Of a DNA stretch of 64,000 bases, positions 1 through 64,000 are shown piece after piece. Both the position numbers and the translations under genes were made by a program. The stretch lies in IMG/VR virus record IMGVR_UViG_3300045988_157568; one strand, 5' to 3'. Origin of the DNA: a virus. The notes under the pieces were generated by a model. That model searched no databases. It was not told the DNA's origin and worked only from the letters and a program-made list of their open reading frames with translations. Each line of letters begins with the position of its first letter. Position 1 is the stretch's first letter.

Positions 1-783
1 GTTTTTTTTTTATTTGTTTATAGTTTATATACAGTCTGTTTATTGACTGTATCTATACTATACTACTATTATTCGCGAATGTCAATAGTTTTTATACAAT
101 TTTTTTAAATTTTTTTGAAAAAAATTTTATTACATTATATATACAAATAGAAAAAAAATCATATTTGCTCAATTTAATGATAATGCACTTACAGTTTTTA
201 CCACCTTACACCTTTTTGTTTACAGTTTTTTCCTTTTTGCACCAAGGGTACTTGTCAGTTTTTGTCAGTTTTTGGTACTTCCTGCCATTCTCAAATTCCA
301 TATAAATGAAAACTCCTCTTTATTATTAATATAGGGAATTTTTGAAAAACCGCCATAATAGCAAATTTTATGCTTTACCTCAATATATGTATATAAAGAA
401 CTTTAAAAAAATCGCCATAATAAGCATAATAAGATACCTCATTTTGTGTAGTGTGAAACTAAATTTGAGCATAAAAATAACACCCAACTACATACAAAAG
501 GAAGAATAGGAATTGAAAAACCTTTTATATGAGTTGAGTGTTAAAAAGTGATTGTCTTAGTGCGGAAAAACGGACTAAAATCCGCAACTAAATCCAACAA
601 GTCACTTTGTTAAAGATATTAATACTTTTAGAAACAAACTACTAATTCTAAAGATTTTAATATCTATATACTCAACAAATAAACTTTTTACGGATTTTTT
701 GTACAAACATAGAAACAGTTGTAAAGGTCTTAGGTCTTTACTTTGTATTTTTGATTGTCCGTTTACTTATTGAGTATATACAT

Positions 784-836
784 ATTATATCTTAATCATT
801 AATACTTGTCAAATCATATCACTATCCCCTCATTTA
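784..836 (-). promoter_or_regulatory. SigA/sigma-70-type promoter with conserved upstream box; no long ORF downstream
   Basis: Minus strand reads TTGACA (807-812), 17-nt spacer, TATAAT (784-789). An upstream AATGAGGGG-type box resembles the other copies. Confidence 0.6.
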
Positions 837-884
837 CTACCTTTCGCTCAAAATTGAGCGGAAGAAGTAGATTAAAGAGATAGA

Positions 885-1217
885 TTATTGTTTAAGCCGT
901 ATATATTTACTGTTTTGAGCAGAAGAAATAGCACTTTTAAAAAGTCCATTTCTTACATCATTCTTAGAGTAGTCCAAAAAGCCGTCATAATCGTCTAAAC
1001 CACCATAAGTCTTGAGTAAGCTATATACATTGTTATAAGAGTAGTTTAAGCCACTCTCATAGTCTGAAAATGAGCCGTAAATAGCAATATTTTCGGAAAT
1101 ATATTGATTAAGTGCGTTAAGGTTTAAACAACGCACAACAATAATTTTTGTTCGGCGGTGACAAATAAAGAAATTATCATCTTTAAATACTATATCTAAA
1201 TACTTACTTACACACAT
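885..1217 (-). CDS. hypothetical protein
   Basis: Track ORF 885..1232. Start trimmed to ATG 1217 (MCVSKYL...), which has a purine-rich TGGGG about 9 nt upstream. Consensus promoter at 1286-1314. Confidence 0.5.
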   Translation of the reverse strand: MCVSKYLDIVFKDDNFFICHRRTKIIVVRCLNLNALNQYISENIAIYGSFSDYESGLNYSYNNVYSLLKTYGGLDDYDGFLDYSKNDVRNGLFKSAISSAQNSKYIRLKQ

Positions 1218-1285
1218 CTTTAGTAACCCCATTTCATAAATAATCTTTTAAAGTGCTTTTGTCTTTATCCCTAAAGCACGTTGTT

Positions 1286-1338
1286 ATTATAGCATTGAAA
1301 TATCACATTGTCAAATCACACTTCACCCTCATTCATTC
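1286..1338 (-). promoter_or_regulatory. SigA-type promoter with upstream GTGAAG/GAGGG box
   Basis: TTGACA = 1309-1314, TATAAT = 1286-1291, 17-nt spacer (minus strand). A leader hairpin gtgcttt..aaagcac follows. Confidence 0.7.
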
Positions 1339-1347
1339 ACAAAACAT

Positions 1348-1416
1348 AGGGTGCAACTTTTACACCCACCCCTCAATTTTGAAAAATTTTGCGACTAAAT
1401 TTGTACGCCATTCCTC
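1348..1416. repeat. Copy 1 of a ~70-nt conserved non-coding element with G/C tracts
   Basis: agggtgcaactttt...cctcaatttt..aaaatttt...tacgccattcctc aligns by eye with 17166-17238 in the same orientation. Confidence 0.6.
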
Positions 1417-1708
1417 TTATATAGTATACCTCATAGTAAATAGGGGGTAGATAATTTATACCGTATAGATACATAATAGATACATAAAATAATGAGGGTA
1501 AGTTTAATACCTATTATATTATTTGAAATCAAAATTATTATTGCAGGCTACCTCTCTTTTTGGTTATTTTTGTGTACTTGACAAACCGTAATTATAGTAT
1601 ATGATATGAGTATCAATACAGATAATTTTTGGTACACGGCAAATACACTACAATGTTAATTGTACGTAAATTTGTCCTCTGTGCTTTTTTATTTTTCATT
1701 TTTTGCAT

Positions 1709-1935
1709 ATCACAAAGAAATAGTCAATAGTGATTATTTTATTATCACATAGATACGATTGATAGAGATACACCCTAATATCACAAAGATATAATCAATA
1801 GTGATTTTCTATTTTGTCACATTGATGTTGTCAATAAATCACAAAGAAACAATCAATAGTGATTATCCCATTATCACATTGATGTTGTCAATAGTGATAA
1901 CTCCATTGTCACAAAGAAACAGTCAATAGTGATTA
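1709..1935. repeat. Iteron cluster A: four 28-bp direct repeats plus interspersed inverted TCAATAGTGAT boxes
   Basis: atcacaaagaaaNaNtcaatagtgatta at 1709-1736, 1780-1807, 1838-1865 and 1908-1935 (spacing 71, 58, 70 bp). Near-palindrome ttatcacattgatgttgtcaatagtgataa at 1871-1900. Confidence 0.85.
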
Positions 1936-2237
1936 GCACATAAATGTACTAAATTACATTAAATAAGGGGTACTAAAACACATTGTATAGATAATAAGGT
2001 GTATAAGAGGGTGAATAAAGAGGGCGTAAGAGAGCCAAAAAGGTGGTTTAAACGAGGAAAATCAAAGTGGCAAGGTAAGTATATAGTACAGTGTATATAG
2101 TGATTAATAAGGTGGTTATATAAGAGGGTAAAATACAAGATAAAAGGTGATTAAAATAGTGGTTAAAATGGTGCGGCGGTAAATATTTTAGGTTGATACT
2201 TTACCCCTATAAAATAGACACTTTAGTCATTACAAAT

Positions 2238-2284
2238 AATGACCTTCCCACTGCGATTTCCCTCGTTTCGTAACACTTAAAAAT
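2238..2284. repeat. Left copy of a ~46-bp direct repeat flanking iteron cluster B
   Basis: aatgaccttcccactgcgatttccctcgtttcgtaacacttaaaaat versus aatgacctgccactgcgatattcctcgtttcaaggtcattaaaagt at 2539-2584, offset 301 bp. Confidence 0.8.
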
Positions 2285-2287
2285 ATA

Positions 2288-2631
2288 ACCTCTATTTTTA
2301 ACGAAATAACCTCAAAAATAGGTGAAAATGACCTCAAAATCACTAAAATGAGCAAAAATAACCTCATAATAGTGATAAATGACCTCATAAAGACCACTAC
2401 TAAGGTACTAAAATAACCTCATAAAGTAGTAAAATGACCTCATAAAGTGGTGATTATAGTAGTGAATAGTACCTCAAAATAACATACATCACTGTACTAA
2501 ACAGTGGTGATATACCTCATTATATAGTACATTCCTCAAATGACCTGCCACTGCGATATTCCTCGTTTCAAGGTCATTAAAAGTACCTCATTTGTAGTGA
2601 TTACAACCTCAATATAAAATAATACTCCTCA
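2288..2631. repeat. Iteron cluster B: about 13 ACCTCA boxes, many in pairs 21-22 bp apart
   Basis: RACCTCAWAA-type boxes start at 2288, 2309, 2331, 2361, 2382, 2416, 2437, 2471, 2514, 2533, 2585, 2606 and 2626. ATAACCTCA and ATGACCTCA forms alternate. Confidence 0.8.
2539..2584. repeat. Right copy of the ~46-bp direct repeat flanking iteron cluster B
   Basis: See 2238-2284. Contains internal inverted arms aatgacct / aggtcatt. Confidence 0.8.
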
Positions 2632-2887
2632 GGTACCACGAGAGTTTGAGTGGTAAAGGTGAAAGAAAACGGCTAAAGTCATTTACTTATTATCATTACT
2701 TTATTATTCTATTATTAAATATTAATATTTTAAGCCGCCCTCATTTCACTTTTGACAATAACTTTAAAGTCTTTAGTTATTACTTTTAAGGTTGTTTATT
2801 TTATAGTTATCCTCTTGTTTTATTTACAAGTGAATAAATTTACCGCCGCCGTTCATTTCCATAGTACCCCTGTGAACGGCAAAAAGG

Positions 2888-2916
2888 CACGAAAAAAGCG
2901 GTTACAATGTAACCGC
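2888..2916 (-). terminator. Rho-independent terminator
   Basis: Minus strand: gcggttaca-a-tgtaaccgc hairpin (2898-2916) followed by TTTTTTC, just downstream of the stop of 2981..3292. Confidence 0.75.
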
Positions 2917-2980
2917 CTTGTCTGTATATTATTCTTATTTCATAAAGCCGTAAATCGTATTATTTACCGCCTGTATTCAT

Positions 2981-3292
2981 TTATGCAACTTCCTTAAACT
3001 TCTTCAACTCGTTTTCATACTTCTCTTTATCGTCTGTGAGTACAAGTGTCAAATCACTCGACCATCCATTTTTTACGTGTTCTAAAATCATAAGGTACTT
3101 ACGCAACTTTACACGACCGCCTCGTTTTAGTGTAAATCTGAATTTTGTGTTTTCACCGATTTCGCAGAAGTAACTGTCAAGTAAAACTCCCTCAAATACT
3201 TCCACATCATATCCTGCTTGAGTTAGTTGCGAATAAATTTTATCCGCAACTTTTAAACTTACAGTACATTTGTAATCAATCATTGTAATCAA
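2981..3292 (-). CDS. hypothetical protein (103 aa)
   Basis: Minus-strand ORF overlapping the upstream ORF by 17 nt; followed by a terminator. Confidence 0.6.
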   Translation of the reverse strand: MITMIDYKCTVSLKVADKIYSQLTQAGYDVEVFEGVLLDSYFCEIGENTKFRFTLKRGGRVKLRKYLMILEHVKNGWSSDLTLVLTDDKEKYENELKKFKEVA

Positions 3293-3509
3293 ACTCCTCT
3301 CTTATATATGTGTTTTCATAAGCTACTCCGTTTTTGTGAACTCTGATTATGGCTTTATCTTCGCCGTAATATGTTAGAGTACCTTTATTACCTACCTCAA
3401 TAACACACTCTTTGAACTCATCTAAAATATATGAGCAAAAGTTTGTGGGGTGGTAAATATATTTTCCTATCTGCTCACCATTTTTCTTTTCGATTACTGT
3501 TATTCTCAT
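3276..3509 (-). CDS. hypothetical protein (77 aa)
   Basis: Minus-strand ORF with GAGGAG-type SD upstream (tgaggagtgattaatt ATG). Confidence 0.6.
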   Translation of the reverse strand: MRITVIEKKNGEQIGKYIYHPTNFCSYILDEFKECVIEVGNKGTLTYYGEDKAIIRVHKNGVAYENTYIREEFDYND

Positions 3510-3608
3510 AATTAATCACTCCTCAATATTATCTTGCAATCATCATTTCATTATACATAATGTACATTCTATTTATAATATTCTTGTTCACCATTATTAC
3601 CCTCAAAT

Positions 3609-4256
3609 TTAAATATGGCAATCAACTACTGTTACAATAGTATCCTCATCTAAACTGTCAAGAAATTCTTTAAATTCTGACTTCCAATTATCGTGGCTTT
3701 TTTCATTGAAAACACAAGCCCACCAACCCATTTTGCCTCGTTCGTGCCATTCTCCAATAGGAGTAACAAAGGCAAAAGGTAGTATATCTTCCCAATCAAT
3801 TTTGGATACATAATCCTCGTTTGTAGTTTTGCCGGACAATGTTTTGAGATAATTATTAAATCTTCCTCCAATAGTATACCAGTTCCATTTTGAATTGGGA
3901 TTATAAATAGATAATAAATCACCATTTGATTTAACCATATCTTCATCAAAACTCCGTTTTATGTCCTCATAACATTCGTCATCAGTCCATTCCAATTTTT
4001 TGGGAAATTCGTTTTTTAAATAATTAATGTGTTCTACATTGGAGTGACTTTCCTCATACTTTTTTGGATTTGATAAATATTCTGCATAAAATCCATTCTT
4101 GTATTCCTCTATTTCTTTTCTTATTTTTGCTATTGCTTGTTCTCGTGTATACAGTACATATGGAGCATACACAATATCTTCATCATATGGAGCAAGCAAT
4201 TCCTCAACTGTTCTTCCATTTTCTTTTGTGAATACTAATGCAACAAAATGTGACAT
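3609..4256 (-). CDS. hypothetical protein (215 aa)
   Basis: Long ORF directly downstream of consensus promoter 4336-4364. W-rich C-terminal half (KWNWYTIGGRF, GKMGWWAC). No family recognised. Confidence 0.65.
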   Translation of the reverse strand: MSHFVALVFTKENGRTVEELLAPYDEDIVYAPYVLYTREQAIAKIRKEIEEYKNGFYAEYLSNPKKYEESHSNVEHINYLKNEFPKKLEWTDDECYEDIKRSFDEDMVKSNGDLLSIYNPNSKWNWYTIGGRFNNYLKTLSGKTTNEDYVSKIDWEDILPFAFVTPIGEWHERGKMGWWACVFNEKSHDNWKSEFKEFLDSLDEDTIVTVVDCHI

Positions 4257-4335
4257 AATTTTTCTCCAATCTCTTTGCTAATTATATTTCATATAGTCTT
4301 TGTAGTTAAGGTGTCTATCTCTTAACTACAAGTAT

Positions 4336-4384
4336 ATTATAGCACATAAAAAGAAAGGTGTCAAATAAGGAATTTCCTCACTTG
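4336..4384 (-). promoter_or_regulatory. SigA-type promoter with AAGTGAGGAAATTCCTTA upstream box
   Basis: TTGACA = 4359-4364, TATAAT = 4336-4341, 17-nt spacer. Box contains the palindrome AGGAAATTCCT. Confidence 0.8.
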
Positions 4385-4405
4385 CACCTTTCTGCTTACC
4401 TTAAA

Positions 4406-4999
4406 TTATATAAGTTTATTCTTATACTTATTTAGTTCCTCTGTAATTTCTTGTATCACTTTATCATACCTTTCTATTCGTATACATTCACAATTTCTAA
4501 GGTCGCCCAATTCACAAACCACAACAATTAAAGAGCCAATGTCCTCTTTTGTAAGAGGTGGTTTATAGTCTGTATCATATATACTCCCATATATACTCTC
4601 ATAATTCTTATAAAGATATAGTTCATTTATAGCCTTAATGCCTATTTGTGTGGCAGGTTTTGCAATATAAACTGTATCATCTACACTGCCACTAAAAATA
4701 TGATAAGCTTTGCTTTTAAAATCGGGTTCTACGTGTTGAATGTATTGCTCGAAATGTTCAATGTTCATTTCAAAACGATTTTTGTCAAATTCCTCTAAGG
4801 GGAAAGGACTGCAAGGATATTGCCAAGCAATTACTTTATACTTAAAAGGAACAATACTGCCGTCAGAGTCCTCTGTATACCATTCATTGCCGACTAATAC
4901 AGCGAATACATCACAGTATTCTCTGTTATTTTTTAAATAGGTAATTTGCACTTTTTCTTTTTCATCAGGTAACGAACAGTCAGTTAATTCCCAACTCAT
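4406..4999 (-). CDS. paralogue family A member 1 (DUF551-like N-terminus by memory)
   Basis: Shares the ..AWQY..PF.. block and a C-terminal G(G/S).DD.VY(I/V)..P block with 5001..5576, 5592..6215 and 6314..6922. Confidence 0.6.
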   Translation of the reverse strand: MSWELTDCSLPDEKEKVQITYLKNNREYCDVFAVLVGNEWYTEDSDGSIVPFKYKVIAWQYPCSPFPLEEFDKNRFEMNIEHFEQYIQHVEPDFKSKAYHIFSGSVDDTVYIAKPATQIGIKAINELYLYKNYESIYGSIYDTDYKPPLTKEDIGSLIVVVCELGDLRNCECIRIERYDKVIQEITEELNKYKNKLI

Positions 5000-5000
5000 A

Positions 5001-5576
5001 TTAATTCTCCTCCGTTTCTATTTCTTCTTTGCTCATAATTGTTATGATGTCCATAATCTTTTGGGTATTATATTTAATTACTTCACTTGCCGTTTTAACC
5101 GTCAAATATTCATAATTTTCTAAGTCTGAGTCAAAGCTGTCCGCTCCAAAGATTAAAACATATATTTCACCTATATTATAGTAATTCAAGATACTTGCTC
5201 CGTCTGTAATATACTTATTAATTGTATTAATACAGTCAATATCCTCTATTCTTCTTGGTCTTACCACGAAAACTCTATCATCATCAAAACCACCTAAAAG
5301 GTGAAACTTTTCGCCCTCGTTAGAGTATTCCCTACAACTTTGGAAAGTATTTAAGAGGTAATTAATAGCCTTTTTATATTTACTTGTTTCGTCCTCAAAT
5401 GGGGCGTCTGCATATTGCCAAGCCGTTACATTGTTATAGGATACATCATCATTACCATATTGAGTGAAGTAGCCCTCGGAGTATTTTGCTAATGCTATAT
5501 CACCTTGTGTTGTGACTAAACAAGTAGCTCCCTCTTTTGGTTTTACCATACTTGTTTTTATCCAATTATCATTCAT
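5001..5576 (-). CDS. paralogue family A member 2
   Basis: WIKTSMVKPKEG...VTAWQYADAPF and LLGGFDDDRVFVVRPRRIEDIDCINTINKY blocks shared with neighbours. Confidence 0.6.
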   Translation of the reverse strand: MNDNWIKTSMVKPKEGATCLVTTQGDIALAKYSEGYFTQYGNDDVSYNNVTAWQYADAPFEDETSKYKKAINYLLNTFQSCREYSNEGEKFHLLGGFDDDRVFVVRPRRIEDIDCINTINKYITDGASILNYYNIGEIYVLIFGADSFDSDLENYEYLTVKTASEVIKYNTQKIMDIITIMSKEEIETEEN

Positions 5577-5591
5577 TATAGTATCCTCCTT

Positions 5592-6215
5592 TTATTCAAA
5601 TAAATAAGTACCGATAGTATTTACTTCGTTTGCAATTTTTTTGATAATCATTTTTTCAGTGTCATTGTTTGTGTTATCCTCACACCACATTTTAAAATCG
5701 TGGTAGCCATTTCTTCTGCCTTCCTCAAAGTAGCTTTCTACCAATCCAAACACTTTTTCCTGTGCCTTATTATATTCGTGCATTTTGATAAGTTGTGTAA
5801 TTTCTTTTGTGGCAAACTTATTCAATTCCTCTAACTCTGATGTAACTTCGGCGGTGTAATTAGATAGAAGATTGAAGTATACCCCAAAGCAATCCTCCGT
5901 AATATCCTTTGAGTAATAATTACATTGAATTATAGCTAATATCACTTGTCCGATATGCTCTTCCTCAAAAAGAGGTTTACTATTTTGTTGGAAATAGCTG
6001 TTTATTATGTTTAGACAGTTAATGTCCTCTTGATTATGTGGGATAACCAAATAAACTGTATCTTTCTCATAACCGCCTAAAATATCAAATTCCTCAAGCG
6101 GAGTTGTATTGATATACTTTGTACCTTTCTCAACCTCAACTTTTTGCAATACACAATTAAAGTGTCGCACGGCATCCAAATATTTTAACCTACTATATTC
6201 GTTTGTTTGTTCCAT
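5592..6215 (-). CDS. paralogue family A member 3 (C-terminal module only)
   Basis: ILGGYEKDTVYLVIPHNQEDINCLNIINSY matches the neighbours. Start set to ATG 6215 with AAAGGAAG SD 6 nt upstream (track start 6248 is TTG). Confidence 0.6.
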   Translation of the reverse strand: MEQTNEYSRLKYLDAVRHFNCVLQKVEVEKGTKYINTTPLEEFDILGGYEKDTVYLVIPHNQEDINCLNIINSYFQQNSKPLFEEEHIGQVILAIIQCNYYSKDITEDCFGVYFNLLSNYTAEVTSELEELNKFATKEITQLIKMHEYNKAQEKVFGLVESYFEEGRRNGYHDFKMWCEDNTNNDTEKMIIKKIANEVNTIGTYLFE

Positions 6216-6270
6216 TTTAAACTTCCTTTCATAATTAGTTCTTTGCAATCTCTCTCTTGATTACATTGTT

Positions 6271-6320
6271 ATTATATCATAATGGTTAGAGCGTGTCAAA
6301 TGAGGGAAACCCCTCATTCG
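6271..6320 (-). promoter_or_regulatory. SigA-type promoter with palindromic upstream box
   Basis: TTGACA = 6294-6299, TATAAT = 6271-6276, 17-nt spacer. Upstream GAGGGGTTTCCCTC palindrome overlaps the TGA stop of 6314..6922. Confidence 0.8.
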
Positions 6321-6922
6321 TCACACATTTCATCATTGTCATACTTGTCAAGGCAATCTATAACTTGCTGTCTTACATAACTAAAATAATTATATGCAAT
6401 ATCTCTACAATCCTCAATATCACCACCAAAACAATACATTACAATCTGATTACCTCTCTTTAAGTCATCTGAAAAGTATTGTTTATCAACTCTGTTTTTA
6501 TAGTATTGTAACCGATTTAATAAATCGGTGTCTTTATCTGAAGTGATTTTTATAACATAAATTTTTTCAAGACCGTCAACTCCTCCGAATACAACATTTG
6601 CAAAGTAATCATCTTGTGGAATTTCCTTATAAATCATACTTTCCTTAAACCGTTTTACGTCCTCTTTAAACTGTATAGATAAATGTTCATCATATGAAAA
6701 AGGCTCGCCAAACTTTCTCCAAGCATAAACCTTAAATGGAAAATCCTCTACTTCACCTGTCGCTGGATTAACATAAAACCATTCGCCTGTCGGTGAGCAA
6801 AAAGCAAACCTATCACAGTAAATAGTATCATCAAAAGTTTCGTATGATACTTGCACTTGTGTTTCACTCGATGGTAATCCCTCTAATATGTCAATCCAAT
6901 CATTATTTTTTACTTCATTCAT
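6314..6922 (-). CDS. paralogue family A member 4
   Basis: WIDILEGLP...VYAWRKFGEPF and VVFGGVDGLEKIYVIKITSDKDTDLLNRLQYY blocks. Confidence 0.6.
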   Translation of the reverse strand: MNEVKNNDWIDILEGLPSSETQVQVSYETFDDTIYCDRFAFCSPTGEWFYVNPATGEVEDFPFKVYAWRKFGEPFSYDEHLSIQFKEDVKRFKESMIYKEIPQDDYFANVVFGGVDGLEKIYVIKITSDKDTDLLNRLQYYKNRVDKQYFSDDLKRGNQIVMYCFGGDIEDCRDIAYNYFSYVRQQVIDCLDKYDNDEMCDE

Positions 6923-6942
6923 AAATAATCAACTCCATTTCT

Positions 6943-7338
6943 TTAATTTATGTATATATAATAACAAAAAATGAGGGACTTGTCAAACAAGCAAATCCTC
7001 ACTTCGTCACATTTAAAACTCTCTTTCAATCTGCTACCTGTTCGACTATATACTCTAAAGCATTTTAGAGCATATGACCTTTCCTCGTCAAGTAAAAGTT
7101 CGGCTAAAGTATAATTACATATATTATCAAATTCATCAGCCGAATAGGTATCATCTGACTTATATGTTTCAAATGTGCTTAAATCCTCATTACAGTGCAT
7201 ACATTGATAAGTATATCCCTCAACTTCTGATTTTAATACAGTCGTTCCGCACCTATTACAACGTACACCCTCAACAATGTTATCCTTAACATAATTATAA
7301 GTATTCGGGTACAGTTTTTTATCAAAATCTCTCATCAT
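6943..7338 (-). CDS. zinc-ribbon protein
   Basis: CNRCGT...YQCMHCNE double CxxC. Start set to ATG 7338 after GGAGGAG SD. The 3' end runs through the next promoter (6958-6986). Confidence 0.55.
   Translation of the reverse strand: MMRDFDKKLYPNTYNYVKDNIVEGVRCNRCGTTVLKSEVEGYTYQCMHCNEDLSTFETYKSDDTYSADEFDNICNYTLAELLLDEERSYALKCFRVYSRTGSRLKESFKCDEVRICLFDKSLIFCYYIYIN
6958..7006 (-). promoter_or_regulatory. SigA-type promoter
   Basis: TTGACA = 6981-6986, TATTAT = 6958-6963, 17-nt spacer. Upstream GAAGTGAGGATTTGC box. Confidence 0.65.
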
Positions 7339-7339
7339 A

Positions 7340-7747
7340 TTACCACTCCTCCACTTTTTCATTTATCAGTGTTATCACGTCTGCAATCGGATTTTTACTT
7401 GCAATTTTTATTAACCCCTCAACACATCTCTTTAACTCTTTCTTAAATCTCTTTTTAGAAACTAATTCCTCAATGTGGAAATTGATGTTTCCTAAAAGAA
7501 TACACTCGCCGTCCTGTTCATATTCAAGTAATAAGTCAATGCTATTTACATATATTTCTACTAAAAATATACGTTTGCCTTCAGATATATCCGTAATTAG
7601 GTCAATACGTAATCTACCGATATATAACGTGTCAGCTACCATTTTACCCACTACCCATTTTCCTACAAGGGCTTCCTCTAAACAGTGCTTATACAGCACT
7701 TTTAAATTATCCTTAGTCAAATTTGAATTTTCAATTAATTGTTTCAT
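7340..7747 (-). CDS. hypothetical protein
   Basis: ORF with GAGAGGAGAG SD before ATG 7747. Confidence 0.6.
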   Translation of the reverse strand: MKQLIENSNLTKDNLKVLYKHCLEEALVGKWVVGKMVADTLYIGRLRIDLITDISEGKRIFLVEIYVNSIDLLLEYEQDGECILLGNINFHIEELVSKKRFKKELKRCVEGLIKIASKNPIADVITLINEKVEEW

Positions 7748-7765
7748 AACTATCTCTCCTCTCAA

Positions 7766-8065
7766 TTATCTTATCCATACTTCTTCTGCATAAAGCATAG
7801 CATTTTTGAATGTCATTAGAAAATCTTCCTCTGTTATAACTTGATAAAATTCTGTTACAACCGTATCATAGCTATCTTTTTGTTCAACCAAAATAGCATA
7901 ATTTTTGTCATAATTAAACTTAGGGCTTTCGTTGTAAAAAGGTGTATAGCCGTCCCTTTCAAGTTGTTCATACTCCTTTTCAATGTCTTTAGCACTGCCG
8001 AAGATAAGAAAACAGTTGTTTAAATCTCTTTCGCCGTAATTAATGTATACTCTCTTTAACTCCAT
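7766..8065 (-). CDS. hypothetical protein
   Basis: ORF downstream of promoter 8127-8155. ATG 8065 lies 9 nt after AAAGGAA. Confidence 0.6.
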   Translation of the reverse strand: MELKRVYINYGERDLNNCFLIFGSAKDIEKEYEQLERDGYTPFYNESPKFNYDKNYAILVEQKDSYDTVVTEFYQVITEEDFLMTFKNAMLYAEEVWIR

Positions 8066-8078
8066 TTCTTTCAATTCC

Positions 8079-8118
8079 TTTCATAAATAGTATTTATATA
8101 TTCGTCAATCGCTTGACT
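8079..8118. repeat. 40-nt leader block identical to 15953-15992
   Basis: tttcataaatagtatttatatattcgtcaatcgcttgact occurs at both sites. On the minus strand it contains the palindrome GTCAAGCGATTGAC between the -10 and the SD. Confidence 0.9.
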
Positions 8119-8126
8119 ATGCTTGT

Positions 8127-8176
8127 ATTATAACAAATACTTTTGTATCTGTCAAATGACGATATTCCTCACTTGG
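8127..8176 (-). promoter_or_regulatory. SigA-type promoter with AAGTGAGGAATATCG box
   Basis: TTGACA = 8150-8155, TATAAT = 8127-8132, 17-nt spacer. Confidence 0.8.
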
Positions 8177-8330
8177 CACTGATTTTTAGGTGCTGATTAT
8201 GTATCTGTAATGTAAATAATAAATCGGTTACTATTTTTGGAGCGTTTAAAGTCGTTTTAAAGCCGTTTTAAGTGCATAGGTATATAACTATAAGACTAAA
8301 GGCTTTAAAGGCTTATTTTGAGTGTAATAC

Positions 8331-8369
8331 AGGCATAAAATAAAGCACTCATACAATGACAAGTGCTTT
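8331..8369 (-). terminator. Probable intrinsic terminator
   Basis: Minus strand: aaagcact-12 nt-agtgcttt hairpin (8342-8369) followed by ATTTTAT. Confidence 0.55.
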
Positions 8370-8479
8370 ATTATATTTCTGATTTTATCTTTCAGTTTTC
8401 TCTGCAAGTTCCCCATTATAAAGTAAATGCGTTTTAATTGAAAATCTCTGTACTTTTCATATTATCGTCCTCCTTTTAG

Positions 8480-8818
8480 TTAGGCTACCTCGCAAAGTAG
8501 CCAATGTTCATTCTCATTAAGGAATTCCTCTACACCATTAAGTGAACAGTTTATAGCACGGTCAGAGTCCTCAAAATCTCTGGTTATATCGTCCATATTG
8601 TATAGCATACCACTCTTGGCAAGTTCACCATATTTGACTTGTAGCTTTTCTGCTACTTTTTCAGTTTCCTCATCTGATAGAGTTAATATTGAAATTCCTG
8701 ACATTTCGTCAATGCCACTTGACGTTATAGGACAATTATACATCTTGTCCCCTCGAATGGCAACAATCTCGTTATCTGCGTTTGTACTTACCAAATAGTA
8801 TCTTGTTACTTCTTTCAT
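8480..8818 (-). CDS. hypothetical protein (112 aa)
   Basis: Minus-strand ORF, AGGAGGA SD upstream. Confidence 0.6.
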   Translation of the reverse strand: MKEVTRYYLVSTNADNEIVAIRGDKMYNCPITSSGIDEMSGISILTLSDEETEKVAEKLQVKYGELAKSGMLYNMDDITRDFEDSDRAINCSLNGVEEFLNENEHWLLCEVA

Positions 8819-8834
8819 TTTATTTATCCTCCTT

Positions 8835-9455
8835 TTACATCATTAGATAGACGATACGTCCGTCATCTAACTCAACGTACCCATCATTTTCTTCTGCTAA
8901 ATCCTCGCCAAACTTTTCATAGTTAAAATATCTGCTCATTATTTCACTTGCACTTTGTGTGATGTAACCTAAACCCCACGCCTCATTTTCGCCCAATTCA
9001 TAATAGTCCTCATATACCGTTCCCACAACGGCTCTGTCTTTATATTCATAAGGATATGTGTCAAATATATCCTCAATATCTTTATCTGACAAGTTCCATT
9101 GTTCTTTCAAATATTCCATTTCGTCAATGGAAATCTTTTCAAAAAACTCTTTGCCCTCGTCACTTTGTAACTTCTGAATAGCCTGTTCGACTATCGGCTT
9201 TATGTGTTTTACCAAATGTTTAACGTCACTTAGTATACCCCTCGATATTCGTATATAATCTTTTATGGCATTGTATTCTTCCTCGGTAAGCACTGTTTCT
9301 ATGGTGTCATAGTTAGGAAGTCCACGAATTGAAGAGCCATAGAAACAGGCACCGCAAGTAGTAAGACGTAGAACACCCTCTCTATACTCTGCGTCAAGAT
9401 AGTTACAACAATCTCTGTTGTCTTTATCAATTTCTCTAAACATAAATACTTTCAT
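8835..9455 (-). CDS. possible ArdA-like anti-restriction protein
   Basis: Acidic protein. The C-terminal stretch (YFNYEKFGEDLAEENDGYVELDDGRIVYL) resembles, from memory, the C-terminus of ArdA (NYIDYQAYGRDL...HGIFEI). Unverified. Confidence 0.35.
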   Translation of the reverse strand: MKVFMFREIDKDNRDCCNYLDAEYREGVLRLTTCGACFYGSSIRGLPNYDTIETVLTEEEYNAIKDYIRISRGILSDVKHLVKHIKPIVEQAIQKLQSDEGKEFFEKISIDEMEYLKEQWNLSDKDIEDIFDTYPYEYKDRAVVGTVYEDYYELGENEAWGLGYITQSASEIMSRYFNYEKFGEDLAEENDGYVELDDGRIVYLMM

Positions 9456-9457
9456 TT

Positions 9458-9655
9458 TTATTCCTCCATTCTTAATCTATCAATTTCTTCGGGCATTAAT
9501 ACACCGCTCAACAAGTCATACAAATCCTCAATACCAAGCTGATGTGTTTCAGCAAAGTCAAGGATATTTTGAATAAGTCTTAAACTTGTAGAAGTAAGAC
9601 TTAAATTGTTTTTTATCCATATATAAAATTCTTCAAAATTCATCAACTTCCTCAA
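9458..9655 (-). CDS. hypothetical protein (65 aa)
   Basis: Small ORF tightly packed in the co-directional array. Confidence 0.5.
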   Translation of the reverse strand: MRKLMNFEEFYIWIKNNLSLTSTSLRLIQNILDFAETHQLGIEDLYDLLSGVLMPEEIDRLRMEE

Positions 9656-9863
9656 ATCCTTCCCTTTTCAAAAAATGAATATAATCTCTAATGTCTTGTT
9701 TGCGTACCACCTCAAGACTATTAGAATTTACATAGTCATAACGTGGGTTCTCAAATGTCATAAATATTTTTCTTCTGAAATCCACTGCAACATTTAGATT
9801 AAGAGCATACCCTCTTTTTACCCAATTTTTATCTCGCCAATACAGATGTAATTGAAATTCCAT
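9633..9863 (-). CDS. hypothetical protein (76 aa)
   Basis: Small ORF, overlaps the next gene by 23 nt. Confidence 0.5.
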   Translation of the reverse strand: MEFQLHLYWRDKNWVKRGYALNLNVAVDFRRKIFMTFENPRYDYVNSNSLEVVRKQDIRDYIHFLKREGFEEVDEF

Positions 9864-9871
9864 AATATCAC

Positions 9872-10144
9872 CTACCTCAAAATTCCTACTTTATAAAGCA
9901 CTCTGACAAACAAGTTAATTTGCTTTTCAGTAATTGCATTGACTTTCTTGTTGCCATTCCTCAATATATCATATACAGTGTCAGTATCAATTCTTGATGT
10001 ATCTGATACATCTTTAATAGCTATTATTTCGCCGTTGCCCTCTACCTGTTTAGCTACTTCCTGTTCATTTTCAGCAGGTATAAGGGTACTAAAACAGCTA
10101 TCATTATCTTCCAAGTATACCTTATAAATCTTTAACTCTGTCAT
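9872..10144 (-). CDS. hypothetical protein (90 aa)
   Basis: ORF downstream of promoter 10187-10215. Confidence 0.6.
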   Translation of the reverse strand: MTELKIYKVYLEDNDSCFSTLIPAENEQEVAKQVEGNGEIIAIKDVSDTSRIDTDTVYDILRNGNKKVNAITEKQINLFVRVLYKVGILR

Positions 10145-10186
10145 TTTCTATCATTCCTTTCGTATCTATCTTTAACTTACAAATAT

Positions 10187-10236
10187 ATTATAGCATACAT
10201 TTTAAGCACTGTCAAATAAGGAATTTCCTCACTTCA
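10187..10236 (-). promoter_or_regulatory. SigA-type promoter with AAGTGAGGAAATTCCTTA box
   Basis: TTGACA = 10210-10215, TATAAT = 10187-10192, 17-nt spacer. Confidence 0.8.
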
Positions 10237-10240
10237 AGGT

Positions 10241-10267
10241 AAAAATAAAGGGCGGTTTATACCGCCC
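10241..10267 (-). terminator. Rho-independent terminator
   Basis: Minus strand: gggcggt-ataa-accgccc hairpin followed by TTTATTTTT, immediately after the stop of 10274..10942. Confidence 0.75.
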
Positions 10268-10273
10268 AAGTTA

Positions 10274-10942
10274 TTATTTTATAGTTGCTTTAATTACTTT
10301 GTTTTCCTCACTGTCTGTATTTTTACGAACAGGTAATACATAAGCATAACCATATTTATTTTTAAAGCATATACCACAAGTATCTCTCTTATCCTTATCC
10401 ATATAGACCTCAAAATCTTCACCGTCATTTAATATGGATAATGATATATCAAGTAAAGCCGTACTGATATAAGTTTCCTCAAATTGTGAAAATACTGTTG
10501 CATTATCTATATACAGTATTGCTTTTTTCAAAAGTTTGTACCCCTCTAACTTAGCGTCAATCTTATGTTGTGCAAAGTTGAACTTTCCGACATACATATA
10601 ATCATTAATACCCTCCATAATACCAGCTACATTGGGATAAGGTCTTTCCTCGTCTTGGGGAGGTATGCCATTCGGCTGTTCCTTTGTAAATACCAAAGAA
10701 CTGCCGTTAAGGAATGAGTAGTATTCCTCATTCTTATATTCAATTAGTTTTGGTCTTTCAAGGTGTTGTTTCGGTAAAGGTCGAGTAAACTGCGTTGGAG
10801 TTTCTGCATACTTCTTCATAGCCGATAACCTCTGTTTTCCTGTAACAGATAAACCGTTTTTATACATTTCGCTTTTAACACGGAAACGAAGTCCCTCTAA
10901 ATCATTTTCTTCAAGATATTTTAAAACTGTTTCTGCTTTCAT
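10274..10942 (-). CDS. hypothetical protein (222 aa)
   Basis: Long ORF; no family recognised. Confidence 0.6.
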   Translation of the reverse strand: MKAETVLKYLEENDLEGLRFRVKSEMYKNGLSVTGKQRLSAMKKYAETPTQFTRPLPKQHLERPKLIEYKNEEYYSFLNGSSLVFTKEQPNGIPPQDEERPYPNVAGIMEGINDYMYVGKFNFAQHKIDAKLEGYKLLKKAILYIDNATVFSQFEETYISTALLDISLSILNDGEDFEVYMDKDKRDTCGICFKNKYGYAYVLPVRKNTDSEENKVIKATIK

Positions 10943-10944
10943 AA

Positions 10945-11250
10945 TTAGTCCTCCTTTTTCTTCATATATTCTTTGATTGCCATTCTTGCATAACGTATTG
11001 CCCTCGCACCCGACAAGCTGATATAATTGATGTCGTGTAACTCTTGTGACTTGTTATTTATATAACCTGTCAGAGATATAATACTTTCTTCCTCGTATTG
11101 TGTATAACTGTTGCAGTCGGTGTATTCTACACACCAAGCCTTTCCTTCCTCACAATCTAAATAAATGGCTGGGAAGTTGCCACGTTTCTTAACAAGGTCA
11201 TATGACCTTACCGCCTTACAGATACTTTTTTCATCTAACATTTTTTTCAA
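10945..11250 (-). CDS. hypothetical protein (101 aa)
   Basis: ORF downstream of promoter 11298-11326. Confidence 0.6.
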   Translation of the reverse strand: MKKMLDEKSICKAVRSYDLVKKRGNFPAIYLDCEEGKAWCVEYTDCNSYTQYEEESIISLTGYINNKSQELHDINYISLSGARAIRYARMAIKEYMKKKED

Positions 11251-11297
11251 GTCCTTTCGTATTTAATCTTTTGTAGTCATCTCTTGACTACATTTAT

Positions 11298-11346
11298 ATT
11301 ATAGCATATGTTTAAAAGAAGTGCAAATAGAGGAAAATCCTCTATT
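11298..11346 (-). promoter_or_regulatory. SigA-type promoter preceded by an 8-bp-arm hairpin
   Basis: TTGCAC = 11321-11326, TATAAT = 11298-11303, 17-nt spacer. ATAGAGGA-TTT-TCCTCTAT palindrome overlaps the TAG stop of the upstream gene. Confidence 0.7.
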
Positions 11347-11809
11347 CGCTATCCAATCCGTTCTTTTTGTATAACTCAACAATATCATCTTCTGATATCC
11401 CCTCTTTTTCAGCTAAAGCCCAATCCTCACACTCATTAAATTCAGTAGTGTGGAAACAATAAGGACAGTCTTTTAAACAATCAGTACTATTACAATATTC
11501 CTTAATCGCTGTTACATTCTTAGTATCTGCATATTCCTCTTTATGCTCACTCCACCAATCAAATGCTTCCTCTCTTATCTTTTGTTCACGCATTTCCTCT
11601 GACGGTAAGTCAAGCCATTCTCTTACTGTGTCCTCGTCAAAGGCAAGCAGGTCATTTATATTAGTGTCTGTGCAACCGTCAGGGTACAAGTCCTCCAATA
11701 TAAACTCTAAATCATCAAGTTTGCCATTATCACGAATTTCATTATAGAAATCCACTGCTCCTCCCCACGGCTCAAAGTCACCGAACTCACATATAACTTT
11801 TAAACTCAT
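11342..11809 (-). CDS. highly acidic protein (possible DNA mimic / anti-restriction)
   Basis: D/E-rich throughout (LDDLEFILEDLYPDG, EDDIVELY). Start at ATG 11809 after AAAGGGTG. Confidence 0.4.
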   Translation of the reverse strand: MSLKVICEFGDFEPWGGAVDFYNEIRDNGKLDDLEFILEDLYPDGCTDTNINDLLAFDEDTVREWLDLPSEEMREQKIREEAFDWWSEHKEEYADTKNVTAIKEYCNSTDCLKDCPYCFHTTEFNECEDWALAEKEGISEDDIVELYKKNGLDSE

Positions 11810-11864
11810 AATAAACACCCTTTCATAAATAATTTTTTTTCACAATCTTTCCGACTGCACTATT

Positions 11865-11910
11865 ATTATATCATATATCAGAAATTTGGCAAATGAGCAA
11901 ATTCCTCACT
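11865..11910 (-). promoter_or_regulatory. SigA-type promoter
   Basis: TTGCCA = 11887-11892, TATAAT = 11865-11870, 16-nt spacer. Upstream AAAGTGAGGAATTTGC box. Confidence 0.65.
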
Positions 11911-13296
11911 TTATCTGAATATTGTATTAAAAATACTGTTAGCTACATTATTTAATATTTTTGTATTATTAATCTTTGCATTTTCCCTTTTTGGCTTGTT
12001 TTTTGGCTCTTGAAGTGGCTTTTGTGCCGTTGGCACGTCATTATATATTATTGTACTTTTAAGCGGTTTACACCCCTTAAAAAAGCTACCACAAAGTGTT
12101 AAATCATAGTCAACACGTTCACTATTATTTAATACATTCAAGTCGCTTTTTGGCGGTGAAATAAAAGTTTTTTCGGCTTGTTGCGGTATACCTTTACTAT
12201 TTAAACAGGACACTACCGCTTGACCTACTCCCATATTATATAGACATTCCTCAATATCTAAGTTTGGGTTTTGTCTGAATGTTTGAGCCGTTGCCTTTAG
12301 ATTACTTAATTCCTTTTTAGTGTAAGCCCTCACTGCGTGTTGTATTCTGTTTGAAAGTTGGTTTAAAATACTGTCGGGAATATCTGTAACATTTTGAGAT
12401 ATAAAATACACACCGACACCCTTTGAACGTATCAACTTTACAACTTGTGTTATCTTTTGTGCAACACTTTTAGGCAGTCCCTCAAAAATCAGGTGACTTT
12501 CATCAAAGAATAAACAAAGTTTAGGTTTATCACAATCGCCTACTTCCTCTAATTCGTTATATAGCTTATTCAGTAGCCATATAATAAACGTGCTATATAA
12601 CAAGGGTTCTCTTATAAGTTTTACGCAGTCTAATATACTTACTACTCCCTGTCCTCTATCGTCCCTGCACATAAGGTATTGCAAATTAAAAGGCTCATCA
12701 CCGAAAAGACTTTCACCCCTCTGCTGCTCCAATCCCAGTAAGGCTCTTATAATAGAACTTACAGATGAAGAATGAATATTTCCGTAGTCCTCTGATAAAT
12801 CTTCTTTGTTATTCACAACATACTTTATCACTTTGCGTAAGTCAGATAAAGTATGAAGTTTAAAGTTTTCATCTTGTGCGACTTTAAAGATAATGTTTAA
12901 AACTCCGCTTTGTATATTCGTGAGTTTTAACATTCTTGATAACAAAGGAACTCCGACTTCCTCGACTGTCGTTTTTATACCCATTCCACTTTCTTTGAAT
13001 ATATCCCAAAAGGCACAAGGAAAAGCTTCAAAATCAAAGTCGTTTATTTTCATTGCCTTTGCTTTACGTTTAAATTCTTGATTACTTCCTTTCCTCGCTA
13101 TACCACTTAGGTCGCCTTTCATATCCGAGATAAAGCAAGGTATACCTTGTTGAGATAAACCCTCAATAATAACCCTTAGCGTTACAGTTTTACCTGTGCC
13201 AGTCGCTCCTCCGATTACTCCGTGACGGCATAGCATATTACTGTTAAGCACTATGCTTTTACCATTTTCGGACTTACCTATTAAAATTTTGTCCAT
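11911..13296 (-). CDS. HerA-like / DUF853 (YjgR-type) P-loop NTPase
   Basis: CRHGVIGGATGTGKTVTL Walker A and LCLFFDESHL Walker B. The overall N-terminal pattern matches my memory of YjgR/DUF853. Start ATG 13296 after AAGGAAG. Confidence 0.6.
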   Translation of the reverse strand: MDKILIGKSENGKSIVLNSNMLCRHGVIGGATGTGKTVTLRVIIEGLSQQGIPCFISDMKGDLSGIARKGSNQEFKRKAKAMKINDFDFEAFPCAFWDIFKESGMGIKTTVEEVGVPLLSRMLKLTNIQSGVLNIIFKVAQDENFKLHTLSDLRKVIKYVVNNKEDLSEDYGNIHSSSVSSIIRALLGLEQQRGESLFGDEPFNLQYLMCRDDRGQGVVSILDCVKLIREPLLYSTFIIWLLNKLYNELEEVGDCDKPKLCLFFDESHLIFEGLPKSVAQKITQVVKLIRSKGVGVYFISQNVTDIPDSILNQLSNRIQHAVRAYTKKELSNLKATAQTFRQNPNLDIEECLYNMGVGQAVVSCLNSKGIPQQAEKTFISPPKSDLNVLNNSERVDYDLTLCGSFFKGCKPLKSTIIYNDVPTAQKPLQEPKNKPKRENAKINNTKILNNVANSIFNTIFR

Positions 13297-13333
13297 TCTT
13301 TGCACTTCCTTTTAGTATTTAGTATTAGTTATA

Positions 13334-13729
13334 TTATATCATATTATATTGCTTTAGGTATTCTTCTGTAATTTCCTCACAATCGTGGAACTCACATAAT
13401 CCAAGTTGTATTGCAATACCTTTATTAATTTGCTTTTCAAAGTCTTTAGTAATAAAGCCGAGTTTCTCCTCAATATTGTTCTTTGAAAGCACTGTCAAAG
13501 TTTCACATCTGACGACTTGATTTTTAAATAAAAATTCACCGTCAAGACTTACCACGTTCTCCTCTTTAATTGGTATGTGCATTGGATAATCTCTGTTACT
13601 CCTACCAAAGTAGGCAACATTTACAAAATGATTATTTACATTATTCCAACTGTTTGAAACAATCACCCCTTCCCTCATATATCCACTTTTTGTTACTGTT
13701 CTTATTATATCACCACGTTTAAAAGTCAT
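13334..13729 (-). CDS. MazF/PemK-like endoribonuclease toxin homologue
   Basis: FKRGDII...GVIVSN...MHIPI...VVRCETLTVLSKNNIEEKLGFITKDFEKQINKGIAIQLGL parallels B. subtilis EndoA (KRGDVY...VLVIQN...THVEI...LLEQIRTIDKQRL..KI..L....M.KV.EAL.ISLAL). Confidence 0.6.
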   Translation of the reverse strand: MTFKRGDIIRTVTKSGYMREGVIVSNSWNNVNNHFVNVAYFGRSNRDYPMHIPIKEENVVSLDGEFLFKNQVVRCETLTVLSKNNIEEKLGFITKDFEKQINKGIAIQLGLCEFHDCEEITEEYLKQYNMI

Positions 13730-13935
13730 TATAGCTGTCCTCCATATTGTTCTTTATTTGCATTATAGAAATCTAACACCATTTCCGACAAATCCAACTC
13801 CTCATCAATCTCTGTCTTAGCCTTGATATACTTATCAATCATATCAAAAATATCTTTTTTACCTTCCTCAAGTTCTTTAATAAGTCCTTCAATTATAGGA
13901 CTTAATACTTCTCCCTCAATTAATTTATCGCTCAT
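13729..13935 (-). CDS. small acidic protein, candidate antitoxin
   Basis: 68 aa, acidic. Its TAA stop overlaps the toxin ATG (TAATG at 13727-13731). AAAGGAG SD before ATG 13935. Confidence 0.45.
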   Translation of the reverse strand: MSDKLIEGEVLSPIIEGLIKELEEGKKDIFDMIDKYIKAKTEIDEELDLSEMVLDFYNANKEQYGGQL

Positions 13936-13964
13936 TTTTATTGCTCCTTTCAAAATCTTACTGA

Positions 13965-14417
13965 CTAAGCAATCTCTCTTAGTGCGTCAAGTTCTTCCTC
14001 GCTGAATAGTCTTTCAACTTTTGCATATTCATTTACGCACGCTTTCCATACCTTGCGTGACTGCTTATTATAACCGCCCTCAAAATCATCATAAATATCA
14101 AAGCCATAATCATTACAGAAATCCTCATAGTCATCACAAGGGTATTTTTGTAGGCAAGCCAAAACATCATAAGGCGTGACCTCATCTCCCTTTAGGTTTC
14201 CCCAAAATGTGATAAAGAAATGACTTCTTCCCCTCGATACACATACACTGTATTTTGGACGAGGTGTGTCCTCATTCCAAAGAGGGTTAATGAAATAACC
14301 TTTATAGTTAATACTTACTTTTGCACCTGTTTCGAACAGGAATACCTCGGTTGCCTTTTCGTATTCGCCCTGCTCTATTAATAGTCTTAATCTTTTTTGT
14401 AGTCTTGATAATTCCAT
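13965..14417 (-). CDS. hypothetical protein (150 aa)
   Basis: Long ORF; no family recognised. Confidence 0.6.
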   Translation of the reverse strand: MELSRLQKRLRLLIEQGEYEKATEVFLFETGAKVSINYKGYFINPLWNEDTPRPKYSVCVSRGRSHFFITFWGNLKGDEVTPYDVLACLQKYPCDDYEDFCNDYGFDIYDDFEGGYNKQSRKVWKACVNEYAKVERLFSEEELDALREIA

Positions 14418-14502
14418 TCTAAAACACTCCGTTTCTATCGTTTTATACGGCTTTAAAGCCGTTACCTATATATTTATATACCTAAAGGCTTAACAAGGCT
14501 TT

Positions 14503-14877
14503 TTATAAGCCTTGTACCGCCTTATCAATCTTTTCCATTACATCACTTTCAAGGGTATCGGCGTAAGCCTTTGCTCCGTATGCTTTTAACAAGTCCACAA
14601 CTGCATTTTTTATAAGGTCTTTACACTCCCTCATAGCCTTTTGTGACTTGCGTTTTACTGTTTTAATGCACATTGTTTTACAGTCTGTATGAGGTGCATA
14701 GTTTTTGCAAACAATACCATTACCACAATCCTCAATACTCATAAATGTGGTGCTTACATAATAACCTTTTTGGCAATTCCAATTCTTGCCGTCCTCATAA
14801 TCAAAGGTTACTTCAAGTGTAGTCTTGTCATTTACCTTTTTAGTTAGTCCACTTCTTACCATAAAAATCTCGCTCAT
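14503..14877 (-). CDS. hypothetical Cys-rich protein (124 aa)
   Basis: ORF with GGAGGA SD. Confidence 0.6.
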   Translation of the reverse strand: MSEIFMVRSGLTKKVNDKTTLEVTFDYEDGKNWNCQKGYYVSTTFMSIEDCGNGIVCKNYAPHTDCKTMCIKTVKRKSQKAMRECKDLIKNAVVDLLKAYGAKAYADTLESDVMEKIDKAVQGL

Positions 14878-14913
14878 AAATAGTCCTCCATTTCATAATT
14901 AATAACTTTGTTT

Positions 14914-14982
14914 TTACATTGCTTTTAGTGCGGTGCATATTCCAACACCTATTCCGAACATTAATAGTCCGACTGTTACCAT
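14914..14982 (-). CDS. 22-aa hydrophobic mini-protein (not in ORF track)
   Basis: ATG 14982..14980, MVTVGLLMFGIGVGICTALKAM, TAA 14916..14914. GGAAGTGA SD-like sequence 7 nt upstream. First ORF after promoter 15032-15060. Confidence 0.4.
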   Translation of the reverse strand: MVTVGLLMFGIGVGICTALKAM

Positions 14983-15031
14983 TTTTTATTCACTTCCTTT
15001 CCGCTTGTCCTTTCCGCTTGTCTATGCTTAC

Positions 15032-15080
15032 ATTATAGCAAACTCTTTAACCATTGTCAAATAACGATATTCCTCACTTG
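15032..15080 (-). promoter_or_regulatory. SigA-type promoter with AAGTGAGGAATATCG box
   Basis: TTGACA = 15055-15060, TATAAT = 15032-15037, 17-nt spacer. The leader carries a tandem cctttccgcttgt x2. Confidence 0.8.
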
Positions 15081-15096
15081 GGAGGGAATGTGTAGC

Positions 15097-15939
15097 TTAT
15101 GCTACACTATCCAACTCCTCACTATTTGGGTATATCATCTGTACTGCTTTTTCAGCTTTAGCACTTGCGTATAAAATTAAGTGCGTATCATTCTCAAGTG
15201 CTTTTAACCAACTTTGAATATATGCACTTGAATTATCAAAAGTTTTTTCACTGATGTTTAACATACTACATAAAATAGCACTTCCTATTTCAGCGACAAG
15301 CTCCTCTCTTGCATAAGACTTACTTCCAAACTTTCCTCCCATTTCTCTATTTAATCTTGACTTACTTCCTGTACTATGAACAAGTTCGTGGAATAATGTA
15401 GAGTAATATTCCTCGGCACTATCAAACTGCTCCATAGGTGGTACGTTTACCTTATCACAATCGGGGATAAAGTAAGCACTATCCTCATTATCGTGACTGA
15501 TAGACACATTATAATTATTTACATAATCATTTACTACATTTTCGCAAGTATCTATTTTAAATATGTTGTCATTTGTTGCGTGTTTTCTTTTACTCTCTAC
15601 TCCGTCAATGTCATTTATACTGAACACTCTGTAATATCTCAATACCATATGAGATACTTTTGGCTCGTCCTCATTTTCTTTATCTTCAACTTTTGCCGAT
15701 TGATAATAGACTACTATATGACTTTTTGCACCTTTGTGCAACTTTGCACCTTTTATATTCTGTATCTGTTTAAATGTAAGGTACTCACCACCACCCAAAA
15801 GTAGTCTATTAATTCCTCGGTACTCTTTTCGGGTTACATAATTAATGGGAGGGTTACAAGACCAAGACTTGTGCCAAGCAACCTCACCCTGCTTTAACTT
15901 TTCTATTATTGCATTTGTAACTATTTCTGCAACTGTCAT
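15097..15939 (-). CDS. ardC: ArdC-like anti-restriction protein (ssDNA-binding N-domain plus zincin metalloprotease)
   Basis: N-terminal W..W......N..T...Y.G.N..LL pattern (VAWHKSWS...NYVTRKEYRGINRLLL) and HELVHS zinc-protease motif. Confidence 0.7.
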   Translation of the reverse strand: MTVAEIVTNAIIEKLKQGEVAWHKSWSCNPPINYVTRKEYRGINRLLLGGGEYLTFKQIQNIKGAKLHKGAKSHIVVYYQSAKVEDKENEDEPKVSHMVLRYYRVFSINDIDGVESKRKHATNDNIFKIDTCENVVNDYVNNYNVSISHDNEDSAYFIPDCDKVNVPPMEQFDSAEEYYSTLFHELVHSTGSKSRLNREMGGKFGSKSYAREELVAEIGSAILCSMLNISEKTFDNSSAYIQSWLKALENDTHLILYASAKAEKAVQMIYPNSEELDSVA

Positions 15940-15952
15940 TTTAATCGCTCCA

Positions 15953-15992
15953 TTTCATAAATAGTATTTATATATTCGTCAATCGCTTGACT
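15953..15992. repeat. 40-nt leader block identical to 8079-8118
   Basis: Same 40-nt string read at both sites. Confidence 0.9.
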
Positions 15993-15999
15993 TGCTTAT

Positions 16000-16050
16000 A
16001 TTATACATATTGATAAAGCACTTGTCAAATAAGGATTTCCCTCATTCCAC
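16000..16050 (-). promoter_or_regulatory. SigA-type promoter
   Basis: TTGACA = 16023-16028, TATAAT = 16000-16005, 17-nt spacer. Upstream GGAATGAGGGAAATCC box. Confidence 0.8.
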
Positions 16051-16332
16051 TTAATTTTTGACTTTCAAAATATTCCTCATATTCTCATTCCTCATTTCGT
16101 CAGGTCAAGTCATTTTACATATTCTCCCAAACAGAAAAAAATTTTCCCCATATAGGCTCGCTGCCCTCTTTATCCCCCATAATAGCAACTTTTTTGTTTT
16201 CCTCACTATACATACACGAAGCATACGAAGCATAAACAAAAAATTTCTTTTTTAAAAAATCCCAATCCTCTAACACCCCCATAATAGGCGATTTTTGGTT
16301 TCCCTCATTGCTCACAAAAAAGTTTGCCGAAA

Positions 16333-16406
16333 TTTTTTTGCAAACAAAAAGAGCCCTGAATTTTTTTTGCAAACAAAGAGCTCAAAATTTGCAAAACAAA
16401 AAGAGC
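16333..16406. repeat. Three tandem-like copies of TTTGCAAACAAAAAGAGC
   Basis: Copies at 16333-16354, 16361-16381 and 16384-16406. The last copy merges into the terminator hairpin. Confidence 0.75.
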
Positions 16407-16421
16407 ACCGAAATGGTGCTC
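16388..16421 (-). terminator. Rho-independent terminator
   Basis: Minus strand: gagcacc-atttc-ggtgctc hairpin (16403-16421) followed by TTTTTGTTTTG, just after the stop of 16426..17145. Confidence 0.8.
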
Positions 16422-16425
16422 AATT

Positions 16426-17145
16426 TTAATTGTCATTTGGTTTTGATGTAAGTGGATTGGTGCATATATTCAACAGCTTGCCAATAAGTTTATTTGGGTC
16501 ATCTATATTAACAGATAAATCAACTGTTATATCTTCAATCTCTAAAGGCTCTTTGAGGTCAATGTTATTATCCTTAACGTATTGATATACTGTGTCCATA
16601 AAAGATTGAATTAGCTTATAGGTTACAAATGATAAATCCGTTTCATTATCCAACTTTAAGTCCACCTTTTTAGCTAAGGTTACATCTCCGTGTAACTTAA
16701 CTTCATATGTTCCCCTTACAATCGTAGTATCAAAGTTCATCTTCTTACACTTATCCTTTAATTCTGCAATCATTCCTGAAGTTGCAAGTTTATATCTTTT
16801 AGGTACAACGTGACTAAATAATGGCTCTCTTACTCTACCAAATCTATCACATACCGCCCAAAGTTCACCGTCTATAAGTATTACCAGCATTTCATTTATC
16901 CAGTCATCATAAGCAGGTTGTTCTTTGCGTTTTTTATATGCCAAAAATGGACAGGTTGTAAGATATGCACAAGAAACACTTAATAATGAATGTGTTAAAT
17001 CACAACTACTGAATATGCAGTAAGGTGAACAATCTGATATAAGTCCATAAGTTTCGTGTATATATCTTTTAAACTTGTCACAATAGGGTCTTATTACCCC
17101 TTTTTCTATTGCTTCACCTAATGACAAAACTTCTACTTTACTCAT
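16426..17145 (-). CDS. hypothetical Cys-rich protein (239 aa)
   Basis: Long ORF with GAGAGGAG SD. Flanked upstream by the G-tract element and downstream by a terminator. Confidence 0.65.
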   Translation of the reverse strand: MSKVEVLSLGEAIEKGVIRPYCDKFKRYIHETYGLISDCSPYCIFSSCDLTHSLLSVSCAYLTTCPFLAYKKRKEQPAYDDWINEMLVILIDGELWAVCDRFGRVREPLFSHVVPKRYKLATSGMIAELKDKCKKMNFDTTIVRGTYEVKLHGDVTLAKKVDLKLDNETDLSFVTYKLIQSFMDTVYQYVKDNNIDLKEPLEIEDITVDLSVNIDDPNKLIGKLLNICTNPLTSKPNDN

Positions 17146-17165
17146 TTTAATTTCTCCTCTCTGAA

Positions 17166-17266
17166 CAGGGGGGGTGCAACTTTTCTATGTCCTCATTTTC
17201 ACCAAAAATTTTGGAAAATCTCTACGCCATTTCCCCTCAAAAGAGGGGGGGTGGAACTTTTGCACC
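17166..17266. repeat. Copy 2 (plus an extra partial copy) of the conserved G-tract non-coding element
   Basis: cagggggggtgcaactttt...tacgccatttcccctc (17166-17238) aligns with 1348-1416. A second gggggggtggaacttttgcacc lies at 17244-17266. Confidence 0.6.
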
Positions 17267-17281
17267 GTACCCTAAAATTTG

Positions 17282-17875
17282 TTATTGCTTTGTTTGCTCC
17301 AATACGCCATATATGTATTTCTTTGTGTTCTGTTTCTTATGATAGTCACTCAATTCTTTTATTGAGTGCAACGCTGCAATATAGTCTGAACGAAGTATTT
17401 CAAAGTATATCTTATTAGTTACTTTACCGTTTATAAGTTTTATAACACAATGCTTTACCCCAATTATCCTACCACCGTACTTGTTTACTAACTTAAAATA
17501 AGTCTTTCTGATAGGGTTATCTTCTACAACTGTAAATTCAAGTCGGTTATGATTAAACTTTAGGAATATATCATCAATAACCTGCCTTAAATCTTTGCCA
17601 AAGGTGTACTTATCCTTTGGGTCATCTGAAAAGTTTACTGCCCCAAAATCATCTACATAATTGGCGGTACGGCATATGCTATAATGTATATAACCTATGA
17701 TTTTACCGTCACTGTTTATTGATACAAAATTTCTGCCGTTCCAATCGCCGTTAGGGTCAATCGAATACGTACCCCTGTGTGGGCAACAAAAGTAATACAT
17801 ATACTTAGGGTCATACCATATGTTATATAGCTTCTGATTTAGCTCGTCTACATACTTATCTGCCACGTCAAGCAT
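17282..17875 (-). CDS. possible GNAT-family acetyltransferase
   Basis: C-terminal half (RLEFTVVEDNPIRKTYFKLVNKYGGRIIG) resembles GNAT motif A/B. Start ATG 17875 after GGAGG. Confidence 0.35.
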   Translation of the reverse strand: MLDVADKYVDELNQKLYNIWYDPKYMYYFCCPHRGTYSIDPNGDWNGRNFVSINSDGKIIGYIHYSICRTANYVDDFGAVNFSDDPKDKYTFGKDLRQVIDDIFLKFNHNRLEFTVVEDNPIRKTYFKLVNKYGGRIIGVKHCVIKLINGKVTNKIYFEILRSDYIAALHSIKELSDYHKKQNTKKYIYGVLEQTKQ

Positions 17876-17922
17876 TTTTACCACCTCCACAAGCCTGCTT
17901 CTTCGAGAGTTTCATCATTCTC

Positions 17923-18453
17923 TTATTCCTTAACATTTTTCATCATTTCCTTTCGCTTTTTATTGAGTAAATCAAATAAATCTCCTGTAATTGCAAGAGG
18001 GTCTGAAAGTTCATCACCGTTCCTGCTGTACGCATAAAGATAACTGTCAAAATCCCATTCAGTTTTCACTTTCAGTATAATTATATCTATACGATTAGTT
18101 ACATTTGATGTTCTTCTGTATTCTACTAAACCCCTTTCAGAGCGGTATTTATGAAAGTCTAATGCTTCTATTGCAAAGTCTAATTCTGTATAGCTACCTT
18201 TAAATTTAATCAATTCTTCCAGTTTAGCACAAAATAAAGAATACTCTTGTGGTGTAGGGACAAGGTTGAGATATTTGGGGTCATTGACGTGAACATTAAT
18301 GGATATACTTGTTTCATCAGTATCAACAAGGTTTAAAACTACTTCAACCGCTTTAATATTTGTATCATCAATGTTCTTATAATAGGTATAATACTTAGCC
18401 GTTTCTGCTCCCTTCACCCAACCATTTTTACTTAACTGCCCATTTATATCCAT
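17923..18453 (-). CDS. hypothetical protein (176 aa)
   Basis: Long ORF overlapping the 3' end of the upstream ORF. Confidence 0.6.
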   Translation of the reverse strand: MDINGQLSKNGWVKGAETAKYYTYYKNIDDTNIKAVEVVLNLVDTDETSISINVHVNDPKYLNLVPTPQEYSLFCAKLEELIKFKGSYTELDFAIEALDFHKYRSERGLVEYRRTSNVTNRIDIIILKVKTEWDFDSYLYAYSRNGDELSDPLAITGDLFDLLNKKRKEMMKNVKE

Positions 18454-18982
18454 TCTTTTGTTCCTCCTTTTGTTTCTCCTCTAACTCTAACATTTTATAT
18501 ACAAATAAAGACGTATCGCTAACATATAGAGTAAAAGCATTTGGATATATACCCTTAGAGCCTTTCCTGACTTCTATGTTAATGCTATTATTTTTAATGT
18601 CAAGTATTACTTTCGCTTCCGCAACATCTCGTGGTGCATATTCATAGATAGCTGTTGTCTTATCACCACCTGCATAAATAAAATGGTGTTCTTCAAGGTG
18701 CTTATCAATATGACTTAGCTTGTTACAAATTTCTTGCAAAATATATGTTTTTGCTCTAAATATCTCATCTATATCTTTGGGAAGATGGTAGAAACTATCG
18801 TCCCTGTGTTCATTAGTGTGCAAAGTGCAATGGTAAGGGTCAATGAAAACTTGTGGGGTAAGGGCAACTTCTATTGTACCTAAATCTTTATAGGGTTTAG
18901 TGTATACACGTTTAAAGTTACCTGCACTAACCAACTTAAACCCATTGTTTTCAATAAGTAAATCATACTTATCTTTTTCCAT
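18428..18982 (-). CDS. hypothetical protein
   Basis: Start set to ATG 18982 (MEKDKYDLL) after GGAG. The track start 19036 would lie upstream of the promoter. Confidence 0.6.
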   Translation of the reverse strand: MEKDKYDLLIENNGFKLVSAGNFKRVYTKPYKDLGTIEVALTPQVFIDPYHCTLHTNEHRDDSFYHLPKDIDEIFRAKTYILQEICNKLSHIDKHLEEHHFIYAGGDKTTAIYEYAPRDVAEAKVILDIKNNSINIEVRKGSKGIYPNAFTLYVSDTSLFVYKMLELEEKQKEEQKNGYKWAVK

Positions 18983-19003
18983 ATTATCAACTCCTTTTCT
19001 TAT

Positions 19004-19050
19004 ATTATAACTTCTTATATTAATCTTGTCAAACAAGGATATTCCTCGTT
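19004..19050 (-). promoter_or_regulatory. SigA-type promoter
   Basis: TTGACA = 19027-19032, TATAAT = 19004-19009, 17-nt spacer. Upstream AACGAGGAATATCC box. Confidence 0.75.
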
Positions 19051-19054
19051 TATA

Positions 19055-20065
19055 CTATTCGCTGTTTACCCATATGTATTCAAGTATGTCCCTTAAACCT
19101 AAACCGCCTTCTTCAACTGGTTTCATACAATAGTCCCATATGGCAGGGTGTGTATCTTTCAATATCTGAAAACGGTTAGGTTGTAATTCTCGGTGAACTC
19201 CAAACATACAATACATACAACCTGTCCTTTTGTAGAGAGTTGTGGTAAGCATACCGTCTTTCTCTATAATGTCACCATAACAAGTTGCGATAGGTATATT
19301 ATTAATGTGTATAAATTCAAGCACATCTTGTTCTAACCAAAAGCTCATAGGCTTAGAGATAGGTCTTTGCCCCCTATTGAAAGCGTTACAACCATTCTTT
19401 AACCAATCGTTGCGTCTTAAACTACTCTCACAAGCCATTGTTGCTAATATAGGCTTTAAACAATACATCTTTTCAAAAGCCTTTGCAGGTTTCTTCTTCA
19501 TAATGTCACAACACTTGCTTGAAATTTTAAAGGGTGCTTCTAACAAGCCACGCCACCTTTTCAAGCAATTCTTTGGGTACTTCTTGCAATAATCAGAGTC
19601 AGGGTCAAAGGCTTCTGCACAATAACCGTCAGGCTTACTTCGTGCAAACTCAACCTTTTGAGCCACTTCTTTACTTATGATTGGATAACCTACATCAAGT
19701 ATTACATCTCTAAATGAAATTCGCTTTCCATTCTTGTCCTTAGGATAGTCAATAACAAGCTCAATATGTATATCAGTGTATGTACGTCTCAGGTACTCTA
19801 CAAAGCTCTTAACGTGCTTTTTCAATTCAGGGAACTCTAAACCTGTATCAGAAAACCAAAGTATTAAATCGCACTTTAAAACACTACATACCTGTGCAGC
19901 GATATAGGCTAACACTGTACTATCTTTGCCACCCGAAAAAGAAACATAACACTTGTTATTATTATGTACATACCACTCCATTAAGCGTGCTCTTGTCATA
20001 TCAACTTTTTCACTTAGAGGTTGTGCTTGAAATCGTTGTAAGTCTTGCATAGTATATTTATTCAC
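19055..20065 (-). CDS. PAPS-reductase / DndC-like PP-loop ATPase family protein
   Basis: YVSFSGGKDSTV PP-loop (SGGKDS). C-terminal Cys pair TGCMYCMFG. Confidence 0.7.
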   Translation of the reverse strand: MNKYTMQDLQRFQAQPLSEKVDMTRARLMEWYVHNNNKCYVSFSGGKDSTVLAYIAAQVCSVLKCDLILWFSDTGLEFPELKKHVKSFVEYLRRTYTDIHIELVIDYPKDKNGKRISFRDVILDVGYPIISKEVAQKVEFARSKPDGYCAEAFDPDSDYCKKYPKNCLKRWRGLLEAPFKISSKCCDIMKKKPAKAFEKMYCLKPILATMACESSLRRNDWLKNGCNAFNRGQRPISKPMSFWLEQDVLEFIHINNIPIATCYGDIIEKDGMLTTTLYKRTGCMYCMFGVHRELQPNRFQILKDTHPAIWDYCMKPVEEGGLGLRDILEYIWVNSE

Positions 20066-20089
20066 TGTTCAAACACTCCCCTATAAATT

Positions 20090-20584
20090 TTATTCGTTAA
20101 GTCTTGTTATGCAGCTATAAAGTGACGGTATCATATTTTGAAATTCAAGAAGTGCTTCGTGTGCTTTATCGGCAGATGAAAAATAAACTTGATTAAAGTC
20201 CCTAAAACACCGAGTAGCCACTACTGTCGGTCTATAACCGTCTTGTGTCACTTCAAGTGTGATATAGTGTTTAGAAAAATTTGGGTCATTCCAATCATCT
20301 GTTGTGATAGGCTTATCATTAAGTGCCTGCCATTGACGTAAGCAATTATAAAATGTTTGGATATAGGCAATATTAGTACATAGCTTTTCAGAATTAAAGT
20401 AATTACCTACTTCCACATATGCGTCTATTGTTTCAGGTATATTGTCCCGACAACCACGGTGAGAATTAAGTGTATGGTCTATATACCAAAAATAAGACTG
20501 TGTATCTGTATCCACTTCATAACCTGTTTTGGCATTGTCCGACTCTTCATACAGAACTCCATTAAATAAAATTTTATTTTTCAT
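20090..20584 (-). CDS. paralogue family B member 1
   Basis: LRQWQALNDKPITTDDW and VYFSSADKAHEALLEF blocks shared with 28041..28613 and 28603..29175. Confidence 0.6.
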   Translation of the reverse strand: MKNKILFNGVLYEESDNAKTGYEVDTDTQSYFWYIDHTLNSHRGCRDNIPETIDAYVEVGNYFNSEKLCTNIAYIQTFYNCLRQWQALNDKPITTDDWNDPNFSKHYITLEVTQDGYRPTVVATRCFRDFNQVYFSSADKAHEALLEFQNMIPSLYSCITRLNE

Positions 20585-20634
20585 AATTATCTTCCTTTCT
20601 TGTCAAACTTGGATATTCATTTGTTCGTAAACTC

Positions 20635-20685
20635 ATTATAGCATAAAAATAGAGGTATGTCAAATGGAACATACCCCTCACTTTT
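20635..20685 (-). promoter_or_regulatory. SigA-type promoter
   Basis: TTGACA = 20658-20663, TATAAT = 20635-20640, 17-nt spacer. Upstream AAGTGAGGGGTATG box. A second TTGACA at 20601-20606 sits inside the leader. Confidence 0.7.
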
Positions 20686-22832
20686 TATTCATCAAAATCT
20701 AAAGTGACTACTTCGTCAGGCTCTGTGACTTCTTTACTTTCCACTTCTATAACATCTTCATCACTTGACTTATCTTCTGATTTTGAGTGCATATTTGCGA
20801 AAAGTTTTTCAAGAATACCGCCACCTTGTGGATTGCTTACTTGCATTGTTTCATTGACTGTACCGTCAGCTTGCATAGTTCTTGTTTGACGTACAACTGT
20901 CGCTGAACGGCTGTCATACATCTTCATTAAGTTTTGCAACAACTTTGTATTTTGGTCTATCAAAGCCGTTACATCAGCGTCCACCGTACCGTTGATAGTT
21001 TCAAGCAACATAGCCTTTTGCATACGAGATATGTTATGATTAACCATACCCTGCATTGCTTGTATAATATCATTGGCATTTCGAGTGTCAAAACCACTAA
21101 ATAACTTGTGGTAGGCACATACATACCCTGCTTTATATTCAGGACATTTTGCGGCCGCTAAACAAGTGTCACAAGCGAATTTAGGGAATTTCTTAGAATA
21201 TATGTTTTTAGTCTTGGACTTAACAAGTTGCGACCCTTTAATCAACTTACCTGTTTTCTTATCCCTTATCGGAACAATATCCATTTCCCCAAAAATTTCG
21301 TCATCAAGCTCATCAATTTCAGGAGCGGTTTCACCGTCAGGTAAATAACCACCTAATTTTTCAATGATGTTCTCTCTTGATAGCTCAACCTTTTCATATT
21401 CAGTGTCATCTACATATTCGTCACGCTCTTTAACTATTCGGTCAAAGTTTGTCCCCTCAACTAAAAGGGTATCTCTTTCGCCTGATAAACACTCTTTATA
21501 AAATTGAATAAGCTCCCTTACCTTATCTTCATCATCAGGTGTCATTTTATTTATGTACTTGTCGTGGAGATTGTCAAGGGTGTCAATATTCTCATTGAGA
21601 TACAAAGAATGTAATGACTCATATTTAGGGTTATCCCAGTTTAGGAACGCAGTCATATCCATAACTGTATATGCTACTTCTGACATACCATCTCTTTCGG
21701 GATTGATATTCATTTTCTTAGCATAAGTTATTACTTCTTTCGTATTCTTTTCATTTGACAACACCCATTCAGCTGACGGAAAGAAATCAGGAGGTAAATT
21801 ATTTATATCCACCTTAACCGCCTTTAGCTTCTGCCAGTATTGTAGGTGCTTTATGCACTTAATAACGTATTCTTCTGCCTGTTTAAAGGCATATACATTG
21901 ACTTTGATAACTTCGGGTTCGTTATATTCGTCCAACTTCTGAAAATCAACATCAATAGGATAGTTTTTGATTAAAGGAAATGCTTTCTTTTCCCAGTCAA
22001 CTTTATCTATCTGTTGTGTTTTCTTGCCGTTGAATATAATTAATCGACCATACATCATACCAGCTTTCCACGTTGTAGAGTCAACTGTATAAAATGGTAA
22101 CTGTGCCAACTCTCTTATTCTTGTTACACCAAATCCGTGTACAAGAGCACCGTGTTTTTCAGCCGTTCGCAACATATCAATACAATTATCAAGATTAAAT
22201 TCCTTATGAGTATCAGCAGAGGTAAAACCAACATAAGGGTATCTCTTACAATAGTATTCCCAGTTATCAGAGCTAAAGCCTTCGTGATAAACGAAACAAA
22301 CAGGTACTTTAGTTTCAGCCATAAATGGCTCAAAATACTGTTTATTCCACTTCTTAACTGTTTCAGCTCCGACAAGGACTTCAATATCAAGGTTTGCTAT
22401 TGCAAATATATGTTCCTTATGCTTTTCAGCCCACCTTAGATACTTTTCAATATGCTTTTCCCAATCCTCAATGGTGTATTCTTCAAACTTCGGGTCTGTT
22501 TGAAATGTAAAAGCACCAGAGTCAACCATTAAATGAATATCGGGATATTTGTCAAAAATATCCCTTAAATTTCTACCTGAAAGATAGTGATATGACATAA
22601 GAAAATTTCTTATACCTGAATTATAACAGGCTTCAAGATAAGCTCCATACTCTACACCTGAATAAAAGAATGAACAATCCCTTGTTGTGTCCATAATGTC
22701 CTTTAAAGAGTAATCTTCTTGTTTAGGTGTATCATTTGTTGCTTTAGCTTCTTCACCGCTTGTAACGTCATTTAGAGCGTTTACAGGCGGTATATCATTT
22801 TTCTGTATCTTTTTGAATTTTAGCTTTGCCAT
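20685..22832 (-). CDS. dpdA: DpdA-like DNA guanine transglycosylase fused to a long uncharacterised C-terminal region
   Basis: N-terminal third has GIRNFLMSYHYL...DIHLMVDSGAFTF, matching my memory of phage DpdA (..LvSy.. ..DSGaF). Start ATG 22832 after GGGGAG. The C-terminal ~365 aa contain CDTCLAAAKCPEYKAGYVCAYH and an acidic tail. Confidence 0.6.
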   Translation of the reverse strand: MAKLKFKKIQKNDIPPVNALNDVTSGEEAKATNDTPKQEDYSLKDIMDTTRDCSFFYSGVEYGAYLEACYNSGIRNFLMSYHYLSGRNLRDIFDKYPDIHLMVDSGAFTFQTDPKFEEYTIEDWEKHIEKYLRWAEKHKEHIFAIANLDIEVLVGAETVKKWNKQYFEPFMAETKVPVCFVYHEGFSSDNWEYYCKRYPYVGFTSADTHKEFNLDNCIDMLRTAEKHGALVHGFGVTRIRELAQLPFYTVDSTTWKAGMMYGRLIIFNGKKTQQIDKVDWEKKAFPLIKNYPIDVDFQKLDEYNEPEVIKVNVYAFKQAEEYVIKCIKHLQYWQKLKAVKVDINNLPPDFFPSAEWVLSNEKNTKEVITYAKKMNINPERDGMSEVAYTVMDMTAFLNWDNPKYESLHSLYLNENIDTLDNLHDKYINKMTPDDEDKVRELIQFYKECLSGERDTLLVEGTNFDRIVKERDEYVDDTEYEKVELSRENIIEKLGGYLPDGETAPEIDELDDEIFGEMDIVPIRDKKTGKLIKGSQLVKSKTKNIYSKKFPKFACDTCLAAAKCPEYKAGYVCAYHKLFSGFDTRNANDIIQAMQGMVNHNISRMQKAMLLETINGTVDADVTALIDQNTKLLQNLMKMYDSRSATVVRQTRTMQADGTVNETMQVSNPQGGGILEKLFANMHSKSEDKSSDEDVIEVESKEVTEPDEVVTLDFDE

Positions 22833-23355
22833 TACGCTCTCCCCTTTCAGCAATAGTTTTAGTTTTACAAGGTTTTTCTGCACCCCTTAACTCAACACAA
22901 GTATGTGTACAAACCATTGTAACTTTCAGATACTTAGGACTAAGTAATTTATCTAAGCAATCTGCTATTTGTTCAGTTAAATTTTCTTGCAAAGTAGGTT
23001 TTCTGCTTAAAAAGTCAACCAAACGTGGTATCTTACTTAGTCCAATTATCTTGTCACTCGGTATGTACTCAACTGTCACCTTGCCAAAGAAAGGCATTAA
23101 ATGATGTTCACACATACTTTTTACACTTGTCTTTACCTTTACAGGTGTGCCATAACCATTACTCTCATAAGGGAAAGTGGTTAAACCGTTTACAAATTCA
23201 TCTACATTTTCATTTATGTTTTTAAACAGCTCATTGACATACATTTTAGCCACTCTTTTAGGAGTGTCCTTATTGCTTTCCGTGGCTTTTACCCCTAAAA
23301 TGGATAAAATTGCGTCTATACATTCTTCAATCGCTGCTACTTTATCACTGCTCAT
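22795..23355 (-). CDS. folE: GTP cyclohydrolase I (FolE)
   Basis: CEHHLMPFFGKV, IGLSKIPRLV, QENLTEQIA and HTCVELRG motifs. Confidence 0.85.
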   Translation of the reverse strand: MSSDKVAAIEECIDAILSILGVKATESNKDTPKRVAKMYVNELFKNINENVDEFVNGLTTFPYESNGYGTPVKVKTSVKSMCEHHLMPFFGKVTVEYIPSDKIIGLSKIPRLVDFLSRKPTLQENLTEQIADCLDKLLSPKYLKVTMVCTHTCVELRGAEKPCKTKTIAERGERNGKAKIQKDTEK

Positions 23356-23375
23356 CTAAGTCACCCCTTAAAGAT

Positions 23376-23594
23376 TTATCTTGTTAGCTTGGCTACGGTT
23401 GCAGGATTGTTATGTTTGCTATTGCGGTTTTTACCTAAAACCTTATTATTTATATCAATCTCTGACTGGATATAATTTTTTGCTTCCCTTAAACGTGTAG
23501 GGTCTTGTTGAATATCCATAGCTTCTTTTAAAATTCTTGCGTCATTCGCAATTTCCCATTCGGGTCTTTGAGATGTTGTTTCTATTACTGACAT
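23376..23594 (-). CDS. hypothetical small protein (72 aa)
   Basis: ORF between folE and queC. Confidence 0.5.
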   Translation of the reverse strand: MSVIETTSQRPEWEIANDARILKEAMDIQQDPTRLREAKNYIQSEIDINNKVLGKNRNSKHNNPATVAKLTR

Positions 23595-23595
23595 A

Positions 23596-23877
23596 CTACT
23601 TACCTACTTTCTTAGTAATGCCCGCCGTTGCTGGGTCATTACTTCTGCATTTATTTACAATGCTTGTATTAACTGAACCAACTTTAGCAGGGTTAGGTTT
23701 TGTACTCTGTTTAGCAACCTTAGTGTATTTAGCAACTGGTGTCTTTTGTGGCTCAATCTTATTGTGCTGTTCATACTTTACGCCACTGACTACTGCCTCA
23801 TTTTTAGGATTGCCTTTCTTTTCGTTATGCACTGAATGTGCTTGCTTATAATTCTTATCTGTTGCTTGATTAGACAT
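23596..23877 (-). CDS. small lysine-rich basic protein
   Basis: MSNQATDKNYKQ... rich in K/P/N. Start ATG 23877 after AAAGGAG. Confidence 0.5.
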   Translation of the reverse strand: MSNQATDKNYKQAHSVHNEKKGNPKNEAVVSGVKYEQHNKIEPQKTPVAKYTKVAKQSTKPNPAKVGSVNTSIVNKCRSNDPATAGITKKVGK

Positions 23878-23942
23878 AATTAAAATTCTCCTTTCTGTGC
23901 AATAAACCCCACTCACATAAAGTGAATGAGGTTTAGCTTTAA

Positions 23943-24212
23943 TTAACCATTTGCCGCACCACTACGACCACCACGACCGCCACGACCGCCTGATGTTCTT
24001 GTAGTAGACGTTTTTACAGTAGCTGATTTTTGTGTAGTTACAAAACCGCTCTTACCACCACGACCACCTGACGTTTTAGCTGCTCCACTCTTACCGCCAC
24101 GACCGCCTGATGACTTTCCTGCACCACTGCTACCACCACGTCCTGATGAAGCTGGTGTATTAGCATAAGCTGGTGTTGCCATTTTTGCCAAAGCATTGAT
24201 TAGAAACTTCAT
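23943..24212 (-). CDS. RGG-repeat basic protein
   Basis: Four to five SGGRGG(K/R)SG repeats, visible at DNA level as repeated accaccacgaccgcc. N-terminus MKFLINALAKMATPAYA is signal-peptide-like or amphipathic. Confidence 0.55.
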   Translation of the reverse strand: MKFLINALAKMATPAYANTPASSGRGGSSGAGKSSGGRGGKSGAAKTSGGRGGKSGFVTTQKSATVKTSTTRTSGGRGGRGGRSGAANG

Positions 24213-24290
24213 ACTGTTTCACCCCCTTTCAGTGATTATTTTAGCATTTATGCTTAAAAGTATTTTAGCATATTATGTTTTCTTAGTCAA

Positions 24291-24938
24291 TCACCCTAAA
24301 GGGTTATATGAGTACATTTCATCAATTAATTTACAATCACCGCATACACCGCAAGGCTCACCTTTGGCAGTAGGGTTATTGCAACTGAAAAAGTCACCTT
24401 TTTCAATACTGTACTCTCGTGCAACATCAATAAGAGATGTTTTATGCACATAAGCGAATGGGGCTATAAGTCTTATCCCACTTGGCTTTATAAGCTCATT
24501 AAACCTATCAATGAAATTTCGGTCACAATCTTTAAAGCCGTTTTCTTCGGGAGATACATAGTTAAGTCCCATATAAATCTCTTTTATTCCCATTGTTTCC
24601 GCTATATTCATAGCGTGTGATAAAAATACAAGATTACGATATTCCACATATTGCTTCTGAGGAATAGGTGTACCTTGAAAGAAATCATTATCTGTAAGGA
24701 AATGTAGTGGCATATCTATACCATAGTTATTACCCTTTTGTAGATACTTTTGATAAATGCTCCACTCTTGATTTAAGTTGGGTTGTCCATACTTAAAGAA
24801 TAGTAGTGTAAGACATTCGTTTGGATAAAGGTGCATAAGTCTTTCTAACAAGACTACACTGTCAAAACCGCCACTAAAAAGAACTAAACGCTTTTTAGGT
24901 GGTTTATGTTCTATTGGTGTTTGCGACCAATCAGCCAT
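24291..24938 (-). CDS. queC: 7-cyano-7-deazaguanine synthase (QueC)
   Basis: PP-loop LVLFSGGFDSVV. C-terminal zinc motif FSCNNPTAKGEPCGVCGDCK. Start ATG 24938. Confidence 0.8.
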   Translation of the reverse strand: MADWSQTPIEHKPPKKRLVLFSGGFDSVVLLERLMHLYPNECLTLLFFKYGQPNLNQEWSIYQKYLQKGNNYGIDMPLHFLTDNDFFQGTPIPQKQYVEYRNLVFLSHAMNIAETMGIKEIYMGLNYVSPEENGFKDCDRNFIDRFNELIKPSGIRLIAPFAYVHKTSLIDVAREYSIEKGDFFSCNNPTAKGEPCGVCGDCKLIDEMYSYNPLG

Positions 24939-25551
24939 TATTTTCACTCCTTATAAACTGTATGTTGTATAACCTATCTTGAAATAACCAAATAGGAATA
25001 CACTCAATTATTTTAGGGTTATCTGAATAGAATACTACTTTAGCACAAGTTGGATATGTTCTTAGTGTCTTTAGTGCAAATTCATAATCACTTAAATCTT
25101 GTATGTTAAACTTCACTTCATCTGTGGAGCTTAACAATGCAAGGTTAGTAAAAACATTCTTCTTTGCTACACCACTTGAAGGTGTTTTACAGTCTACTAA
25201 GTACCTAAAGCTACGTCTATATGTATCACGAGGGAGCTTATAACAATTACCTGTTTCAATAGCCACCTTATAATCGTCATTCAACAATTCGTATACTAAC
25301 GGATATAATTCATTGAACTGTATTAAAGGCTCACCGCCTGTTATTACAACATTCTTTAGGTCTATACCCTGCTTAAATATTCTACCCATTATTTTATTTA
25401 TTGATGAGCGTTTCTTACACTCAATGGATTGTGAGTGTCGGCATTTATTACAACCGACATCACAACCGAAAAACTCTACATAAATACAAGGCTTTCCTAT
25501 GCCTGTACAATCAGTTTGCAATCCCTTGTAAACGTCATTTATGTAAACCAT
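24931..25551 (-). CDS. queE: 7-carboxy-7-deazaguanine synthase (QueE, radical SAM)
   Basis: FFGCDVGCNKC (Cx3Cx2C), VVITGGEPL, ETGN and CKTPSSG parallel B. subtilis QueE blocks. Confidence 0.75.
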   Translation of the reverse strand: MVYINDVYKGLQTDCTGIGKPCIYVEFFGCDVGCNKCRHSQSIECKKRSSINKIMGRIFKQGIDLKNVVITGGEPLIQFNELYPLVYELLNDDYKVAIETGNCYKLPRDTYRRSFRYLVDCKTPSSGVAKKNVFTNLALLSSTDEVKFNIQDLSDYEFALKTLRTYPTCAKVVFYSDNPKIIECIPIWLFQDRLYNIQFIRSENNG

Positions 25552-25564
25552 AAAACAGCCACTC

Positions 25565-25831
25565 CTATCTTACAACAATTCTTGCAATCATAGCTGTTTT
25601 TACATCACCATTTTCTTCAAAGTCTGCAAAGCCAGCTTTAAATAAAAGTGAGAAACCTTTTGAAGCCACAATACTACTTGCAATAGCAAGTGACTTATAC
25701 ATTTGATTAACGGCAGAAGCACCTACTGCCCTTATTTCTGTTTCTTTGCCTTCTTCAACACAATTTGCAATACAACCTGCAAGTTGTTTAGTTGATGTTG
25801 TGCTTGAAACTTTTAGTAATGTTTTATTCAT
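25565..25831 (-). CDS. spoVS: SpoVS-like protein
   Basis: LKVSSTTSTKQLAGCIANCVEEGKETEIRAVGASAVNQMYKSLAIA...AMIARIVV parallels SpoVS (LKVSAKSNPNSVAGALAGVLRE.G.AEIQAIGAGALNQAVKAIAIAR...). Confidence 0.75.
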   Translation of the reverse strand: MNKTLLKVSSTTSTKQLAGCIANCVEEGKETEIRAVGASAVNQMYKSLAIASSIVASKGFSLLFKAGFADFEENGDVKTAMIARIVVR

Positions 25832-25851
25832 TTATATACTCCTTTACAATC

Positions 25852-26226
25852 TTAATTTCTGCTCTTTATAAGTGTTTTGACATATTCGTACTTAACTTCT
25901 TTCCAGTCCACAAAACCAAAGTTACGACTGTCACAACTTTCATCACTATTATCCCCCAAAAACCAACAGATACCTAAATTATCTGAATGAGAGTTTAATC
26001 TCTTTACAATAAGTCGTTTCTCATTCATAGGCTTATTGAAGAAATAAATGTTGCCGTCTTTTGGTTTACTTGGAAATACCTTGTGTCGTACTCTTTTTGC
26101 CAAAACAATATCATTTGGATAAAAGGTTGGAAACATTGACCTGCCGACTATTACCGTCAAGAAAAACGTCTTGTGTAAGATATAGACTACCAATGCTATA
26201 ATCAATACAATAATAAAGGCTATCAT
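25852..26226 (-). CDS. signal peptidase I (S26)-like protein
   Basis: N-terminal TM helix, GRSMFPT (catalytic Ser box), IVKRL (Lys box), GDNSDESCDSRNFG box E. Confidence 0.7.
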   Translation of the reverse strand: MIAFIIVLIIALVVYILHKTFFLTVIVGRSMFPTFYPNDIVLAKRVRHKVFPSKPKDGNIYFFNKPMNEKRLIVKRLNSHSDNLGICWFLGDNSDESCDSRNFGFVDWKEVKYEYVKTLIKSRN

Positions 26227-26681
26227 TCTTCCACCACCTTTATTATGTTATCCTTCGGTACAAGTTTTAAAAAATCTTCAAGGTCTAACGCTATGTAACT
26301 TTTACTCGTGTTAAACTTGTGGAATATAACACAAGGTACTTTGTCTTTAGGACAGTCACTCTCTGCTTGTTTAAACCATTGAGGTAAGCTCCACGTCTTA
26401 GTGTTCTTACACTCAATATGTAGCTTACAGTCAATATTACTGTCAACAGGAACTATATCACCCCTAAAGTCATCACCTTTAGCCATTTTGTTTTTAGCAA
26501 AACCACCACTTAAAGGTGTTCTTACAAAGGCTTCACCAAATACCTTTTCAAGTAGCTTGGCTATTGACCTTTCGTAGTTAGCACCTTTGTTACGACTATT
26601 TCTTCCCCTTTTCACATTTTTTTCGTGTTGCTCTTTTTGTTCTCTGCCTTTTTCTGTAACTTTTAGTTGCACATTCTTCAT
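26223..26681 (-). CDS. PD-(D/E)xK Holliday-junction-resolvase-like nuclease (Hjc-type)
   Basis: GANYERSIAKLL...RTPLSGG...GDIVPV...LHIECK pattern. Confidence 0.55.
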   Translation of the reverse strand: MKNVQLKVTEKGREQKEQHEKNVKRGRNSRNKGANYERSIAKLLEKVFGEAFVRTPLSGGFAKNKMAKGDDFRGDIVPVDSNIDCKLHIECKNTKTWSLPQWFKQAESDCPKDKVPCVIFHKFNTSKSYIALDLEDFLKLVPKDNIIKVVEE

Positions 26682-26710
26682 CTCCTATCTCTACTGCAAT
26701 CTCGTAAATC

Positions 26711-26739
26711 ATTATATCATACACATTTGTAAAAAGCAA
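26711..26739 (-). promoter_or_regulatory. Probable SigA-type promoter
   Basis: TTGCTT = 26734-26739, TATAAT = 26711-26716, 17-nt spacer, directly after the terminator T-tract. Confidence 0.5.
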
Positions 26740-26766
26740 GAAAACCGAGAAAATTTCTCGGTTTCT
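26731..26766 (-). terminator. Rho-independent terminator
   Basis: 9-bp stem aaaccgaga / tctcggttt (26742-26764), loop 5 nt, followed on the minus strand by TCTTGCTTTTT. Confidence 0.65.
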
Positions 26767-26868
26767 TTGATTAATATAAAAAGTTAAGGAGTAGAAGCAA
26801 TGGAACTCAAAACTGCTTCATAATTATATTACCAAAAGAAATCAAGATTGTAAACCACTTTGCAATAT

Positions 26869-27585
26869 TTAATTGTCAATTTCGTAGAAAAATTCTCTTG
26901 TAAAATAAGGGCAAAAATCTTCAACTTGCTTTAACAGGCTTTCAATCATCTCTTTAAGCTCTGGTGCAGCACCTGAATTTTTATCTCTTAGCTTTACAAT
27001 ATGTGCAAACTCGGTTATATTGACTTTCGCCGTAAAATCTGACGGTATAGAAAGTCTGCATAAACCCCTTGCAACATCTTTTTTATTAGCTAAATCTTCT
27101 CTTATAAAGCCATTCGCTGTTTTAACATATGTAATACCGTCTTGTACAATAGTAGACGGTAAAGAAATACCTTGAATATCTAATACTTCCCTATCTGTCA
27201 GTATTTTATCTTTGTACCAATCCGATTTTTCATCTTGAAAGTCTGCAAGTCGGGTACTTGCTCTTATAATACGATTATCTAATCGTTTTGCGTGAGCGTC
27301 AAAGTCATCTTGTGCTCCCCTGTGAATACCCAACACCGTAAATTCAAGGTCAATAAATCTTAATAAGGTAATATGTTTCTTACCGATTTTACACACCTTT
27401 TCAATCTCTTTGCAAAAGGTTTCAGAGGTTTCAAGGTCAGTAACAACTGCACCCCTTGTTGATGTATTCAGTTTTTCCATAAGATATATGTCACTTACCT
27501 TCTCTTTTGTAAGGTGTCTTTTGCTGGTATACATAGAGGTTATAGCTGACGCATAACCCGATATTTTATTTAATAATACTTCCAT
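26869..27585 (-). CDS. ThyX-fold (flavin-dependent thymidylate synthase-like) protein with divergent signature
   Basis: HITLLRFIDLEFTV and NITEFAHIVKLRDKNSGAAPELKEMIESLL...FCPYF parallel ThyX blocks. The RHR..S.R signature region reads FDAHAKRLDNRIIRASTR. Confidence 0.55.
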   Translation of the reverse strand: MEVLLNKISGYASAITSMYTSKRHLTKEKVSDIYLMEKLNTSTRGAVVTDLETSETFCKEIEKVCKIGKKHITLLRFIDLEFTVLGIHRGAQDDFDAHAKRLDNRIIRASTRLADFQDEKSDWYKDKILTDREVLDIQGISLPSTIVQDGITYVKTANGFIREDLANKKDVARGLCRLSIPSDFTAKVNITEFAHIVKLRDKNSGAAPELKEMIESLLKQVEDFCPYFTREFFYEIDN

Positions 27586-27600
27586 TTATATATTCCTTTC

Positions 27601-27684
27601 TTACTTGTTATTGCTTGTTATAAAGAGATAAGCTATAATCAAAACAAAAAACATAAGCTCCACTAAAATCTTCTCAATATTCAT
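27601..27684 (-). CDS. 27-aa single-TM mini-protein (not in ORF track)
   Basis: MNIEKILVELMFFVLIIAYLFITSNNK. Its ATG overlaps the upstream TAA (TAATG at 27682-27686). Confidence 0.4.
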   Translation of the reverse strand: MNIEKILVELMFFVLIIAYLFITSNNK

Positions 27685-28019
27685 TATTTTAACCCTTTCT
27701 TATAGTCCTTACAGGCTTCTTTCCAGTCTATATCAACTTCAATACCTAAAGCCTGTTTCAATTCTTCGTGCAAAGTATCAATCTTTACCTGCCCCTGAAC
27801 AACTGCGTCACTAACTCTGAAAAAGCTATTCATAAATTGTAAAGCTCTCTTTTTGCCAAAGCCAAACTCTGTATGTAAAACATAAGCAGGTATTACAGTA
27901 AGCATTTCTAAAGCATTTGCTGATACCTTTAAACGTAAATCATCTGTCGCTTTAGCTATCTCACGTTGTAATACTGCATTATTGTTTGGACGCTTACCCC
28001 TTTTCTTTCTCTTTGCCAT
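27684..28019 (-). CDS. hypothetical basic-N-terminus protein (111 aa)
   Basis: MAKRKKRGKRP... ORF. Confidence 0.6.
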   Translation of the reverse strand: MAKRKKRGKRPNNNAVLQREIAKATDDLRLKVSANALEMLTVIPAYVLHTEFGFGKKRALQFMNSFFRVSDAVVQGQVKIDTLHEELKQALGIEVDIDWKEACKDYKKGLK

Positions 28020-28040
28020 TGTACTTCACCCCACATAAGA

Positions 28041-28613
28041 TTATTCTGATAAACTTATTATAGCAAAATTGTTCCGTTTAGGCAAATGGCACTTTACCTC
28101 GTCCAGTCGTTGCAGATAGCTTTTATAATACCACTTAATTTCTGACTCAAAAGTTTTAACCGCCTGCTCACAAAGCTCTTTTGACGTGAAATAAATCGTA
28201 CCAAAATCACGAACACGAACTGAGTCAAGTACAAGAATTGTATCATTAGAATAATTGTAAGTAAAGTACCACTTAGACATTGTACTTTCTTTCCAATCTT
28301 TACTGGTTATTGCTCTATCGTTGTCTGCCTGAAATTTTCGCAACATATTTTTAAGAGTAGTAGCTCTATTTACACATTGTGCAATTTCCTCGGAAGTAAA
28401 ATAATTACCGCTATCGAACAATACTACATCATCATAATAACTGTCTTCTGTTAGGTTCATTACCCCATTACTTGATACTACATAATAGGTTTCACCACTT
28501 CTTGCTCTCTCATAGCCAGTTAAATTAGACTTTATAAGCCCTAATTTAGTCGCTTTTTCTTTTGAAATATTGATAAAATCTATCTTACCATTCACTTTTA
28601 TTCTAAATTTCAT
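28041..28613 (-). CDS. paralogue family B member 2
   Basis: LRKFQADNDRAITSKDW and IYFTSKELCEQAVKTF blocks. Confidence 0.6.
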   Translation of the reverse strand: MKFRIKVNGKIDFINISKEKATKLGLIKSNLTGYERARSGETYYVVSSNGVMNLTEDSYYDDVVLFDSGNYFTSEEIAQCVNRATTLKNMLRKFQADNDRAITSKDWKESTMSKWYFTYNYSNDTILVLDSVRVRDFGTIYFTSKELCEQAVKTFESEIKWYYKSYLQRLDEVKCHLPKRNNFAIISLSE

Positions 28614-29175
28614 CTTTCTCTATCCTTTCTGTATAACCGATATGTGTTTTACCTTGAAATTTATTAAAGTACCAATCTATATCTTCCTTAAATTCTTGAA
28701 TAGCTTCGTTGCATTTTTCTGCTGATGAAAAATAAACTTGACTTATCATATCATACTCAAAGGATTGTGCTCTTGCTACATAGGTACATCTATCATAGCC
28801 TGTTTCCTTTGAAATTACCCACCTAATTTTAGGTTGTTCATTTGGGTTATATGTCGATATTGGTTTATCATTAAGGGCTTGCCATTGCAATAATTTTAAA
28901 TATATCATTACTGCTTTTAACACCTTATTGGCAAACTGCTTATTATTAAAATAATTTGCGTAGCTGTATAATGTATCAGCGTCAATAGTATGGTTATCTA
29001 CCGACTTCTTAACAGCTAAATCTATATAAAAATAAGGTTGGTTGTAAGCAACTCTACTAAAGCCTGTATCATATAGAGGTTTACCCTCTGCTGACAACCC
29101 TAAATAGTTTGCTTGCTCGTCTGTTATGTCTAAGCGTGTTATGCTTCCGTCCTTTGCCTTTACTGATATTTCCAT
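28603..29175 (-). CDS. paralogue family B member 3
   Basis: LQWQALNDKPIST and VYFSSAEKCNEAIQEF blocks. Start ATG 29175. Overlaps the methyltransferase 3' end by ~95 nt. Confidence 0.6.
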   Translation of the reverse strand: MEISVKAKDGSITRLDITDEQANYLGLSAEGKPLYDTGFSRVAYNQPYFYIDLAVKKSVDNHTIDADTLYSYANYFNNKQFANKVLKAVMIYLKLLQWQALNDKPISTYNPNEQPKIRWVISKETGYDRCTYVARAQSFEYDMISQVYFSSAEKCNEAIQEFKEDIDWYFNKFQGKTHIGYTERIEKDEI

Positions 29176-30117
29176 TGAAATCACCTACTCTCTTTATTCC
29201 TTTAAAGATGTGCTTTATAACTTCTATTGTCCAACCGTCACCACACATATTGTATATGTGAGAGTCAGCTACATTCATCTTGTACCAATCAGGTATTGTC
29301 TGCAACTTCCTATACTCGTTTGGAGTAAGTTTTCTACACCTGTTTCTATCCAAAATTTTCTTCTGTGTATTTCCACCCCGACAGCCTGTCAAAGTAGGAC
29401 TTTTAAAATTGATGTTATTAACTCTTTTCAGAATATCGTGTCCATTAATATGTAAGGTGGCTATAACTTTCTTACTGTTACCGTGAAAGTCAAAACCCTG
29501 CTCATAGAAATATTTTTCAGGCACATCTTTATCCATTATATCCTTTATTACCTGCTTACTGGCTAAAGGTAATGGAGCGATAGGTATGTTTGTCCAATAC
29601 AAACGCTTTCTATCTTGTGCCGAAAATATATTGCTGTCAATTAAACGAGGTTTAACACCAATCACTTTTGTTATCTTAGCTATATCAGTCTTATTATTAC
29701 TGTCCACATTCTCAATCATAAAGAGAACGTCAGGGTTATTATTCGCCTTTATCCATTGTAGTATAGCATTACAGGGATAGAATAACCACGATACACCTTT
29801 TAAGCCATTATTATATTCTTTCGCCCTGCCGTTGCCTTTGAAAGTGAACAGCAAGGACTTCCGAATATAACTAAATCAATCTTAGGTAGGTTACTTAGAG
29901 CGTCACCTTTGACAATAAGTTCGTCATCAACTTCTTCAACAAAGTTCATAACGTCACCTATTTGTATGGTATCAGGGAAGTTATCTTGTGTAACCTTTAT
30001 TGCGTTCTTATCAATTTCACTTGCAAAATATTTATTGATTTTGTAACCGCTTTCAATTAAAGCAATCTGTCCACAACTCATTCCGTCACACAAGCTCAAC
30101 ACATTTAAAGGTTTCAT
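29081..30117 (-). pseudogene. DNA (cytosine-5)-methyltransferase split over two frames (N-fragment 29800..30117, C-fragment 29081..29854)
   Basis: N-fragment has motif I (LSLCDGMSCG) and motif IV (GSPCC). The C-fragment, in the -1 frame, has motif VI (LFMIENV) and a late GDGW block. The frames overlap at 29800-29854, with the junction near GGGCGAAAG (about 29815-29826). Confidence 0.75.
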
Positions 30118-30135
30118 ATACTGTTTAGCCCCTTT

Positions 30136-30327
30136 CTAACTTAGTCGAATAAATACACCATTCTTAGCACGCTCCCTTGAGGTACTTGTTAAATAGGTTA
30201 TCTCATCTATGGGTACTCCACCTTCTTCACCATATATGTCATCTGGGTAGATAACAGCTACTTCTGTATCGCAAGGAAATGTATTTAAAATATCAACCAT
30301 TTCTTTAACCGTCATTTTATCCCTCAT
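30136..30327 (-). CDS. hypothetical protein (about 60 aa)
   Basis: Small ORF. ATGA overlap with the upstream stop, or alternative ATG 30315. Confidence 0.5.
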   Translation of the reverse strand: MRDKMTVKEMVDILNTFPCDTEVAVIYPDDIYGEEGGVPIDEITYLTSTSRERAKNGVFIRLS

Positions 30328-30656
30328 TCTGCAATAACTATTTCTATATCATCTTTGTCATTACTTTTTCTTAATAGGGACGTGTTATATTCTTTGACTG
30401 CTTCAATGTAGCGAGCCAGCGCTTCTTTTGCTCCTTCTACATTACTGTACTCACGAGGTGCAATACTGTCATCATATTCTTTTGCACGACCTCTTACATA
30501 TATAATAGCTGGTGTTAGTTCTGGACTACTTATACTTTTAACCTCAATCCCATTAGACGCACAAAATTTAAAATCCCCTCGTTTAATCCCATCTCCCTGC
30601 TCCAGCACTTTCATTAACAATACATTTTCGACTCTCCAAAATTTAATTTTTAACAT
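30324..30656 (-). CDS. hypothetical protein (110 aa)
   Basis: ORF with AGGAGG SD. Confidence 0.6.
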   Translation of the reverse strand: MLKIKFWRVENVLLMKVLEQGDGIKRGDFKFCASNGIEVKSISSPELTPAIIYVRGRAKEYDDSIAPREYSNVEGAKEALARYIEAVKEYNTSLLRKSNDKDDIEIVIAE

Positions 30657-30658
30657 TT

Positions 30659-30850
30659 TTACATCTCCTCCTTACTTCTCAACCTTTTCAATTCTTTTTT
30701 ACCTTCTGCCGACAAGTCGTTTTCGTCTTTAATATTATTAAGACACGATATTACTCTGTCATTCATCATAACTTGAAAATTTTCGTTCTTCGGTAATAGG
30801 CACTCTGTTTCTCCTTTATGGAATACGCATTTTTTGCAGTTACAAATCAT
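30659..30850 (-). CDS. small Cys-rich protein (63 aa)
   Basis: CNCKKC...C pattern. GGGGAA SD-like upstream. Confidence 0.5.
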   Translation of the reverse strand: MICNCKKCVFHKGETECLLPKNENFQVMMNDRVISCLNNIKDENDLSAEGKKELKRLRSKEEM

Positions 30851-30914
30851 TTTAATTCCCCTTTCCGTATTCTTTTATAACTATATTAAGTTGTCTCTCC
30901 TTAACTTATAGTAT

Positions 30915-31562
30915 TTAGCTCAAATCACTTTTTAACTTTAGTGTTCTCAACAACTTTCCGTCAGCAATATCGTTTACCTTGTCAGTAGGTATATCAAGTA
31001 GATACTGTATTTGTGATAGCATAACAAGAACATCTGAAAATTTCTCTGTTATGCTATCCATTACTGTGTAAAATGGCTTTCTTACTGGTTGTCCTTTGCC
31101 TTTATAACGCATATACTTTGTTAAAGATTGAGTTAATTCGCTCATTTCTTCAATAAGTAAAAATACCTGTGCGTCACCGTATGTATCAGCAATTTCTCTC
31201 CACCCTTTTGCAGATGTCAAACCAATAAGTCCTAACGGATAAGTGTGTTTAGTTAAGTCCGAAGAGTAGATAGGGTTATCACCATACTTTGACTTAACAC
31301 ATTCTACTTCTGTTTCAAGCAATTCATATTTCTTATGAAACACGTCTGGCTTACAAGGGTAGTATTCGCCACGCAATCCTCTTATAATGTAATCACCGAC
31401 ATTTGCTCGCATATCACCTTCAAGTGTTCTTATAACTGGAACACCTTCGACAATATAGATATTTGTCTTTTCAGGTGTATTTGCAAACTGAATAATCTCT
31501 TGCATATTATCACCTGTCCACTCCATAGCATTTATTTCACAAGGTTTCGTTTTATACTTCAT
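30915..31562 (-). CDS. PGDYG-like domain fused to MazG-type nucleotide pyrophosphohydrolase
   Basis: N-terminal VGDYIIRGLRGEYYPCKPDVFHKKYE (PGDYG-type). C-terminal LLIEEMSELTQS ... EKFSDVLVML (MazG EExxE / E..D helices). Confidence 0.6.
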   Translation of the reverse strand: MKYKTKPCEINAMEWTGDNMQEIIQFANTPEKTNIYIVEGVPVIRTLEGDMRANVGDYIIRGLRGEYYPCKPDVFHKKYELLETEVECVKSKYGDNPIYSSDLTKHTYPLGLIGLTSAKGWREIADTYGDAQVFLLIEEMSELTQSLTKYMRYKGKGQPVRKPFYTVMDSITEKFSDVLVMLSQIQYLLDIPTDKVNDIADGKLLRTLKLKSDLS

Positions 31563-31580
31563 CTATAATCTTCCTTTCTA

Positions 31581-31763
31581 TTAATAATTTCGTTCTTCAC
31601 AAGCAGATGTTTCTTTAGCTTCCTTTTCCCAAGAATATTCCCAAGTGGAGTTAAACACTCTCCTACCACACATTGCATAAAGCCCTGTACAGTAAACCCT
31701 TAGATATTTACAACCAAAACAACTCTTATTACTTATACTTTGCATTGCTCTCACTCTTTTCAA
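31581..31763 (-). CDS. small Cys-rich protein (60 aa)
   Basis: CFGCKY..C..C pattern; weak support. Confidence 0.35.
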   Translation of the reverse strand: MKRVRAMQSISNKSCFGCKYLRVYCTGLYAMCGRRVFNSTWEYSWEKEAKETSACEERNY

Positions 31764-31801
31764 AAGATAACATTCCTGTTTCGGTTAATGTTATCGTTTC
31801 A

Positions 31802-32404
31802 TTAATCTTTATCTATACTGCTCCAATCAAGTCGTTGCCCACAATCAGGGCAGAAATTACATTTGTCCGAATAGTCCAACTCAAACATATGTCGACAAGT
31901 AGGGCAATAGCCAGTGTCAAATACTATTCCACATTCATCATAGCCGTCACCTTCAAGGTCAGGAACATCTGGTTTATTCCTTTTAATCATATCAGCAAAA
32001 TCAACATAATCTTTGTCAGGGATTGCAACAGTAACCACCTTATCATTGCTATTAAACATAAGTTGAATTGACCGCAAACTTTCAAGAGGTAATTTATTAA
32101 GAGCATTACCATACCTTACACTCTCTTGTAAATCTCTTATCAAAGTAAATCTCTCAAAGCCTCTTACTGCAAGTGCATAAGTAGAATATAATTCAAATTG
32201 AGGAAAAACGTTATTGCAAGGCACAAAAACACCGTTAGTATTTTGTGAAAACTGTCCCATATGGCTTGTTTCAATATACTTTCTGCCAACTCGTGTAACA
32301 GGTATAGTTTCAATTTTACCATACTTTTCTGAATACCTATCCACATTTAAAAGAAAAGCGTCAGTTCCAGCTTTAAAATTCTTTATTGTTTGCACGTTTC
32401 TCAC
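31802..32404 (-). CDS. hypothetical protein with C-terminal zinc ribbon
   Basis: CPTCRH...CNFCPDCG. Start codon uncertain (GTG 32404 or 32395). Confidence 0.55.
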   Translation of the reverse strand: MRNVQTIKNFKAGTDAFLLNVDRYSEKYGKIETIPVTRVGRKYIETSHMGQFSQNTNGVFVPCNNVFPQFELYSTYALAVRGFERFTLIRDLQESVRYGNALNKLPLESLRSIQLMFNSNDKVVTVAIPDKDYVDFADMIKRNKPDVPDLEGDGYDECGIVFDTGYCPTCRHMFELDYSDKCNFCPDCGQRLDWSSIDKD

Positions 32405-32696
32405 ACTCCCTTCTCAGTGTTTCTGTAAATTCTTCTTGTGACATTTTATCACTATCACCCTTATAAGTGATTTTTCTACTGTCATCAAAGCGTTGCTTAT
32501 TTGGAGAGTTACGCAACTGTCTTTCAAATAATTGTCTTTGTCTACGCATATATTCGATATTGTTTTCGAGCATATGCTTTTGTATTTCTTTTGAAGTCTT
32601 TACATTATGAAACATAACATTTACGCCAATTATAATAACAAATAAAGCGAAAAGAAATAAAAAGACCCCTAAAGTAATACATAAGATTTTAAGCAT
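32373..32696 (-). CDS. single-TM membrane protein
   Basis: MLKILCITLGVFLFLFALFVIIIGV... Start ATG 32696 overlaps the upstream stop by 8 nt. Confidence 0.55.
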   Translation of the reverse strand: MLKILCITLGVFLFLFALFVIIIGVNVMFHNVKTSKEIQKHMLENNIEYMRRQRQLFERQLRNSPNKQRFDDSRKITYKGDSDKMSQEEFTETLRRECEKRANNKEF

Positions 32697-33087
32697 TGCC
32701 ACTACCTTCTTTCTGACGTTTGTTCTTGTAACACTCTCTTTTATATGCGGCCTCTTTTTCAGCACAAGCTATGCACATACGTTGTGTTCTTTCAAGTGGT
32801 AGAGGTTCACCACACTTAACACATAAATGATTTTCAATTCTTTCAGCACGAGTTTTTTTAGCCCATTTACGCTTACCTGCTCTTACGGCATATAACTTTT
32901 CAGGCGACTCTTTATAGTTTCGGGCATTATTTGCCTTTCTTCTATCCTTACACTCTCTGCACGTTAAACTTCCTTCTTCTGCTGGACGCTTATGGCAGTT
33001 AGTACAGATACCGTCTTTCTTATTCTTTTCATACCTGTCTTTTCTGTATTTTTTATAATAGTCACTGTATTGTTGATAATCTGACAT
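32689..33087 (-). CDS. Cys-rich basic protein with repeated CxxC zinc ribbons
   Basis: CTNCHK...CRECKD and CVKCGE...CIAC. Confidence 0.55.
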   Translation of the reverse strand: MSDYQQYSDYYKKYRKDRYEKNKKDGICTNCHKRPAEEGSLTCRECKDRRKANNARNYKESPEKLYAVRAGKRKWAKKTRAERIENHLCVKCGEPLPLERTQRMCIACAEKEAAYKRECYKNKRQKEGSGNA

Positions 33088-33092
33088 ATTGA

Positions 33093-33752
33093 TTACTCTC
33101 CATTCTTTTTAATTCCTGCAACCGTAAAATCGTCCAATGAAGGGTGATTTACCTTTGTATACATAGCACACACTATATTCCACAAAAATGCAATGTTATG
33201 TGGTTCATCTTCCAATCCCACCATTACCTTTGTTAAGTGCCTTAAAGCACTGTCTATAAAGCTATGTAAAGGTAAACCTTTTTCCCAGTTTCTTGCTTCA
33301 TACTTCAATGCCCCATTCTCATAATGTTTTGCCAACTCCCAAAGAGTGTTAAAGAAAAAGGTAGTGTACTCACTGTTAAGTGCCTGTATGCTATCCAACT
33401 TTACACCCGACTTATAAGCGTTTAGAATTACGCCTAAATGAAACGTTGACAGTAGCGTTTGATAACTACCCAATTTTCTGAACAAATTTAATTGAAAATA
33501 TATCTGTGCTATAATTCTTACTTCAAGCTCATCTAACTCCCCCTTTTTTGGTGGACGTTCTTCAATAAGCAATGTCCTAAAAATCGCATTATAGTCATCA
33601 ACATTAAGTTGAGTAACTATATTTGATATTTCTGCTAAAGGTAATAAGTCAAACCTACCTTTACCCTGTACAATTTCTCTCATTGCACCTGTTTCAAAAT
33701 GTGTTCTTTCACCACTATCTTGAAGTGGTGTTTTAGCTTTTATCTTATTCAT
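33093..33752 (-). CDS. MazZ-like (DUF5664-type) dATP/dGTP pyrophosphohydrolase homologue
   Basis: N-terminus QDSGERTHFETGAMREIVQGKGRFDLLPL matches my memory of the DSG.R..F.TGA.RD...GKGR.DL signature of this family. Confidence 0.5.
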   Translation of the reverse strand: MNKIKAKTPLQDSGERTHFETGAMREIVQGKGRFDLLPLAEISNIVTQLNVDDYNAIFRTLLIEERPPKKGELDELEVRIIAQIYFQLNLFRKLGSYQTLLSTFHLGVILNAYKSGVKLDSIQALNSEYTTFFFNTLWELAKHYENGALKYEARNWEKGLPLHSFIDSALRHLTKVMVGLEDEPHNIAFLWNIVCAMYTKVNHPSLDDFTVAGIKKNGE

Positions 33753-33780
33753 TTTATTATCGCTCCTTTACTGTAATTGC

Positions 33781-33830
33781 ATTATACACTCTTTTATCCC
33801 TGTTGTCAAATAAGGAAAATCCTCACTCCA
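33781..33830 (-). promoter_or_regulatory. SigA-type promoter
   Basis: TTGACA = 33804-33809, TATAAT = 33781-33786, 17-nt spacer. Upstream GGAGTGAGGATTTTCC box. Confidence 0.8.
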
Positions 33831-33831
33831 A

Positions 33832-33939
33832 CTAATAAGGTAGCCTTGCTAACCAATATAAAAAACTAAGCATAATAAAAGTTATAAATATCGCAAGGAT
33901 TAGCAACCCCAACATATACTCCCTAAACTTCTTACCCAC
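33832..33939 (-). CDS. 35-aa single-TM mini-protein (not in ORF track)
   Basis: GTG 33939 after AGGTGA; VGKKFREYMLGLLILAIFITFIMLSFLYWLARLPY. Alternative ATG 8 codons in. Confidence 0.3.
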   Translation of the reverse strand: MGKKFREYMLGLLILAIFITFIMLSFLYWLARLPY

Positions 33940-33947
33940 AATATCAC

Positions 33948-34469
33948 CTACATTCTTCCGACATTATGCAGACGAGTTTCTTCTGAAAAATCATTTGTCC
34001 TTCTTGTAACTTCCCTACTTAATAAGAATATTGCGTCATCAATATTCTCAATTTGCAATCTAAGGATTGACAATTTCTTTGTCAAGTCAATGTATTCTTC
34101 ATATAAAGGTTTTACTTGTGGCTCTTGTACCACAAGTCTTTCCTTTGCTGACTCTGCCATTTTAGCAGGTAAGTCTTTATAATATTCTATACTTAATTCA
34201 AGGTACTTTCTCTTTGCTTCTTCAACAAAGATTTCCATACGCCCGACTAAAGTACGCATATACATCTTTTGTTGAGTGAAAGCATTGAGGTGTTCACCAA
34301 GTTGTTTTGCCGTCAACTCTGTTATTTGTGCAGGTAAGCTCAAATTATCTGAATTTATATGTAATGAATTATTGTCAGGCTCAAAGAGGGTTACACCCTT
34401 ATCCTTTAGACTGCCTTCCATTCGTTGCATATAACTCTGACGTGCTTTTACAGGGTTAAATTTTGGCAT
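33948..34469 (-). CDS. hypothetical coiled-coil protein (173 aa)
   Basis: ORF immediately downstream of the Cas4-like nuclease. Confidence 0.6.
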   Translation of the reverse strand: MPKFNPVKARQSYMQRMEGSLKDKGVTLFEPDNNSLHINSDNLSLPAQITELTAKQLGEHLNAFTQQKMYMRTLVGRMEIFVEEAKRKYLELSIEYYKDLPAKMAESAKERLVVQEPQVKPLYEEYIDLTKKLSILRLQIENIDDAIFLLSREVTRRTNDFSEETRLHNVGRM

Positions 34470-34483
34470 ACGTCATCACTCCT

Positions 34484-35407
34484 TTAATTCCAACAAGCAA
34501 TTCTATAATTGCACCAACGGCAACAATCATCTGTCTTTTTACTTGCAATACGAGGTGGTACTTCACCTTTTGCAATATAATCGTTCAGGCTCTTATAATC
34601 ATTAAGTATCTCTGTCATTAAGCCTTCCGCTTCTTTGCTCTTTGACGAAATAACAAACTCTTTCAAGTCCTGTGTGTTCTTATTCTCATAAAGAAATACT
34701 GCTTCTGTAACTGGCTGTTTCAAGCGATATAGAATATTATCAAACAGATTATGCAACTGGCACTGATATTGTATCTTTTCTTCACGAGAATACTTTGAAC
34801 CACCCTTTAGGTGCTGATACAACTCTGCATATTCGGCAAATCTCTTTGTCTTACTACGCTTAAACTGTAAGATATTCTTATACCTTCTGTGCAACTCTTG
34901 TCTACGTTGCTCCGCACAATAAACATAAACAAGCCCCTGTCGCTTATGTTCAGGCTTAGGCTCTTTCAAAGAGCTAAAGCCCCTATCATTTATGGACTTG
35001 ATTTCAAGAATGGCTATTCTTTCAGTATAACCCTTTTCATTCAAAGGTGTTAATGCAAGCACACCGTCAGTATGCCCCTGTATATTATACTCCACATTAT
35101 GTACAGGTAGCTCGTCCATAAGTAGAATACCCATATCCTTTAGATACCCTTGCAATCTTTCGTGTACCCCTGTACCATTGTCAAAGATACGTTGTGAACG
35201 AGGTGATATACTGTTAGGGTCAGCTTGTACACACTGTGTTCTTGCATAATATCTTTCACGAGGACATCTGCCGACTTGTGACGGAGCATTTACATCAATC
35301 GCTCTGTTTTCGTCTGCTTCATTAGCCTTTTTAGCTAAATACAAGTCCAAGTCTTTAATCACATACCCTTCATTTTTCATAGCGTCAAATAAATTCTTTA
35401 AAGCCAT
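34484..35407 (-). CDS. Cas4/RecB-like PD-(D/E)xK exonuclease with Fe-S cysteine cluster
   Basis: N-terminal CPRERYY, GHTDGVL, LEIKSI core, C-terminal CCRWCNYRIAC. Confidence 0.65.
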   Translation of the reverse strand: MALKNLFDAMKNEGYVIKDLDLYLAKKANEADENRAIDVNAPSQVGRCPRERYYARTQCVQADPNSISPRSQRIFDNGTGVHERLQGYLKDMGILLMDELPVHNVEYNIQGHTDGVLALTPLNEKGYTERIAILEIKSINDRGFSSLKEPKPEHKRQGLVYVYCAEQRRQELHRRYKNILQFKRSKTKRFAEYAELYQHLKGGSKYSREEKIQYQCQLHNLFDNILYRLKQPVTEAVFLYENKNTQDLKEFVISSKSKEAEGLMTEILNDYKSLNDYIAKGEVPPRIASKKTDDCCRWCNYRIACWN

Positions 35408-35634
35408 TTCTTGCACCAACCTTCCTTAAATATGTTTATCAATCTTACACTTCTGTTCAGACTAAAATTGCCTAAAAGAAGTCCGATAACAGACAGCCAC
35501 TCAAAAGCGGTAAATAGTATGTAACTTTTCTTAAAGCACACTATTGCATAGACTATAACTGTTGCTACTGTAAATAATCTAAACAGCACACATAATATAT
35601 TTGTTACTTTTATGTATCTCGATACATCTTTCAT
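35398..35634 (-). CDS. small two-TM membrane protein
   Basis: Hydrophobic 78-aa ORF. First listed of three consecutive overlapping membrane ORFs. Confidence 0.55.
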   Translation of the reverse strand: MKDVSRYIKVTNILCVLFRLFTVATVIVYAIVCFKKSYILFTAFEWLSVIGLLLGNFSLNRSVRLINIFKEGWCKKWL

Positions 35635-35635
35635 T

Positions 35636-35875
35636 TTATTTATCCTCCTTTTTCTTAAAGAAAATTCTTAGAAATACACGCATACCTACTAAGCGTATAA
35701 TACCTGTGATAGTGCAAATAATTGCATTAATCATTGTCATATTAAAAGATAGCACATCTTTTTCTACAAAGAATATCGCCCCGAAAATAACCATTAGTGC
35801 ACCTGCAAACATACAAAGTTTTTCACTCACATTGATGATAAGACTTAGGGTATATAATTTCGTTGGTTTATCCAT
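35636..35875 (-). CDS. small membrane protein
   Basis: 79 aa. Its ATG overlaps the upstream TAA (TAATG 35873-35877). Confidence 0.55.
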   Translation of the reverse strand: MDKPTKLYTLSLIINVSEKLCMFAGALMVIFGAIFFVEKDVLSFNMTMINAIICTITGIIRLVGMRVFLRIFFKKKEDK

Positions 35876-36114
35876 TACTCTGTCACCGCCCTGCACTTAA
35901 ACACTGATGTGAATATAAATGTCATCTGTACTATCTGTAATATTATAAATGATAGTACACTGACAATATTATAGTTTAAACCGAGTGTTTTATTAAGTAG
36001 CCACCCCATAAATACACTTATGCCGACAATAACCACTGACATAAGTGCTATGATTATAAGTAGAGCAAAAAGTATCTTACTTACATATGCAATATTAAAT
36101 TCATCTCTGTTCAT
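35875..36114 (-). CDS. small membrane protein
   Basis: 79 aa, start ATG 36114 after GGAGG. Confidence 0.55.
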   Translation of the reverse strand: MNRDEFNIAYVSKILFALLIIIALMSVVIVGISVFMGWLLNKTLGLNYNIVSVLSFIILQIVQMTFIFTSVFKCRAVTE

Positions 36115-36574
36115 TATTAATTTCCTCCACACATTCTAAGAAGTCAGACCATTTAAGAACCGCCAACTTGTCACCTGACAAAGCCCACTCAACAATCATA
36201 GGTTGATTATGTATCATAAACTGCTTCTTATCAACATACAGACTTTCAAGTTGTTGATATATTTTCTTAGATAGCTTACTTTCAGCCAAATCATAATAAG
36301 CTACAACCGCCATTTTATCCTTACCATTGCATAAATCAACAGACATTACAGGTAAGCGGAAATTCTCTTTAAGAGCTTCTTTACTTATCTTTGTCCACGT
36401 TTTTAGTGTCAAAGGGTAAGCTGGCTTTTCTGTTACCTTACACTCTACGAGGAACAGGTCACTTTTAACGTCCCCTTTTGCCCCCCATAAAGCCCCTGAC
36501 GCTGGTGTAACCTTACCGCCAAGTTCATTTGCTACTCTTTTTTCTTGTATTTGACTCTTTTTTCTTACGTCCAT
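36101..36574 (-). CDS. PD-(D/E)xK nuclease, resolvase-like
   Basis: EKRVANELGGKVTPASGA...GDVKSDLFLVECK pattern, similar to 26223..26681. Confidence 0.5.
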   Translation of the reverse strand: MDVRKKSQIQEKRVANELGGKVTPASGALWGAKGDVKSDLFLVECKVTEKPAYPLTLKTWTKISKEALKENFRLPVMSVDLCNGKDKMAVVAYYDLAESKLSKKIYQQLESLYVDKKQFMIHNQPMIVEWALSGDKLAVLKWSDFLECVEEINNEQR

Positions 36575-36824
36575 TAATTTCGCTCCCATTCTTAAAAGAT
36601 AATATATCTCTGTTTTTCGCTCCTTTTATCACTTCCCAGTAAAGGCAATAGGAAGTGGTATCAGTGTGTATCATATCATATTCAAGCACATTTGGGTTTT
36701 GACAAAGTTCTTCTTCATCACCCACCGCCTGATAAAAGTGTTCACAATTTAAGCAAGACATAACATAACTGTTGCCTTTGGCTTTATTCTTAAAATCCTT
36801 AAAACCACGCCCTGTTATCTTCAT
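36525..36824 (-). CDS. small Cys-containing protein (99 aa)
   Basis: CLNCEHF...C; basic tail overlaps the next gene. Confidence 0.5.
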   Translation of the reverse strand: MKITGRGFKDFKNKAKGNSYVMSCLNCEHFYQAVGDEEELCQNPNVLEYDMIHTDTTSYCLYWEVIKGAKNRDILSFKNGSEINGRKKKESNTRKKSSK

Positions 36825-38959
36825 CTGCTAATCACTCTTTCCATTACTTCTGTCTTTAACTTCTCAAAGAGGTTTTCATCTTCTGATAGAGCCTTTACAA
36901 GTGCTGGAATACCTTGATACTTATTATCCGCATAATAGAACCAAGCACCTTTTCTCTCAATTATACCCCACTCAACACCGAGCATAATGATTGACTTATT
37001 ATTGTCATTGTAGTTAGGTGTAACTCCTGCTTCGTTCTCTGAATAGTAGAAGTCAAAACTACCTTCTTGATTACGGCGGTAAGTCTTGTTCTTTTCTATT
37101 TTGAATTTAACAACTTGTCCGATAATCTCTTTGTTTGTGCCTGTACCCTGCACAATCCAGTCACCACGTCTAAATCTTATAGCCACTGACTGAACAAAGC
37201 CGTTAGCCCTTCCTCCGGGGGTATTATGTACAACAACACCATTTATAGTACCACCTGCAAGGAAATTATGATAACCGTCAACCTTTATATCATATCTATG
37301 TCTTTTCTTTAACTGTTTCTTTGAAGCAAGTCTAACACTTATAACTCGTGAATATTCCTTCTGCCACTGTGGGTTATTATGTAATTCAAAATCTATATAA
37401 TAGCCTTTGTACTTATCAGGTAGCTTGTACTGCATACATTCAGGTATATAAGTCTTTATCTGCTCAAAAATCAACGCTGATGACGAGCTGTTTATGCGTA
37501 TCAAACCGTCTTTCCTAAAATTTGCAACAATACCTAACTGTCCCAAAGCGTCACATATTCTTTGCAATCTGTCAGGGTACTTAGCAAAACGCTTAACACT
37601 TATAAGCATTGCAGAGCTATCTGTGTCTAAACAACCGTCGTCCATATACCATACAGCCATTCCCAAATAGCTAAAGTGTCTTGATATAAAATAGTAAGGG
37701 TCACGTTGTGGTAGTGACTTCTTTATCTTCATTAACTGAACAGACGGTTTTGAGTGCCAAATACTTTTGCCTTCTGTCTTTTTAAAAGGCATTAAAGCAT
37801 TTAGCTTATTCACTTTCCATTCAGCATATTCAGGGTTTACACTATCTTGCAATCTCAATAATGCAGTATTTGAGTTTTTATGTGTACTATATAAGGTACT
37901 ATCACCCGACAAAGTACCATATAGAAAGTCACCTAAAGTGCCGTTTATGTAATTTTGATATTTTGTTACCAACTTATCTGCCATTGTTATATCCTGTGCT
38001 GGTTTCCAACCAGTATCAGTTAAAACTTTATGGTCGTATGTAACTGTTATACCAAATCTGCCATTCCTACTGCCGATACCTTTTGACTCAATGTGATAAT
38101 ATTCATCATCTGTATCTATCACACCATTGTCACGCCAGTCAACAATATCTTTGGCTTCAAATTCACCTGTTTTCTCATTCAAAGCCCAAACTTGCCCTTG
38201 TATTTTATTTTCCACAATTTCACCAATAGGTAGACATCTGCCGTCAACCAAAGGTATTTTCGTGTCATAATGTAAACAGTATTCGGGATTTCCATAGCTA
38301 CCTATTTTCTCTCTTAGCTGATTTACACATATAAGAGTAAAAGGCTCATTACCTTCTCTAACTAACTTGTTATTAAAAGCCTGATACTTACGGAAAAATT
38401 CGCCAAGCAGTTTAGGTACTAAGCCCATTTGTACTGACTCCTCCATTTTACTATCCTGCTCTTTTGTCGGAGATAGTGCAGCAATAGAGTCAATAACGGC
38501 TAATTGTACAAGACCACTACTTTCCATATCTATTACTATCTGTGTAGCTTCTTCTAAGCCAACTGGACGGCTATATAAAAGCTCGTCCGTATCTACACCA
38601 CAAGCTCTTAAATATTCTTCCGTTGTAGTTGCTTCAACATCAATAAATGCACACTTATAACCCATTTTTTGAGCGTTTCTTACAATGTGAGCACATTGCG
38701 TTGATTTAGTAGTAGATAAGCCACCTGAAATTTCAGTATATCTACCGACTGGTATACCACCACCTAAAGCTACATCTAAAGCCACACTGCCTGTGGGTAT
38801 TCTTTTTATTACTTCATTATCACCTGACGGAACACCTAAAGTGACTGCATTGTCACCAAACTTTTTATTAATACTGTCTAACAGTCTTTGCATTTCTGCA
38901 CTGTTAGACTTCTTTGACGTTTCTTTCTTTGGTGTTTCCTTCTTTTGCTTTAGTGCCAT
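36821..38959 (-). CDS. recA: RecA-family recombinase interrupted by an intein
   Basis: Extein aligns with E. coli RecA blocks (LDVALGGGIPVGRYTEISG, CAFIDVE, AVIDSIAAL, ICVNQLREKIG..GNPE / T.GG). ATG 38959 overlaps the stop of the RHH gene. Confidence 0.85.
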   Translation of the reverse strand: MALKQKKETPKKETSKKSNSAEMQRLLDSINKKFGDNAVTLGVPSGDNEVIKRIPTGSVALDVALGGGIPVGRYTEISGGLSTTKSTQCAHIVRNAQKMGYKCAFIDVEATTTEEYLRACGVDTDELLYSRPVGLEEATQIVIDMESSGLVQLAVIDSIAALSPTKEQDSKMEESVQMGLVPKLLGEFFRKYQAFNNKLVREGNEPFTLICVNQLREKIGSYGNPEYCLHYDTKIPLVDGRCLPIGEIVENKIQGQVWALNEKTGEFEAKDIVDWRDNGVIDTDDEYYHIESKGIGSRNGRFGITVTYDHKVLTDTGWKPAQDITMADKLVTKYQNYINGTLGDFLYGTLSGDSTLYSTHKNSNTALLRLQDSVNPEYAEWKVNKLNALMPFKKTEGKSIWHSKPSVQLMKIKKSLPQRDPYYFISRHFSYLGMAVWYMDDGCLDTDSSAMLISVKRFAKYPDRLQRICDALGQLGIVANFRKDGLIRINSSSSALIFEQIKTYIPECMQYKLPDKYKGYYIDFELHNNPQWQKEYSRVISVRLASKKQLKKRHRYDIKVDGYHNFLAGGTINGVVVHNTPGGRANGFVQSVAIRFRRGDWIVQGTGTNKEIIGQVVKFKIEKNKTYRRNQEGSFDFYYSENEAGVTPNYNDNNKSIIMLGVEWGIIERKGAWFYYADNKYQGIPALVKALSEDENLFEKLKTEVMERVISR
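37223..38278 (-). mobile_element. Intein (352 aa) with LAGLIDADG homing-endonuclease domain in RecA
   Basis: Begins CLHYDTKIPLVDG after GNPEY and ends GVVVHN followed by T. LAGLIDADG-type blocks LYGTLSGDS and LGMAVWYMDDGC. Confidence 0.85.
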
Positions 38960-39138
38960 TATTCCAAACACTCCCCTTCATACAAATCTCTTATTTCATA
39001 ATCGCCGTCACTCTCAAGCTGATTTATAAGAGCAGTTATGATATAATCAGTGACAGAAACATCTGCGTCCACTGCCACCTTACCAACACGCTTATAAATA
39101 CTTTCGGGTATTTGACAATTTAGTCTGTGTAGTTTCAC
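38959..39138 (-). CDS. ribbon-helix-helix (CopG/Arc-like) protein, 59 aa (not in ORF track)
   Basis: GTG 39138 after AAGGAG (8 nt); VKLHRLNCQIPESIYKRVGKVAVDADVSVTDYIITALINQLE.... Its TAA overlaps the recA ATG. Confidence 0.55.
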   Translation of the reverse strand: MKLHRLNCQIPESIYKRVGKVAVDADVSVTDYIITALINQLESDGDYEIRDLYEGECLE

Positions 39139-39169
39139 AATATTCGCTCCTTTCTGCTTTGTAATTACT

Positions 39170-39220
39170 ATTTTACACTATGTTTTCCCTTGTGTCAAGA
39201 GAAATTTGTGCATATGCACA
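39170..39220 (-). promoter_or_regulatory. SigA-type promoter with a perfect 14-bp palindromic operator upstream
   Basis: TTGACA = 39193-39198, TAAAAT = 39170-39175, 17-nt spacer. TGTGCATATGCACA at 39207-39220. Confidence 0.7.
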
Positions 39221-39258
39221 TTTTCATTAAAATACACAAAATTTGCAAATAAAAATTA

Positions 39259-39960
39259 TTACTTTTTCTTTAGATTAAATGTATACTCTTTACTGCGTTT
39301 CAGCCGATTTTCAAGAGTATTCTTTTGGAATGGTTTTATCCAAACCCTTTTACCACTCTTATACGTCCTATAATGACCTTTAACACCAAATGAATAGGTA
39401 CACTTATTATAATGCCTTTTAACCTGCTTTTTGCCTGTCTTAACGTCACTTACGAATTTATTAAGTCTTATTATCTGCGTTTGTATAAGTTTAGACTGGG
39501 ACTTAGACTTGCCTTTCTTCTTTTTCTTCTTAACTTCCTTTTCAACATACTCTACTAATTCAGGCTCAAAATTCGCCATAAAGTAGGTTACATATGTTAC
39601 ATAGTAAATCATACAAAAACCCAACTTTTCTTCAATGTCACTTAAAGGACGGTCACACGATATGCCCCAAGAAAAACTCACCATTCCATTGTCAGTTATA
39701 CTGTCTATCTTATGAAATGAACAATCAGGTAACTTTGTAGATGACTCTTTGCATTTAAAATTGCTTAAATGTACCACGCCGTCATCTGTGAATTTCATAT
39801 CAAAAGTCGCCCAAGTGCTATTGCCATATAACCCTGCAAACTCACATTCCATTGTAAACTCTCTTAATACTACTGGCAATTCATTTATTTTGACATTGTT
39901 TTTGTATAGCCAATTAGCTATAAACTCGTATGAGTCTACACTACATAGTATCTTGTCCAT
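39259..39960 (-). CDS. hypothetical protein with poly-lysine tract (233 aa)
   Basis: KKKKKKGKSKSQSK internal tract; no family recognised. Confidence 0.6.
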   Translation of the reverse strand: MDKILCSVDSYEFIANWLYKNNVKINELPVVLREFTMECEFAGLYGNSTWATFDMKFTDDGVVHLSNFKCKESSTKLPDCSFHKIDSITDNGMVSFSWGISCDRPLSDIEEKLGFCMIYYVTYVTYFMANFEPELVEYVEKEVKKKKKKGKSKSQSKLIQTQIIRLNKFVSDVKTGKKQVKRHYNKCTYSFGVKGHYRTYKSGKRVWIKPFQKNTLENRLKRSKEYTFNLKKK

Positions 39961-39995
39961 TTCTTTCTATCCCTTTCTACCGCTAATTTAGGTAT

Positions 39996-40024
39996 ATTAT
40001 ACATCATATTTAAACATAGTGCAA
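39996..40024 (-). promoter_or_regulatory. SigA-type promoter
   Basis: TTGCAC = 40019-40024, TATAAT = 39996-40001, 17-nt spacer. Confidence 0.7.
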
Positions 40025-40059
40025 ATAAAGGATATTCCTCGTTTCGTGAGGAATATCCT
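40021..40059 (-). terminator. Rho-independent terminator whose U-tract overlaps the next -35
   Basis: 12-bp stem aggatattcctc / gaggaatatcct (40029-40059), 7-nt loop, followed on the minus strand by TTTATTTGCAC. Lies just after the polA stop. Confidence 0.75.
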
Positions 40060-40065
40060 TTTGGA

Positions 40066-43000
40066 CTACTTTGCTTCTTGATAACTGTCACCGCTATCCC
40101 ACGCTGTTAGCATAGGGAGGTTTAACTCTACATTATCACCGAATGGGTGTTCCATATAAGCCTTTGCTTTAGCTATACAGTCATCAACATACTTTTCGGG
40201 GCACTCAAACACAACTTCGTCGTGAATTTGCAAAATCATATCTGCACCAACACTCTTAAACCAAGGGTCAGCATTTATACGATTTTGTGCCGACATTGTA
40301 ATATCCGCTGCACTACCTTGAATACAGCTGTTTACCGACAATCTTTCACAATATGCTTTAGCCTTAAAATCGTGACTGTTTATATCAGGTAGTCTACGTT
40401 TTCTTCTTAGCAATGTTTGTACATAACCATTCTTATGTGCAAATCGTTTCTGTTTCTGCATAAAAGTTGTAATACCGCTGTACGCTTCAAAGTATTTGTC
40501 AATGTATGCCTGTGCCACTTCTTCACCAGTCTTAACGTGGTACTTTTCAAGGTACTCTTTACCACTTAAATCAATCGGGCTGTATGGGTCATCTTTCAAG
40601 TTATTATACAAGGTGTATGCTCCACCGCCGTACATCAACAAGAAATTAATTACTTTCGCTGCTTGTCTTAGGTGAGGGTACTTCTTTTTCACATCTTCAA
40701 TAGGACAATCCAATTCAAACATATTGACCGCCGTTGACGAGTGAGTATCAGAACCGCTTAAAAACATATTCATAAGGTTTGTGTCTTTACTATTTGATAC
40801 AAGTATATTATTTGCAAAATAATTGTGATTAACAGGTACTTCTAAGTCATATCCCGATTGTGTCAAAGATTTTGAGAATAGTCTATCCCCTTCTTTAACC
40901 TGCTCTATGGATATTATCTTTACTTCTGTTACATCTTTATGTTCGACATTCCACTGATATGTTTCCAAACTATTTTGCAAGAATTTTGGGAATTTGTAAG
41001 CCATACACTTTGGTGTATAAGGTGCTATTGCATTAAGAAAGTTTAAAGCATTATCACCACTACAAGATATGCCACCCTTAATTCTATTGAATTTTAAGTT
41101 GTATTCATTAAATTTATCACTTAGCACTTTAAAGGCTTCATCAGATAAATTCTCTCTTGCTATGGTTACATAATAACCTTTTGTATCTGAACATCTATTG
41201 TCGTGACCTAAACAACCGTCATCTAAATACCATATAGCTAAGGACTTTAAATTAAGACTACTAAGTAATTCAGCATTTATCTGCTTATGTTTTTTACCGT
41301 CCGAATTAGTAAAGTATCTCTTTAGCTTGCGTATAAATGGGTTTGCTCCTATAATTGCCTTGTGCATTTTACCTTCTTCTTGTATAGTCCCAGTTACAAA
41401 ATCTTTTAATAACCTATACTTCCACATCAAATAATCGTATTGTTTTTGAGAATGATAGAATGTTAAGTTATCACTTCTTTTTACAAAATTACTATCACCT
41501 AAAGACATTCCTATTACAAGGTCTTTTAGGTCATTTTCTATGCAAGGTGCATTAAAGTAAATGGTATCACCAACTTTTAAATCACGAGCTAACTTTTTAC
41601 CTTCCGTAGTAAATATGCTATGATTATGGGTTACAATAAGTCTGCTATCATCACCGTCATTTGTTATCCTTAACCAATCCTTAAACTCTCCCCTGTATTG
41701 TGGTTTATCATATAATGCTGATTTACCATTTTTCCAAAAATCTGAAACAGGCATATTTTGTATCTTACCTGTTTCAAAATTATACGACTTAACATATACA
41801 GGCTCACACTTTTGTACTAAAGTGCCTATTTCTGTTGAACCGCCGTCAGCTAAAGCTATTGGCATATTTCTTTGAATACAATAATGTGTTAGCACTCGCA
41901 TTTCAAGGTTGTTATAGTCACCTGCTATTATCTTCTTTCTCTTTACTGTACAACCCTTTTCAACTGCACCGCCTGTATAATCTCTTACCCAGTCACCATT
42001 TTTATCCGCAACATATTCACTGCCGATAAACAAGCTACGAATTTGATACTTGTCATCATCTTCCGCTTTAGGTAGCTGTTGTAGGTTTGGAGAAGAACAA
42101 TTATGAACGCATATCTCATTAGCAATGAAATTATGGTAGTCCCTCACTTCCAAGTCATAAACGTGCTTAACTCCAACTGGCACTATTTTTATGATTTTAT
42201 AGTTAGGACTTTCTGCTTCTGACAGTACCTTATGTGGTACTCTTAACTGCTCTGTTTTAACTTTACCCTCTGCTGCTAATTTCTTTCCGTGATACCTTGC
42301 GTGTTCTGCTTTAGTCATTAGCATTAGATTAGATATTCTGTTATCTTGCTTATCACCATTCTTATGGTGTATGTGAATATCAGAATTATCACATTTAAAG
42401 AAGTCTCTTTTAATTATAAGTTGTTCTTGCTCCATATATTTATTTGCACCATATATATGAGGTCTGTTATCTACAATAGAACGTCTTAAATGAAATACCT
42501 TACGGCTATCTGTATCTTTAAGTAAATCTATGGCACTACACCAACCATTATGCGTTAGTATTTTATGTTCAGGTGTACATATCAAGCTACCTGTGTTATG
42601 TGTTCCGTCACTTTTCCAAGTGGCCTCCACACACTCTCTGTAACCGTTATCATATACATTAGTTACTTCTGATATTCGCACTCTACCATTATCATCATAG
42701 CAATATACTAAATCACCTGCAACTATATCCTTTATAGGTTTTCTACCACCTACACAAGTAATTAAAGTGTTTTCTTCAATACACGAGATACGTCCACTAT
42801 CTGTACCGAGTATGTTAAATGAAGGGTGTGCCTTTCCGTCACTATAAAGCTGTTCGCTCAACCCTTCCATAAAAGCACTGCTTAACTTTTCCAACTTCTT
42901 ATATGCAAGAAGTTTTCTACATAGCTCCACACCCTCCTGCTTTCTCTTGACCTTGAATGTTTGCTTACAAAGTTTTAGCAAGACTGCTGTGTTTGCTTGT

Positions 43001-44061
43001 GGTGCTCCTGAAGGTGTCTTGCTTATAACCTTGAAATTAAAGCTAAGGTGCTTTAGTCGGCTGTGCTCCTGTTCTGATACTGCCTTATCATAAGTCTGCA
43101 TTAGCTTTTGACGTTTCTTGTCATCACTTGACTTCCACACATTTGTTTCCGTAGGGTGTGTTATAGGTTTTTGATAACCGAATAATAACTCTTGTATTTG
43201 AGCATTACTGTTGACATTAAACTCACAACCTGCAAGCTCATAAATATCATAAAGCAAATCCTCCTTATCTGCCTTAACGTCAACTTTCATCTGCTCAAGT
43301 CGCTCTGTGTCCACTTGTGTACCGTGTTCTTCCATTACAAACAAAGTTCTCAAAAATCTCTTATAAGTCTTATTAAAGATTTTATCCATACCTTCCTTAG
43401 CCATTTCGTCCATAGTACCTAAATACAAGCACCAAGTGTAAAAAGCGTCCGCTAAAGCATATGGAGCACCTTCATCAATAAGTACCATATTAAAGGTTGC
43501 TTTTTGTGAGGCCTTTAGTCCAAAACTCTTTTTAACTTCTTTCGGCACATTATTTATGACTTCTGCAAAGTGTTCTTGCTTGATACCTAACTTCAACATT
43601 GAGTTTTCTTTCAAGCCCTTTGGTATATTCTCATTACACAACCAACAAGCTATCATTGTATCATATAAGTCTTTAGTTTTTATATCTATGCCTAAACGAG
43701 CCATAACGTGCATATCAAACTTTAGGTTATGCCCAATTATTCTGACATCTTCACGTTCAAAAACAGGTCGGAGATACTGTCTTAAAACCTTTAGAGGTAT
43801 ATTTCTCTCCCAATCTTCTTCTCTCTCGTGACATAGTGGTATGTAATAATTATTGTAGAAACCCCAAGATATTGAGATACCTACACCCTTAAAATCTTTG
43901 TTATAACCATAAACTCTCAAAGTATTTGTTTCCGTATCGAACGCAAATTCGTCAAGTTTACTCATTTTTTGAGCAAGTGTTTTCAACTTACCTGCCGTAT
44001 CTATTATATCATATCGCTCCATTACTGGACTTTTGTAATACTCCTCGTACACTACTTTCAC
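40066..44061 (-). CDS. polA: Family-A DNA polymerase (PolA-like, 3'-5' exonuclease plus polymerase) carrying two inteins
   Basis: FDTETN exo motif, GRIS/CSSPNLQQLP, DYNNLEMRVLTHY/SKD..., QIHDEVVFE. The start may be GTG 44052 (8 nt after AAGGAG) rather than 44061. Confidence 0.9.
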   Translation of the reverse strand: MKVVYEEYYKSPVMERYDIIDTAGKLKTLAQKMSKLDEFAFDTETNTLRVYGYNKDFKGVGISISWGFYNNYYIPLCHEREEDWERNIPLKVLRQYLRPVFEREDVRIIGHNLKFDMHVMARLGIDIKTKDLYDTMIACWLCNENIPKGLKENSMLKLGIKQEHFAEVINNVPKEVKKSFGLKASQKATFNMVLIDEGAPYALADAFYTWCLYLGTMDEMAKEGMDKIFNKTYKRFLRTLFVMEEHGTQVDTERLEQMKVDVKADKEDLLYDIYELAGCEFNVNSNAQIQELLFGYQKPITHPTETNVWKSSDDKKRQKLMQTYDKAVSEQEHSRLKHLSFNFKVISKTPSGAPQANTAVLLKLCKQTFKVKRKQEGVELCRKLLAYKKLEKLSSAFMEGLSEQLYSDGKAHPSFNILGTDSGRISCIEENTLITCVGGRKPIKDIVAGDLVYCYDDNGRVRISEVTNVYDNGYRECVEATWKSDGTHNTGSLICTPEHKILTHNGWCSAIDLLKDTDSRKVFHLRRSIVDNRPHIYGANKYMEQEQLIIKRDFFKCDNSDIHIHHKNGDKQDNRISNLMLMTKAEHARYHGKKLAAEGKVKTEQLRVPHKVLSEAESPNYKIIKIVPVGVKHVYDLEVRDYHNFIANEICVHNCSSPNLQQLPKAEDDDKYQIRSLFIGSEYVADKNGDWVRDYTGGAVEKGCTVKRKKIIAGDYNNLEMRVLTHYCIQRNMPIALADGGSTEIGTLVQKCEPVYVKSYNFETGKIQNMPVSDFWKNGKSALYDKPQYRGEFKDWLRITNDGDDSRLIVTHNHSIFTTEGKKLARDLKVGDTIYFNAPCIENDLKDLVIGMSLGDSNFVKRSDNLTFYHSQKQYDYLMWKYRLLKDFVTGTIQEEGKMHKAIIGANPFIRKLKRYFTNSDGKKHKQINAELLSSLNLKSLAIWYLDDGCLGHDNRCSDTKGYYVTIARENLSDEAFKVLSDKFNEYNLKFNRIKGGISCSGDNALNFLNAIAPYTPKCMAYKFPKFLQNSLETYQWNVEHKDVTEVKIISIEQVKEGDRLFSKSLTQSGYDLEVPVNHNYFANNILVSNSKDTNLMNMFLSGSDTHSSTAVNMFELDCPIEDVKKKYPHLRQAAKVINFLLMYGGGAYTLYNNLKDDPYSPIDLSGKEYLEKYHVKTGEEVAQAYIDKYFEAYSGITTFMQKQKRFAHKNGYVQTLLRRKRRLPDINSHDFKAKAYCERLSVNSCIQGSAADITMSAQNRINADPWFKSVGADMILQIHDEVVFECPEKYVDDCIAKAKAYMEHPFGDNVELNLPMLTAWDSGDSYQEAK
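40792..41880 (-). mobile_element. PolA intein 2 (363 aa) with LAGLIDADG endonuclease domain
   Basis: Begins CIQRNMPIALADG after RVLTHY and ends NNILVSN followed by S. LAGLIDADG-type blocks LVIGMSLGDS and LAIWYLDDGC. The penultimate residue is S, not H. Confidence 0.8.
42100..42783 (-). mobile_element. PolA intein 1 (228 aa) with HNH endonuclease motif
   Basis: Begins CIEENTLITCVGG after TDSGRIS and ends EICVHN followed by C. HNH-like HIHHKNGDKQDNRISNLMLMTKAEHARYH. Confidence 0.85.
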
Positions 44062-44068
44062 TCCTTAT

Positions 44069-44107
44069 ATAAAAAAATAAGTGCTATCTCAAAAGAGAGT
44101 AGCACTT
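44069..44107 (-). terminator. Rho-independent terminator immediately upstream of polA
   Basis: Stem aagtgcta(tctc)/(gaga)tagcactt (44079-44107), followed on the minus strand by ATTTTTTTA. Confidence 0.8.
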
Positions 44108-44115
44108 ATTACAGA

Positions 44116-44397
44116 TTAAGAATTTATACGTTTCTTTAGTCCTTTACCTATCTTAAAACGGAGATAGTTTTGTTTAGGAACATTTCTACGTCCACCCTTT
44201 TTATCAGGCATAGTAAAAGCGTCCCTACTATACTTCGTTAAGGTAAAATGATTAATTATTTGTAATACCCCACCTGTAATAACACTACTCTCAATAGCGT
44301 CTATTACTGCATAAATAGTCTTTTTGGCTTCTTCAACAGATACGTCATTTTTCTTTGCGTACTGTTTTGCTAAATCTTGAATACCAAAGACTGCCAC
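44116..44397 (-). CDS. HU/IHF-like DNA-binding protein
   Basis: Pattern ..DLAK.YAKKNDVSVEEAKKTIYAVIDAI...G..LQI..F.....R........P......FK.GKGLKK parallels HU. Confidence 0.7.
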   Translation of the reverse strand: MAVFGIQDLAKQYAKKNDVSVEEAKKTIYAVIDAIESSVITGGVLQIINHFTLTKYSRDAFTMPDKKGGRRNVPKQNYLRFKIGKGLKKRINS

Positions 44398-44400
44398 ACG

Positions 44401-45216
44401 TTACACCCCCTTTCGAGAAAGTTTGTGTTTATGAACAGACTTTACAGATGACTTCTTTGTGAAAGACTTTTTAGCAGGTTTAACATCTACTTCCTCATCT
44501 TCTTCATCTTCTTCATCTATATAGTCATTGTCATCTAATGGCTCATCATCTTCTTCGCTATCGTCATAGATTTCTTCATCATAATCTTCTTCTGACTTTG
44601 ATGTATCTTTTTCTGACTTTACAAGACTTGCACTTATTTCAAGCGAATTTTCAATAATTGCATAAAGACTTTCCATAGTGCCGTCATATTGGTCTGCAAG
44701 ATTATCAGGCAACATTGCAGCAATTTCTTTTTTCGTCAACTTATCTTCATCTTGACGGTCAAAAGTGTAAGTTGTGCTTGTACCCTTGCCGTTTCTCACG
44801 ATTGTATAGTCACGATTAGTTAGCCCATATCTTTCGTGTAAGCGGTCAAGCTGTGTAATAACTCTTGTACCTGCAACGTACATCTTTAATGAGCCATTAA
44901 CTTTCTTGCCGTCCTTGTTCTTGTAGCTACGTCTATCAAATACAAGAAACGCTCCCTTAAATGAAGGGTTATCGCCACCGTCACAAATAGAGCAATCGTC
45001 CCCTGTGCAAATAACACTGTCGTATCTATTACCCTTTTTAATGTTATGCTCCCAAAAGGTGACAGGTTCTTCTGTCAAAAACCTTACGTCAGCTTCATCA
45101 CCGTCATCTTGTAAAAAGAAACGGAACAACTGACCTTTCATAGCTTCTCTGCGTTCTTCCTGACGCTTTGCTTCTTTTCGTGACTCTTTATAGCCACGCT
45201 TAAATAATTTACCCAT
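44401..45216 (-). CDS. probable ssDNA-binding protein (gp32-like zinc motif, acidic tail)
   Basis: H-x13-C-x4-C-x2-C (WEHNIKK...VICTGDDCSIC). Long acidic stretch EEDYDEEIYDDSEEDDEPLDDNDYIDEEDEEDEE. Confidence 0.5.
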   Translation of the reverse strand: MGKLFKRGYKESRKEAKRQEERREAMKGQLFRFFLQDDGDEADVRFLTEEPVTFWEHNIKKGNRYDSVICTGDDCSICDGGDNPSFKGAFLVFDRRSYKNKDGKKVNGSLKMYVAGTRVITQLDRLHERYGLTNRDYTIVRNGKGTSTTYTFDRQDEDKLTKKEIAAMLPDNLADQYDGTMESLYAIIENSLEISASLVKSEKDTSKSEEDYDEEIYDDSEEDDEPLDDNDYIDEEDEEDEEVDVKPAKKSFTKKSSVKSVHKHKLSRKGV

Positions 45217-45271
45217 CTCAAATCACTCCTTTTCTCTTGTTATTATGTATTCTATTTAATGGGTTAAACAT

Positions 45272-45320
45272 ATTATAGCACATTGTTTAGTGCTTGTCAA
45301 GTATGGAATTTCAATTCCTC
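45272..45320 (-). promoter_or_regulatory. SigA-type promoter with GGAATTGAAATTCC palindrome upstream
   Basis: TTGACA = 45295-45300, TATAAT = 45272-45277, 17-nt spacer. Palindrome at 45305-45318. Confidence 0.8.
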
Positions 45321-45322
45321 GA

Positions 45323-46346
45323 TTATATTTTCTGTAAAGTATGTTTGACTAAAGAAGCTGTACTGATTAGCTTATTTGTCAATAGCTCTCCCCATTCAGA
45401 GGGGTCTTTACCTTTACCGTCTACAATAGAATAATCACACGTTAAAATATCCACTCTATCTCTTAATCTTTTTCTCGCTATTTGTTCGGCGGTCTTACCG
45501 CCTGTATCATTATCAAATAACAGTATGACCTTATCACAATTATCAGCAATAAAGTCTGCTTGTGCCACCGTCATCTTCGCTCCCATAAGAGCACCTGTGT
45601 TTATTCTGCCCCACTTATGTAACATCATACAGTCAAGCATACCTTCAACAACTATGAGTGTTCTCTTAACAGGTTTTATCTTATCGGCTGGGAACACAAT
45701 AGAGCCTTTTTGAAAACCATATATCTTATAACGGCTATTCTTAGGTCTGTTAGGGTCTATGTATCTTCCTATAACTCCGACAAGTTGATTATCTTGACTA
45801 AAGACTGGTATAGTTACTGTTTTATTCTCAATATCCCTACCCACTTTCCAATATCTCATATCTTCTTTATCAAAGCCACGTTTAAAGAAATAGGTATAGG
45901 TTGCCTTACCGCTCTTAAATGGTGCTAATTTGGTCTTAGGCATTACTTTTAGTTCAGCCTTAGTGTTTATACTACTAACTTCAAACTGGTGTAATTTACG
46001 CTGTTTTATACCACTTAAAGCCTTTGAGTAATCTACACCGTATCTTTCAGCCATAAACTGCTCTGCCTGTCGTATGCTTTTAAATTCATCAGGCAAAGAT
46101 TTATACAAAAACCACACTAATGAGCCACTGGCATTGCAACTAAAGCAGTTAAATAGTTGTAGATGTTGCCCTATTTCATCAGGTGGTTGATAGTCAGCGT
46201 TTATTCCGCAGGACGGATGACTTTCGCTAACCGTGAATAGGACAACAAAATTGTATCTTTGAGCCTTTCCACTGTTGTACTTTTTCTACTCCAATGTAAT
46301 CAAGTAAATCTTCAATTTGCTCTTTAGATAAAAGTGTACTATTCAT
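45323..46346 (-). pseudogene. dnaG: DnaG-type primase (CHC2 zinc finger plus Toprim) with the zinc finger split by an in-frame TAG and a +1 frame change
   Basis: N-frame from ATG 46346: MNSTLL...KIQFCCPIHG then TAG (46229-46227). The +1 frame continues SESHPSCGIN...FNCFSCNASGSLVWFLY into track ORF 45323..46117 (Toprim EGMLD, FDNDTGG). Confidence 0.75.
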
Positions 46347-46467
46347 AACTTACATCACCACCTTTGTACTTACATAGCCACAATATATTATTCCACTTAT
46401 CTCTGTCACATTCAGATAAAACAAGCAATCTACCAAACTTCTTGCCAACAATACTGGTATTAATCAT
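46339..46467 (-). CDS. 42-aa ORF, possible remnant of a larger gene (not in ORF track)
   Basis: MINTSIVGKKFGRLLVLSECDRDKWNNILWLCKYKGGDVSYE. Overlaps the upstream stop and the primase ATG. The GRL.VL...W.C pattern resembles N-termini of longer phage proteins. Confidence 0.3.
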   Translation of the reverse strand: MINTSIVGKKFGRLLVLSECDRDKWNNILWLCKYKGGDVSYE

Positions 46468-46918
46468 CTTGTTTCACTTCCTTAACTTGTTCTTTAGGGA
46501 TAAGTCTATTGTAGTTATTCCTTTCATATTGTCTGCACTTTGAATAAAGCTCTGTGGACTTCAGCCACTTATTGCCGTCTGAAAAATCAGCGTATACACC
46601 AATATTATTTGGGTTAAGCCCCACATTCAAAGAAGATAATTTCTCTTTGAATAACTTAGCTACCACACCTAAATGGATACTATTTAACCCTTGTCTCACC
46701 TTTGCATAAGTCTTTATAAGAACAGTCGCTTGCACCCTATTGTCGTGTTCTTTGTCAACTTTTTCCTTAACAATTTCCCACTCAATAAGATTATCAAGTT
46801 GTTTAGAACATTTTGTCCCAACACACCTATCCTTTAAAATACAAAATGTGCAGGGAATATATTGCTCACATAAAGACTTTATTGCTTTCTGCTCATTCAA
46901 TGTACAAGTTATTTTCAT
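46460..46918 (-). CDS. hypothetical Cys-rich protein (152 aa)
   Basis: ORF in the replication operon. Confidence 0.6.
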   Translation of the reverse strand: MKITCTLNEQKAIKSLCEQYIPCTFCILKDRCVGTKCSKQLDNLIEWEIVKEKVDKEHDNRVQATVLIKTYAKVRQGLNSIHLGVVAKLFKEKLSSLNVGLNPNNIGVYADFSDGNKWLKSTELYSKCRQYERNNYNRLIPKEQVKEVKQDD

Positions 46919-47097
46919 TCTGATTGCCTCTCTTTACTTTTACAGGCTATTATACACAAACGACTATGTGGGAAACTAACACTTACCACATCTTCATCTG
47001 AATAGCCATTCATACCGAGTTCGGCATTTATAACTGTTTCAAGATGTTCATAATAACCGTCATAGTTCAATGGTAAAACAATTCTAAAAAGTTTCAT
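46915..47097 (-). CDS. hypothetical protein (60 aa)
   Basis: Small ORF with a 4-nt overlap to the next gene. Confidence 0.5.
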   Translation of the reverse strand: MKLFRIVLPLNYDGYYEHLETVINAELGMNGYSDEDVVSVSFPHSRLCIIACKSKERQSE

Positions 47098-47108
47098 AAT
47101 ATGTACCC

Positions 47109-48443
47109 CTATTCCACGTCATCAACTGATAATGTATCATTGTCTGTTGAGTCATCTGCACCTTCACTATCTGACGGCAATTCAGCATATATCTCTGAAA
47201 AGTCCATACAAGTGAAGTCCCAGTTAAGTGTTATCCTACCACCCTCACCTTCTCTGTTCTTTATAACAGACACTTGCATTTCTCTGTCATTTATCATTAC
47301 TTCATCTCTGAATAAAGATATAACTACGTCAGAGTCCTGTGCGATTGCTTGTGAATATTTAATATCACTTAACTTAGGTGCTGCTTTTGTGTTAGACTTC
47401 TTCTCGTCCAACTGTGTATTGATAACAATAGGCTTGTTTACTCTCTTAGCGAGCTTTTTCAAGTCACGAGTAATATGTGCTACTCTCAACCAATCATCTC
47501 TTGCATTTTGGTCGTCCTCCATAAGATACACACCGTCAATAAACACTATGTCAGGGTTTACTTCTTTAATTCTCTGCTCTAAAGCCATAACCCCTGTCGC
47601 TGTATCTATATACAATGGTTCTAAAGAGGGCAATTCTTCTTCCAAAAATTCAAAGTATTCCTTTTCTACTTTCGGTGGTAGCTTACCACGTTTAAATTGT
47701 GAATAATTCATACCGTCCTTATGTAATTTGGAAAACATAATTGCGTCATATCTATCCTGCATTAAGGCGGTTGACATCTCTGTCACCATTTGCAATACAC
47801 TACACCCCTGCAACACGCAACTCGTACCTAAGATACATTCAAAGAATGTTTTACCTGTACCAGTTCGTCCTGCAATAGTGATTAAGCAACCGTCTATCAA
47901 GCCTTTAGTTATCATATCAAGAGCGTTCCACCCTGTGCCGATACCCAACATACCTTGGTTCTTTTTACGCTCTAAATACTGATTTTTTCTTTCGTCAGTG
48001 TTGTCATTTATTTTTACTGAATTAGAGATTGTAACTTCTTGGTCTAACTCTGCAACACCACTCTTTAAAATCTCATAGGCTTCTTCTGTATTAAGACTTT
48101 CAAGATTGTCAGCGGTGGACTGTATCAAGTCAATCAAATTATTATGCTTTGTTTTCAATATAAGCTCATTACACCAAAAAGACAATAACTCATTTGTGCC
48201 GACAACTTTTTTTCCTTTATCATTTGTATATGTATATACTTTTATGTTAGGAAATTTTGCCTTTAGCACCCTATGTGTTGGTGGCTCACCAAATTGATGT
48301 ATATGCTTTAACATATAACTTACAATTCGCTTGTTTTCACCTGTAAAGAAAGAAGTTTTAATTTGATAGTCACTTACCACTTTTATATCTTTTGTTTCTA
48401 TCAACTTCGATATAAACCCTATCTCTGCATTTAGTTTTGACAC
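47109..48443 (-). CDS. dnaB: DnaB-family replicative helicase
   Basis: GIGTGWNALDMITKGLIDGCLITIAGRTGTGKTFF Walker A region, IVFIDGVYLM Walker B, typical DnaB length. Confidence 0.85.
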   Translation of the reverse strand: MSKLNAEIGFISKLIETKDIKVVSDYQIKTSFFTGENKRIVSYMLKHIHQFGEPPTHRVLKAKFPNIKVYTYTNDKGKKVVGTNELLSFWCNELILKTKHNNLIDLIQSTADNLESLNTEEAYEILKSGVAELDQEVTISNSVKINDNTDERKNQYLERKKNQGMLGIGTGWNALDMITKGLIDGCLITIAGRTGTGKTFFECILGTSCVLQGCSVLQMVTEMSTALMQDRYDAIMFSKLHKDGMNYSQFKRGKLPPKVEKEYFEFLEEELPSLEPLYIDTATGVMALEQRIKEVNPDIVFIDGVYLMEDDQNARDDWLRVAHITRDLKKLAKRVNKPIVINTQLDEKKSNTKAAPKLSDIKYSQAIAQDSDVVISLFRDEVMINDREMQVSVIKNREGEGGRITLNWDFTCMDFSEIYAELPSDSEGADDSTDNDTLSVDDVE

Positions 48444-48447
48444 TCTG

Positions 48448-48888
48448 TCACCTTCTTCCCTTTATTCTTAATATCCTGCCAATCTTATTGACAGGCATAG
48501 TCCACTGGCTATTTACTAAACTGCGTGTTTTGTCATCATTATCAACGTAGTAAGATATTACCCCAGTGTTCAATTTTGAGCTAATAAAAGAGGGTCTTTT
48601 AACCCTCGCTATCTCGCTATATGGTACATCTTTTATAGCGTCCATTAAGTAGTCCGAATATTCATCTTCAAATATTACAAGCACTACTCGCATATCTGTT
48701 GACATATAAATATACTCAACCAGTGACTTTACATCTTCATTGACTACTACCCTTTTATGCCCTGACAAAGCATTTAAAACCTTGTCCTTAAATGAGGTAT
48801 CTAAATATGTTGTTAGTGTTCCTACACACCTTAGAGCCACCGTTTCAGCACCCCTATTGGATATATCACCGTGTAACACTCTTATCAC
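48448..48888 (-). CDS. hypothetical protein (146 aa)
   Basis: ORF in the replication operon. Confidence 0.6.
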   Translation of the reverse strand: MIRVLHGDISNRGAETVALRCVGTLTTYLDTSFKDKVLNALSGHKRVVVNEDVKSLVEYIYMSTDMRVVLVIFEDEYSDYLMDAIKDVPYSEIARVKRPSFISSKLNTGVISYYVDNDDKTRSLVNSQWTMPVNKIGRILRIKGRR

Positions 48889-49512
48889 CTAACCCTCAAA
48901 ATACTCGTCACGCCTGTCCCTTTCGTCAATCAAGACAGGGTAAGAGTTACCCTTTATGAGTGAAAAGATACTTGCTCCGTATATCTCTTTCACTTTTACA
49001 GGTGACAAATTTGTACAGAATATAGTCACCATTCCATTATCTTCTCTGTATCTTAACAAATCCTCAAGAATAGGTCTTACAACTTTAGTATCAAGTTCCT
49101 TGCCTATTTCTTCAAGGACTAAAAAGTCAACCGCCTTAAATCTGTTATAAAATTCTTCTTCAAGAGCAACCTTTTCTTCGGGGTCTTTTGCACCCCACAT
49201 AGCAGTATATTTCTGCACATACTCTGATAAAGTCACTCTCTTAGAAGTATAGCGGTGGCGGTATGCTTCTTTAGCAATTATACAAGATAACATTGTTTTG
49301 CCTACCCCATTACTGCCATAGAAGTAGATACCACTATTCTTCATATATTTGTCATCTATATTTGCAATATAATCGGCAACATAATCTCTGACTTTGACTA
49401 ATTCTTCTTCATCAGCTTTAAAATCGTCAATAGATATGTCATAAAACTTCTTAGGTATGCCGATTATACTTAGATTTTTGTTGGATAATGATTGTCTTAC
49501 TGGTCTTTTCAT
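48889..49512 (-). CDS. DnaC/IstB-like AAA+ helicase loader
   Basis: IYFYGSNGVGKTMLSCIIAKEA Walker A, FLVLEEIG Walker B. Start ATG 49512 after GGGGAG. Confidence 0.7.
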   Translation of the reverse strand: MKRPVRQSLSNKNLSIIGIPKKFYDISIDDFKADEEELVKVRDYVADYIANIDDKYMKNSGIYFYGSNGVGKTMLSCIIAKEAYRHRYTSKRVTLSEYVQKYTAMWGAKDPEEKVALEEEFYNRFKAVDFLVLEEIGKELDTKVVRPILEDLLRYREDNGMVTIFCTNLSPVKVKEIYGASIFSLIKGNSYPVLIDERDRRDEYFEG

Positions 49513-49514
49513 TG

Positions 49515-50063
49515 TTACTCTCCCCATTCACCCATTTTAACTTGTTTCTTGCCTTTCTGCCACTCTCTTTCTTGATTACGAGAAACAGGCTTTCTCTTTA
49601 TCTTCTCTGACTTTTTATTAGGGTTAAACTTATCATCTAACCATAGCATTGTATCATTAAAGATAGTATTTCGCCAGTTACTGCTTAAAACGGTCGGTTG
49701 CAAGGTTGGTATCTTTAAATACTTCTGACCGCTTGTAAACAAAAACTCTATCATTGAACATATCTCAAAAGAGCTATACTCTTGTAATAGAGCCTTAAAA
49801 ATACCCATATCTCTTTTCATATTGGATATTGAGTACCTACTCCCATTCTCGTGAGCCTTTTCACGAAAGAAATAAGTTAAATCAGAGGTAGTGAAACTGT
49901 TAATATACTTTTCTAAGTCATCATACTTTCTTAGAAAAGCATTGTACTTTTCAGACTTTATTTGTCTGTTCTTTCTGTAACCTTTTGTCGTAGAGGTAAT
50001 ATTCATTACTCTCTCTTGTCCATATGCTTTATCAAACAAATCTGATAAGTCCGTCATTGTCAC
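49515..50063 (-). CDS. hypothetical protein, possible replication organiser by position
   Basis: ORF directly upstream of the loader; no motif recognised. Confidence 0.4.
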   Translation of the reverse strand: MTMTDLSDLFDKAYGQERVMNITSTTKGYRKNRQIKSEKYNAFLRKYDDLEKYINSFTTSDLTYFFREKAHENGSRYSISNMKRDMGIFKALLQEYSSFEICSMIEFLFTSGQKYLKIPTLQPTVLSSNWRNTIFNDTMLWLDDKFNPNKKSEKIKRKPVSRNQEREWQKGKKQVKMGEWGE

Positions 50064-50071
50064 TTCCCCCT

Positions 50072-50380
50072 TTATTCATACTCACTTAATGTTTCTTCAA
50101 GAATATCATCAATTACTGTTTCAATGTCTTTTACAATATCAGTCGCTTGACTTATATTATCACAAGGTGCAGACAGCCAAACATCAACTCTTAAACTCTC
50201 AAAGTCGCCCATATTTTTTGTTACACCTTTTGACATACCAATCAAAGGTACTCCTGTTTTGTGAGCTTTTATAGAGCTGTCAGCTTTCGAGCCTTTTTTA
50301 AGCTCCGACTCACTGCCGTCATTATTTCTTTTTCTTACTGCCACTTCTGCTTTATTCTTCAACGATTTCTTCACTTTCAT
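50072..50380 (-). CDS. hypothetical protein
   Basis: ORF; start ATG 50380. Confidence 0.5.
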   Translation of the reverse strand: MKVKKSLKNKAEVAVRKRNNDGSESELKKGSKADSSIKAHKTGVPLIGMSKGVTKNMGDFESLRVDVWLSAPCDNISQATDIVKDIETVIDDILEETLSEYE

Positions 50381-50714
50381 CTTCCTTAGCCTCCGCATAT
50401 GTCATATACTTTTCGTTCAACTTGTTAAACTCTTTCTCACACTTACGTCCAAAATCGGACTTGTGCATATCCTTTCCCTGTCCTATTTTCACTGTTTCGG
50501 CAACCGCCACAACAGCGTCAATTTGCTCTTGTGTATATAAGCGTCTACCTGCACTACTCTTAAAAGGTGTTTTAGGTAAAATACCGCTTATTTCCCACTT
50601 TCTTACCGTTGCACTTGACCTACCAAGGGCACTGGCAAGAGAGCCGATTGTGTATAGCTTCATCTTAATTCCGTTTGGGAAAGTGTACGGAACAGATTTT
50701 TGTTGTATAGCCAT
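50352..50714 (-). CDS. MerR/excisionase-type helix-turn-helix protein
   Basis: LYTIGSLASALGRSSATVRKWEISGILP...GRRLYTQEQIDAV. Confidence 0.6.
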   Translation of the reverse strand: MAIQQKSVPYTFPNGIKMKLYTIGSLASALGRSSATVRKWEISGILPKTPFKSSAGRRLYTQEQIDAVVAVAETVKIGQGKDMHKSDFGRKCEKEFNKLNEKYMTYAEAKEDESEEIVEE

Positions 50715-51169
50715 TACTTTGCACCCTTTCTTCTCAATTTCGGCTTTTTAGACACACTTGCAGTAGCCTGTTGCACTTCGGGCATATCTTCATCATTAGC
50801 CACATAAATAGCGTATGTGACCTTTTCTTCGGTTAAATCTTGAAGCTCGTCCGTTGTGATGTCACCTGTGCTTACAAGTTCTTCAAGTGCTTCTTCATTT
50901 ACTTCTTCCTTAACAGTTACACACTGATTAAAGCCTTTAGCCTTAACAAAGTCAAGAGTTTTCTCTTGATTTAGCTTGATACTCTTACGGCACTGCTTAC
51001 CAAAGACAAAACCGCTGTCTTTAGCATAGTAATTACCTTTAGTATCTCTCTCTGCGTGTTCTTCTGCATACTTTTTAATTTCTTCGCCAAGTGCTTTCAT
51101 ATTCTTTTCAAGCAAACCCTTTTGTTCTTTCATTTTTTGATACTGTCTTACCTTTTCAACAATACTCAT
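50714..51169 (-). CDS. hypothetical coiled-coil protein (151 aa)
   Basis: ORF after a putative promoter. Confidence 0.55.
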   Translation of the reverse strand: MSIVEKVRQYQKMKEQKGLLEKNMKALGEEIKKYAEEHAERDTKGNYYAKDSGFVFGKQCRKSIKLNQEKTLDFVKAKGFNQCVTVKEEVNEEALEELVSTGDITTDELQDLTEEKVTYAIYVANDEDMPEVQQATASVSKKPKLRRKGAK

Positions 51170-51202
51170 TTTAAATCATTCCTTTCACTTGTTGTTACTA
51201 CA

Positions 51203-51231
51203 AGTTTACCATACTTGTCCACATTTGTCAA
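51203..51231 (-). promoter_or_regulatory. Probable SigA-type promoter
   Basis: TTGACA = 51226-51231, TAAACT = 51203-51208, 17-nt spacer. Confidence 0.5.
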
Positions 51232-52818
51232 CTACAAATATCCCCTACCAAACAACTTTTGGCTATTTTGTGAATTATTCATAAAACGAAAACCAAGTTT
51301 TTGGTATCTTTTTATTCTTGTCTTTATATGTCCTGACAATATAGCCACATCACTTAAATTATAATCGTATACAGTTGCTCTTTGTGCTTTACCGTCTGCA
51401 ATACGCCTTACTCTGCCTACCGCCTGTTCAACAGACTTACCATTATTTAAACTACCGACTAAAAAGGCTACTTCCCACGCCTTTACATTAGTGCCTTCTG
51501 TTGACTTTGAATATGTAGTTAATGTAACAAGAGCGTCTTTATTTTCGGCTCGTGTTAAAGCCGTTTCAAGCTCACTCTTTGTGCAGTCACCATTATATAT
51601 CTGTAAAGTATCTTCATCAATGCCATTTCGTTTTAAAATGTTTAAATAAGCTACACAATGTTCCTTTTGTCTAAAGAACATAATACAACTCTTACCTTTG
51701 TCGACACATTCCTTGACATCTTGAACCACTGTTTTAACAAAATCTTTTTGAAATAGCACTTGTGTTTCAATATCCATATAAGATATTTTAGGTCGGCTTT
51801 TATAAGGTATGCTTGTAAAGCGTATTTCACCGTCATTTAGCTTATAATTCCTGTCAGCATTATAATTAACCACTGAATATACTTTTTGATTTCTTGCCCC
51901 CTTTCTGACTGAATAAACAGGGTTAAAATAGGCGTCAGGTTTTCGTATGTTCACATCAACAGGCAATATGTCACCGTCTTGTGCGTCTGCACTACATTCA
52001 AAGCAAAAGTCACCTAAAAATAAAGTCATTAGTGCAGCAAGTCCGTCACTACGTTCGGGTGTAGCTGTCAAACCGAGTTTATATCTACTTTTAAACTCAT
52101 TTATGAGGTCATAGCTACTTGACGGACAATGATGACATTCATCTATAATAACAAACCCAAATTCATCTGTAAGAGCCTTTAAATCCTGCTCCAAATATCT
52201 ATTCAACGTTTGTACTGTTGCAAGAGTTATTTGTTCTCCAACTTCTTTCTTACCGTTACCTATAATGCCACATTTTACTTTGCCGTCAAAACACAATTCA
52301 ATGTCTTTCTTCCAACCCCTTATCAAGTCAGTCTTGTGCATTATTACAAGAGTTTTTTGCTTTAATGCTTGTGCAAGATAAATACCTACAATAGACTTGC
52401 CTTTACCTGTCGGCATTTTTATCATACCCTTTGCACTGCCCTTTTCCTTATTCAATTTCAAGTAAGCGTCAGTCGCTTCAACCTGCGTATCTCGTAAGGT
52501 CAGCATAAATTTAGGATATGTAACGGCATTTGTTATTCGGTTATCTAAAACAATGTCGTCATCATTTATAAAACGTACATAATCAAAACCGACTGGGACA
52601 CTTATACCACCTTTACTTACTTCATAGTATGTGAGATAACGTGGTATTGATATACTTGCATATCGTGAAAATCTCTTTGCATTAACATACGCTGGATTGT
52701 CGAAAGTAAGCATATCTTTTATTTTAATCTGTTCTTCTCCCGAAGTCTTTAATAAAATTCTATTAGATACTATTACCTTTGCTTCCTTTGTATATTTCGC
52801 TTTTTTCTTTAACTTCAA
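51232..52818 (-). CDS. Superfamily-2 DEAD/DEAH-box DNA helicase
   Basis: MPTGKGKS (motif I), IIDECHH (motif II), LTATPER (motif III), C-terminal QAVGRVRR (motif VI). Confidence 0.8.
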   Translation of the reverse strand: MKLKKKAKYTKEAKVIVSNRILLKTSGEEQIKIKDMLTFDNPAYVNAKRFSRYASISIPRYLTYYEVSKGGISVPVGFDYVRFINDDDIVLDNRITNAVTYPKFMLTLRDTQVEATDAYLKLNKEKGSAKGMIKMPTGKGKSIVGIYLAQALKQKTLVIMHKTDLIRGWKKDIELCFDGKVKCGIIGNGKKEVGEQITLATVQTLNRYLEQDLKALTDEFGFVIIDECHHCPSSSYDLINEFKSRYKLGLTATPERSDGLAALMTLFLGDFCFECSADAQDGDILPVDVNIRKPDAYFNPVYSVRKGARNQKVYSVVNYNADRNYKLNDGEIRFTSIPYKSRPKISYMDIETQVLFQKDFVKTVVQDVKECVDKGKSCIMFFRQKEHCVAYLNILKRNGIDEDTLQIYNGDCTKSELETALTRAENKDALVTLTTYSKSTEGTNVKAWEVAFLVGSLNNGKSVEQAVGRVRRIADGKAQRATVYDYNLSDVAILSGHIKTRIKRYQKLGFRFMNNSQNSQKLFGRGYL

Positions 52819-52844
52819 ACTTCCACTCCCTTTCAGTAAATACT

Positions 52845-52873
52845 ATTGTAGCACAACTTATAAGTCTTGTCAA
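52845..52873 (-). promoter_or_regulatory. SigA-type promoter
   Basis: TTGACA = 52868-52873, TACAAT = 52845-52850, 17-nt spacer. Confidence 0.65.
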
Positions 52874-52907
52874 CAAAAGAAAATCCTCACTTCAAAAGAA
52901 ATGAGGA
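52874..52907 (-). terminator. Weak intrinsic terminator overlapping the next -35
   Basis: 6-bp stem tcctca / tgagga (52884-52907), 12-nt loop, then TTTTCTTTTG on the minus strand. Lies after the holin gene. Confidence 0.4.
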
Positions 52908-52931
52908 CTTTACTTTAAATGTATGTATAAA

Positions 52932-53198
52932 TTATGAGTTTGGCTTTGTGTAAGTCTTAGCCTGTTCACTATCGCCAATACCCTTTGTCGTTGGGTCATT
53001 CAAAACGCCCCAAACGGCTACCACGATTGTCCATAGTACATATGGATTGCTGAAAGTCTTAACTATAAGCTCACCAAGCATACTCCAAGAAGTAATGTCA
53101 GACGCTTGTAAACTAAAAGCACTTCCAACTACCGAAAGGATAACAACAATAAGCTGTACCCAAAATACAGGGTTCTTCATTCTTACCTTTAAGTTCAT
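52932..53198 (-). CDS. Holin (phage_holin_1 / phiLC3-type)
   Basis: Two to three TM segments and the characteristic C-terminal NDPTTKGIGDSEQAKTYTKP. Confidence 0.8.
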   Translation of the reverse strand: MNLKVRMKNPVFWVQLIVVILSVVGSAFSLQASDITSWSMLGELIVKTFSNPYVLWTIVVAVWGVLNDPTTKGIGDSEQAKTYTKPNS

Positions 53199-53221
53199 AA
53201 CATCTCACCACCTTTCACCGA

Positions 53222-54034
53222 CTATTTTATTAGACCTAAGCGGTCAAGATAACAAATAGTCTTTAATAGGTCATTAGTTAGACCTAAGCCTTCCCCTTCA
53301 CCTGAAATTACACCCTTGTCCATAAGTTTTTGTACAGACGGTTTAGCCCAATCAGGCATATTGCCGTCAACATAATTATAAACAAAGTTTTGGTTCATAA
53401 GCCACTCAACTTGTTTTTCAAGGCTCTCAACCTTACCAGTAAGAGTAGCTACTTGTTTTTCAAGCTCTGCTATTTTTGCCATATCTTCTTCACTCTCCTT
53501 ATTTGTATTTGCAGGGTGTTCCCCTACAACACCTTTGTATATTGCTCTCGCAAATGTTTCAGCACCTAAATTTCGGTACATTTCAACATCAGCTTGACTG
53601 TCCACAAAACAACACTCTACAAGCATTGCCTTAGCATTGCTTCTATGTACAACGTATAAATGTGAGCCGTCTTTTATTCCCCTATTTTTATAACCGAGGT
53701 CGGCTATTGCTTGTGCTGTATCTTCTGCTGCGTCAAAAACTTCCCCTTTATATGTCCACACTTCAACACCTGTTCCACCACCTGAATTAAAGTGAATTGA
53801 GATAAACAAATCAAGGGTTTGTGCATTAGCTTTCGCACATATCTTTCGTAGATTTTCAGAAACTGACTTAGAATAATCATCTGTACAATCTACAACTATA
53901 TGTCCATTCTCTCTAAAAATCTTTTCAAGGGCATATCCTACTTCTCTTGTTTCAACACTTTCGTCAAGAAAACCGACAACGCCACAACCAGTAGTACCTG
54001 ATACTGTATGTCCACAGTTTATTCCTACTCTCAT
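53222..54034 (-). CDS. N-acetylmuramoyl-L-alanine amidase endolysin (Amidase_3) with coiled-coil linker and SLH-like C-terminus
   Basis: MRVGINCGHT, ISIHFNSGGG, VECCFVDS blocks. C-terminal DWAKPSVQKLMDKGVISGEGEG...L resembles an SLH repeat. Start ATG 54034. Confidence 0.8.
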   Translation of the reverse strand: MRVGINCGHTVSGTTGCGVVGFLDESVETREVGYALEKIFRENGHIVVDCTDDYSKSVSENLRKICAKANAQTLDLFISIHFNSGGGTGVEVWTYKGEVFDAAEDTAQAIADLGYKNRGIKDGSHLYVVHRSNAKAMLVECCFVDSQADVEMYRNLGAETFARAIYKGVVGEHPANTNKESEEDMAKIAELEKQVATLTGKVESLEKQVEWLMNQNFVYNYVDGNMPDWAKPSVQKLMDKGVISGEGEGLGLTNDLLKTICYLDRLGLIK

Positions 54035-54045
54035 AAAATCACTCC

Positions 54046-54474
54046 TCAATACTCAAAATCTTTCATAATCAATATATGAGTAAAATCAGTATCTTCAACA
54101 GACACCTTTATCACACCATTTTTTTCATCAGCGTAAATGCAAGTATCGTTTCCTATGTACACGCCCACTTCTCCAAATTTATACAATAATGCACCTATAG
54201 GTGCGTCCTTTAGCTTGCTCATAGGAAGAACACTACCTGCACTGTAATAAAGCATTTCAGCACTTAACGGCTTATTAGTATACCATTGTACTAAACCGTC
54301 ATTATCTACGCAAACTTTGTTTGTAAACTCTGATAAATCACTATCGTAATCTTTTGGAAATATATCTAAAAGACTTTTAGCTATTTCAGGCTTTAACATT
54401 GCACCCTTCATATGCTTTACATACGGAGTGCCAATTTTTGTTTCAACAAATTCTTTTAGTCCCTGCCCTGTCAT
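54046..54474 (-). CDS. possible NlpC/P60-like protein with atypical catalytic positions
   Basis: KIGTPYV ... VCVDNDGLV ... GEVGVYIGND resembles the G.PY / DCSGLV / GHVGIYIG blocks, but with E where His is expected. Confidence 0.3.
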   Translation of the reverse strand: MTGQGLKEFVETKIGTPYVKHMKGAMLKPEIAKSLLDIFPKDYDSDLSEFTNKVCVDNDGLVQWYTNKPLSAEMLYYSAGSVLPMSKLKDAPIGALLYKFGEVGVYIGNDTCIYADEKNGVIKVSVEDTDFTHILIMKDFEY

Positions 54475-54518
54475 TACTACCACCTCATTCCAAGATATAT
54501 TCTGCTTAATGGGAGTGC

Positions 54519-54836
54519 TTAATTACTGCATAAATGGAGTGCCTGATGAAGTTCTTTAACTTCTTCACTTAGTCCGTCAATACGGTGATGTGCTGACTTT
54601 ACGCTTTCGTCCATTCTACCAAATTTTTCAGTAAGTTCACGCTGAAAAACATCATAGTCGGACTGCTTTTTCTTTATATCATCAATACCTGATTTTATAT
54701 AGCCGATTTCATTGAGAATAATACCTTCTTCTCTATTGTCTTGACGTGAGTTACGTCTTACCGTAGATATTCCAAAAAGTATTGAAAATAATGTGCCTGC
54801 TATACTGATGATAACAGCTATTGTTGATAAAGGCAT
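54519..54836 (-). CDS. XhlA-like membrane protein (lysis-associated)
   Basis: N-terminal TM helix plus coiled coil. Position as in the PBSX xhlA-xhlB-xlyA cassette. Confidence 0.45.
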   Translation of the reverse strand: MPLSTIAVIISIAGTLFSILFGISTVRRNSRQDNREEGIILNEIGYIKSGIDDIKKKQSDYDVFQRELTEKFGRMDESVKSAHHRIDGLSEEVKELHQALHLCSN

Positions 54837-54963
54837 AAAGATACACTCCTTTCTTTGCTTATTCACCTAAATTATAACATTAGAGAACCTAATTGTAAAG
54901 TAGTTTAGCATAAATACTTTAAATCAAGTTCTCTAATTCGTTCGACTTTATTTTCTTAGTAAG

Positions 54964-55128
54964 CTATTCAGATAAATTATTAATTTGTGCAACTAACTCT
55001 TTGTAGTCATCATCTGTTAAACCGCCTGACAAAACAAGCACATCAAATTTTTCAAGCATTTTTTCTTTGCTCATTTTTCCGACGGCTACAATTTTCTTGC
55101 ACAATCCATATGAACGTCCGTGTTCCAT
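54964..55128 (-). CDS. XkdX-like small protein, 54 aa (not in ORF track)
   Basis: ATG 55128 after GGAGGTG; MEHGRSYGLCKKIVAVGKMSKEKMLEKFDVLVLSGGLTDDDYKELVAQINNLSE. The G.(I/L)T.(E/D)(E/D)Y..(I/L) pattern is typical of XkdX. Confidence 0.6.
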   Translation of the reverse strand: MEHGRSYGLCKKIVAVGKMSKEKMLEKFDVLVLSGGLTDDDYKELVAQINNLSE

Positions 55129-55140
55129 ATTTAGCACCTC

Positions 55141-55566
55141 CTATTCCGTTATCCCCATTTCCAACATTGCTACCCTTACATCTATGTCAAGCATAAACTC
55201 ATCTGTATATTCGGGCAAAGACGCTTCGTATGCCTCTTTACTGCCATACTTGACTATTTCAGCTATTTCCGTGCAAGGGTCATTAGTTCTAAGTTTTATA
55301 CCTTCTAACCAAGTATAAGGGTTATTTAACCTTTCAGTACTTTGTATGGACATAAGCATATGCTTATCCACAAAGTGGGACTTGAACAATCTTACCTCAG
55401 TTTCATTTCGGAAGCTATGTTCCTCTATAAAATAGTTTTCGGGGTCGTCACAAAGAGGTTTATTCAAAAAATCTCTTGATTTAAGTACCTTTAGAAATAC
55501 TAAATACTCCTGACATTTTACAGTGTTTCCGTCAACCTTAAAGTATTTATAAATTGTATCACTCAT
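55141..55566 (-). CDS. hypothetical protein, tail-fibre accessory by position
   Basis: ORF overlapping the 3' end of the fibre gene. Confidence 0.5.
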   Translation of the reverse strand: MSDTIYKYFKVDGNTVKCQEYLVFLKVLKSRDFLNKPLCDDPENYFIEEHSFRNETEVRLFKSHFVDKHMLMSIQSTERLNNPYTWLEGIKLRTNDPCTEIAEIVKYGSKEAYEASLPEYTDEFMLDIDVRVAMLEMGITE

Positions 55567-58500
55567 TATTTGTTCCCTCCGTATCTATAAATTCAGGTTT
55601 TACCATAGAAGTTACAGTACTTGTATCTATGGTTTTTGCAGAAGAAGATGACCCTGAACCTTTATAGTTTATCCTATTTACATAACAGGCTTCCAAAAAG
55701 GCATAATCACGTAATTCAAGTTGGTGGTCGGAAGTAAGGAATAGCTTACTATTAGAAATTAGTGCACAAGTTGGTATAATTGATGTCTTAGAACTGCTAC
55801 TCAAAACCAAGTCAATATGACCTGCGTGAGAACAACTAAAACTTCCTCCGTCTAATATCTCAATTTTACAACTGTCAAGGCTCGGTCTAAATCCATTAGG
55901 TGTATTATCATACCATTCTTGTGCAAATTCTCGGCAACGTATCTGCGTACCTAAGAATGTAATAGGTGAACTATGCAGTATGTAGGACTTACCGTGATTA
56001 CTTGTATCTTTTTTAGTGTTAGTTATCCAACCTCCTGTCATAGTACCTTTACTGTCATAGAACACACCGTTATTTACTGGGTTTTTACCTGTAAACCAAA
56101 TATGTGTATTTAGCAGTTCAACTGTACTTTCACCAAATACCCAAAAACAGTCATAAAGTTCACCCCACCCCGAATTTGGCATATCAATGCTTACATCTGT
56201 ATTAATCATTTTAACCTTACATTTAAAAAATAATCTCCAAATACTCTGATACGCTGTGCGTTTTGTAATAGTGCAGTTTTCAAAAGTAAGATTAAAATTC
56301 TCAAATGCACCAACATATCCCTCTGTGTCTTTATTTGGACTGGCAAAATCGACAGCTATATCTCTAAAGATTGCTTTATTCGAAACTCCAATAGAAGTGG
56401 TATCATATCTTAATAGCCCCTGTGACCTAACATATAGAGATACATTTCCTGCTCCCTCAAATACTATTGAAGAAAATAAGGTTAATTCTCCGTCTATAAA
56501 GTAATCTCCGTCTAAAAAACGAATTTTGGCACTTGCACCTTGTGAGGCTAAATTGATTGCTCGTTGTATGATAGTTGTGTCGTTTGTTCCGTCACAAAGA
56601 AAATCGCATATAGTATCATTTGGATAAGTTATTGCCCCACCCATTAGTGTAGTTCCGATTGTTATATAAGAGTTATTCCTGTGACTATATTGAGGATAAC
56701 CTGATGTACCAACACATACCCAATAAGTTCCGTCATATACAAACTCTAATATATCTCCTGCACACCAAGTATTCACTGCTTTTTGTATGCGAGTTCCTGA
56801 TGAAGATGAAACGTTGTAAAAACTATTAGGTAGAAATGTCACCATACTTTTTGCTCCTGTACCTGATATATTTAAAGTTGGAGCCGAATTGGCACAAGTA
56901 TTATTAAACTTAATAAACACTCTTACTCCTGTAATTAGTTTAAAGTTTGTTATACTTACTGTCTTAGCTTGTGTACCACTTGCTGTACTGCAAGTAGCAT
57001 ATAATGGTCCTTGCCATACAGGAGCACCACTACCATTACTAATCAGATTATACCCTGCTGTGCCTGCACTCGTTGGAGCATACCAAGTTTCACCAGCAGC
57101 CGCAGAACCATCATACCTTACAGTTCCGCCATTTAGATATAGCTCTAAGTAATAAGGGTTTTTTAATGACGTTGGCTTGTTTAATAGGTCAGTATATGAA
57201 CCTGTAAACGCTATCGTTTTTAAGTCGGAAAACCACTTTTTAATCTTTCCGAAAATTGTGGCAAGTGTTTCACCACTATTTATGTTTGTACGACTTGAAG
57301 CGGCCGTAAAAGTAGGTGTTTGGTTATTTGTGGTTACGTTAGGTACATTCCCTAAATCTATGTCTGCTTTAGTGACTGTCACATCACCTGTTCTACCTTG
57401 TACAGAAGTCACTTTATTTACTTCTGCACCTTCCTCAATGCCGTTTAATCTTGCAGTTACTTCATCAATACCTGTATAGCCATTAGATATAAAACCCTTG
57501 TCTAATTTACTGTCTGCCGTTTCTTGTGCTTTTTCAGCAGCATTTACACCTTCAACCGCTTTTTCATAAGCGGTTTTTACTGCGTTAGGTGTAGCAGCAA
57601 AGCCTGACCGTGTATCAGCAGTGCTATTTATACCGTTAAACAATTTGAGGTGCCCATACACTTCTCTATCTCCTATACCATAATCCTCAGATGAGCTTGC
57701 GTGAGTTTTTGGGGCTTTACCGTCTAAAGCTTTTCTGGTGGCGGTTGAGATAGGCTTATCTGCGTCAGAAGTATCATCAACATTACCTAAACCTACTTGA
57801 CTTTTTGTCACACTATGTGGGTTGTTTGTATTTGCTAAATGACTGATTAAATCAACTATCGCCTTTTTTATCTTGCCAAATAGAGTTGATAATTTCTCAC
57901 CGCTATTTATTTCACTTAAAGTAGAACTTTGAGTAAATGTAGGGGTTTGATTATCTGTTGTCACATTTGGTACATTTCCTAACCCAACTTGCTGTGCAGT
58001 CACCTTATGTGGATTTTCTGTATTTTTGGTGTGTTCATTAAGAGTATTTAGGGTTTCATCTGTAACAAGTTTATAATCATCAAACTGTTTAGCTGTCACA
58101 ATACCTGTAAATTCCATTTCTATTGAAATAGTTTCGGTTGTTGCTATTGCAATATAAAAGCCAAAATTAAGTAAGGTTGGCGTTACAGGTGCGGGTATCA
58201 CTGGCAGTGTATCACCTGCATACTGAACAATAGTAAACAATATTTCTTCTGTACTACCCTCAAGTCTTGCAAACACACCTAACTGACCTAAAGGATATTC
58301 TTCTTTTATATTTCTATCTTCTCTTTGGTTATCAAGTTGTACTTGTATAAGAGCCTGACCGTACTGGTCTGAATTACTTGAAGTAATAGGCTTTAAACCT
58401 GTAATGTTCAAATTCTCAACAAAACCTGATGTACCGCCTGTCGCTCCGTCTGATGTAGCAAGGTCAGTACGTTCTTTAAGATACTCAACAGAAGTATTTG

Positions 58501-58663
58501 TATATCTGTATCTACCTGTTGATACTCTTGTTATGACAATACCTTTTGTATCGCTGTCAGGGTCATTACTTTGGTTTAAATTGTAATGACCGCTCATTCC
58601 CAGACATTGGTTTAGCAGTGCTTCACCTTGTTTGGTTAAAATCACTTTACCCCACGTTGACAT
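55559..58663 (-). CDS. Tail fibre protein (1034 aa)
   Basis: N-terminal VILTKQGEALLNQ fibre-type start, NPH.VT..QVGLGNV motifs, internal duplication, Gly/Ser/Thr-rich distal part. Confidence 0.8.
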   Translation of the reverse strand: MSTWGKVILTKQGEALLNQCLGMSGHYNLNQSNDPDSDTKGIVITRVSTGRYRYTNTSVEYLKERTDLATSDGATGGTSGFVENLNITGLKPITSSNSDQYGQALIQVQLDNQREDRNIKEEYPLGQLGVFARLEGSTEEILFTIVQYAGDTLPVIPAPVTPTLLNFGFYIAIATTETISIEMEFTGIVTAKQFDDYKLVTDETLNTLNEHTKNTENPHKVTAQQVGLGNVPNVTTDNQTPTFTQSSTLSEINSGEKLSTLFGKIKKAIVDLISHLANTNNPHSVTKSQVGLGNVDDTSDADKPISTATRKALDGKAPKTHASSSEDYGIGDREVYGHLKLFNGINSTADTRSGFAATPNAVKTAYEKAVEGVNAAEKAQETADSKLDKGFISNGYTGIDEVTARLNGIEEGAEVNKVTSVQGRTGDVTVTKADIDLGNVPNVTTNNQTPTFTAASSRTNINSGETLATIFGKIKKWFSDLKTIAFTGSYTDLLNKPTSLKNPYYLELYLNGGTVRYDGSAAAGETWYAPTSAGTAGYNLISNGSGAPVWQGPLYATCSTASGTQAKTVSITNFKLITGVRVFIKFNNTCANSAPTLNISGTGAKSMVTFLPNSFYNVSSSSGTRIQKAVNTWCAGDILEFVYDGTYWVCVGTSGYPQYSHRNNSYITIGTTLMGGAITYPNDTICDFLCDGTNDTTIIQRAINLASQGASAKIRFLDGDYFIDGELTLFSSIVFEGAGNVSLYVRSQGLLRYDTTSIGVSNKAIFRDIAVDFASPNKDTEGYVGAFENFNLTFENCTITKRTAYQSIWRLFFKCKVKMINTDVSIDMPNSGWGELYDCFWVFGESTVELLNTHIWFTGKNPVNNGVFYDSKGTMTGGWITNTKKDTSNHGKSYILHSSPITFLGTQIRCREFAQEWYDNTPNGFRPSLDSCKIEILDGGSFSCSHAGHIDLVLSSSSKTSIIPTCALISNSKLFLTSDHQLELRDYAFLEACYVNRINYKGSGSSSSAKTIDTSTVTSMVKPEFIDTEGTNNE
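57236..57358 (-). repeat. Internal tail-fibre repeat, copy 2
   Basis: DLGNVPNVTTNNQTPTFTAASSRTNINSGETLATIFGKIKK parallels copy 1 at 57863-57985. Confidence 0.8.
57863..57985 (-). repeat. Internal tail-fibre repeat, copy 1
   Basis: GLGNVPNVTTDNQTPTFTQSSTLSEINSGEKLSTLFGKIKK. Confidence 0.8.
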
Positions 58664-59398
58664 TTAGCTTTCGCTCCTTTCATTTGGTGTGGACGGTATA
58701 TCTGTTTCATAGGTATATGTTCCTGCTGCACCAATATGTGGCTTAACATCATTATCCATTTCAAATATAATTCCGTCTGTTTTGTATTTCACTTCAATAT
58801 TTATATAAAAAGGTAGAATGATGTGTATAAACTCCTCTATTACCTTTGTACTATGAGGTTGGTTTAATATCTGCTCAATAGTATTCGCCTTTAGATACAC
58901 AATTAAATGCCTTGCATATACATTAGGCTTATCTTCAATTTCACCACGTTTATACTCAAAATCTTCTACGTCTAAACCTGTTAAGGTTCGTGCCATAAAC
59001 TTTACTGCTGACATTGTTCCACGTCTTTTGTAAAGCTCACCTATGTTCATAAGGAGCTTTCTTTGGTAATAGATATTGCTACCTTTAAATGTCTGTGTTT
59101 CAATGAGTTCATCATAGTCATATCCAAAACTTTTTAACAAATAAGGAAATACATTGTCTGGACAATTTTCAGGGTCAATTATAGATGTAAACTTATTTGC
59201 TACGTCTAAAATCTGCTCCCCTGCCCCCTTTTGATACTTTGTTGCCTTAGTTATACCACCACTTCCTAAAAACATTGCCTTTAGAAAGTTTAATAATGGT
59301 GGTCTTTCTTCATCAATTTCAAAATCCCTTACTTTGTATATATCAGGTAATCTCTGATAAGCAAAATCAGATAACTGCTCTGCACTTATTTCAGCCAT
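58664..59398 (-). CDS. baseplate / tail protein (gpI-like by position)
   Basis: ORF between baseplate J and the fibre. N-terminal YQRLPDIYK... pattern. Confidence 0.5.
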   Translation of the reverse strand: MAEISAEQLSDFAYQRLPDIYKVRDFEIDEERPPLLNFLKAMFLGSGGITKATKYQKGAGEQILDVANKFTSIIDPENCPDNVFPYLLKSFGYDYDELIETQTFKGSNIYYQRKLLMNIGELYKRRGTMSAVKFMARTLTGLDVEDFEYKRGEIEDKPNVYARHLIVYLKANTIEQILNQPHSTKVIEEFIHIILPFYINIEVKYKTDGIIFEMDNDVKPHIGAAGTYTYETDIPSTPNERSES

Positions 59399-59403
59399 AA
59401 CCC

Positions 59404-61092
59404 TTACCCCCTGTTATCAGTAATTACAGTATTTTCTGCGTCAAATTCGATAATTTCCCACTTATTTGATGTAATATCAAGAGAGGTATCATTTACACCT
59501 TTTACAGAAAATGAGTTTATTCTGAACGCTCTTATGCCTGTAATGGCAGCAAATACATCAGCTTCAACATCATTTATTGCAACAGTTTGACCTGCTTGTA
59601 TTTCACCTAAAAGAAAATAGTCTTTTAGCTTATCAATAACCTGCCCCTTAACTGTATTAAAGTCATATCCAGCTAAAGGCAAAAGAGTACAATTAAAGGC
59701 TACATCTTTTGAAGTGAAAGGTGTTATCTCAACAAAAGTGCCTATCAAGCCCCTTGCTTCATACATCTCTTTTAATTCAGCGACAATATCTGAATTTTCA
59801 AGTTTAGGATAATCTGCCAACTTTAAGATATTACCTAAGTCATCTCTTATCTTTGAATTTTTCAAAAGAACACATACTTGAACAGTATCAAGTAATTTAT
59901 TCTTCTTTTCAGTTTCATCTGTTATTCCCTGCAAGACTTCCAAAGTAGACAAGTCTATATCTGTATTCTCGCTGATAGGGAATGATGATGACATCATTAT
60001 TTGGTTAAACAATTCCATAGCTTTATCTGCGTAATCTTCTGCCGACAGACAACCCCATTTTGTTCTATAAGCGTTTGGGGCATTTAAAACTATTGAGCTG
60101 TTTGACTCTTTATCTACACCTAAAGAGTAAGCCGTATCTATATTGTATGTTTGGCTCAAGCCTTTAGTAGAAGTGTTTATCACTGTTATAGTTTCTGCAC
60201 CTACATTTCCGACTGTGCCACCGCCATTACGGTAGTTTGCCACAATCTCCCCCTTAGGTATTGCACCATTAACTCCGTCACCAAAGATAATAGTTACTGT
60301 GTTGTCTTGATTTACTTCAACAGTGTAATGCTTATCTTTGCTCATAGAGTCAATAAAACTACTTTTCATCACCCATTCTTCACCGCCTACGGTCAAAGAA
60401 AAGTGACGAGCTTTATCATAATTGTCAGGATATTCTATCACATTTGTTAATTCATTAACTCTTGGTAGCAAAGCAAAGCCATTTTCATCATAATCAGGTA
60501 ATGAAACAGGATTGTTTCTTAAAGTGTATCTCAATCCCATAGTTATGCCGTCACCTACACCTACTTCTTCACCCGATATTAAGTTGCCTTGTGCTACATC
60601 TACTTCAAATATATACTGCTCACTTGACGTGTCGGAGATAGTTTTCACATAGCCCTTTTGTGTAGTATCAAGTGGACTTGTTGTGTCTACTTTCAGTTCT
60701 TCAAGTGTTGTAAAATAAACTGCGTTACTTATAATAGGCTCACTTGTTCGTACAATGAAGCCTTCGGGTAGTGTCACAACTCCTTGATTAGCGTCAAAGA
60801 CAAAATACTGCTTAAATTTAGCTGGTGTACTCGGTTTAGGTGTATAACCCAACATTTTGCACCATTTAAGTAAATTTGGTCTTAACTGTGCTGTTGTCAA
60901 AAAGCACTCATTTGCCTGTGCATTTTGGTAATAGCTAAGTACGTCCAATGCTTTAGCCACTGTTTCAAGTATAACCATACCTGCGTCCGTTTCGGACGTA
61001 TCTGTATAATCAGGCAATCTCTCCTGTAAAGCGTCTATCATCAATAGTTTAAAACCCTTATAATCACCTGTTGTATAATCTATCCTACTCAA
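59404..61092 (-). CDS. Baseplate J-like protein
   Basis: N-terminal DYTTGDYKGFKLLMIDALQERLPDYTDTSETDAGMVILETVAKALDVLSYYQN matches the gpJ family pattern. Confidence 0.75.
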   Translation of the reverse strand: MSRIDYTTGDYKGFKLLMIDALQERLPDYTDTSETDAGMVILETVAKALDVLSYYQNAQANECFLTTAQLRPNLLKWCKMLGYTPKPSTPAKFKQYFVFDANQGVVTLPEGFIVRTSEPIISNAVYFTTLEELKVDTTSPLDTTQKGYVKTISDTSSEQYIFEVDVAQGNLISGEEVGVGDGITMGLRYTLRNNPVSLPDYDENGFALLPRVNELTNVIEYPDNYDKARHFSLTVGGEEWVMKSSFIDSMSKDKHYTVEVNQDNTVTIIFGDGVNGAIPKGEIVANYRNGGGTVGNVGAETITVINTSTKGLSQTYNIDTAYSLGVDKESNSSIVLNAPNAYRTKWGCLSAEDYADKAMELFNQIMMSSSFPISENTDIDLSTLEVLQGITDETEKKNKLLDTVQVCVLLKNSKIRDDLGNILKLADYPKLENSDIVAELKEMYEARGLIGTFVEITPFTSKDVAFNCTLLPLAGYDFNTVKGQVIDKLKDYFLLGEIQAGQTVAINDVEADVFAAITGIRAFRINSFSVKGVNDTSLDITSNKWEIIEFDAENTVITDNRG

Positions 61093-61472
61093 CTTGCGTC
61101 ACCTACTTTCACTTGTGTTGTCGTTGTTGTATCAAAAGCCTTAACCGTATAGGTTATTGTAGCCACTATTGCTCTTTTTACACTCCGCACGTCTACTGAT
61201 GTTACAACTATATCAGGAATATGCTTAGCTATGGCTTGCTTTATTTCATATTCCAAAAGTGTCCTCGTACTTGCGTCATTTGACGAGAATACAAAAGTAT
61301 CTAATTCAGCAAAAACGTCACATTCCATTGTCCTTTCACCTTGATTGGTATTGAGTAGTTGCTCAATCTTTCCGTCATAAAGGGACGTGTCATTCTTAGT
61401 CAAGGTGTTTAAACTTACTCCCCCTTTTGTATTAACGCAAAAAGGGAATTTCAAACCCACTAAACTGCTCAT
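61089..61472 (-). CDS. Baseplate wedge protein gp25/GpW-like
   Basis: GLKFPF...IEQLLNTNQGERTMECDVFAEL matches the gp25 family signature (..iL.T..GER.m...fG). Confidence 0.75.
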   Translation of the reverse strand: MSSLVGLKFPFCVNTKGGVSLNTLTKNDTSLYDGKIEQLLNTNQGERTMECDVFAELDTFVFSSNDASTRTLLEYEIKQAIAKHIPDIVVTSVDVRSVKRAIVATITYTVKAFDTTTTTQVKVGDAS

Positions 61473-61483
61473 AGTAATATCAC

Positions 61484-61582
61484 CTATCCTTTATAAATGT
61501 GTATTAGCTCGTAAAGTTTTATTACACAAGGGCTTAATGCACCTATAAGGAAAAATATCATAATCATAAATTTATATTGCAT
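61484..61582 (-). CDS. 32-aa hydrophobic mini-protein (not in ORF track)
   Basis: ATG 61582 after GGGGAG; MQYKFMIMIFFLIGALSPCVIKLYELIHIYKG. Confidence 0.3.
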   Translation of the reverse strand: MQYKFMIMIFFLIGALSPCVIKLYELIHIYKG

Positions 61583-61601
61583 AGTGCTTACACTCCCCTT
61601 A

Positions 61602-61985
61602 TTAGCCCTTTAAAGCGTCTATTTTCTTTTCTAAGATACTTAGTTGGTTTAGCACATCTACACCGTTTATAAGCACCCTACCGCCTGTCAGAAGTATACT
61701 TGCTCCACCATAGGTTATTGCCTTTGTTCCTTTTGAACAAGGTGCATTTCCCTGTGAATACCAAGTACCTACCCAAACAGGCTTACCTAAATCCCCCTGT
61801 TGAAATTCTACCCAAACACACTCTCCCACGTTTGGTGTGCTAAACTCACCATAAGGGAAACAAGGCTCGCACCAAGTAGTATGGTACTCCATTGTTACTG
61901 CTGGTACACTTACCTTTATTCTCCCCCTATTTTCAGGGTCATTTACATCAACAACATATGCTCTGTATTTTCCGTTAAAATTCAT
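61602..61985 (-). CDS. Baseplate spike / gpV-like (gp5 OB-fold) protein
   Basis: YRAYVVDVNDPENRGRIKVSVPAV...TTWCEPCFPY...VWVEFQQGDLGKPVWVG. Confidence 0.75.
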   Translation of the reverse strand: MNFNGKYRAYVVDVNDPENRGRIKVSVPAVTMEYHTTWCEPCFPYGEFSTPNVGECVWVEFQQGDLGKPVWVGTWYSQGNAPCSKGTKAITYGGASILLTGGRVLINGVDVLNQLSILEKKIDALKG

Positions 61986-61986
61986 A

Positions 61987-63321
61987 TTACACCTTCTCTA
62001 CTTCGTTCATATGTACCCACGACTCAATATCTGTAAGTAATAAACACTTACCGTCAGTGTCTACACTTCCTACTTTCCACGTTTCAGCTCTTACCCAGTT
62101 AGGTACTTTCACACCTTCCGAAGCGTGAGCGTAAGTAGCTGTATCTGAAATGAAACGTACTGTATCACCTTTAGAATAATCTGTTGAAGAATTAGATGAT
62201 ACTTCATCACTTAATTCGGCAGGTTTCATTGTCTTACCAAAACCTGTTTTTATAAGTGTGAGTGTTTCAGACAAGCCATTGCTACTATCAATGGTTAGTT
62301 TTATCCCCTCAACATAGTATAAACCACTTAAATATTTACCTAACCCACTAAAATTTATGGTCTGCATATAGGTTAAAGCAAGTAATTCAGGTGTAGGGAG
62401 AACATCACAATCGCCACGCAAGGTGTTATACTCTTGCTCTCTGTATGTTCTCTCTGTTTTATCTGTATCAGTATTATCCTTCTTATTCTTTTGTGCTTCT
62501 GTGTCATCATATGGTACACTACCATAACCAACACTCGATACTTGTACTGGATAACCCTGTGTTTGCAAAGCTACTGTTTTCTCATTAGCGAAAAAGCTAT
62601 CAGTATCTTGTGTAGAGGGGTTTATATCAGCATATCTTGTATCAATTTTTCTCGTTTCCTTATCTATGGACGGCGAAAACTTCAATACATTATTTTTCAA
62701 AGCGTCCACTCTGTAATAAAGATTACTTGACGGCTCTGCAAGAAGTCCTAAACGGACATAAAAGAATGTGTCACCTATTAATTTAGCTACAAACAATTCT
62801 CTTTCGTCATTTGCCAAACCTTCCATAAACTCTATATCTGTCTGTCCACTTTGTGTTATACTGTCCTGTTGAATATACTCATAATCTTCGGGATAGACTA
62901 ACTTCCAACCGTAGCCATTACACTTTTCTTTGATAACATCAATGCTCCTCACCTTATTCCACGTTTGAGTATTCTTAACTCTCTGCATAAGGTGAGTTTT
63001 ATCCAAACAATATAACTCTATGTAAGGGTTTCCGTCATCAGGAAACACTGGATTTATCTCTGATATATACCCATAAAAACAATGCTTTTCTGCACTTCCT
63101 TGAAACATAATATCAAGTGACATAGGAACATCTTTTAGGTAAATATCATCTTGTATAAACTCCATATTTGGGTCATCAATTTTAATGGTGACACTGTCTG
63201 CACCTTTTACCGTTTCAGTAAGCTCAATAGATAAAATCATTTGCTTACGGTCAAAAGGAATACTCTCGCCATTAAAACTCAAGTCCCAATATGTAGTGGA
63301 AATATCCATTACATCATTCAT
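61987..63321 (-). CDS. Tail hub / late control gene D-like protein
   Basis: 444-aa ORF between the LysM protein and the spike, the canonical gpD position in contractile-tail modules. Confidence 0.55.
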   Translation of the reverse strand: MNDVMDISTTYWDLSFNGESIPFDRKQMILSIELTETVKGADSVTIKIDDPNMEFIQDDIYLKDVPMSLDIMFQGSAEKHCFYGYISEINPVFPDDGNPYIELYCLDKTHLMQRVKNTQTWNKVRSIDVIKEKCNGYGWKLVYPEDYEYIQQDSITQSGQTDIEFMEGLANDERELFVAKLIGDTFFYVRLGLLAEPSSNLYYRVDALKNNVLKFSPSIDKETRKIDTRYADINPSTQDTDSFFANEKTVALQTQGYPVQVSSVGYGSVPYDDTEAQKNKKDNTDTDKTERTYREQEYNTLRGDCDVLPTPELLALTYMQTINFSGLGKYLSGLYYVEGIKLTIDSSNGLSETLTLIKTGFGKTMKPAELSDEVSSNSSTDYSKGDTVRFISDTATYAHASEGVKVPNWVRAETWKVGSVDTDGKCLLLTDIESWVHMNEVEKV

Positions 63322-63611
63322 AATTTACTCACCACTTCCGTAAAAGTAGGTATTGTTACAATGTCACCTACTTTTATATCAAGTTCAGACTGATACTGTG
63401 GGTTAGCGTCCAATATCGCCCACCACAATTCAGAATTATTATATATTTTATAAGCCAAAAAGTCAAGGGTATCACCCGAAGTCCAAGTGTGATATGTTGC
63501 CCCTGTTGTATTAAACTGAAATCTCTGTCTTATATCAAAGATTTTCTTGTCACTTCCGTCAGGATAATAGGTAGGTGTAGAAGTATATCTTGAACCTTTA
63601 TATATAGCCAT
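63318..63611 (-). CDS. LysM-domain tail protein (gpX-like)
   Basis: YHTWTSGDTLDFLAYKIYNNSELWWAILDANP LysM pattern. Confidence 0.7.
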   Translation of the reverse strand: MAIYKGSRYTSTPTYYPDGSDKKIFDIRQRFQFNTTGATYHTWTSGDTLDFLAYKIYNNSELWWAILDANPQYQSELDIKVGDIVTIPTFTEVVSKL

Positions 63612-63997
63612 TATAAAACACCTACCTGTCTTAGAGTTAATTTGAAATGTGCCACTGTTGGCGTACCACTTTCGTCCATAGAGTCAATTTTAATATTAAA
63701 ATTCGTAAGAACACATTTTCTTACGAAATAGCCATAAAAAAATATCATTTCAGGCGGTCGTTTCCAATCAGCCACATTTTCCTCTGGTGTCAAAAAAGCT
63801 CCAATAAACTTCATATAGTCTTTTATTATACCACAAGGCTCTATAAGCCTATCAACTAAATAAAGCTCTACGTCAAACTCTCTTGCCTTACCTGCAACAA
63901 ACTGTGTATGTGGATAAGCCATAGCAGGAGCTATATTATCCACATACTCAACTCCCCTGTCATATTCAAGAGTTTCAGGGTTAAATTGAAAACGCAT
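63611..63997 (-). CDS. contractile-tail tube-family / tube-initiator-like protein
   Basis: MRFQFNPETLEY start typical of the tail-tube-like family that precedes LysM proteins in contractile systems. Confidence 0.4.
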   Translation of the reverse strand: MRFQFNPETLEYDRGVEYVDNIAPAMAYPHTQFVAGKAREFDVELYLVDRLIEPCGIIKDYMKFIGAFLTPEENVADWKRPPEMIFFYGYFVRKCVLTNFNIKIDSMDESGTPTVAHFKLTLRQVGVL

Positions 63998-64000
63998 TAT

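Follow-up and report, generated by a model that had tools for sequence, protein, structure and literature searches.

A complete phage pathway, in which FolE, QueD, QueE and QueC are encoded together with DpdA, defines group 2 of Hutinet 2019, and Bacillus phage BCD7 (NC_019515) was placed in the preQ0-pathway group by the same study. Two DpdA1/dPreQ0 systems, those of Escherichia phage CAjan and Mycobacterium phage Rosebush, have been validated both genetically and analytically (PMC6884629). In QueE, Arg27 forms a salt bridge with the carboxylate of CPH4, while Mg2+ binds this carboxylate and the C4 carbonyl (PMC5347944). In E. coli, the R27A variant of QueE is catalytically dead, with no queuosine formed, and T40 is a ligand of the Mg2+ (PMC11142719). 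In part 1 of Supplementary Data 1 of Hutinet 2019, where all the DpdA and DpdA2 entries are found, no phage combines FolE, QueE and QueC without QueD.

The window (the whole stretch of viral DNA analysed here, 64,000 nucleotides) carries a module with this last composition. FolE, QueC, a QueE-like radical-SAM protein (hereafter QueE*) and a long DpdA-type transglycosylase are all encoded on its minus strand, and three small ORFs separate QueC from FolE:

20685 to 22832, minus strand: long-form DpdA, 715 aa (phrog_887, hhalign to validated DpdAs)
22795 to 23355, minus strand: FolE, GTP cyclohydrolase I, 186 aa, canonical (PF01227, NF006826)
23376 to 23594, minus strand: s72, 72 aa, conserved cluster member, ending in ...NNPATVAKLTR
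23596 to 23877, minus strand: s93, 93 aa, Lys-rich conserved cluster member carrying ...NDPATAGIT... (gene call)
23943 to 24212, minus strand: s89, 89 aa (translation)
24291 to 24938, minus strand: QueC, 215 aa, canonical (PF06508, PP-loop, four-Cys Zn motif)
24931 to 25551, minus strand: QueE*, 206 aa (TIGR04349, CDVGCNKC, GGEP, fold match)
25552 to 25564, minus strand: deletion scar, the 13 nt that separate the stop codon of SpoVS from the start codon of QueE (sequence and synteny)
25565 to 25831, minus strand: SpoVS-like gene (PF04232 at 8.5e-18, synteny)

The analysis confirmed that the cluster is real, far beyond chance. All four ORFs of the original prediction were recovered at their coordinates on the minus strand, and their assignments as FolE, QueC, QueE and DpdA-like were right at the level of fold and family, as judged by profile-HMM, hhalign and structure matches. 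The three tiny ORFs said to interrupt the cluster are also real (72, 93 and 89 aa). On sequence grounds, the module is a phage 7-deazaguanine DNA-modification set of the BCD7/DpdA1 kind. Its carrier is a very common human-gut phage, and this species is by far the most often sampled lineage of its clade. A complete phage preQ0 set, with DpdA and all four synthesis enzymes canonical, was not found, for the module lacks QueD and its QueE is non-canonical.

Recognising phage DpdAs requires methods of HHpred sensitivity (Hutinet 2019). The window DpdA had no Pfam, NCBIfam or PDB sequence match, and Pfam TGT (PF01702) was not detected by HMMER, even at E 10, in any of 21 members of the DpdA family. 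It matched phrog_887, 'queuine tRNA-ribosyltransferase', at 8.8e-67. Moreover, hhalign of the family alignment matched the CAjan DpdA (96.6%, E 6.6e-10) and the Rosebush DpdA (97.9%, E 3.2e-13), and mycobacteriophage DpdAs were also matched by tblastn. The BCD7 orthologue stands as DpdA among the entries of Hutinet 2019 Supplementary Data 1. The N-terminal part (about residues 45-340) is predicted to form a transglycosylase domain of the DpdA1 type, a TIM barrel, and contains SYHY, DSGAF (D104), HGFG (H232) and DSTTW (D251); the last three motifs are invariant across 21-22 members of the family, and in alignments they coincide with their counterparts in the CAjan and Rosebush DpdAs. The protein carries the Asp motifs DSGxF and DS[ST]xW as well as the His that DpdA2 lacks, and we infer that H232 is the equivalent of 'His196' in Hutinet 2019. 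A C-terminal extension of about 375 aa follows, with an invariant four-Cys motif (C554, C557, C563 and C572). With an AF2 model of the N-terminal domain (pLDDT about 85), Foldseek against the PDB retrieved only generic TIM barrels (E about 1e-3), with no TGT or DpdA entry in the best 50, and against BFVD it retrieved phage queuine tRNA-ribosyltransferases (E 1e-5 to 1e-9), including the DpdA of Dinoroseobacter phage R5C.

FolE overlaps the start of DpdA by 38 nt. It matches PF01227 (E 1.7e-46, 158 bits for a cut-off of 27) and NF006826 (4e-45), and the Zn-ligand motifs CEHHLMPF and HTCVELRG are present in its translation. QueC matches PF06508 (E 2.6e-26, 92.9 bits for a cut-off of 22) and scores 71 on the NCBIfam equivalog, below the cut-off of 150; its translation shows the PP-loop LFSGGFDS and a C-terminal C-x9-C-x2-C-x2-C. 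The DpdA homologue and the canonical FolE and QueC are intact genes on which purifying selection acts (pN/pS 0.08 for DpdA, 0.11 for FolE and 0.07-0.12 for QueC).

Relatives of the small ORFs were found in the sister lineages, which are uncultured gut phages (the contigs behind P0002/L024 and P0005/L025, plus 14 IMG/VR contigs). Two of the three are conserved: L024 and L025 have homologues of both s72 and s93, and L026 of s72 only. The s72 protein shares 54% identity with the 72-aa ORF that occupies its position in L024 and 36% with the L026 ORF, and had no family match among Pfam, NCBIfam and phrog profiles; s93 shares 43-51% identity with the ORFs of 91 and 92 aa that take its place in L024 and L025. 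The third, s89, has an N-terminus that is hydrophobic and resembles a signal peptide (MKFLINALAKMATPAYA), and then repeats rich in Gly, Ser, Arg and Lys. Its composition and position are similar to those of L024 s62 and BCD7 gp023/gp024, without a significant alignment to them. The option that an unassigned ORF performs the QueD step found no support, because the small ORFs are kept alongside QueD in relatives and are shorter than a T-fold requires.

The absence of QueD held for the window and, in a near-identical strain, for the genome as a whole. In the window, no CxxxHGH occurs in any of the six frames, the QueD HMM gave no match at maximum sensitivity, and PF01242 was not found among 66 further ORFs; the positive controls, L024-L026 and BCD7, were detected at 1e-50 to 1e-61. 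The original prediction had asked for a genome scan in case the CPH4 step was encoded elsewhere: neither a PTPS fold signature nor CxxxHGH was found in the rest of a circular genome of 91.5 kb that is 92-99% identical. Synteny points to what happened. The order SpoVS-QueD-QueE-QueC-FolE-DpdA is present in 18/18 relatives, BCD7 among them, and QueD is missing only in this species. The SpoVS-like gene, as the conserved upstream neighbour, marks the syntenic QueD position, and the 13-nt scar lies where all 18 relatives have QueD (129-162 aa). Gene order thus shows a module derived from a complete FolE-QueD-QueE-QueC-DpdA set, from which QueD was cleanly deleted in this one species.

QueE was also affected. 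The best NCBIfam match of QueE* is TIGR04349 QueE (E 3e-31), at 108.6 bits for a cut-off of 300, below which canonical phage relatives also fall (176-202 bits). Its AF2 model (pLDDT 90.5) has the QueE entries 5TH5, 6NHL and 4NJG as top PDB matches, with query-normalised TM-scores of 0.72-0.75 for 6NHL and 5TH5 and 0.61 for 4NJG. It shares with these canonical enzymes GGEP and the CxxxCxxC of the invariant cluster cysteines (C30, C34 and C37). The substrate contacts, in contrast, depart from them (E. coli numbering for the canonical residues). QGEG has become QTDC, T13-D14-C15 replacing G-E-G (Gly14 to Thr, Glu15 to Asp), so that of the CPH4 contacts Gln13, Glu15 and Arg27 only the Gln is retained, as Gln12; E26 stands in place of Arg27. 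At the Mg2+ site, R38-H39 replaces the near-invariant Asp39 and Thr40 after the third cluster cysteine, and the C-terminal QxQLHK, which all other full-length homologues in the alignment keep, is absent. Arg27 is present in 55/57 homologues, with Glu there only in this cluster, and CD(T/Q), which is CRH in QueE*, in 56/57; the combination of changes is unique among the 57. Overall, 19/54 near-invariant columns are changed in QueE*, compared to 4/47 in FolE, 2/27 in QueC and 5/143 in DpdA. To 12 more distant clade relatives it averages 37.5% identity, where both sister lineages average 53.3%, an asymmetry that DpdA and FolE do not show. The last codons of QueE* cross the ribosome-binding site of QueC (AAGGAG, upstream of the ATG at 24938), and its reading frame ends inside that site. 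Its pN/pS is nevertheless 0.03-0.04, and the variant residues are invariant in 14 full-length cluster members, of which the eight most widespread occur on about 480 contigs in total.

All together, these comparisons show a protein that kept the QueE fold and the radical-SAM core, with a substrate pocket that was remodelled. QueE had been treated as canonical, which does not agree with the replacement of Arg27 and Asp39/Thr40 and the deletion of the C-terminal motif. The 'simplest prediction', a preQ0 base from a pathway that lacks no more than the CPH4 step, loses its premise: two consecutive steps are affected rather than one, because the QueE residues for the QueD-made 6-carboxylate are replaced and the C-terminal motif is deleted. 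The final base of the window phage is uncertain, and since QueD is deleted and the QueE pocket rebuilt, the textbook route to it should not be assumed.

We give about even chances to an explanation in which the textbook middle steps were lost, the host supplies the intermediates and QueE* is kept in a changed role. FolE would drive GTP into the pathway. The phage would no longer be capable, by textbook chemistry, of going from H2NTP to CPH4 to CDG; CPH4/CDG, or preQ0 itself, would be drawn from the host, probably a member of the Clostridia, in whose genomes relatives of the endolysin were found. QueC would turn CDG into preQ0, and DpdA, acting after replication, would put that base in place of guanine in the DNA of the phage, as a protection against restriction. 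QueE* would act on an altered substrate or have a non-catalytic function. The middle steps are probably host-supplied, but several points count against this. Some Clostridium species lack preQ0 genes (Hutinet 2019), and retention of FolE and QueC is not obviously needed if the host gave CDG or preQ0. Moreover, the purifying selection on QueE* shows that it has some function, for which host supply names no role.

An unlikely but serious alternative, and the original model, is that only the CPH4 step is outsourced: host QueD would give CPH4, QueE* would still be a CDG synthase, with Arg38, at the place of canonical Asp39, taking over carboxylate binding from the lost Arg27, and the DNA would carry dPreQ0. 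Indeed, R27E together with D39R resembles a reciprocal charge swap, which could preserve carboxylate binding and in this respect also speaks against host supply of both steps. The kept fold with its QueE matches, the retained Gln12, cluster cysteines and GGEP, the conservative Asp14 in place of E15, the strong purifying selection and the retention of a canonical QueC, which requires CDG, all agree with this model. However, R27A by itself is enough to make the E. coli enzyme non-functional, Thr40, the ligand of Mg2+, is replaced too, and the C-terminal motif is deleted. The remodelling of 35% of near-invariant positions, concentrated at substrate contacts, is also hard to explain with an unchanged substrate.

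New chemistry seems rather improbable. QueE* would be a neofunctionalised radical-SAM enzyme, adapted to a substrate that lacks the 6-carboxylate (a pterin direct from the FolE product, for instance), QueD would therefore be dispensable, and the product would be made independently of QueD or be a different 7-deazaguanine or deazapurine. The carboxylate-installing enzyme and exactly the carboxylate-binding residues were lost in the same lineage, the burst of change in QueE* was followed by strong constraint, and the new Asp14, Cys15, Glu26 and His39 are, as read from the sequence, of the types usual at metal or acid-base sites; the frequent sampling of this lineage also fits. Against this, the retained canonical QueC needs a carboxylate substrate, the DpdA pocket is unchanged, and the shortened C-terminus of QueE* resembles collateral deletion damage rather than design. 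To our knowledge, QueD-independent QueE chemistry is without precedent. If true, it would constitute a new branch point in deazapurine biosynthesis, in the most common phage of a widespread gut clade.

Last, decay of the module, with DNA unmodified, QueD gone, QueE crippled and the other genes relics, is very improbable. In its favour, two deletions flank QueE, one on each side, essential residues are replaced and, elsewhere in the window, a C5 methylase is split as well. Against it, QueE, QueC, FolE and DpdA are intact, without stop codons, in all four strains read (pN/pS 0.03-0.12), the changed QueE* sites are invariant in the 14 full-length cluster members read, cluster members occur on several hundred contigs, and the conservation of DpdA equals that in relatives with QueD.

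Compared to the validated systems, the module resembles those of CAjan and Rosebush in its homologous DpdA catalytic domain, with shared motifs, and in the accompanying FolE, QueC and QueE-type genes. Unlike the window phage, both encode QueD and a canonical QueE, and their DpdAs (306-385 aa) lack the C-terminal extension. BCD7, also a myovirus, with a genome of similar size (about 92-94 kb for the two phages), is closer: its gp021-gp028 follow the same order (signal peptidase, SpoVS, ..., QueE, QueC, small ORFs, FolE, long DpdA), and its DpdA is 36% identical over 79% of the length, the C-terminal extension and four-Cys motif being common to both. It differs by having QueD (gp028, CKNLHGH) and a canonical QueE (QGEG, FVR, CD, QTHK), of which the window phage has neither. 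The gut-phage sister lineages all have QueD and a canonical QueE as well, unlike the window phage; in many of them QueC is long (about 520-570 aa) and may be a Gat-QueC, and the L026 cluster has an additional radical-SAM gene. They share its cluster architecture, with DpdAs 42-65% identical to that of the window.

In the original prediction, four ORFs were assigned to FolE, QueC, QueE and DpdA. Their coordinates and motifs were correct on checking, and the family calls were upheld by the matches given here, together with hhalign for DpdA. Every gene in the cluster region lies on the minus strand:

20685-22832, minus strand, DpdA-like protein with a full-length match to PHROG 887 'queuine tRNA-ribosyltransferase' (E 8.8e-67)
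22795-23355, minus strand, canonical FolE, GTP cyclohydrolase I (PF01227, E 1.7e-46)
23376-24212, minus strand, QueC-FolE interval with three small ORFs of 89, 93 and 72 aa (s89, s93 and s72)
24291-24938, minus strand, QueC (PF06508, E 2.6e-26) with PP-loop SGGFDS and a C-terminal four-Cys motif
24931-25551, minus strand, QueE*, a non-canonical radical-SAM protein whose top NCBIfam match is QueE TIGR04349 (E 3e-31)

The window represents bases ~68-64067 of a 91,842-bp JGI metagenome contig. The 27.8 kb of this contig beyond the window were represented by a relative, IMGVR_UViG_3300045988_151345 (91,494 bp, 92-99% identical to the window), which is a circular assembly as judged from its 119-bp terminal overlap. 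None of 50,697 phage records was matched by megablast with the cluster, and searches of the window found no tRNA gene, Rfam family or preQ1 riboswitch. Positions 1-885 are AT-rich and devoid of ORFs of at least 70 aa, GC being 28% across the first 2 kb.

HMMER searches with DpdA gave no match to Pfam, NCBIfam or PDB sequences, and the full-length AF2 model, confident in its N-terminal barrel, retrieved only generic TIM barrels from the PDB with Foldseek. The assignment to the DpdA family is therefore based on hhalign, BFVD and PHROG. A profile of 21 family members aligned with the validated DpdA proteins of phages CAjan (hhalign probability 96.6%, E 6.6e-10) and Rosebush (97.9%, E 3.2e-13), all three having the motifs SYHY, DSGAF, HGFG and DS(T/S)xW in common, and in BFVD the model matched phage queuine tRNA-ribosyltransferases (E 1e-5 to 1e-9). 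The protein also carries a conserved C-terminal extension of ~375 aa (aa ~350-715; window 20685-21800) with four invariant cysteines (ACDTCxAAxKCPEYKxGYVCA). This extension matches phrog_6902 'terminase small subunit' (E 3e-7) and, weakly, a BFVD small-terminase model, as well as Pfam DDE_Tnp_1_6 in 17/21 members (again weakly). In a relative, the stretch upstream of the large terminase (L016 1-6400) showed no recognisable small-terminase gene of its own; the large terminase there reads as one ORF of 1253 aa (L016 6397-10158) with apparent intein/homing-endonuclease-type insertions, judged from translation. In Rosebush, dpdA likewise adjoins a terminase gene.

The absence of QueD from the window, noted in the original prediction, was borne out by several approaches. 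The CxxxHGH signature is absent from every frame of the window, and tblastn with the QueDs of Bacillus phage BCD7 and E. coli gave no match. An HMM built from five QueDs and run with --max on all open frames of at least 30 aa detected nothing in the window; its positive controls scored 1e-50 to 1e-61. No PTPS family appeared when 66 other ORFs of the window were scanned against Pfam, the second batch covering the best 25 of 42 families. The rest of the genome, which was also to be checked, contained no QueD either by this HMM, using the 92-99% identical circular relative. Searches for other T-fold proteins and for extra copies of QueE, FolE or QueC found none.

Among the contigs compared, this loss is restricted to the window species (DpdA identity of 98% or more). 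The order SpoVS-QueD-QueE-QueC-...-FolE-DpdA, with a canonical CxxxHGH QueD, occurs in BCD7, in three metagenomic relatives (DpdA 50-65% identical) and in 14 IMG/VR contigs (DpdA 42-51% identical). In the window species, 13 nt separate the SpoVS stop codon from the QueE start codon, and a frameshifted QueD remnant at this junction was rejected because there are only these 13 nt. QueC is ~520-570 aa in many QueD-containing relatives (L025 5181-6731; L031, L034, L035, L037, L038, L040 and L043), possibly a Gat-QueC fusion for an archaeosine-type base, and in the relative L026 a further radical-SAM gene, encoding 292 aa, lies between FolE and DpdA (7112-7990). Several different final bases are probably made within the clade.

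An unassigned ORF had been raised as a possible source of the missing step, and the three small ORFs were considered for this role. They are not disguised QueDs: s72 and s93 have homologues that co-occur with QueD in relatives, all three ORFs are shorter than the T-fold unit, and s89 is of low complexity. Both s72 and s93 are 43-54% identical to same-position ORFs in L024 and L025, two QueD-containing metagenomic relatives (36% for the s72 counterpart in L026), and have an N(N/D)PAT(V/A)G motif in common. The N-terminus of s89 resembles a Sec signal peptide (…ATPAYA) and is followed by RGG-type repeats, an arrangement in which it resembles L024 s62 and BCD7 gp023/gp024. The gene for a phage signal peptidase I (S26; 25852-26226) is ~1.6 kb from the small ORFs. 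The small ORFs belong to the cluster as conserved passengers or as partners.

The main point beyond the original prediction is the remodelling of QueE*. We counted columns near-invariant in 13-14 QueD-containing relatives and altered in the window lineage: 19/54 in QueE, compared with 4/47 in FolE, 2/27 in QueC and 5/143 in DpdA. Residues were mapped to E. coli QueE by alignment to 6NHL. Gly14-Glu15-Gly16 is replaced by Thr13-Asp14-Cys15, Arg27 by Glu26 and Asp39-Thr40 by Arg38-His39. In characterized QueE, Q13, E15 and R27 bind the substrate, T40 binds Mg2+ and the R27A substitution abolishes queuosine formation (PMC11142719); Arg27 forms a salt bridge with the CPH4 carboxylate, and Mg2+ bridges this carboxylate and the C4 carbonyl (PMC5347944). 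The C-terminal QxQ(L/M)HK motif is also gone. The final QueE* codons (ata agg agt gaa aat aat ggc tga) include the QueC ribosome-binding site, so that the present C-terminus is a read-through made by deletion. The NCBIfam QueE score is about half that of the relatives (108.6 versus 176-202 bits). Among 57 QueE homologues from a database of 5.8 billion proteins, Arg27 is present in 55/57, Gly14 and Glu15 are each kept in 54/57 and Asp39 in 56/57, and no sequence fell between 99% and 50% identity to QueE*. The combination of T-D-C, Glu26 and R-H was found, among these homologues, only in the cluster that holds the window protein at 90% identity (132 sequences).

QueD, the maker of the 6-carboxylate, and the QueE residues recognising that carboxylate were lost on the same clade branch. 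On the most economical reading, which we hold with as much belief as doubt, the phage has given up the textbook route through the two middle steps and would then depend on its host for CPH4/CDG or preQ0; FolE, QueC and DpdA would retain their function and QueE* would serve an altered role. Endolysin relatives point to a member of the Clostridia as the probable host. A doubtful but serious alternative is that QueE*, which retains Gln12 (E. coli Q13), C30, C34, C37 and GGEP, is a charge-swapped yet competent CDG synthase and that QueD alone is borrowed from the host. We consider it improbable that the chemistry is QueD-independent or different.

Despite its remodelling, QueE* is a constrained, folded protein. 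Its mean identity to 12 more distant clade relatives is 37.5%, versus 53.3% for both sister lineages; the corresponding values are symmetric for DpdA (45.5/46.4/46.0) and FolE (45.7/46.8/47.0), so that the change came as a burst on the window branch. Four strains of the species without QueD were compared: for QueE*, the two comparisons in which substitutions sufficed (synonymous:non-synonymous 8:1 and 12:2) gave a pN/pS of 0.03-0.04, against 0.07-0.12 for QueC, 0.11 for FolE and 0.08 for DpdA, and the cluster genes contain no stop codons. The altered residues do not vary among 14 cluster members, and the eight commonest of these lie together on ~480 contigs. The AF2 model (pLDDT 90.5) finds its best PDB matches in the QueEs of B. 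subtilis, E. coli (TM-score 0.75) and B. multivorans. The selection data speak against decay of the module, a very unlikely explanation.

Other genes of the window were also noticed. A 219-aa ORF (33093-33752) with a dATP/dGTP diphosphohydrolase N-terminal domain (PF18909, 7e-15; phrog_801) and homologues in L024 and L026 hints at dGTP pool manipulation alongside G replacement. A divergent ThyX-like protein (26869-27585; phrog_24884 'thymidylate synthase', 3e-65; Pfam Thy1 weak, 9e-7) could be a pyrimidine-modifying enzyme and not a plain thymidylate synthase. Two genes downstream of DpdA lies a PAPS-reductase-like PP-loop protein (19055-20065; phrog_424, 1e-41); its 26%-identical L024 homologue is located elsewhere and no homologue turned up around the cluster in L025 or L026, so it is not a conserved cluster member. 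The C5 cytosine DNA methylase is split into overlapping ORFs (29081-30117; N-terminal 105 aa, C-terminal 257 aa), whereas L024 has it intact (365 aa), plus an N6/N4 methylase. Core genes also carry inteins (window 36821-38971 and 40066-44061): RecA contains a LAGLIDADG intein and DNA polymerase A apparently two, one HNH and one LAGLIDADG. Three paralogous ORFs of 164-193 aa (20090-20584, 28041-28613 and 28603-29184), one directly downstream of DpdA, have the core '...(L/F)Q(W/A)(Q/D)ALND(K/R)(P/A)I...' and no family match. A run of anti-defence or plasmid-like genes occupies 11911-15939:

11911-13305, HerA-type ATPase
13334-13729, PemK/MazF-like toxin
15097-15939, ArdC-N and zincin metallopeptidase protein

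By modifying their DNA with 7-deazaguanines, phages defeat restriction enzymes and certain CRISPR nucleases, and a phage's base is currently predicted from gene presence or absence. QueE* is automatically annotated as 7-carboxy-7-deazaguanine synthase, yet lacks the residue whose mutation kills activity. The step from FolE, QueE, QueC and DpdA to dPreQ0 is thus unsafe here: the originally predicted preQ0 base is plausible but, QueE* not being canonical, not secure. The case directly tests how much of the pathway a phage can leave to its host, whether QueE can truly not do without Arg27 and whether enzymes of the QueE type accept other substrates. The sister lineages, with QueD and a canonical QueE, form a natural control pair, and since this myovirus is extremely common, with a great many human-gut assemblies containing it, it should be possible to obtain DNA or isolates.

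Among known systems, dPreQ0 of CAjan genetically requires DpdA and ~28% of G is replaced in Rosebush DNA (PMC6884629). The BCD7 orthologue, 36% identical to the window DpdA, is entered as DpdA in Supplementary Data 1 of Hutinet 2019, part 1 of which, holding all DpdA/DpdA2 entries, includes no phage with FolE, QueE and QueC without QueD. All together, the cluster is a new form of the known phage DpdA/7-deazaguanine system.
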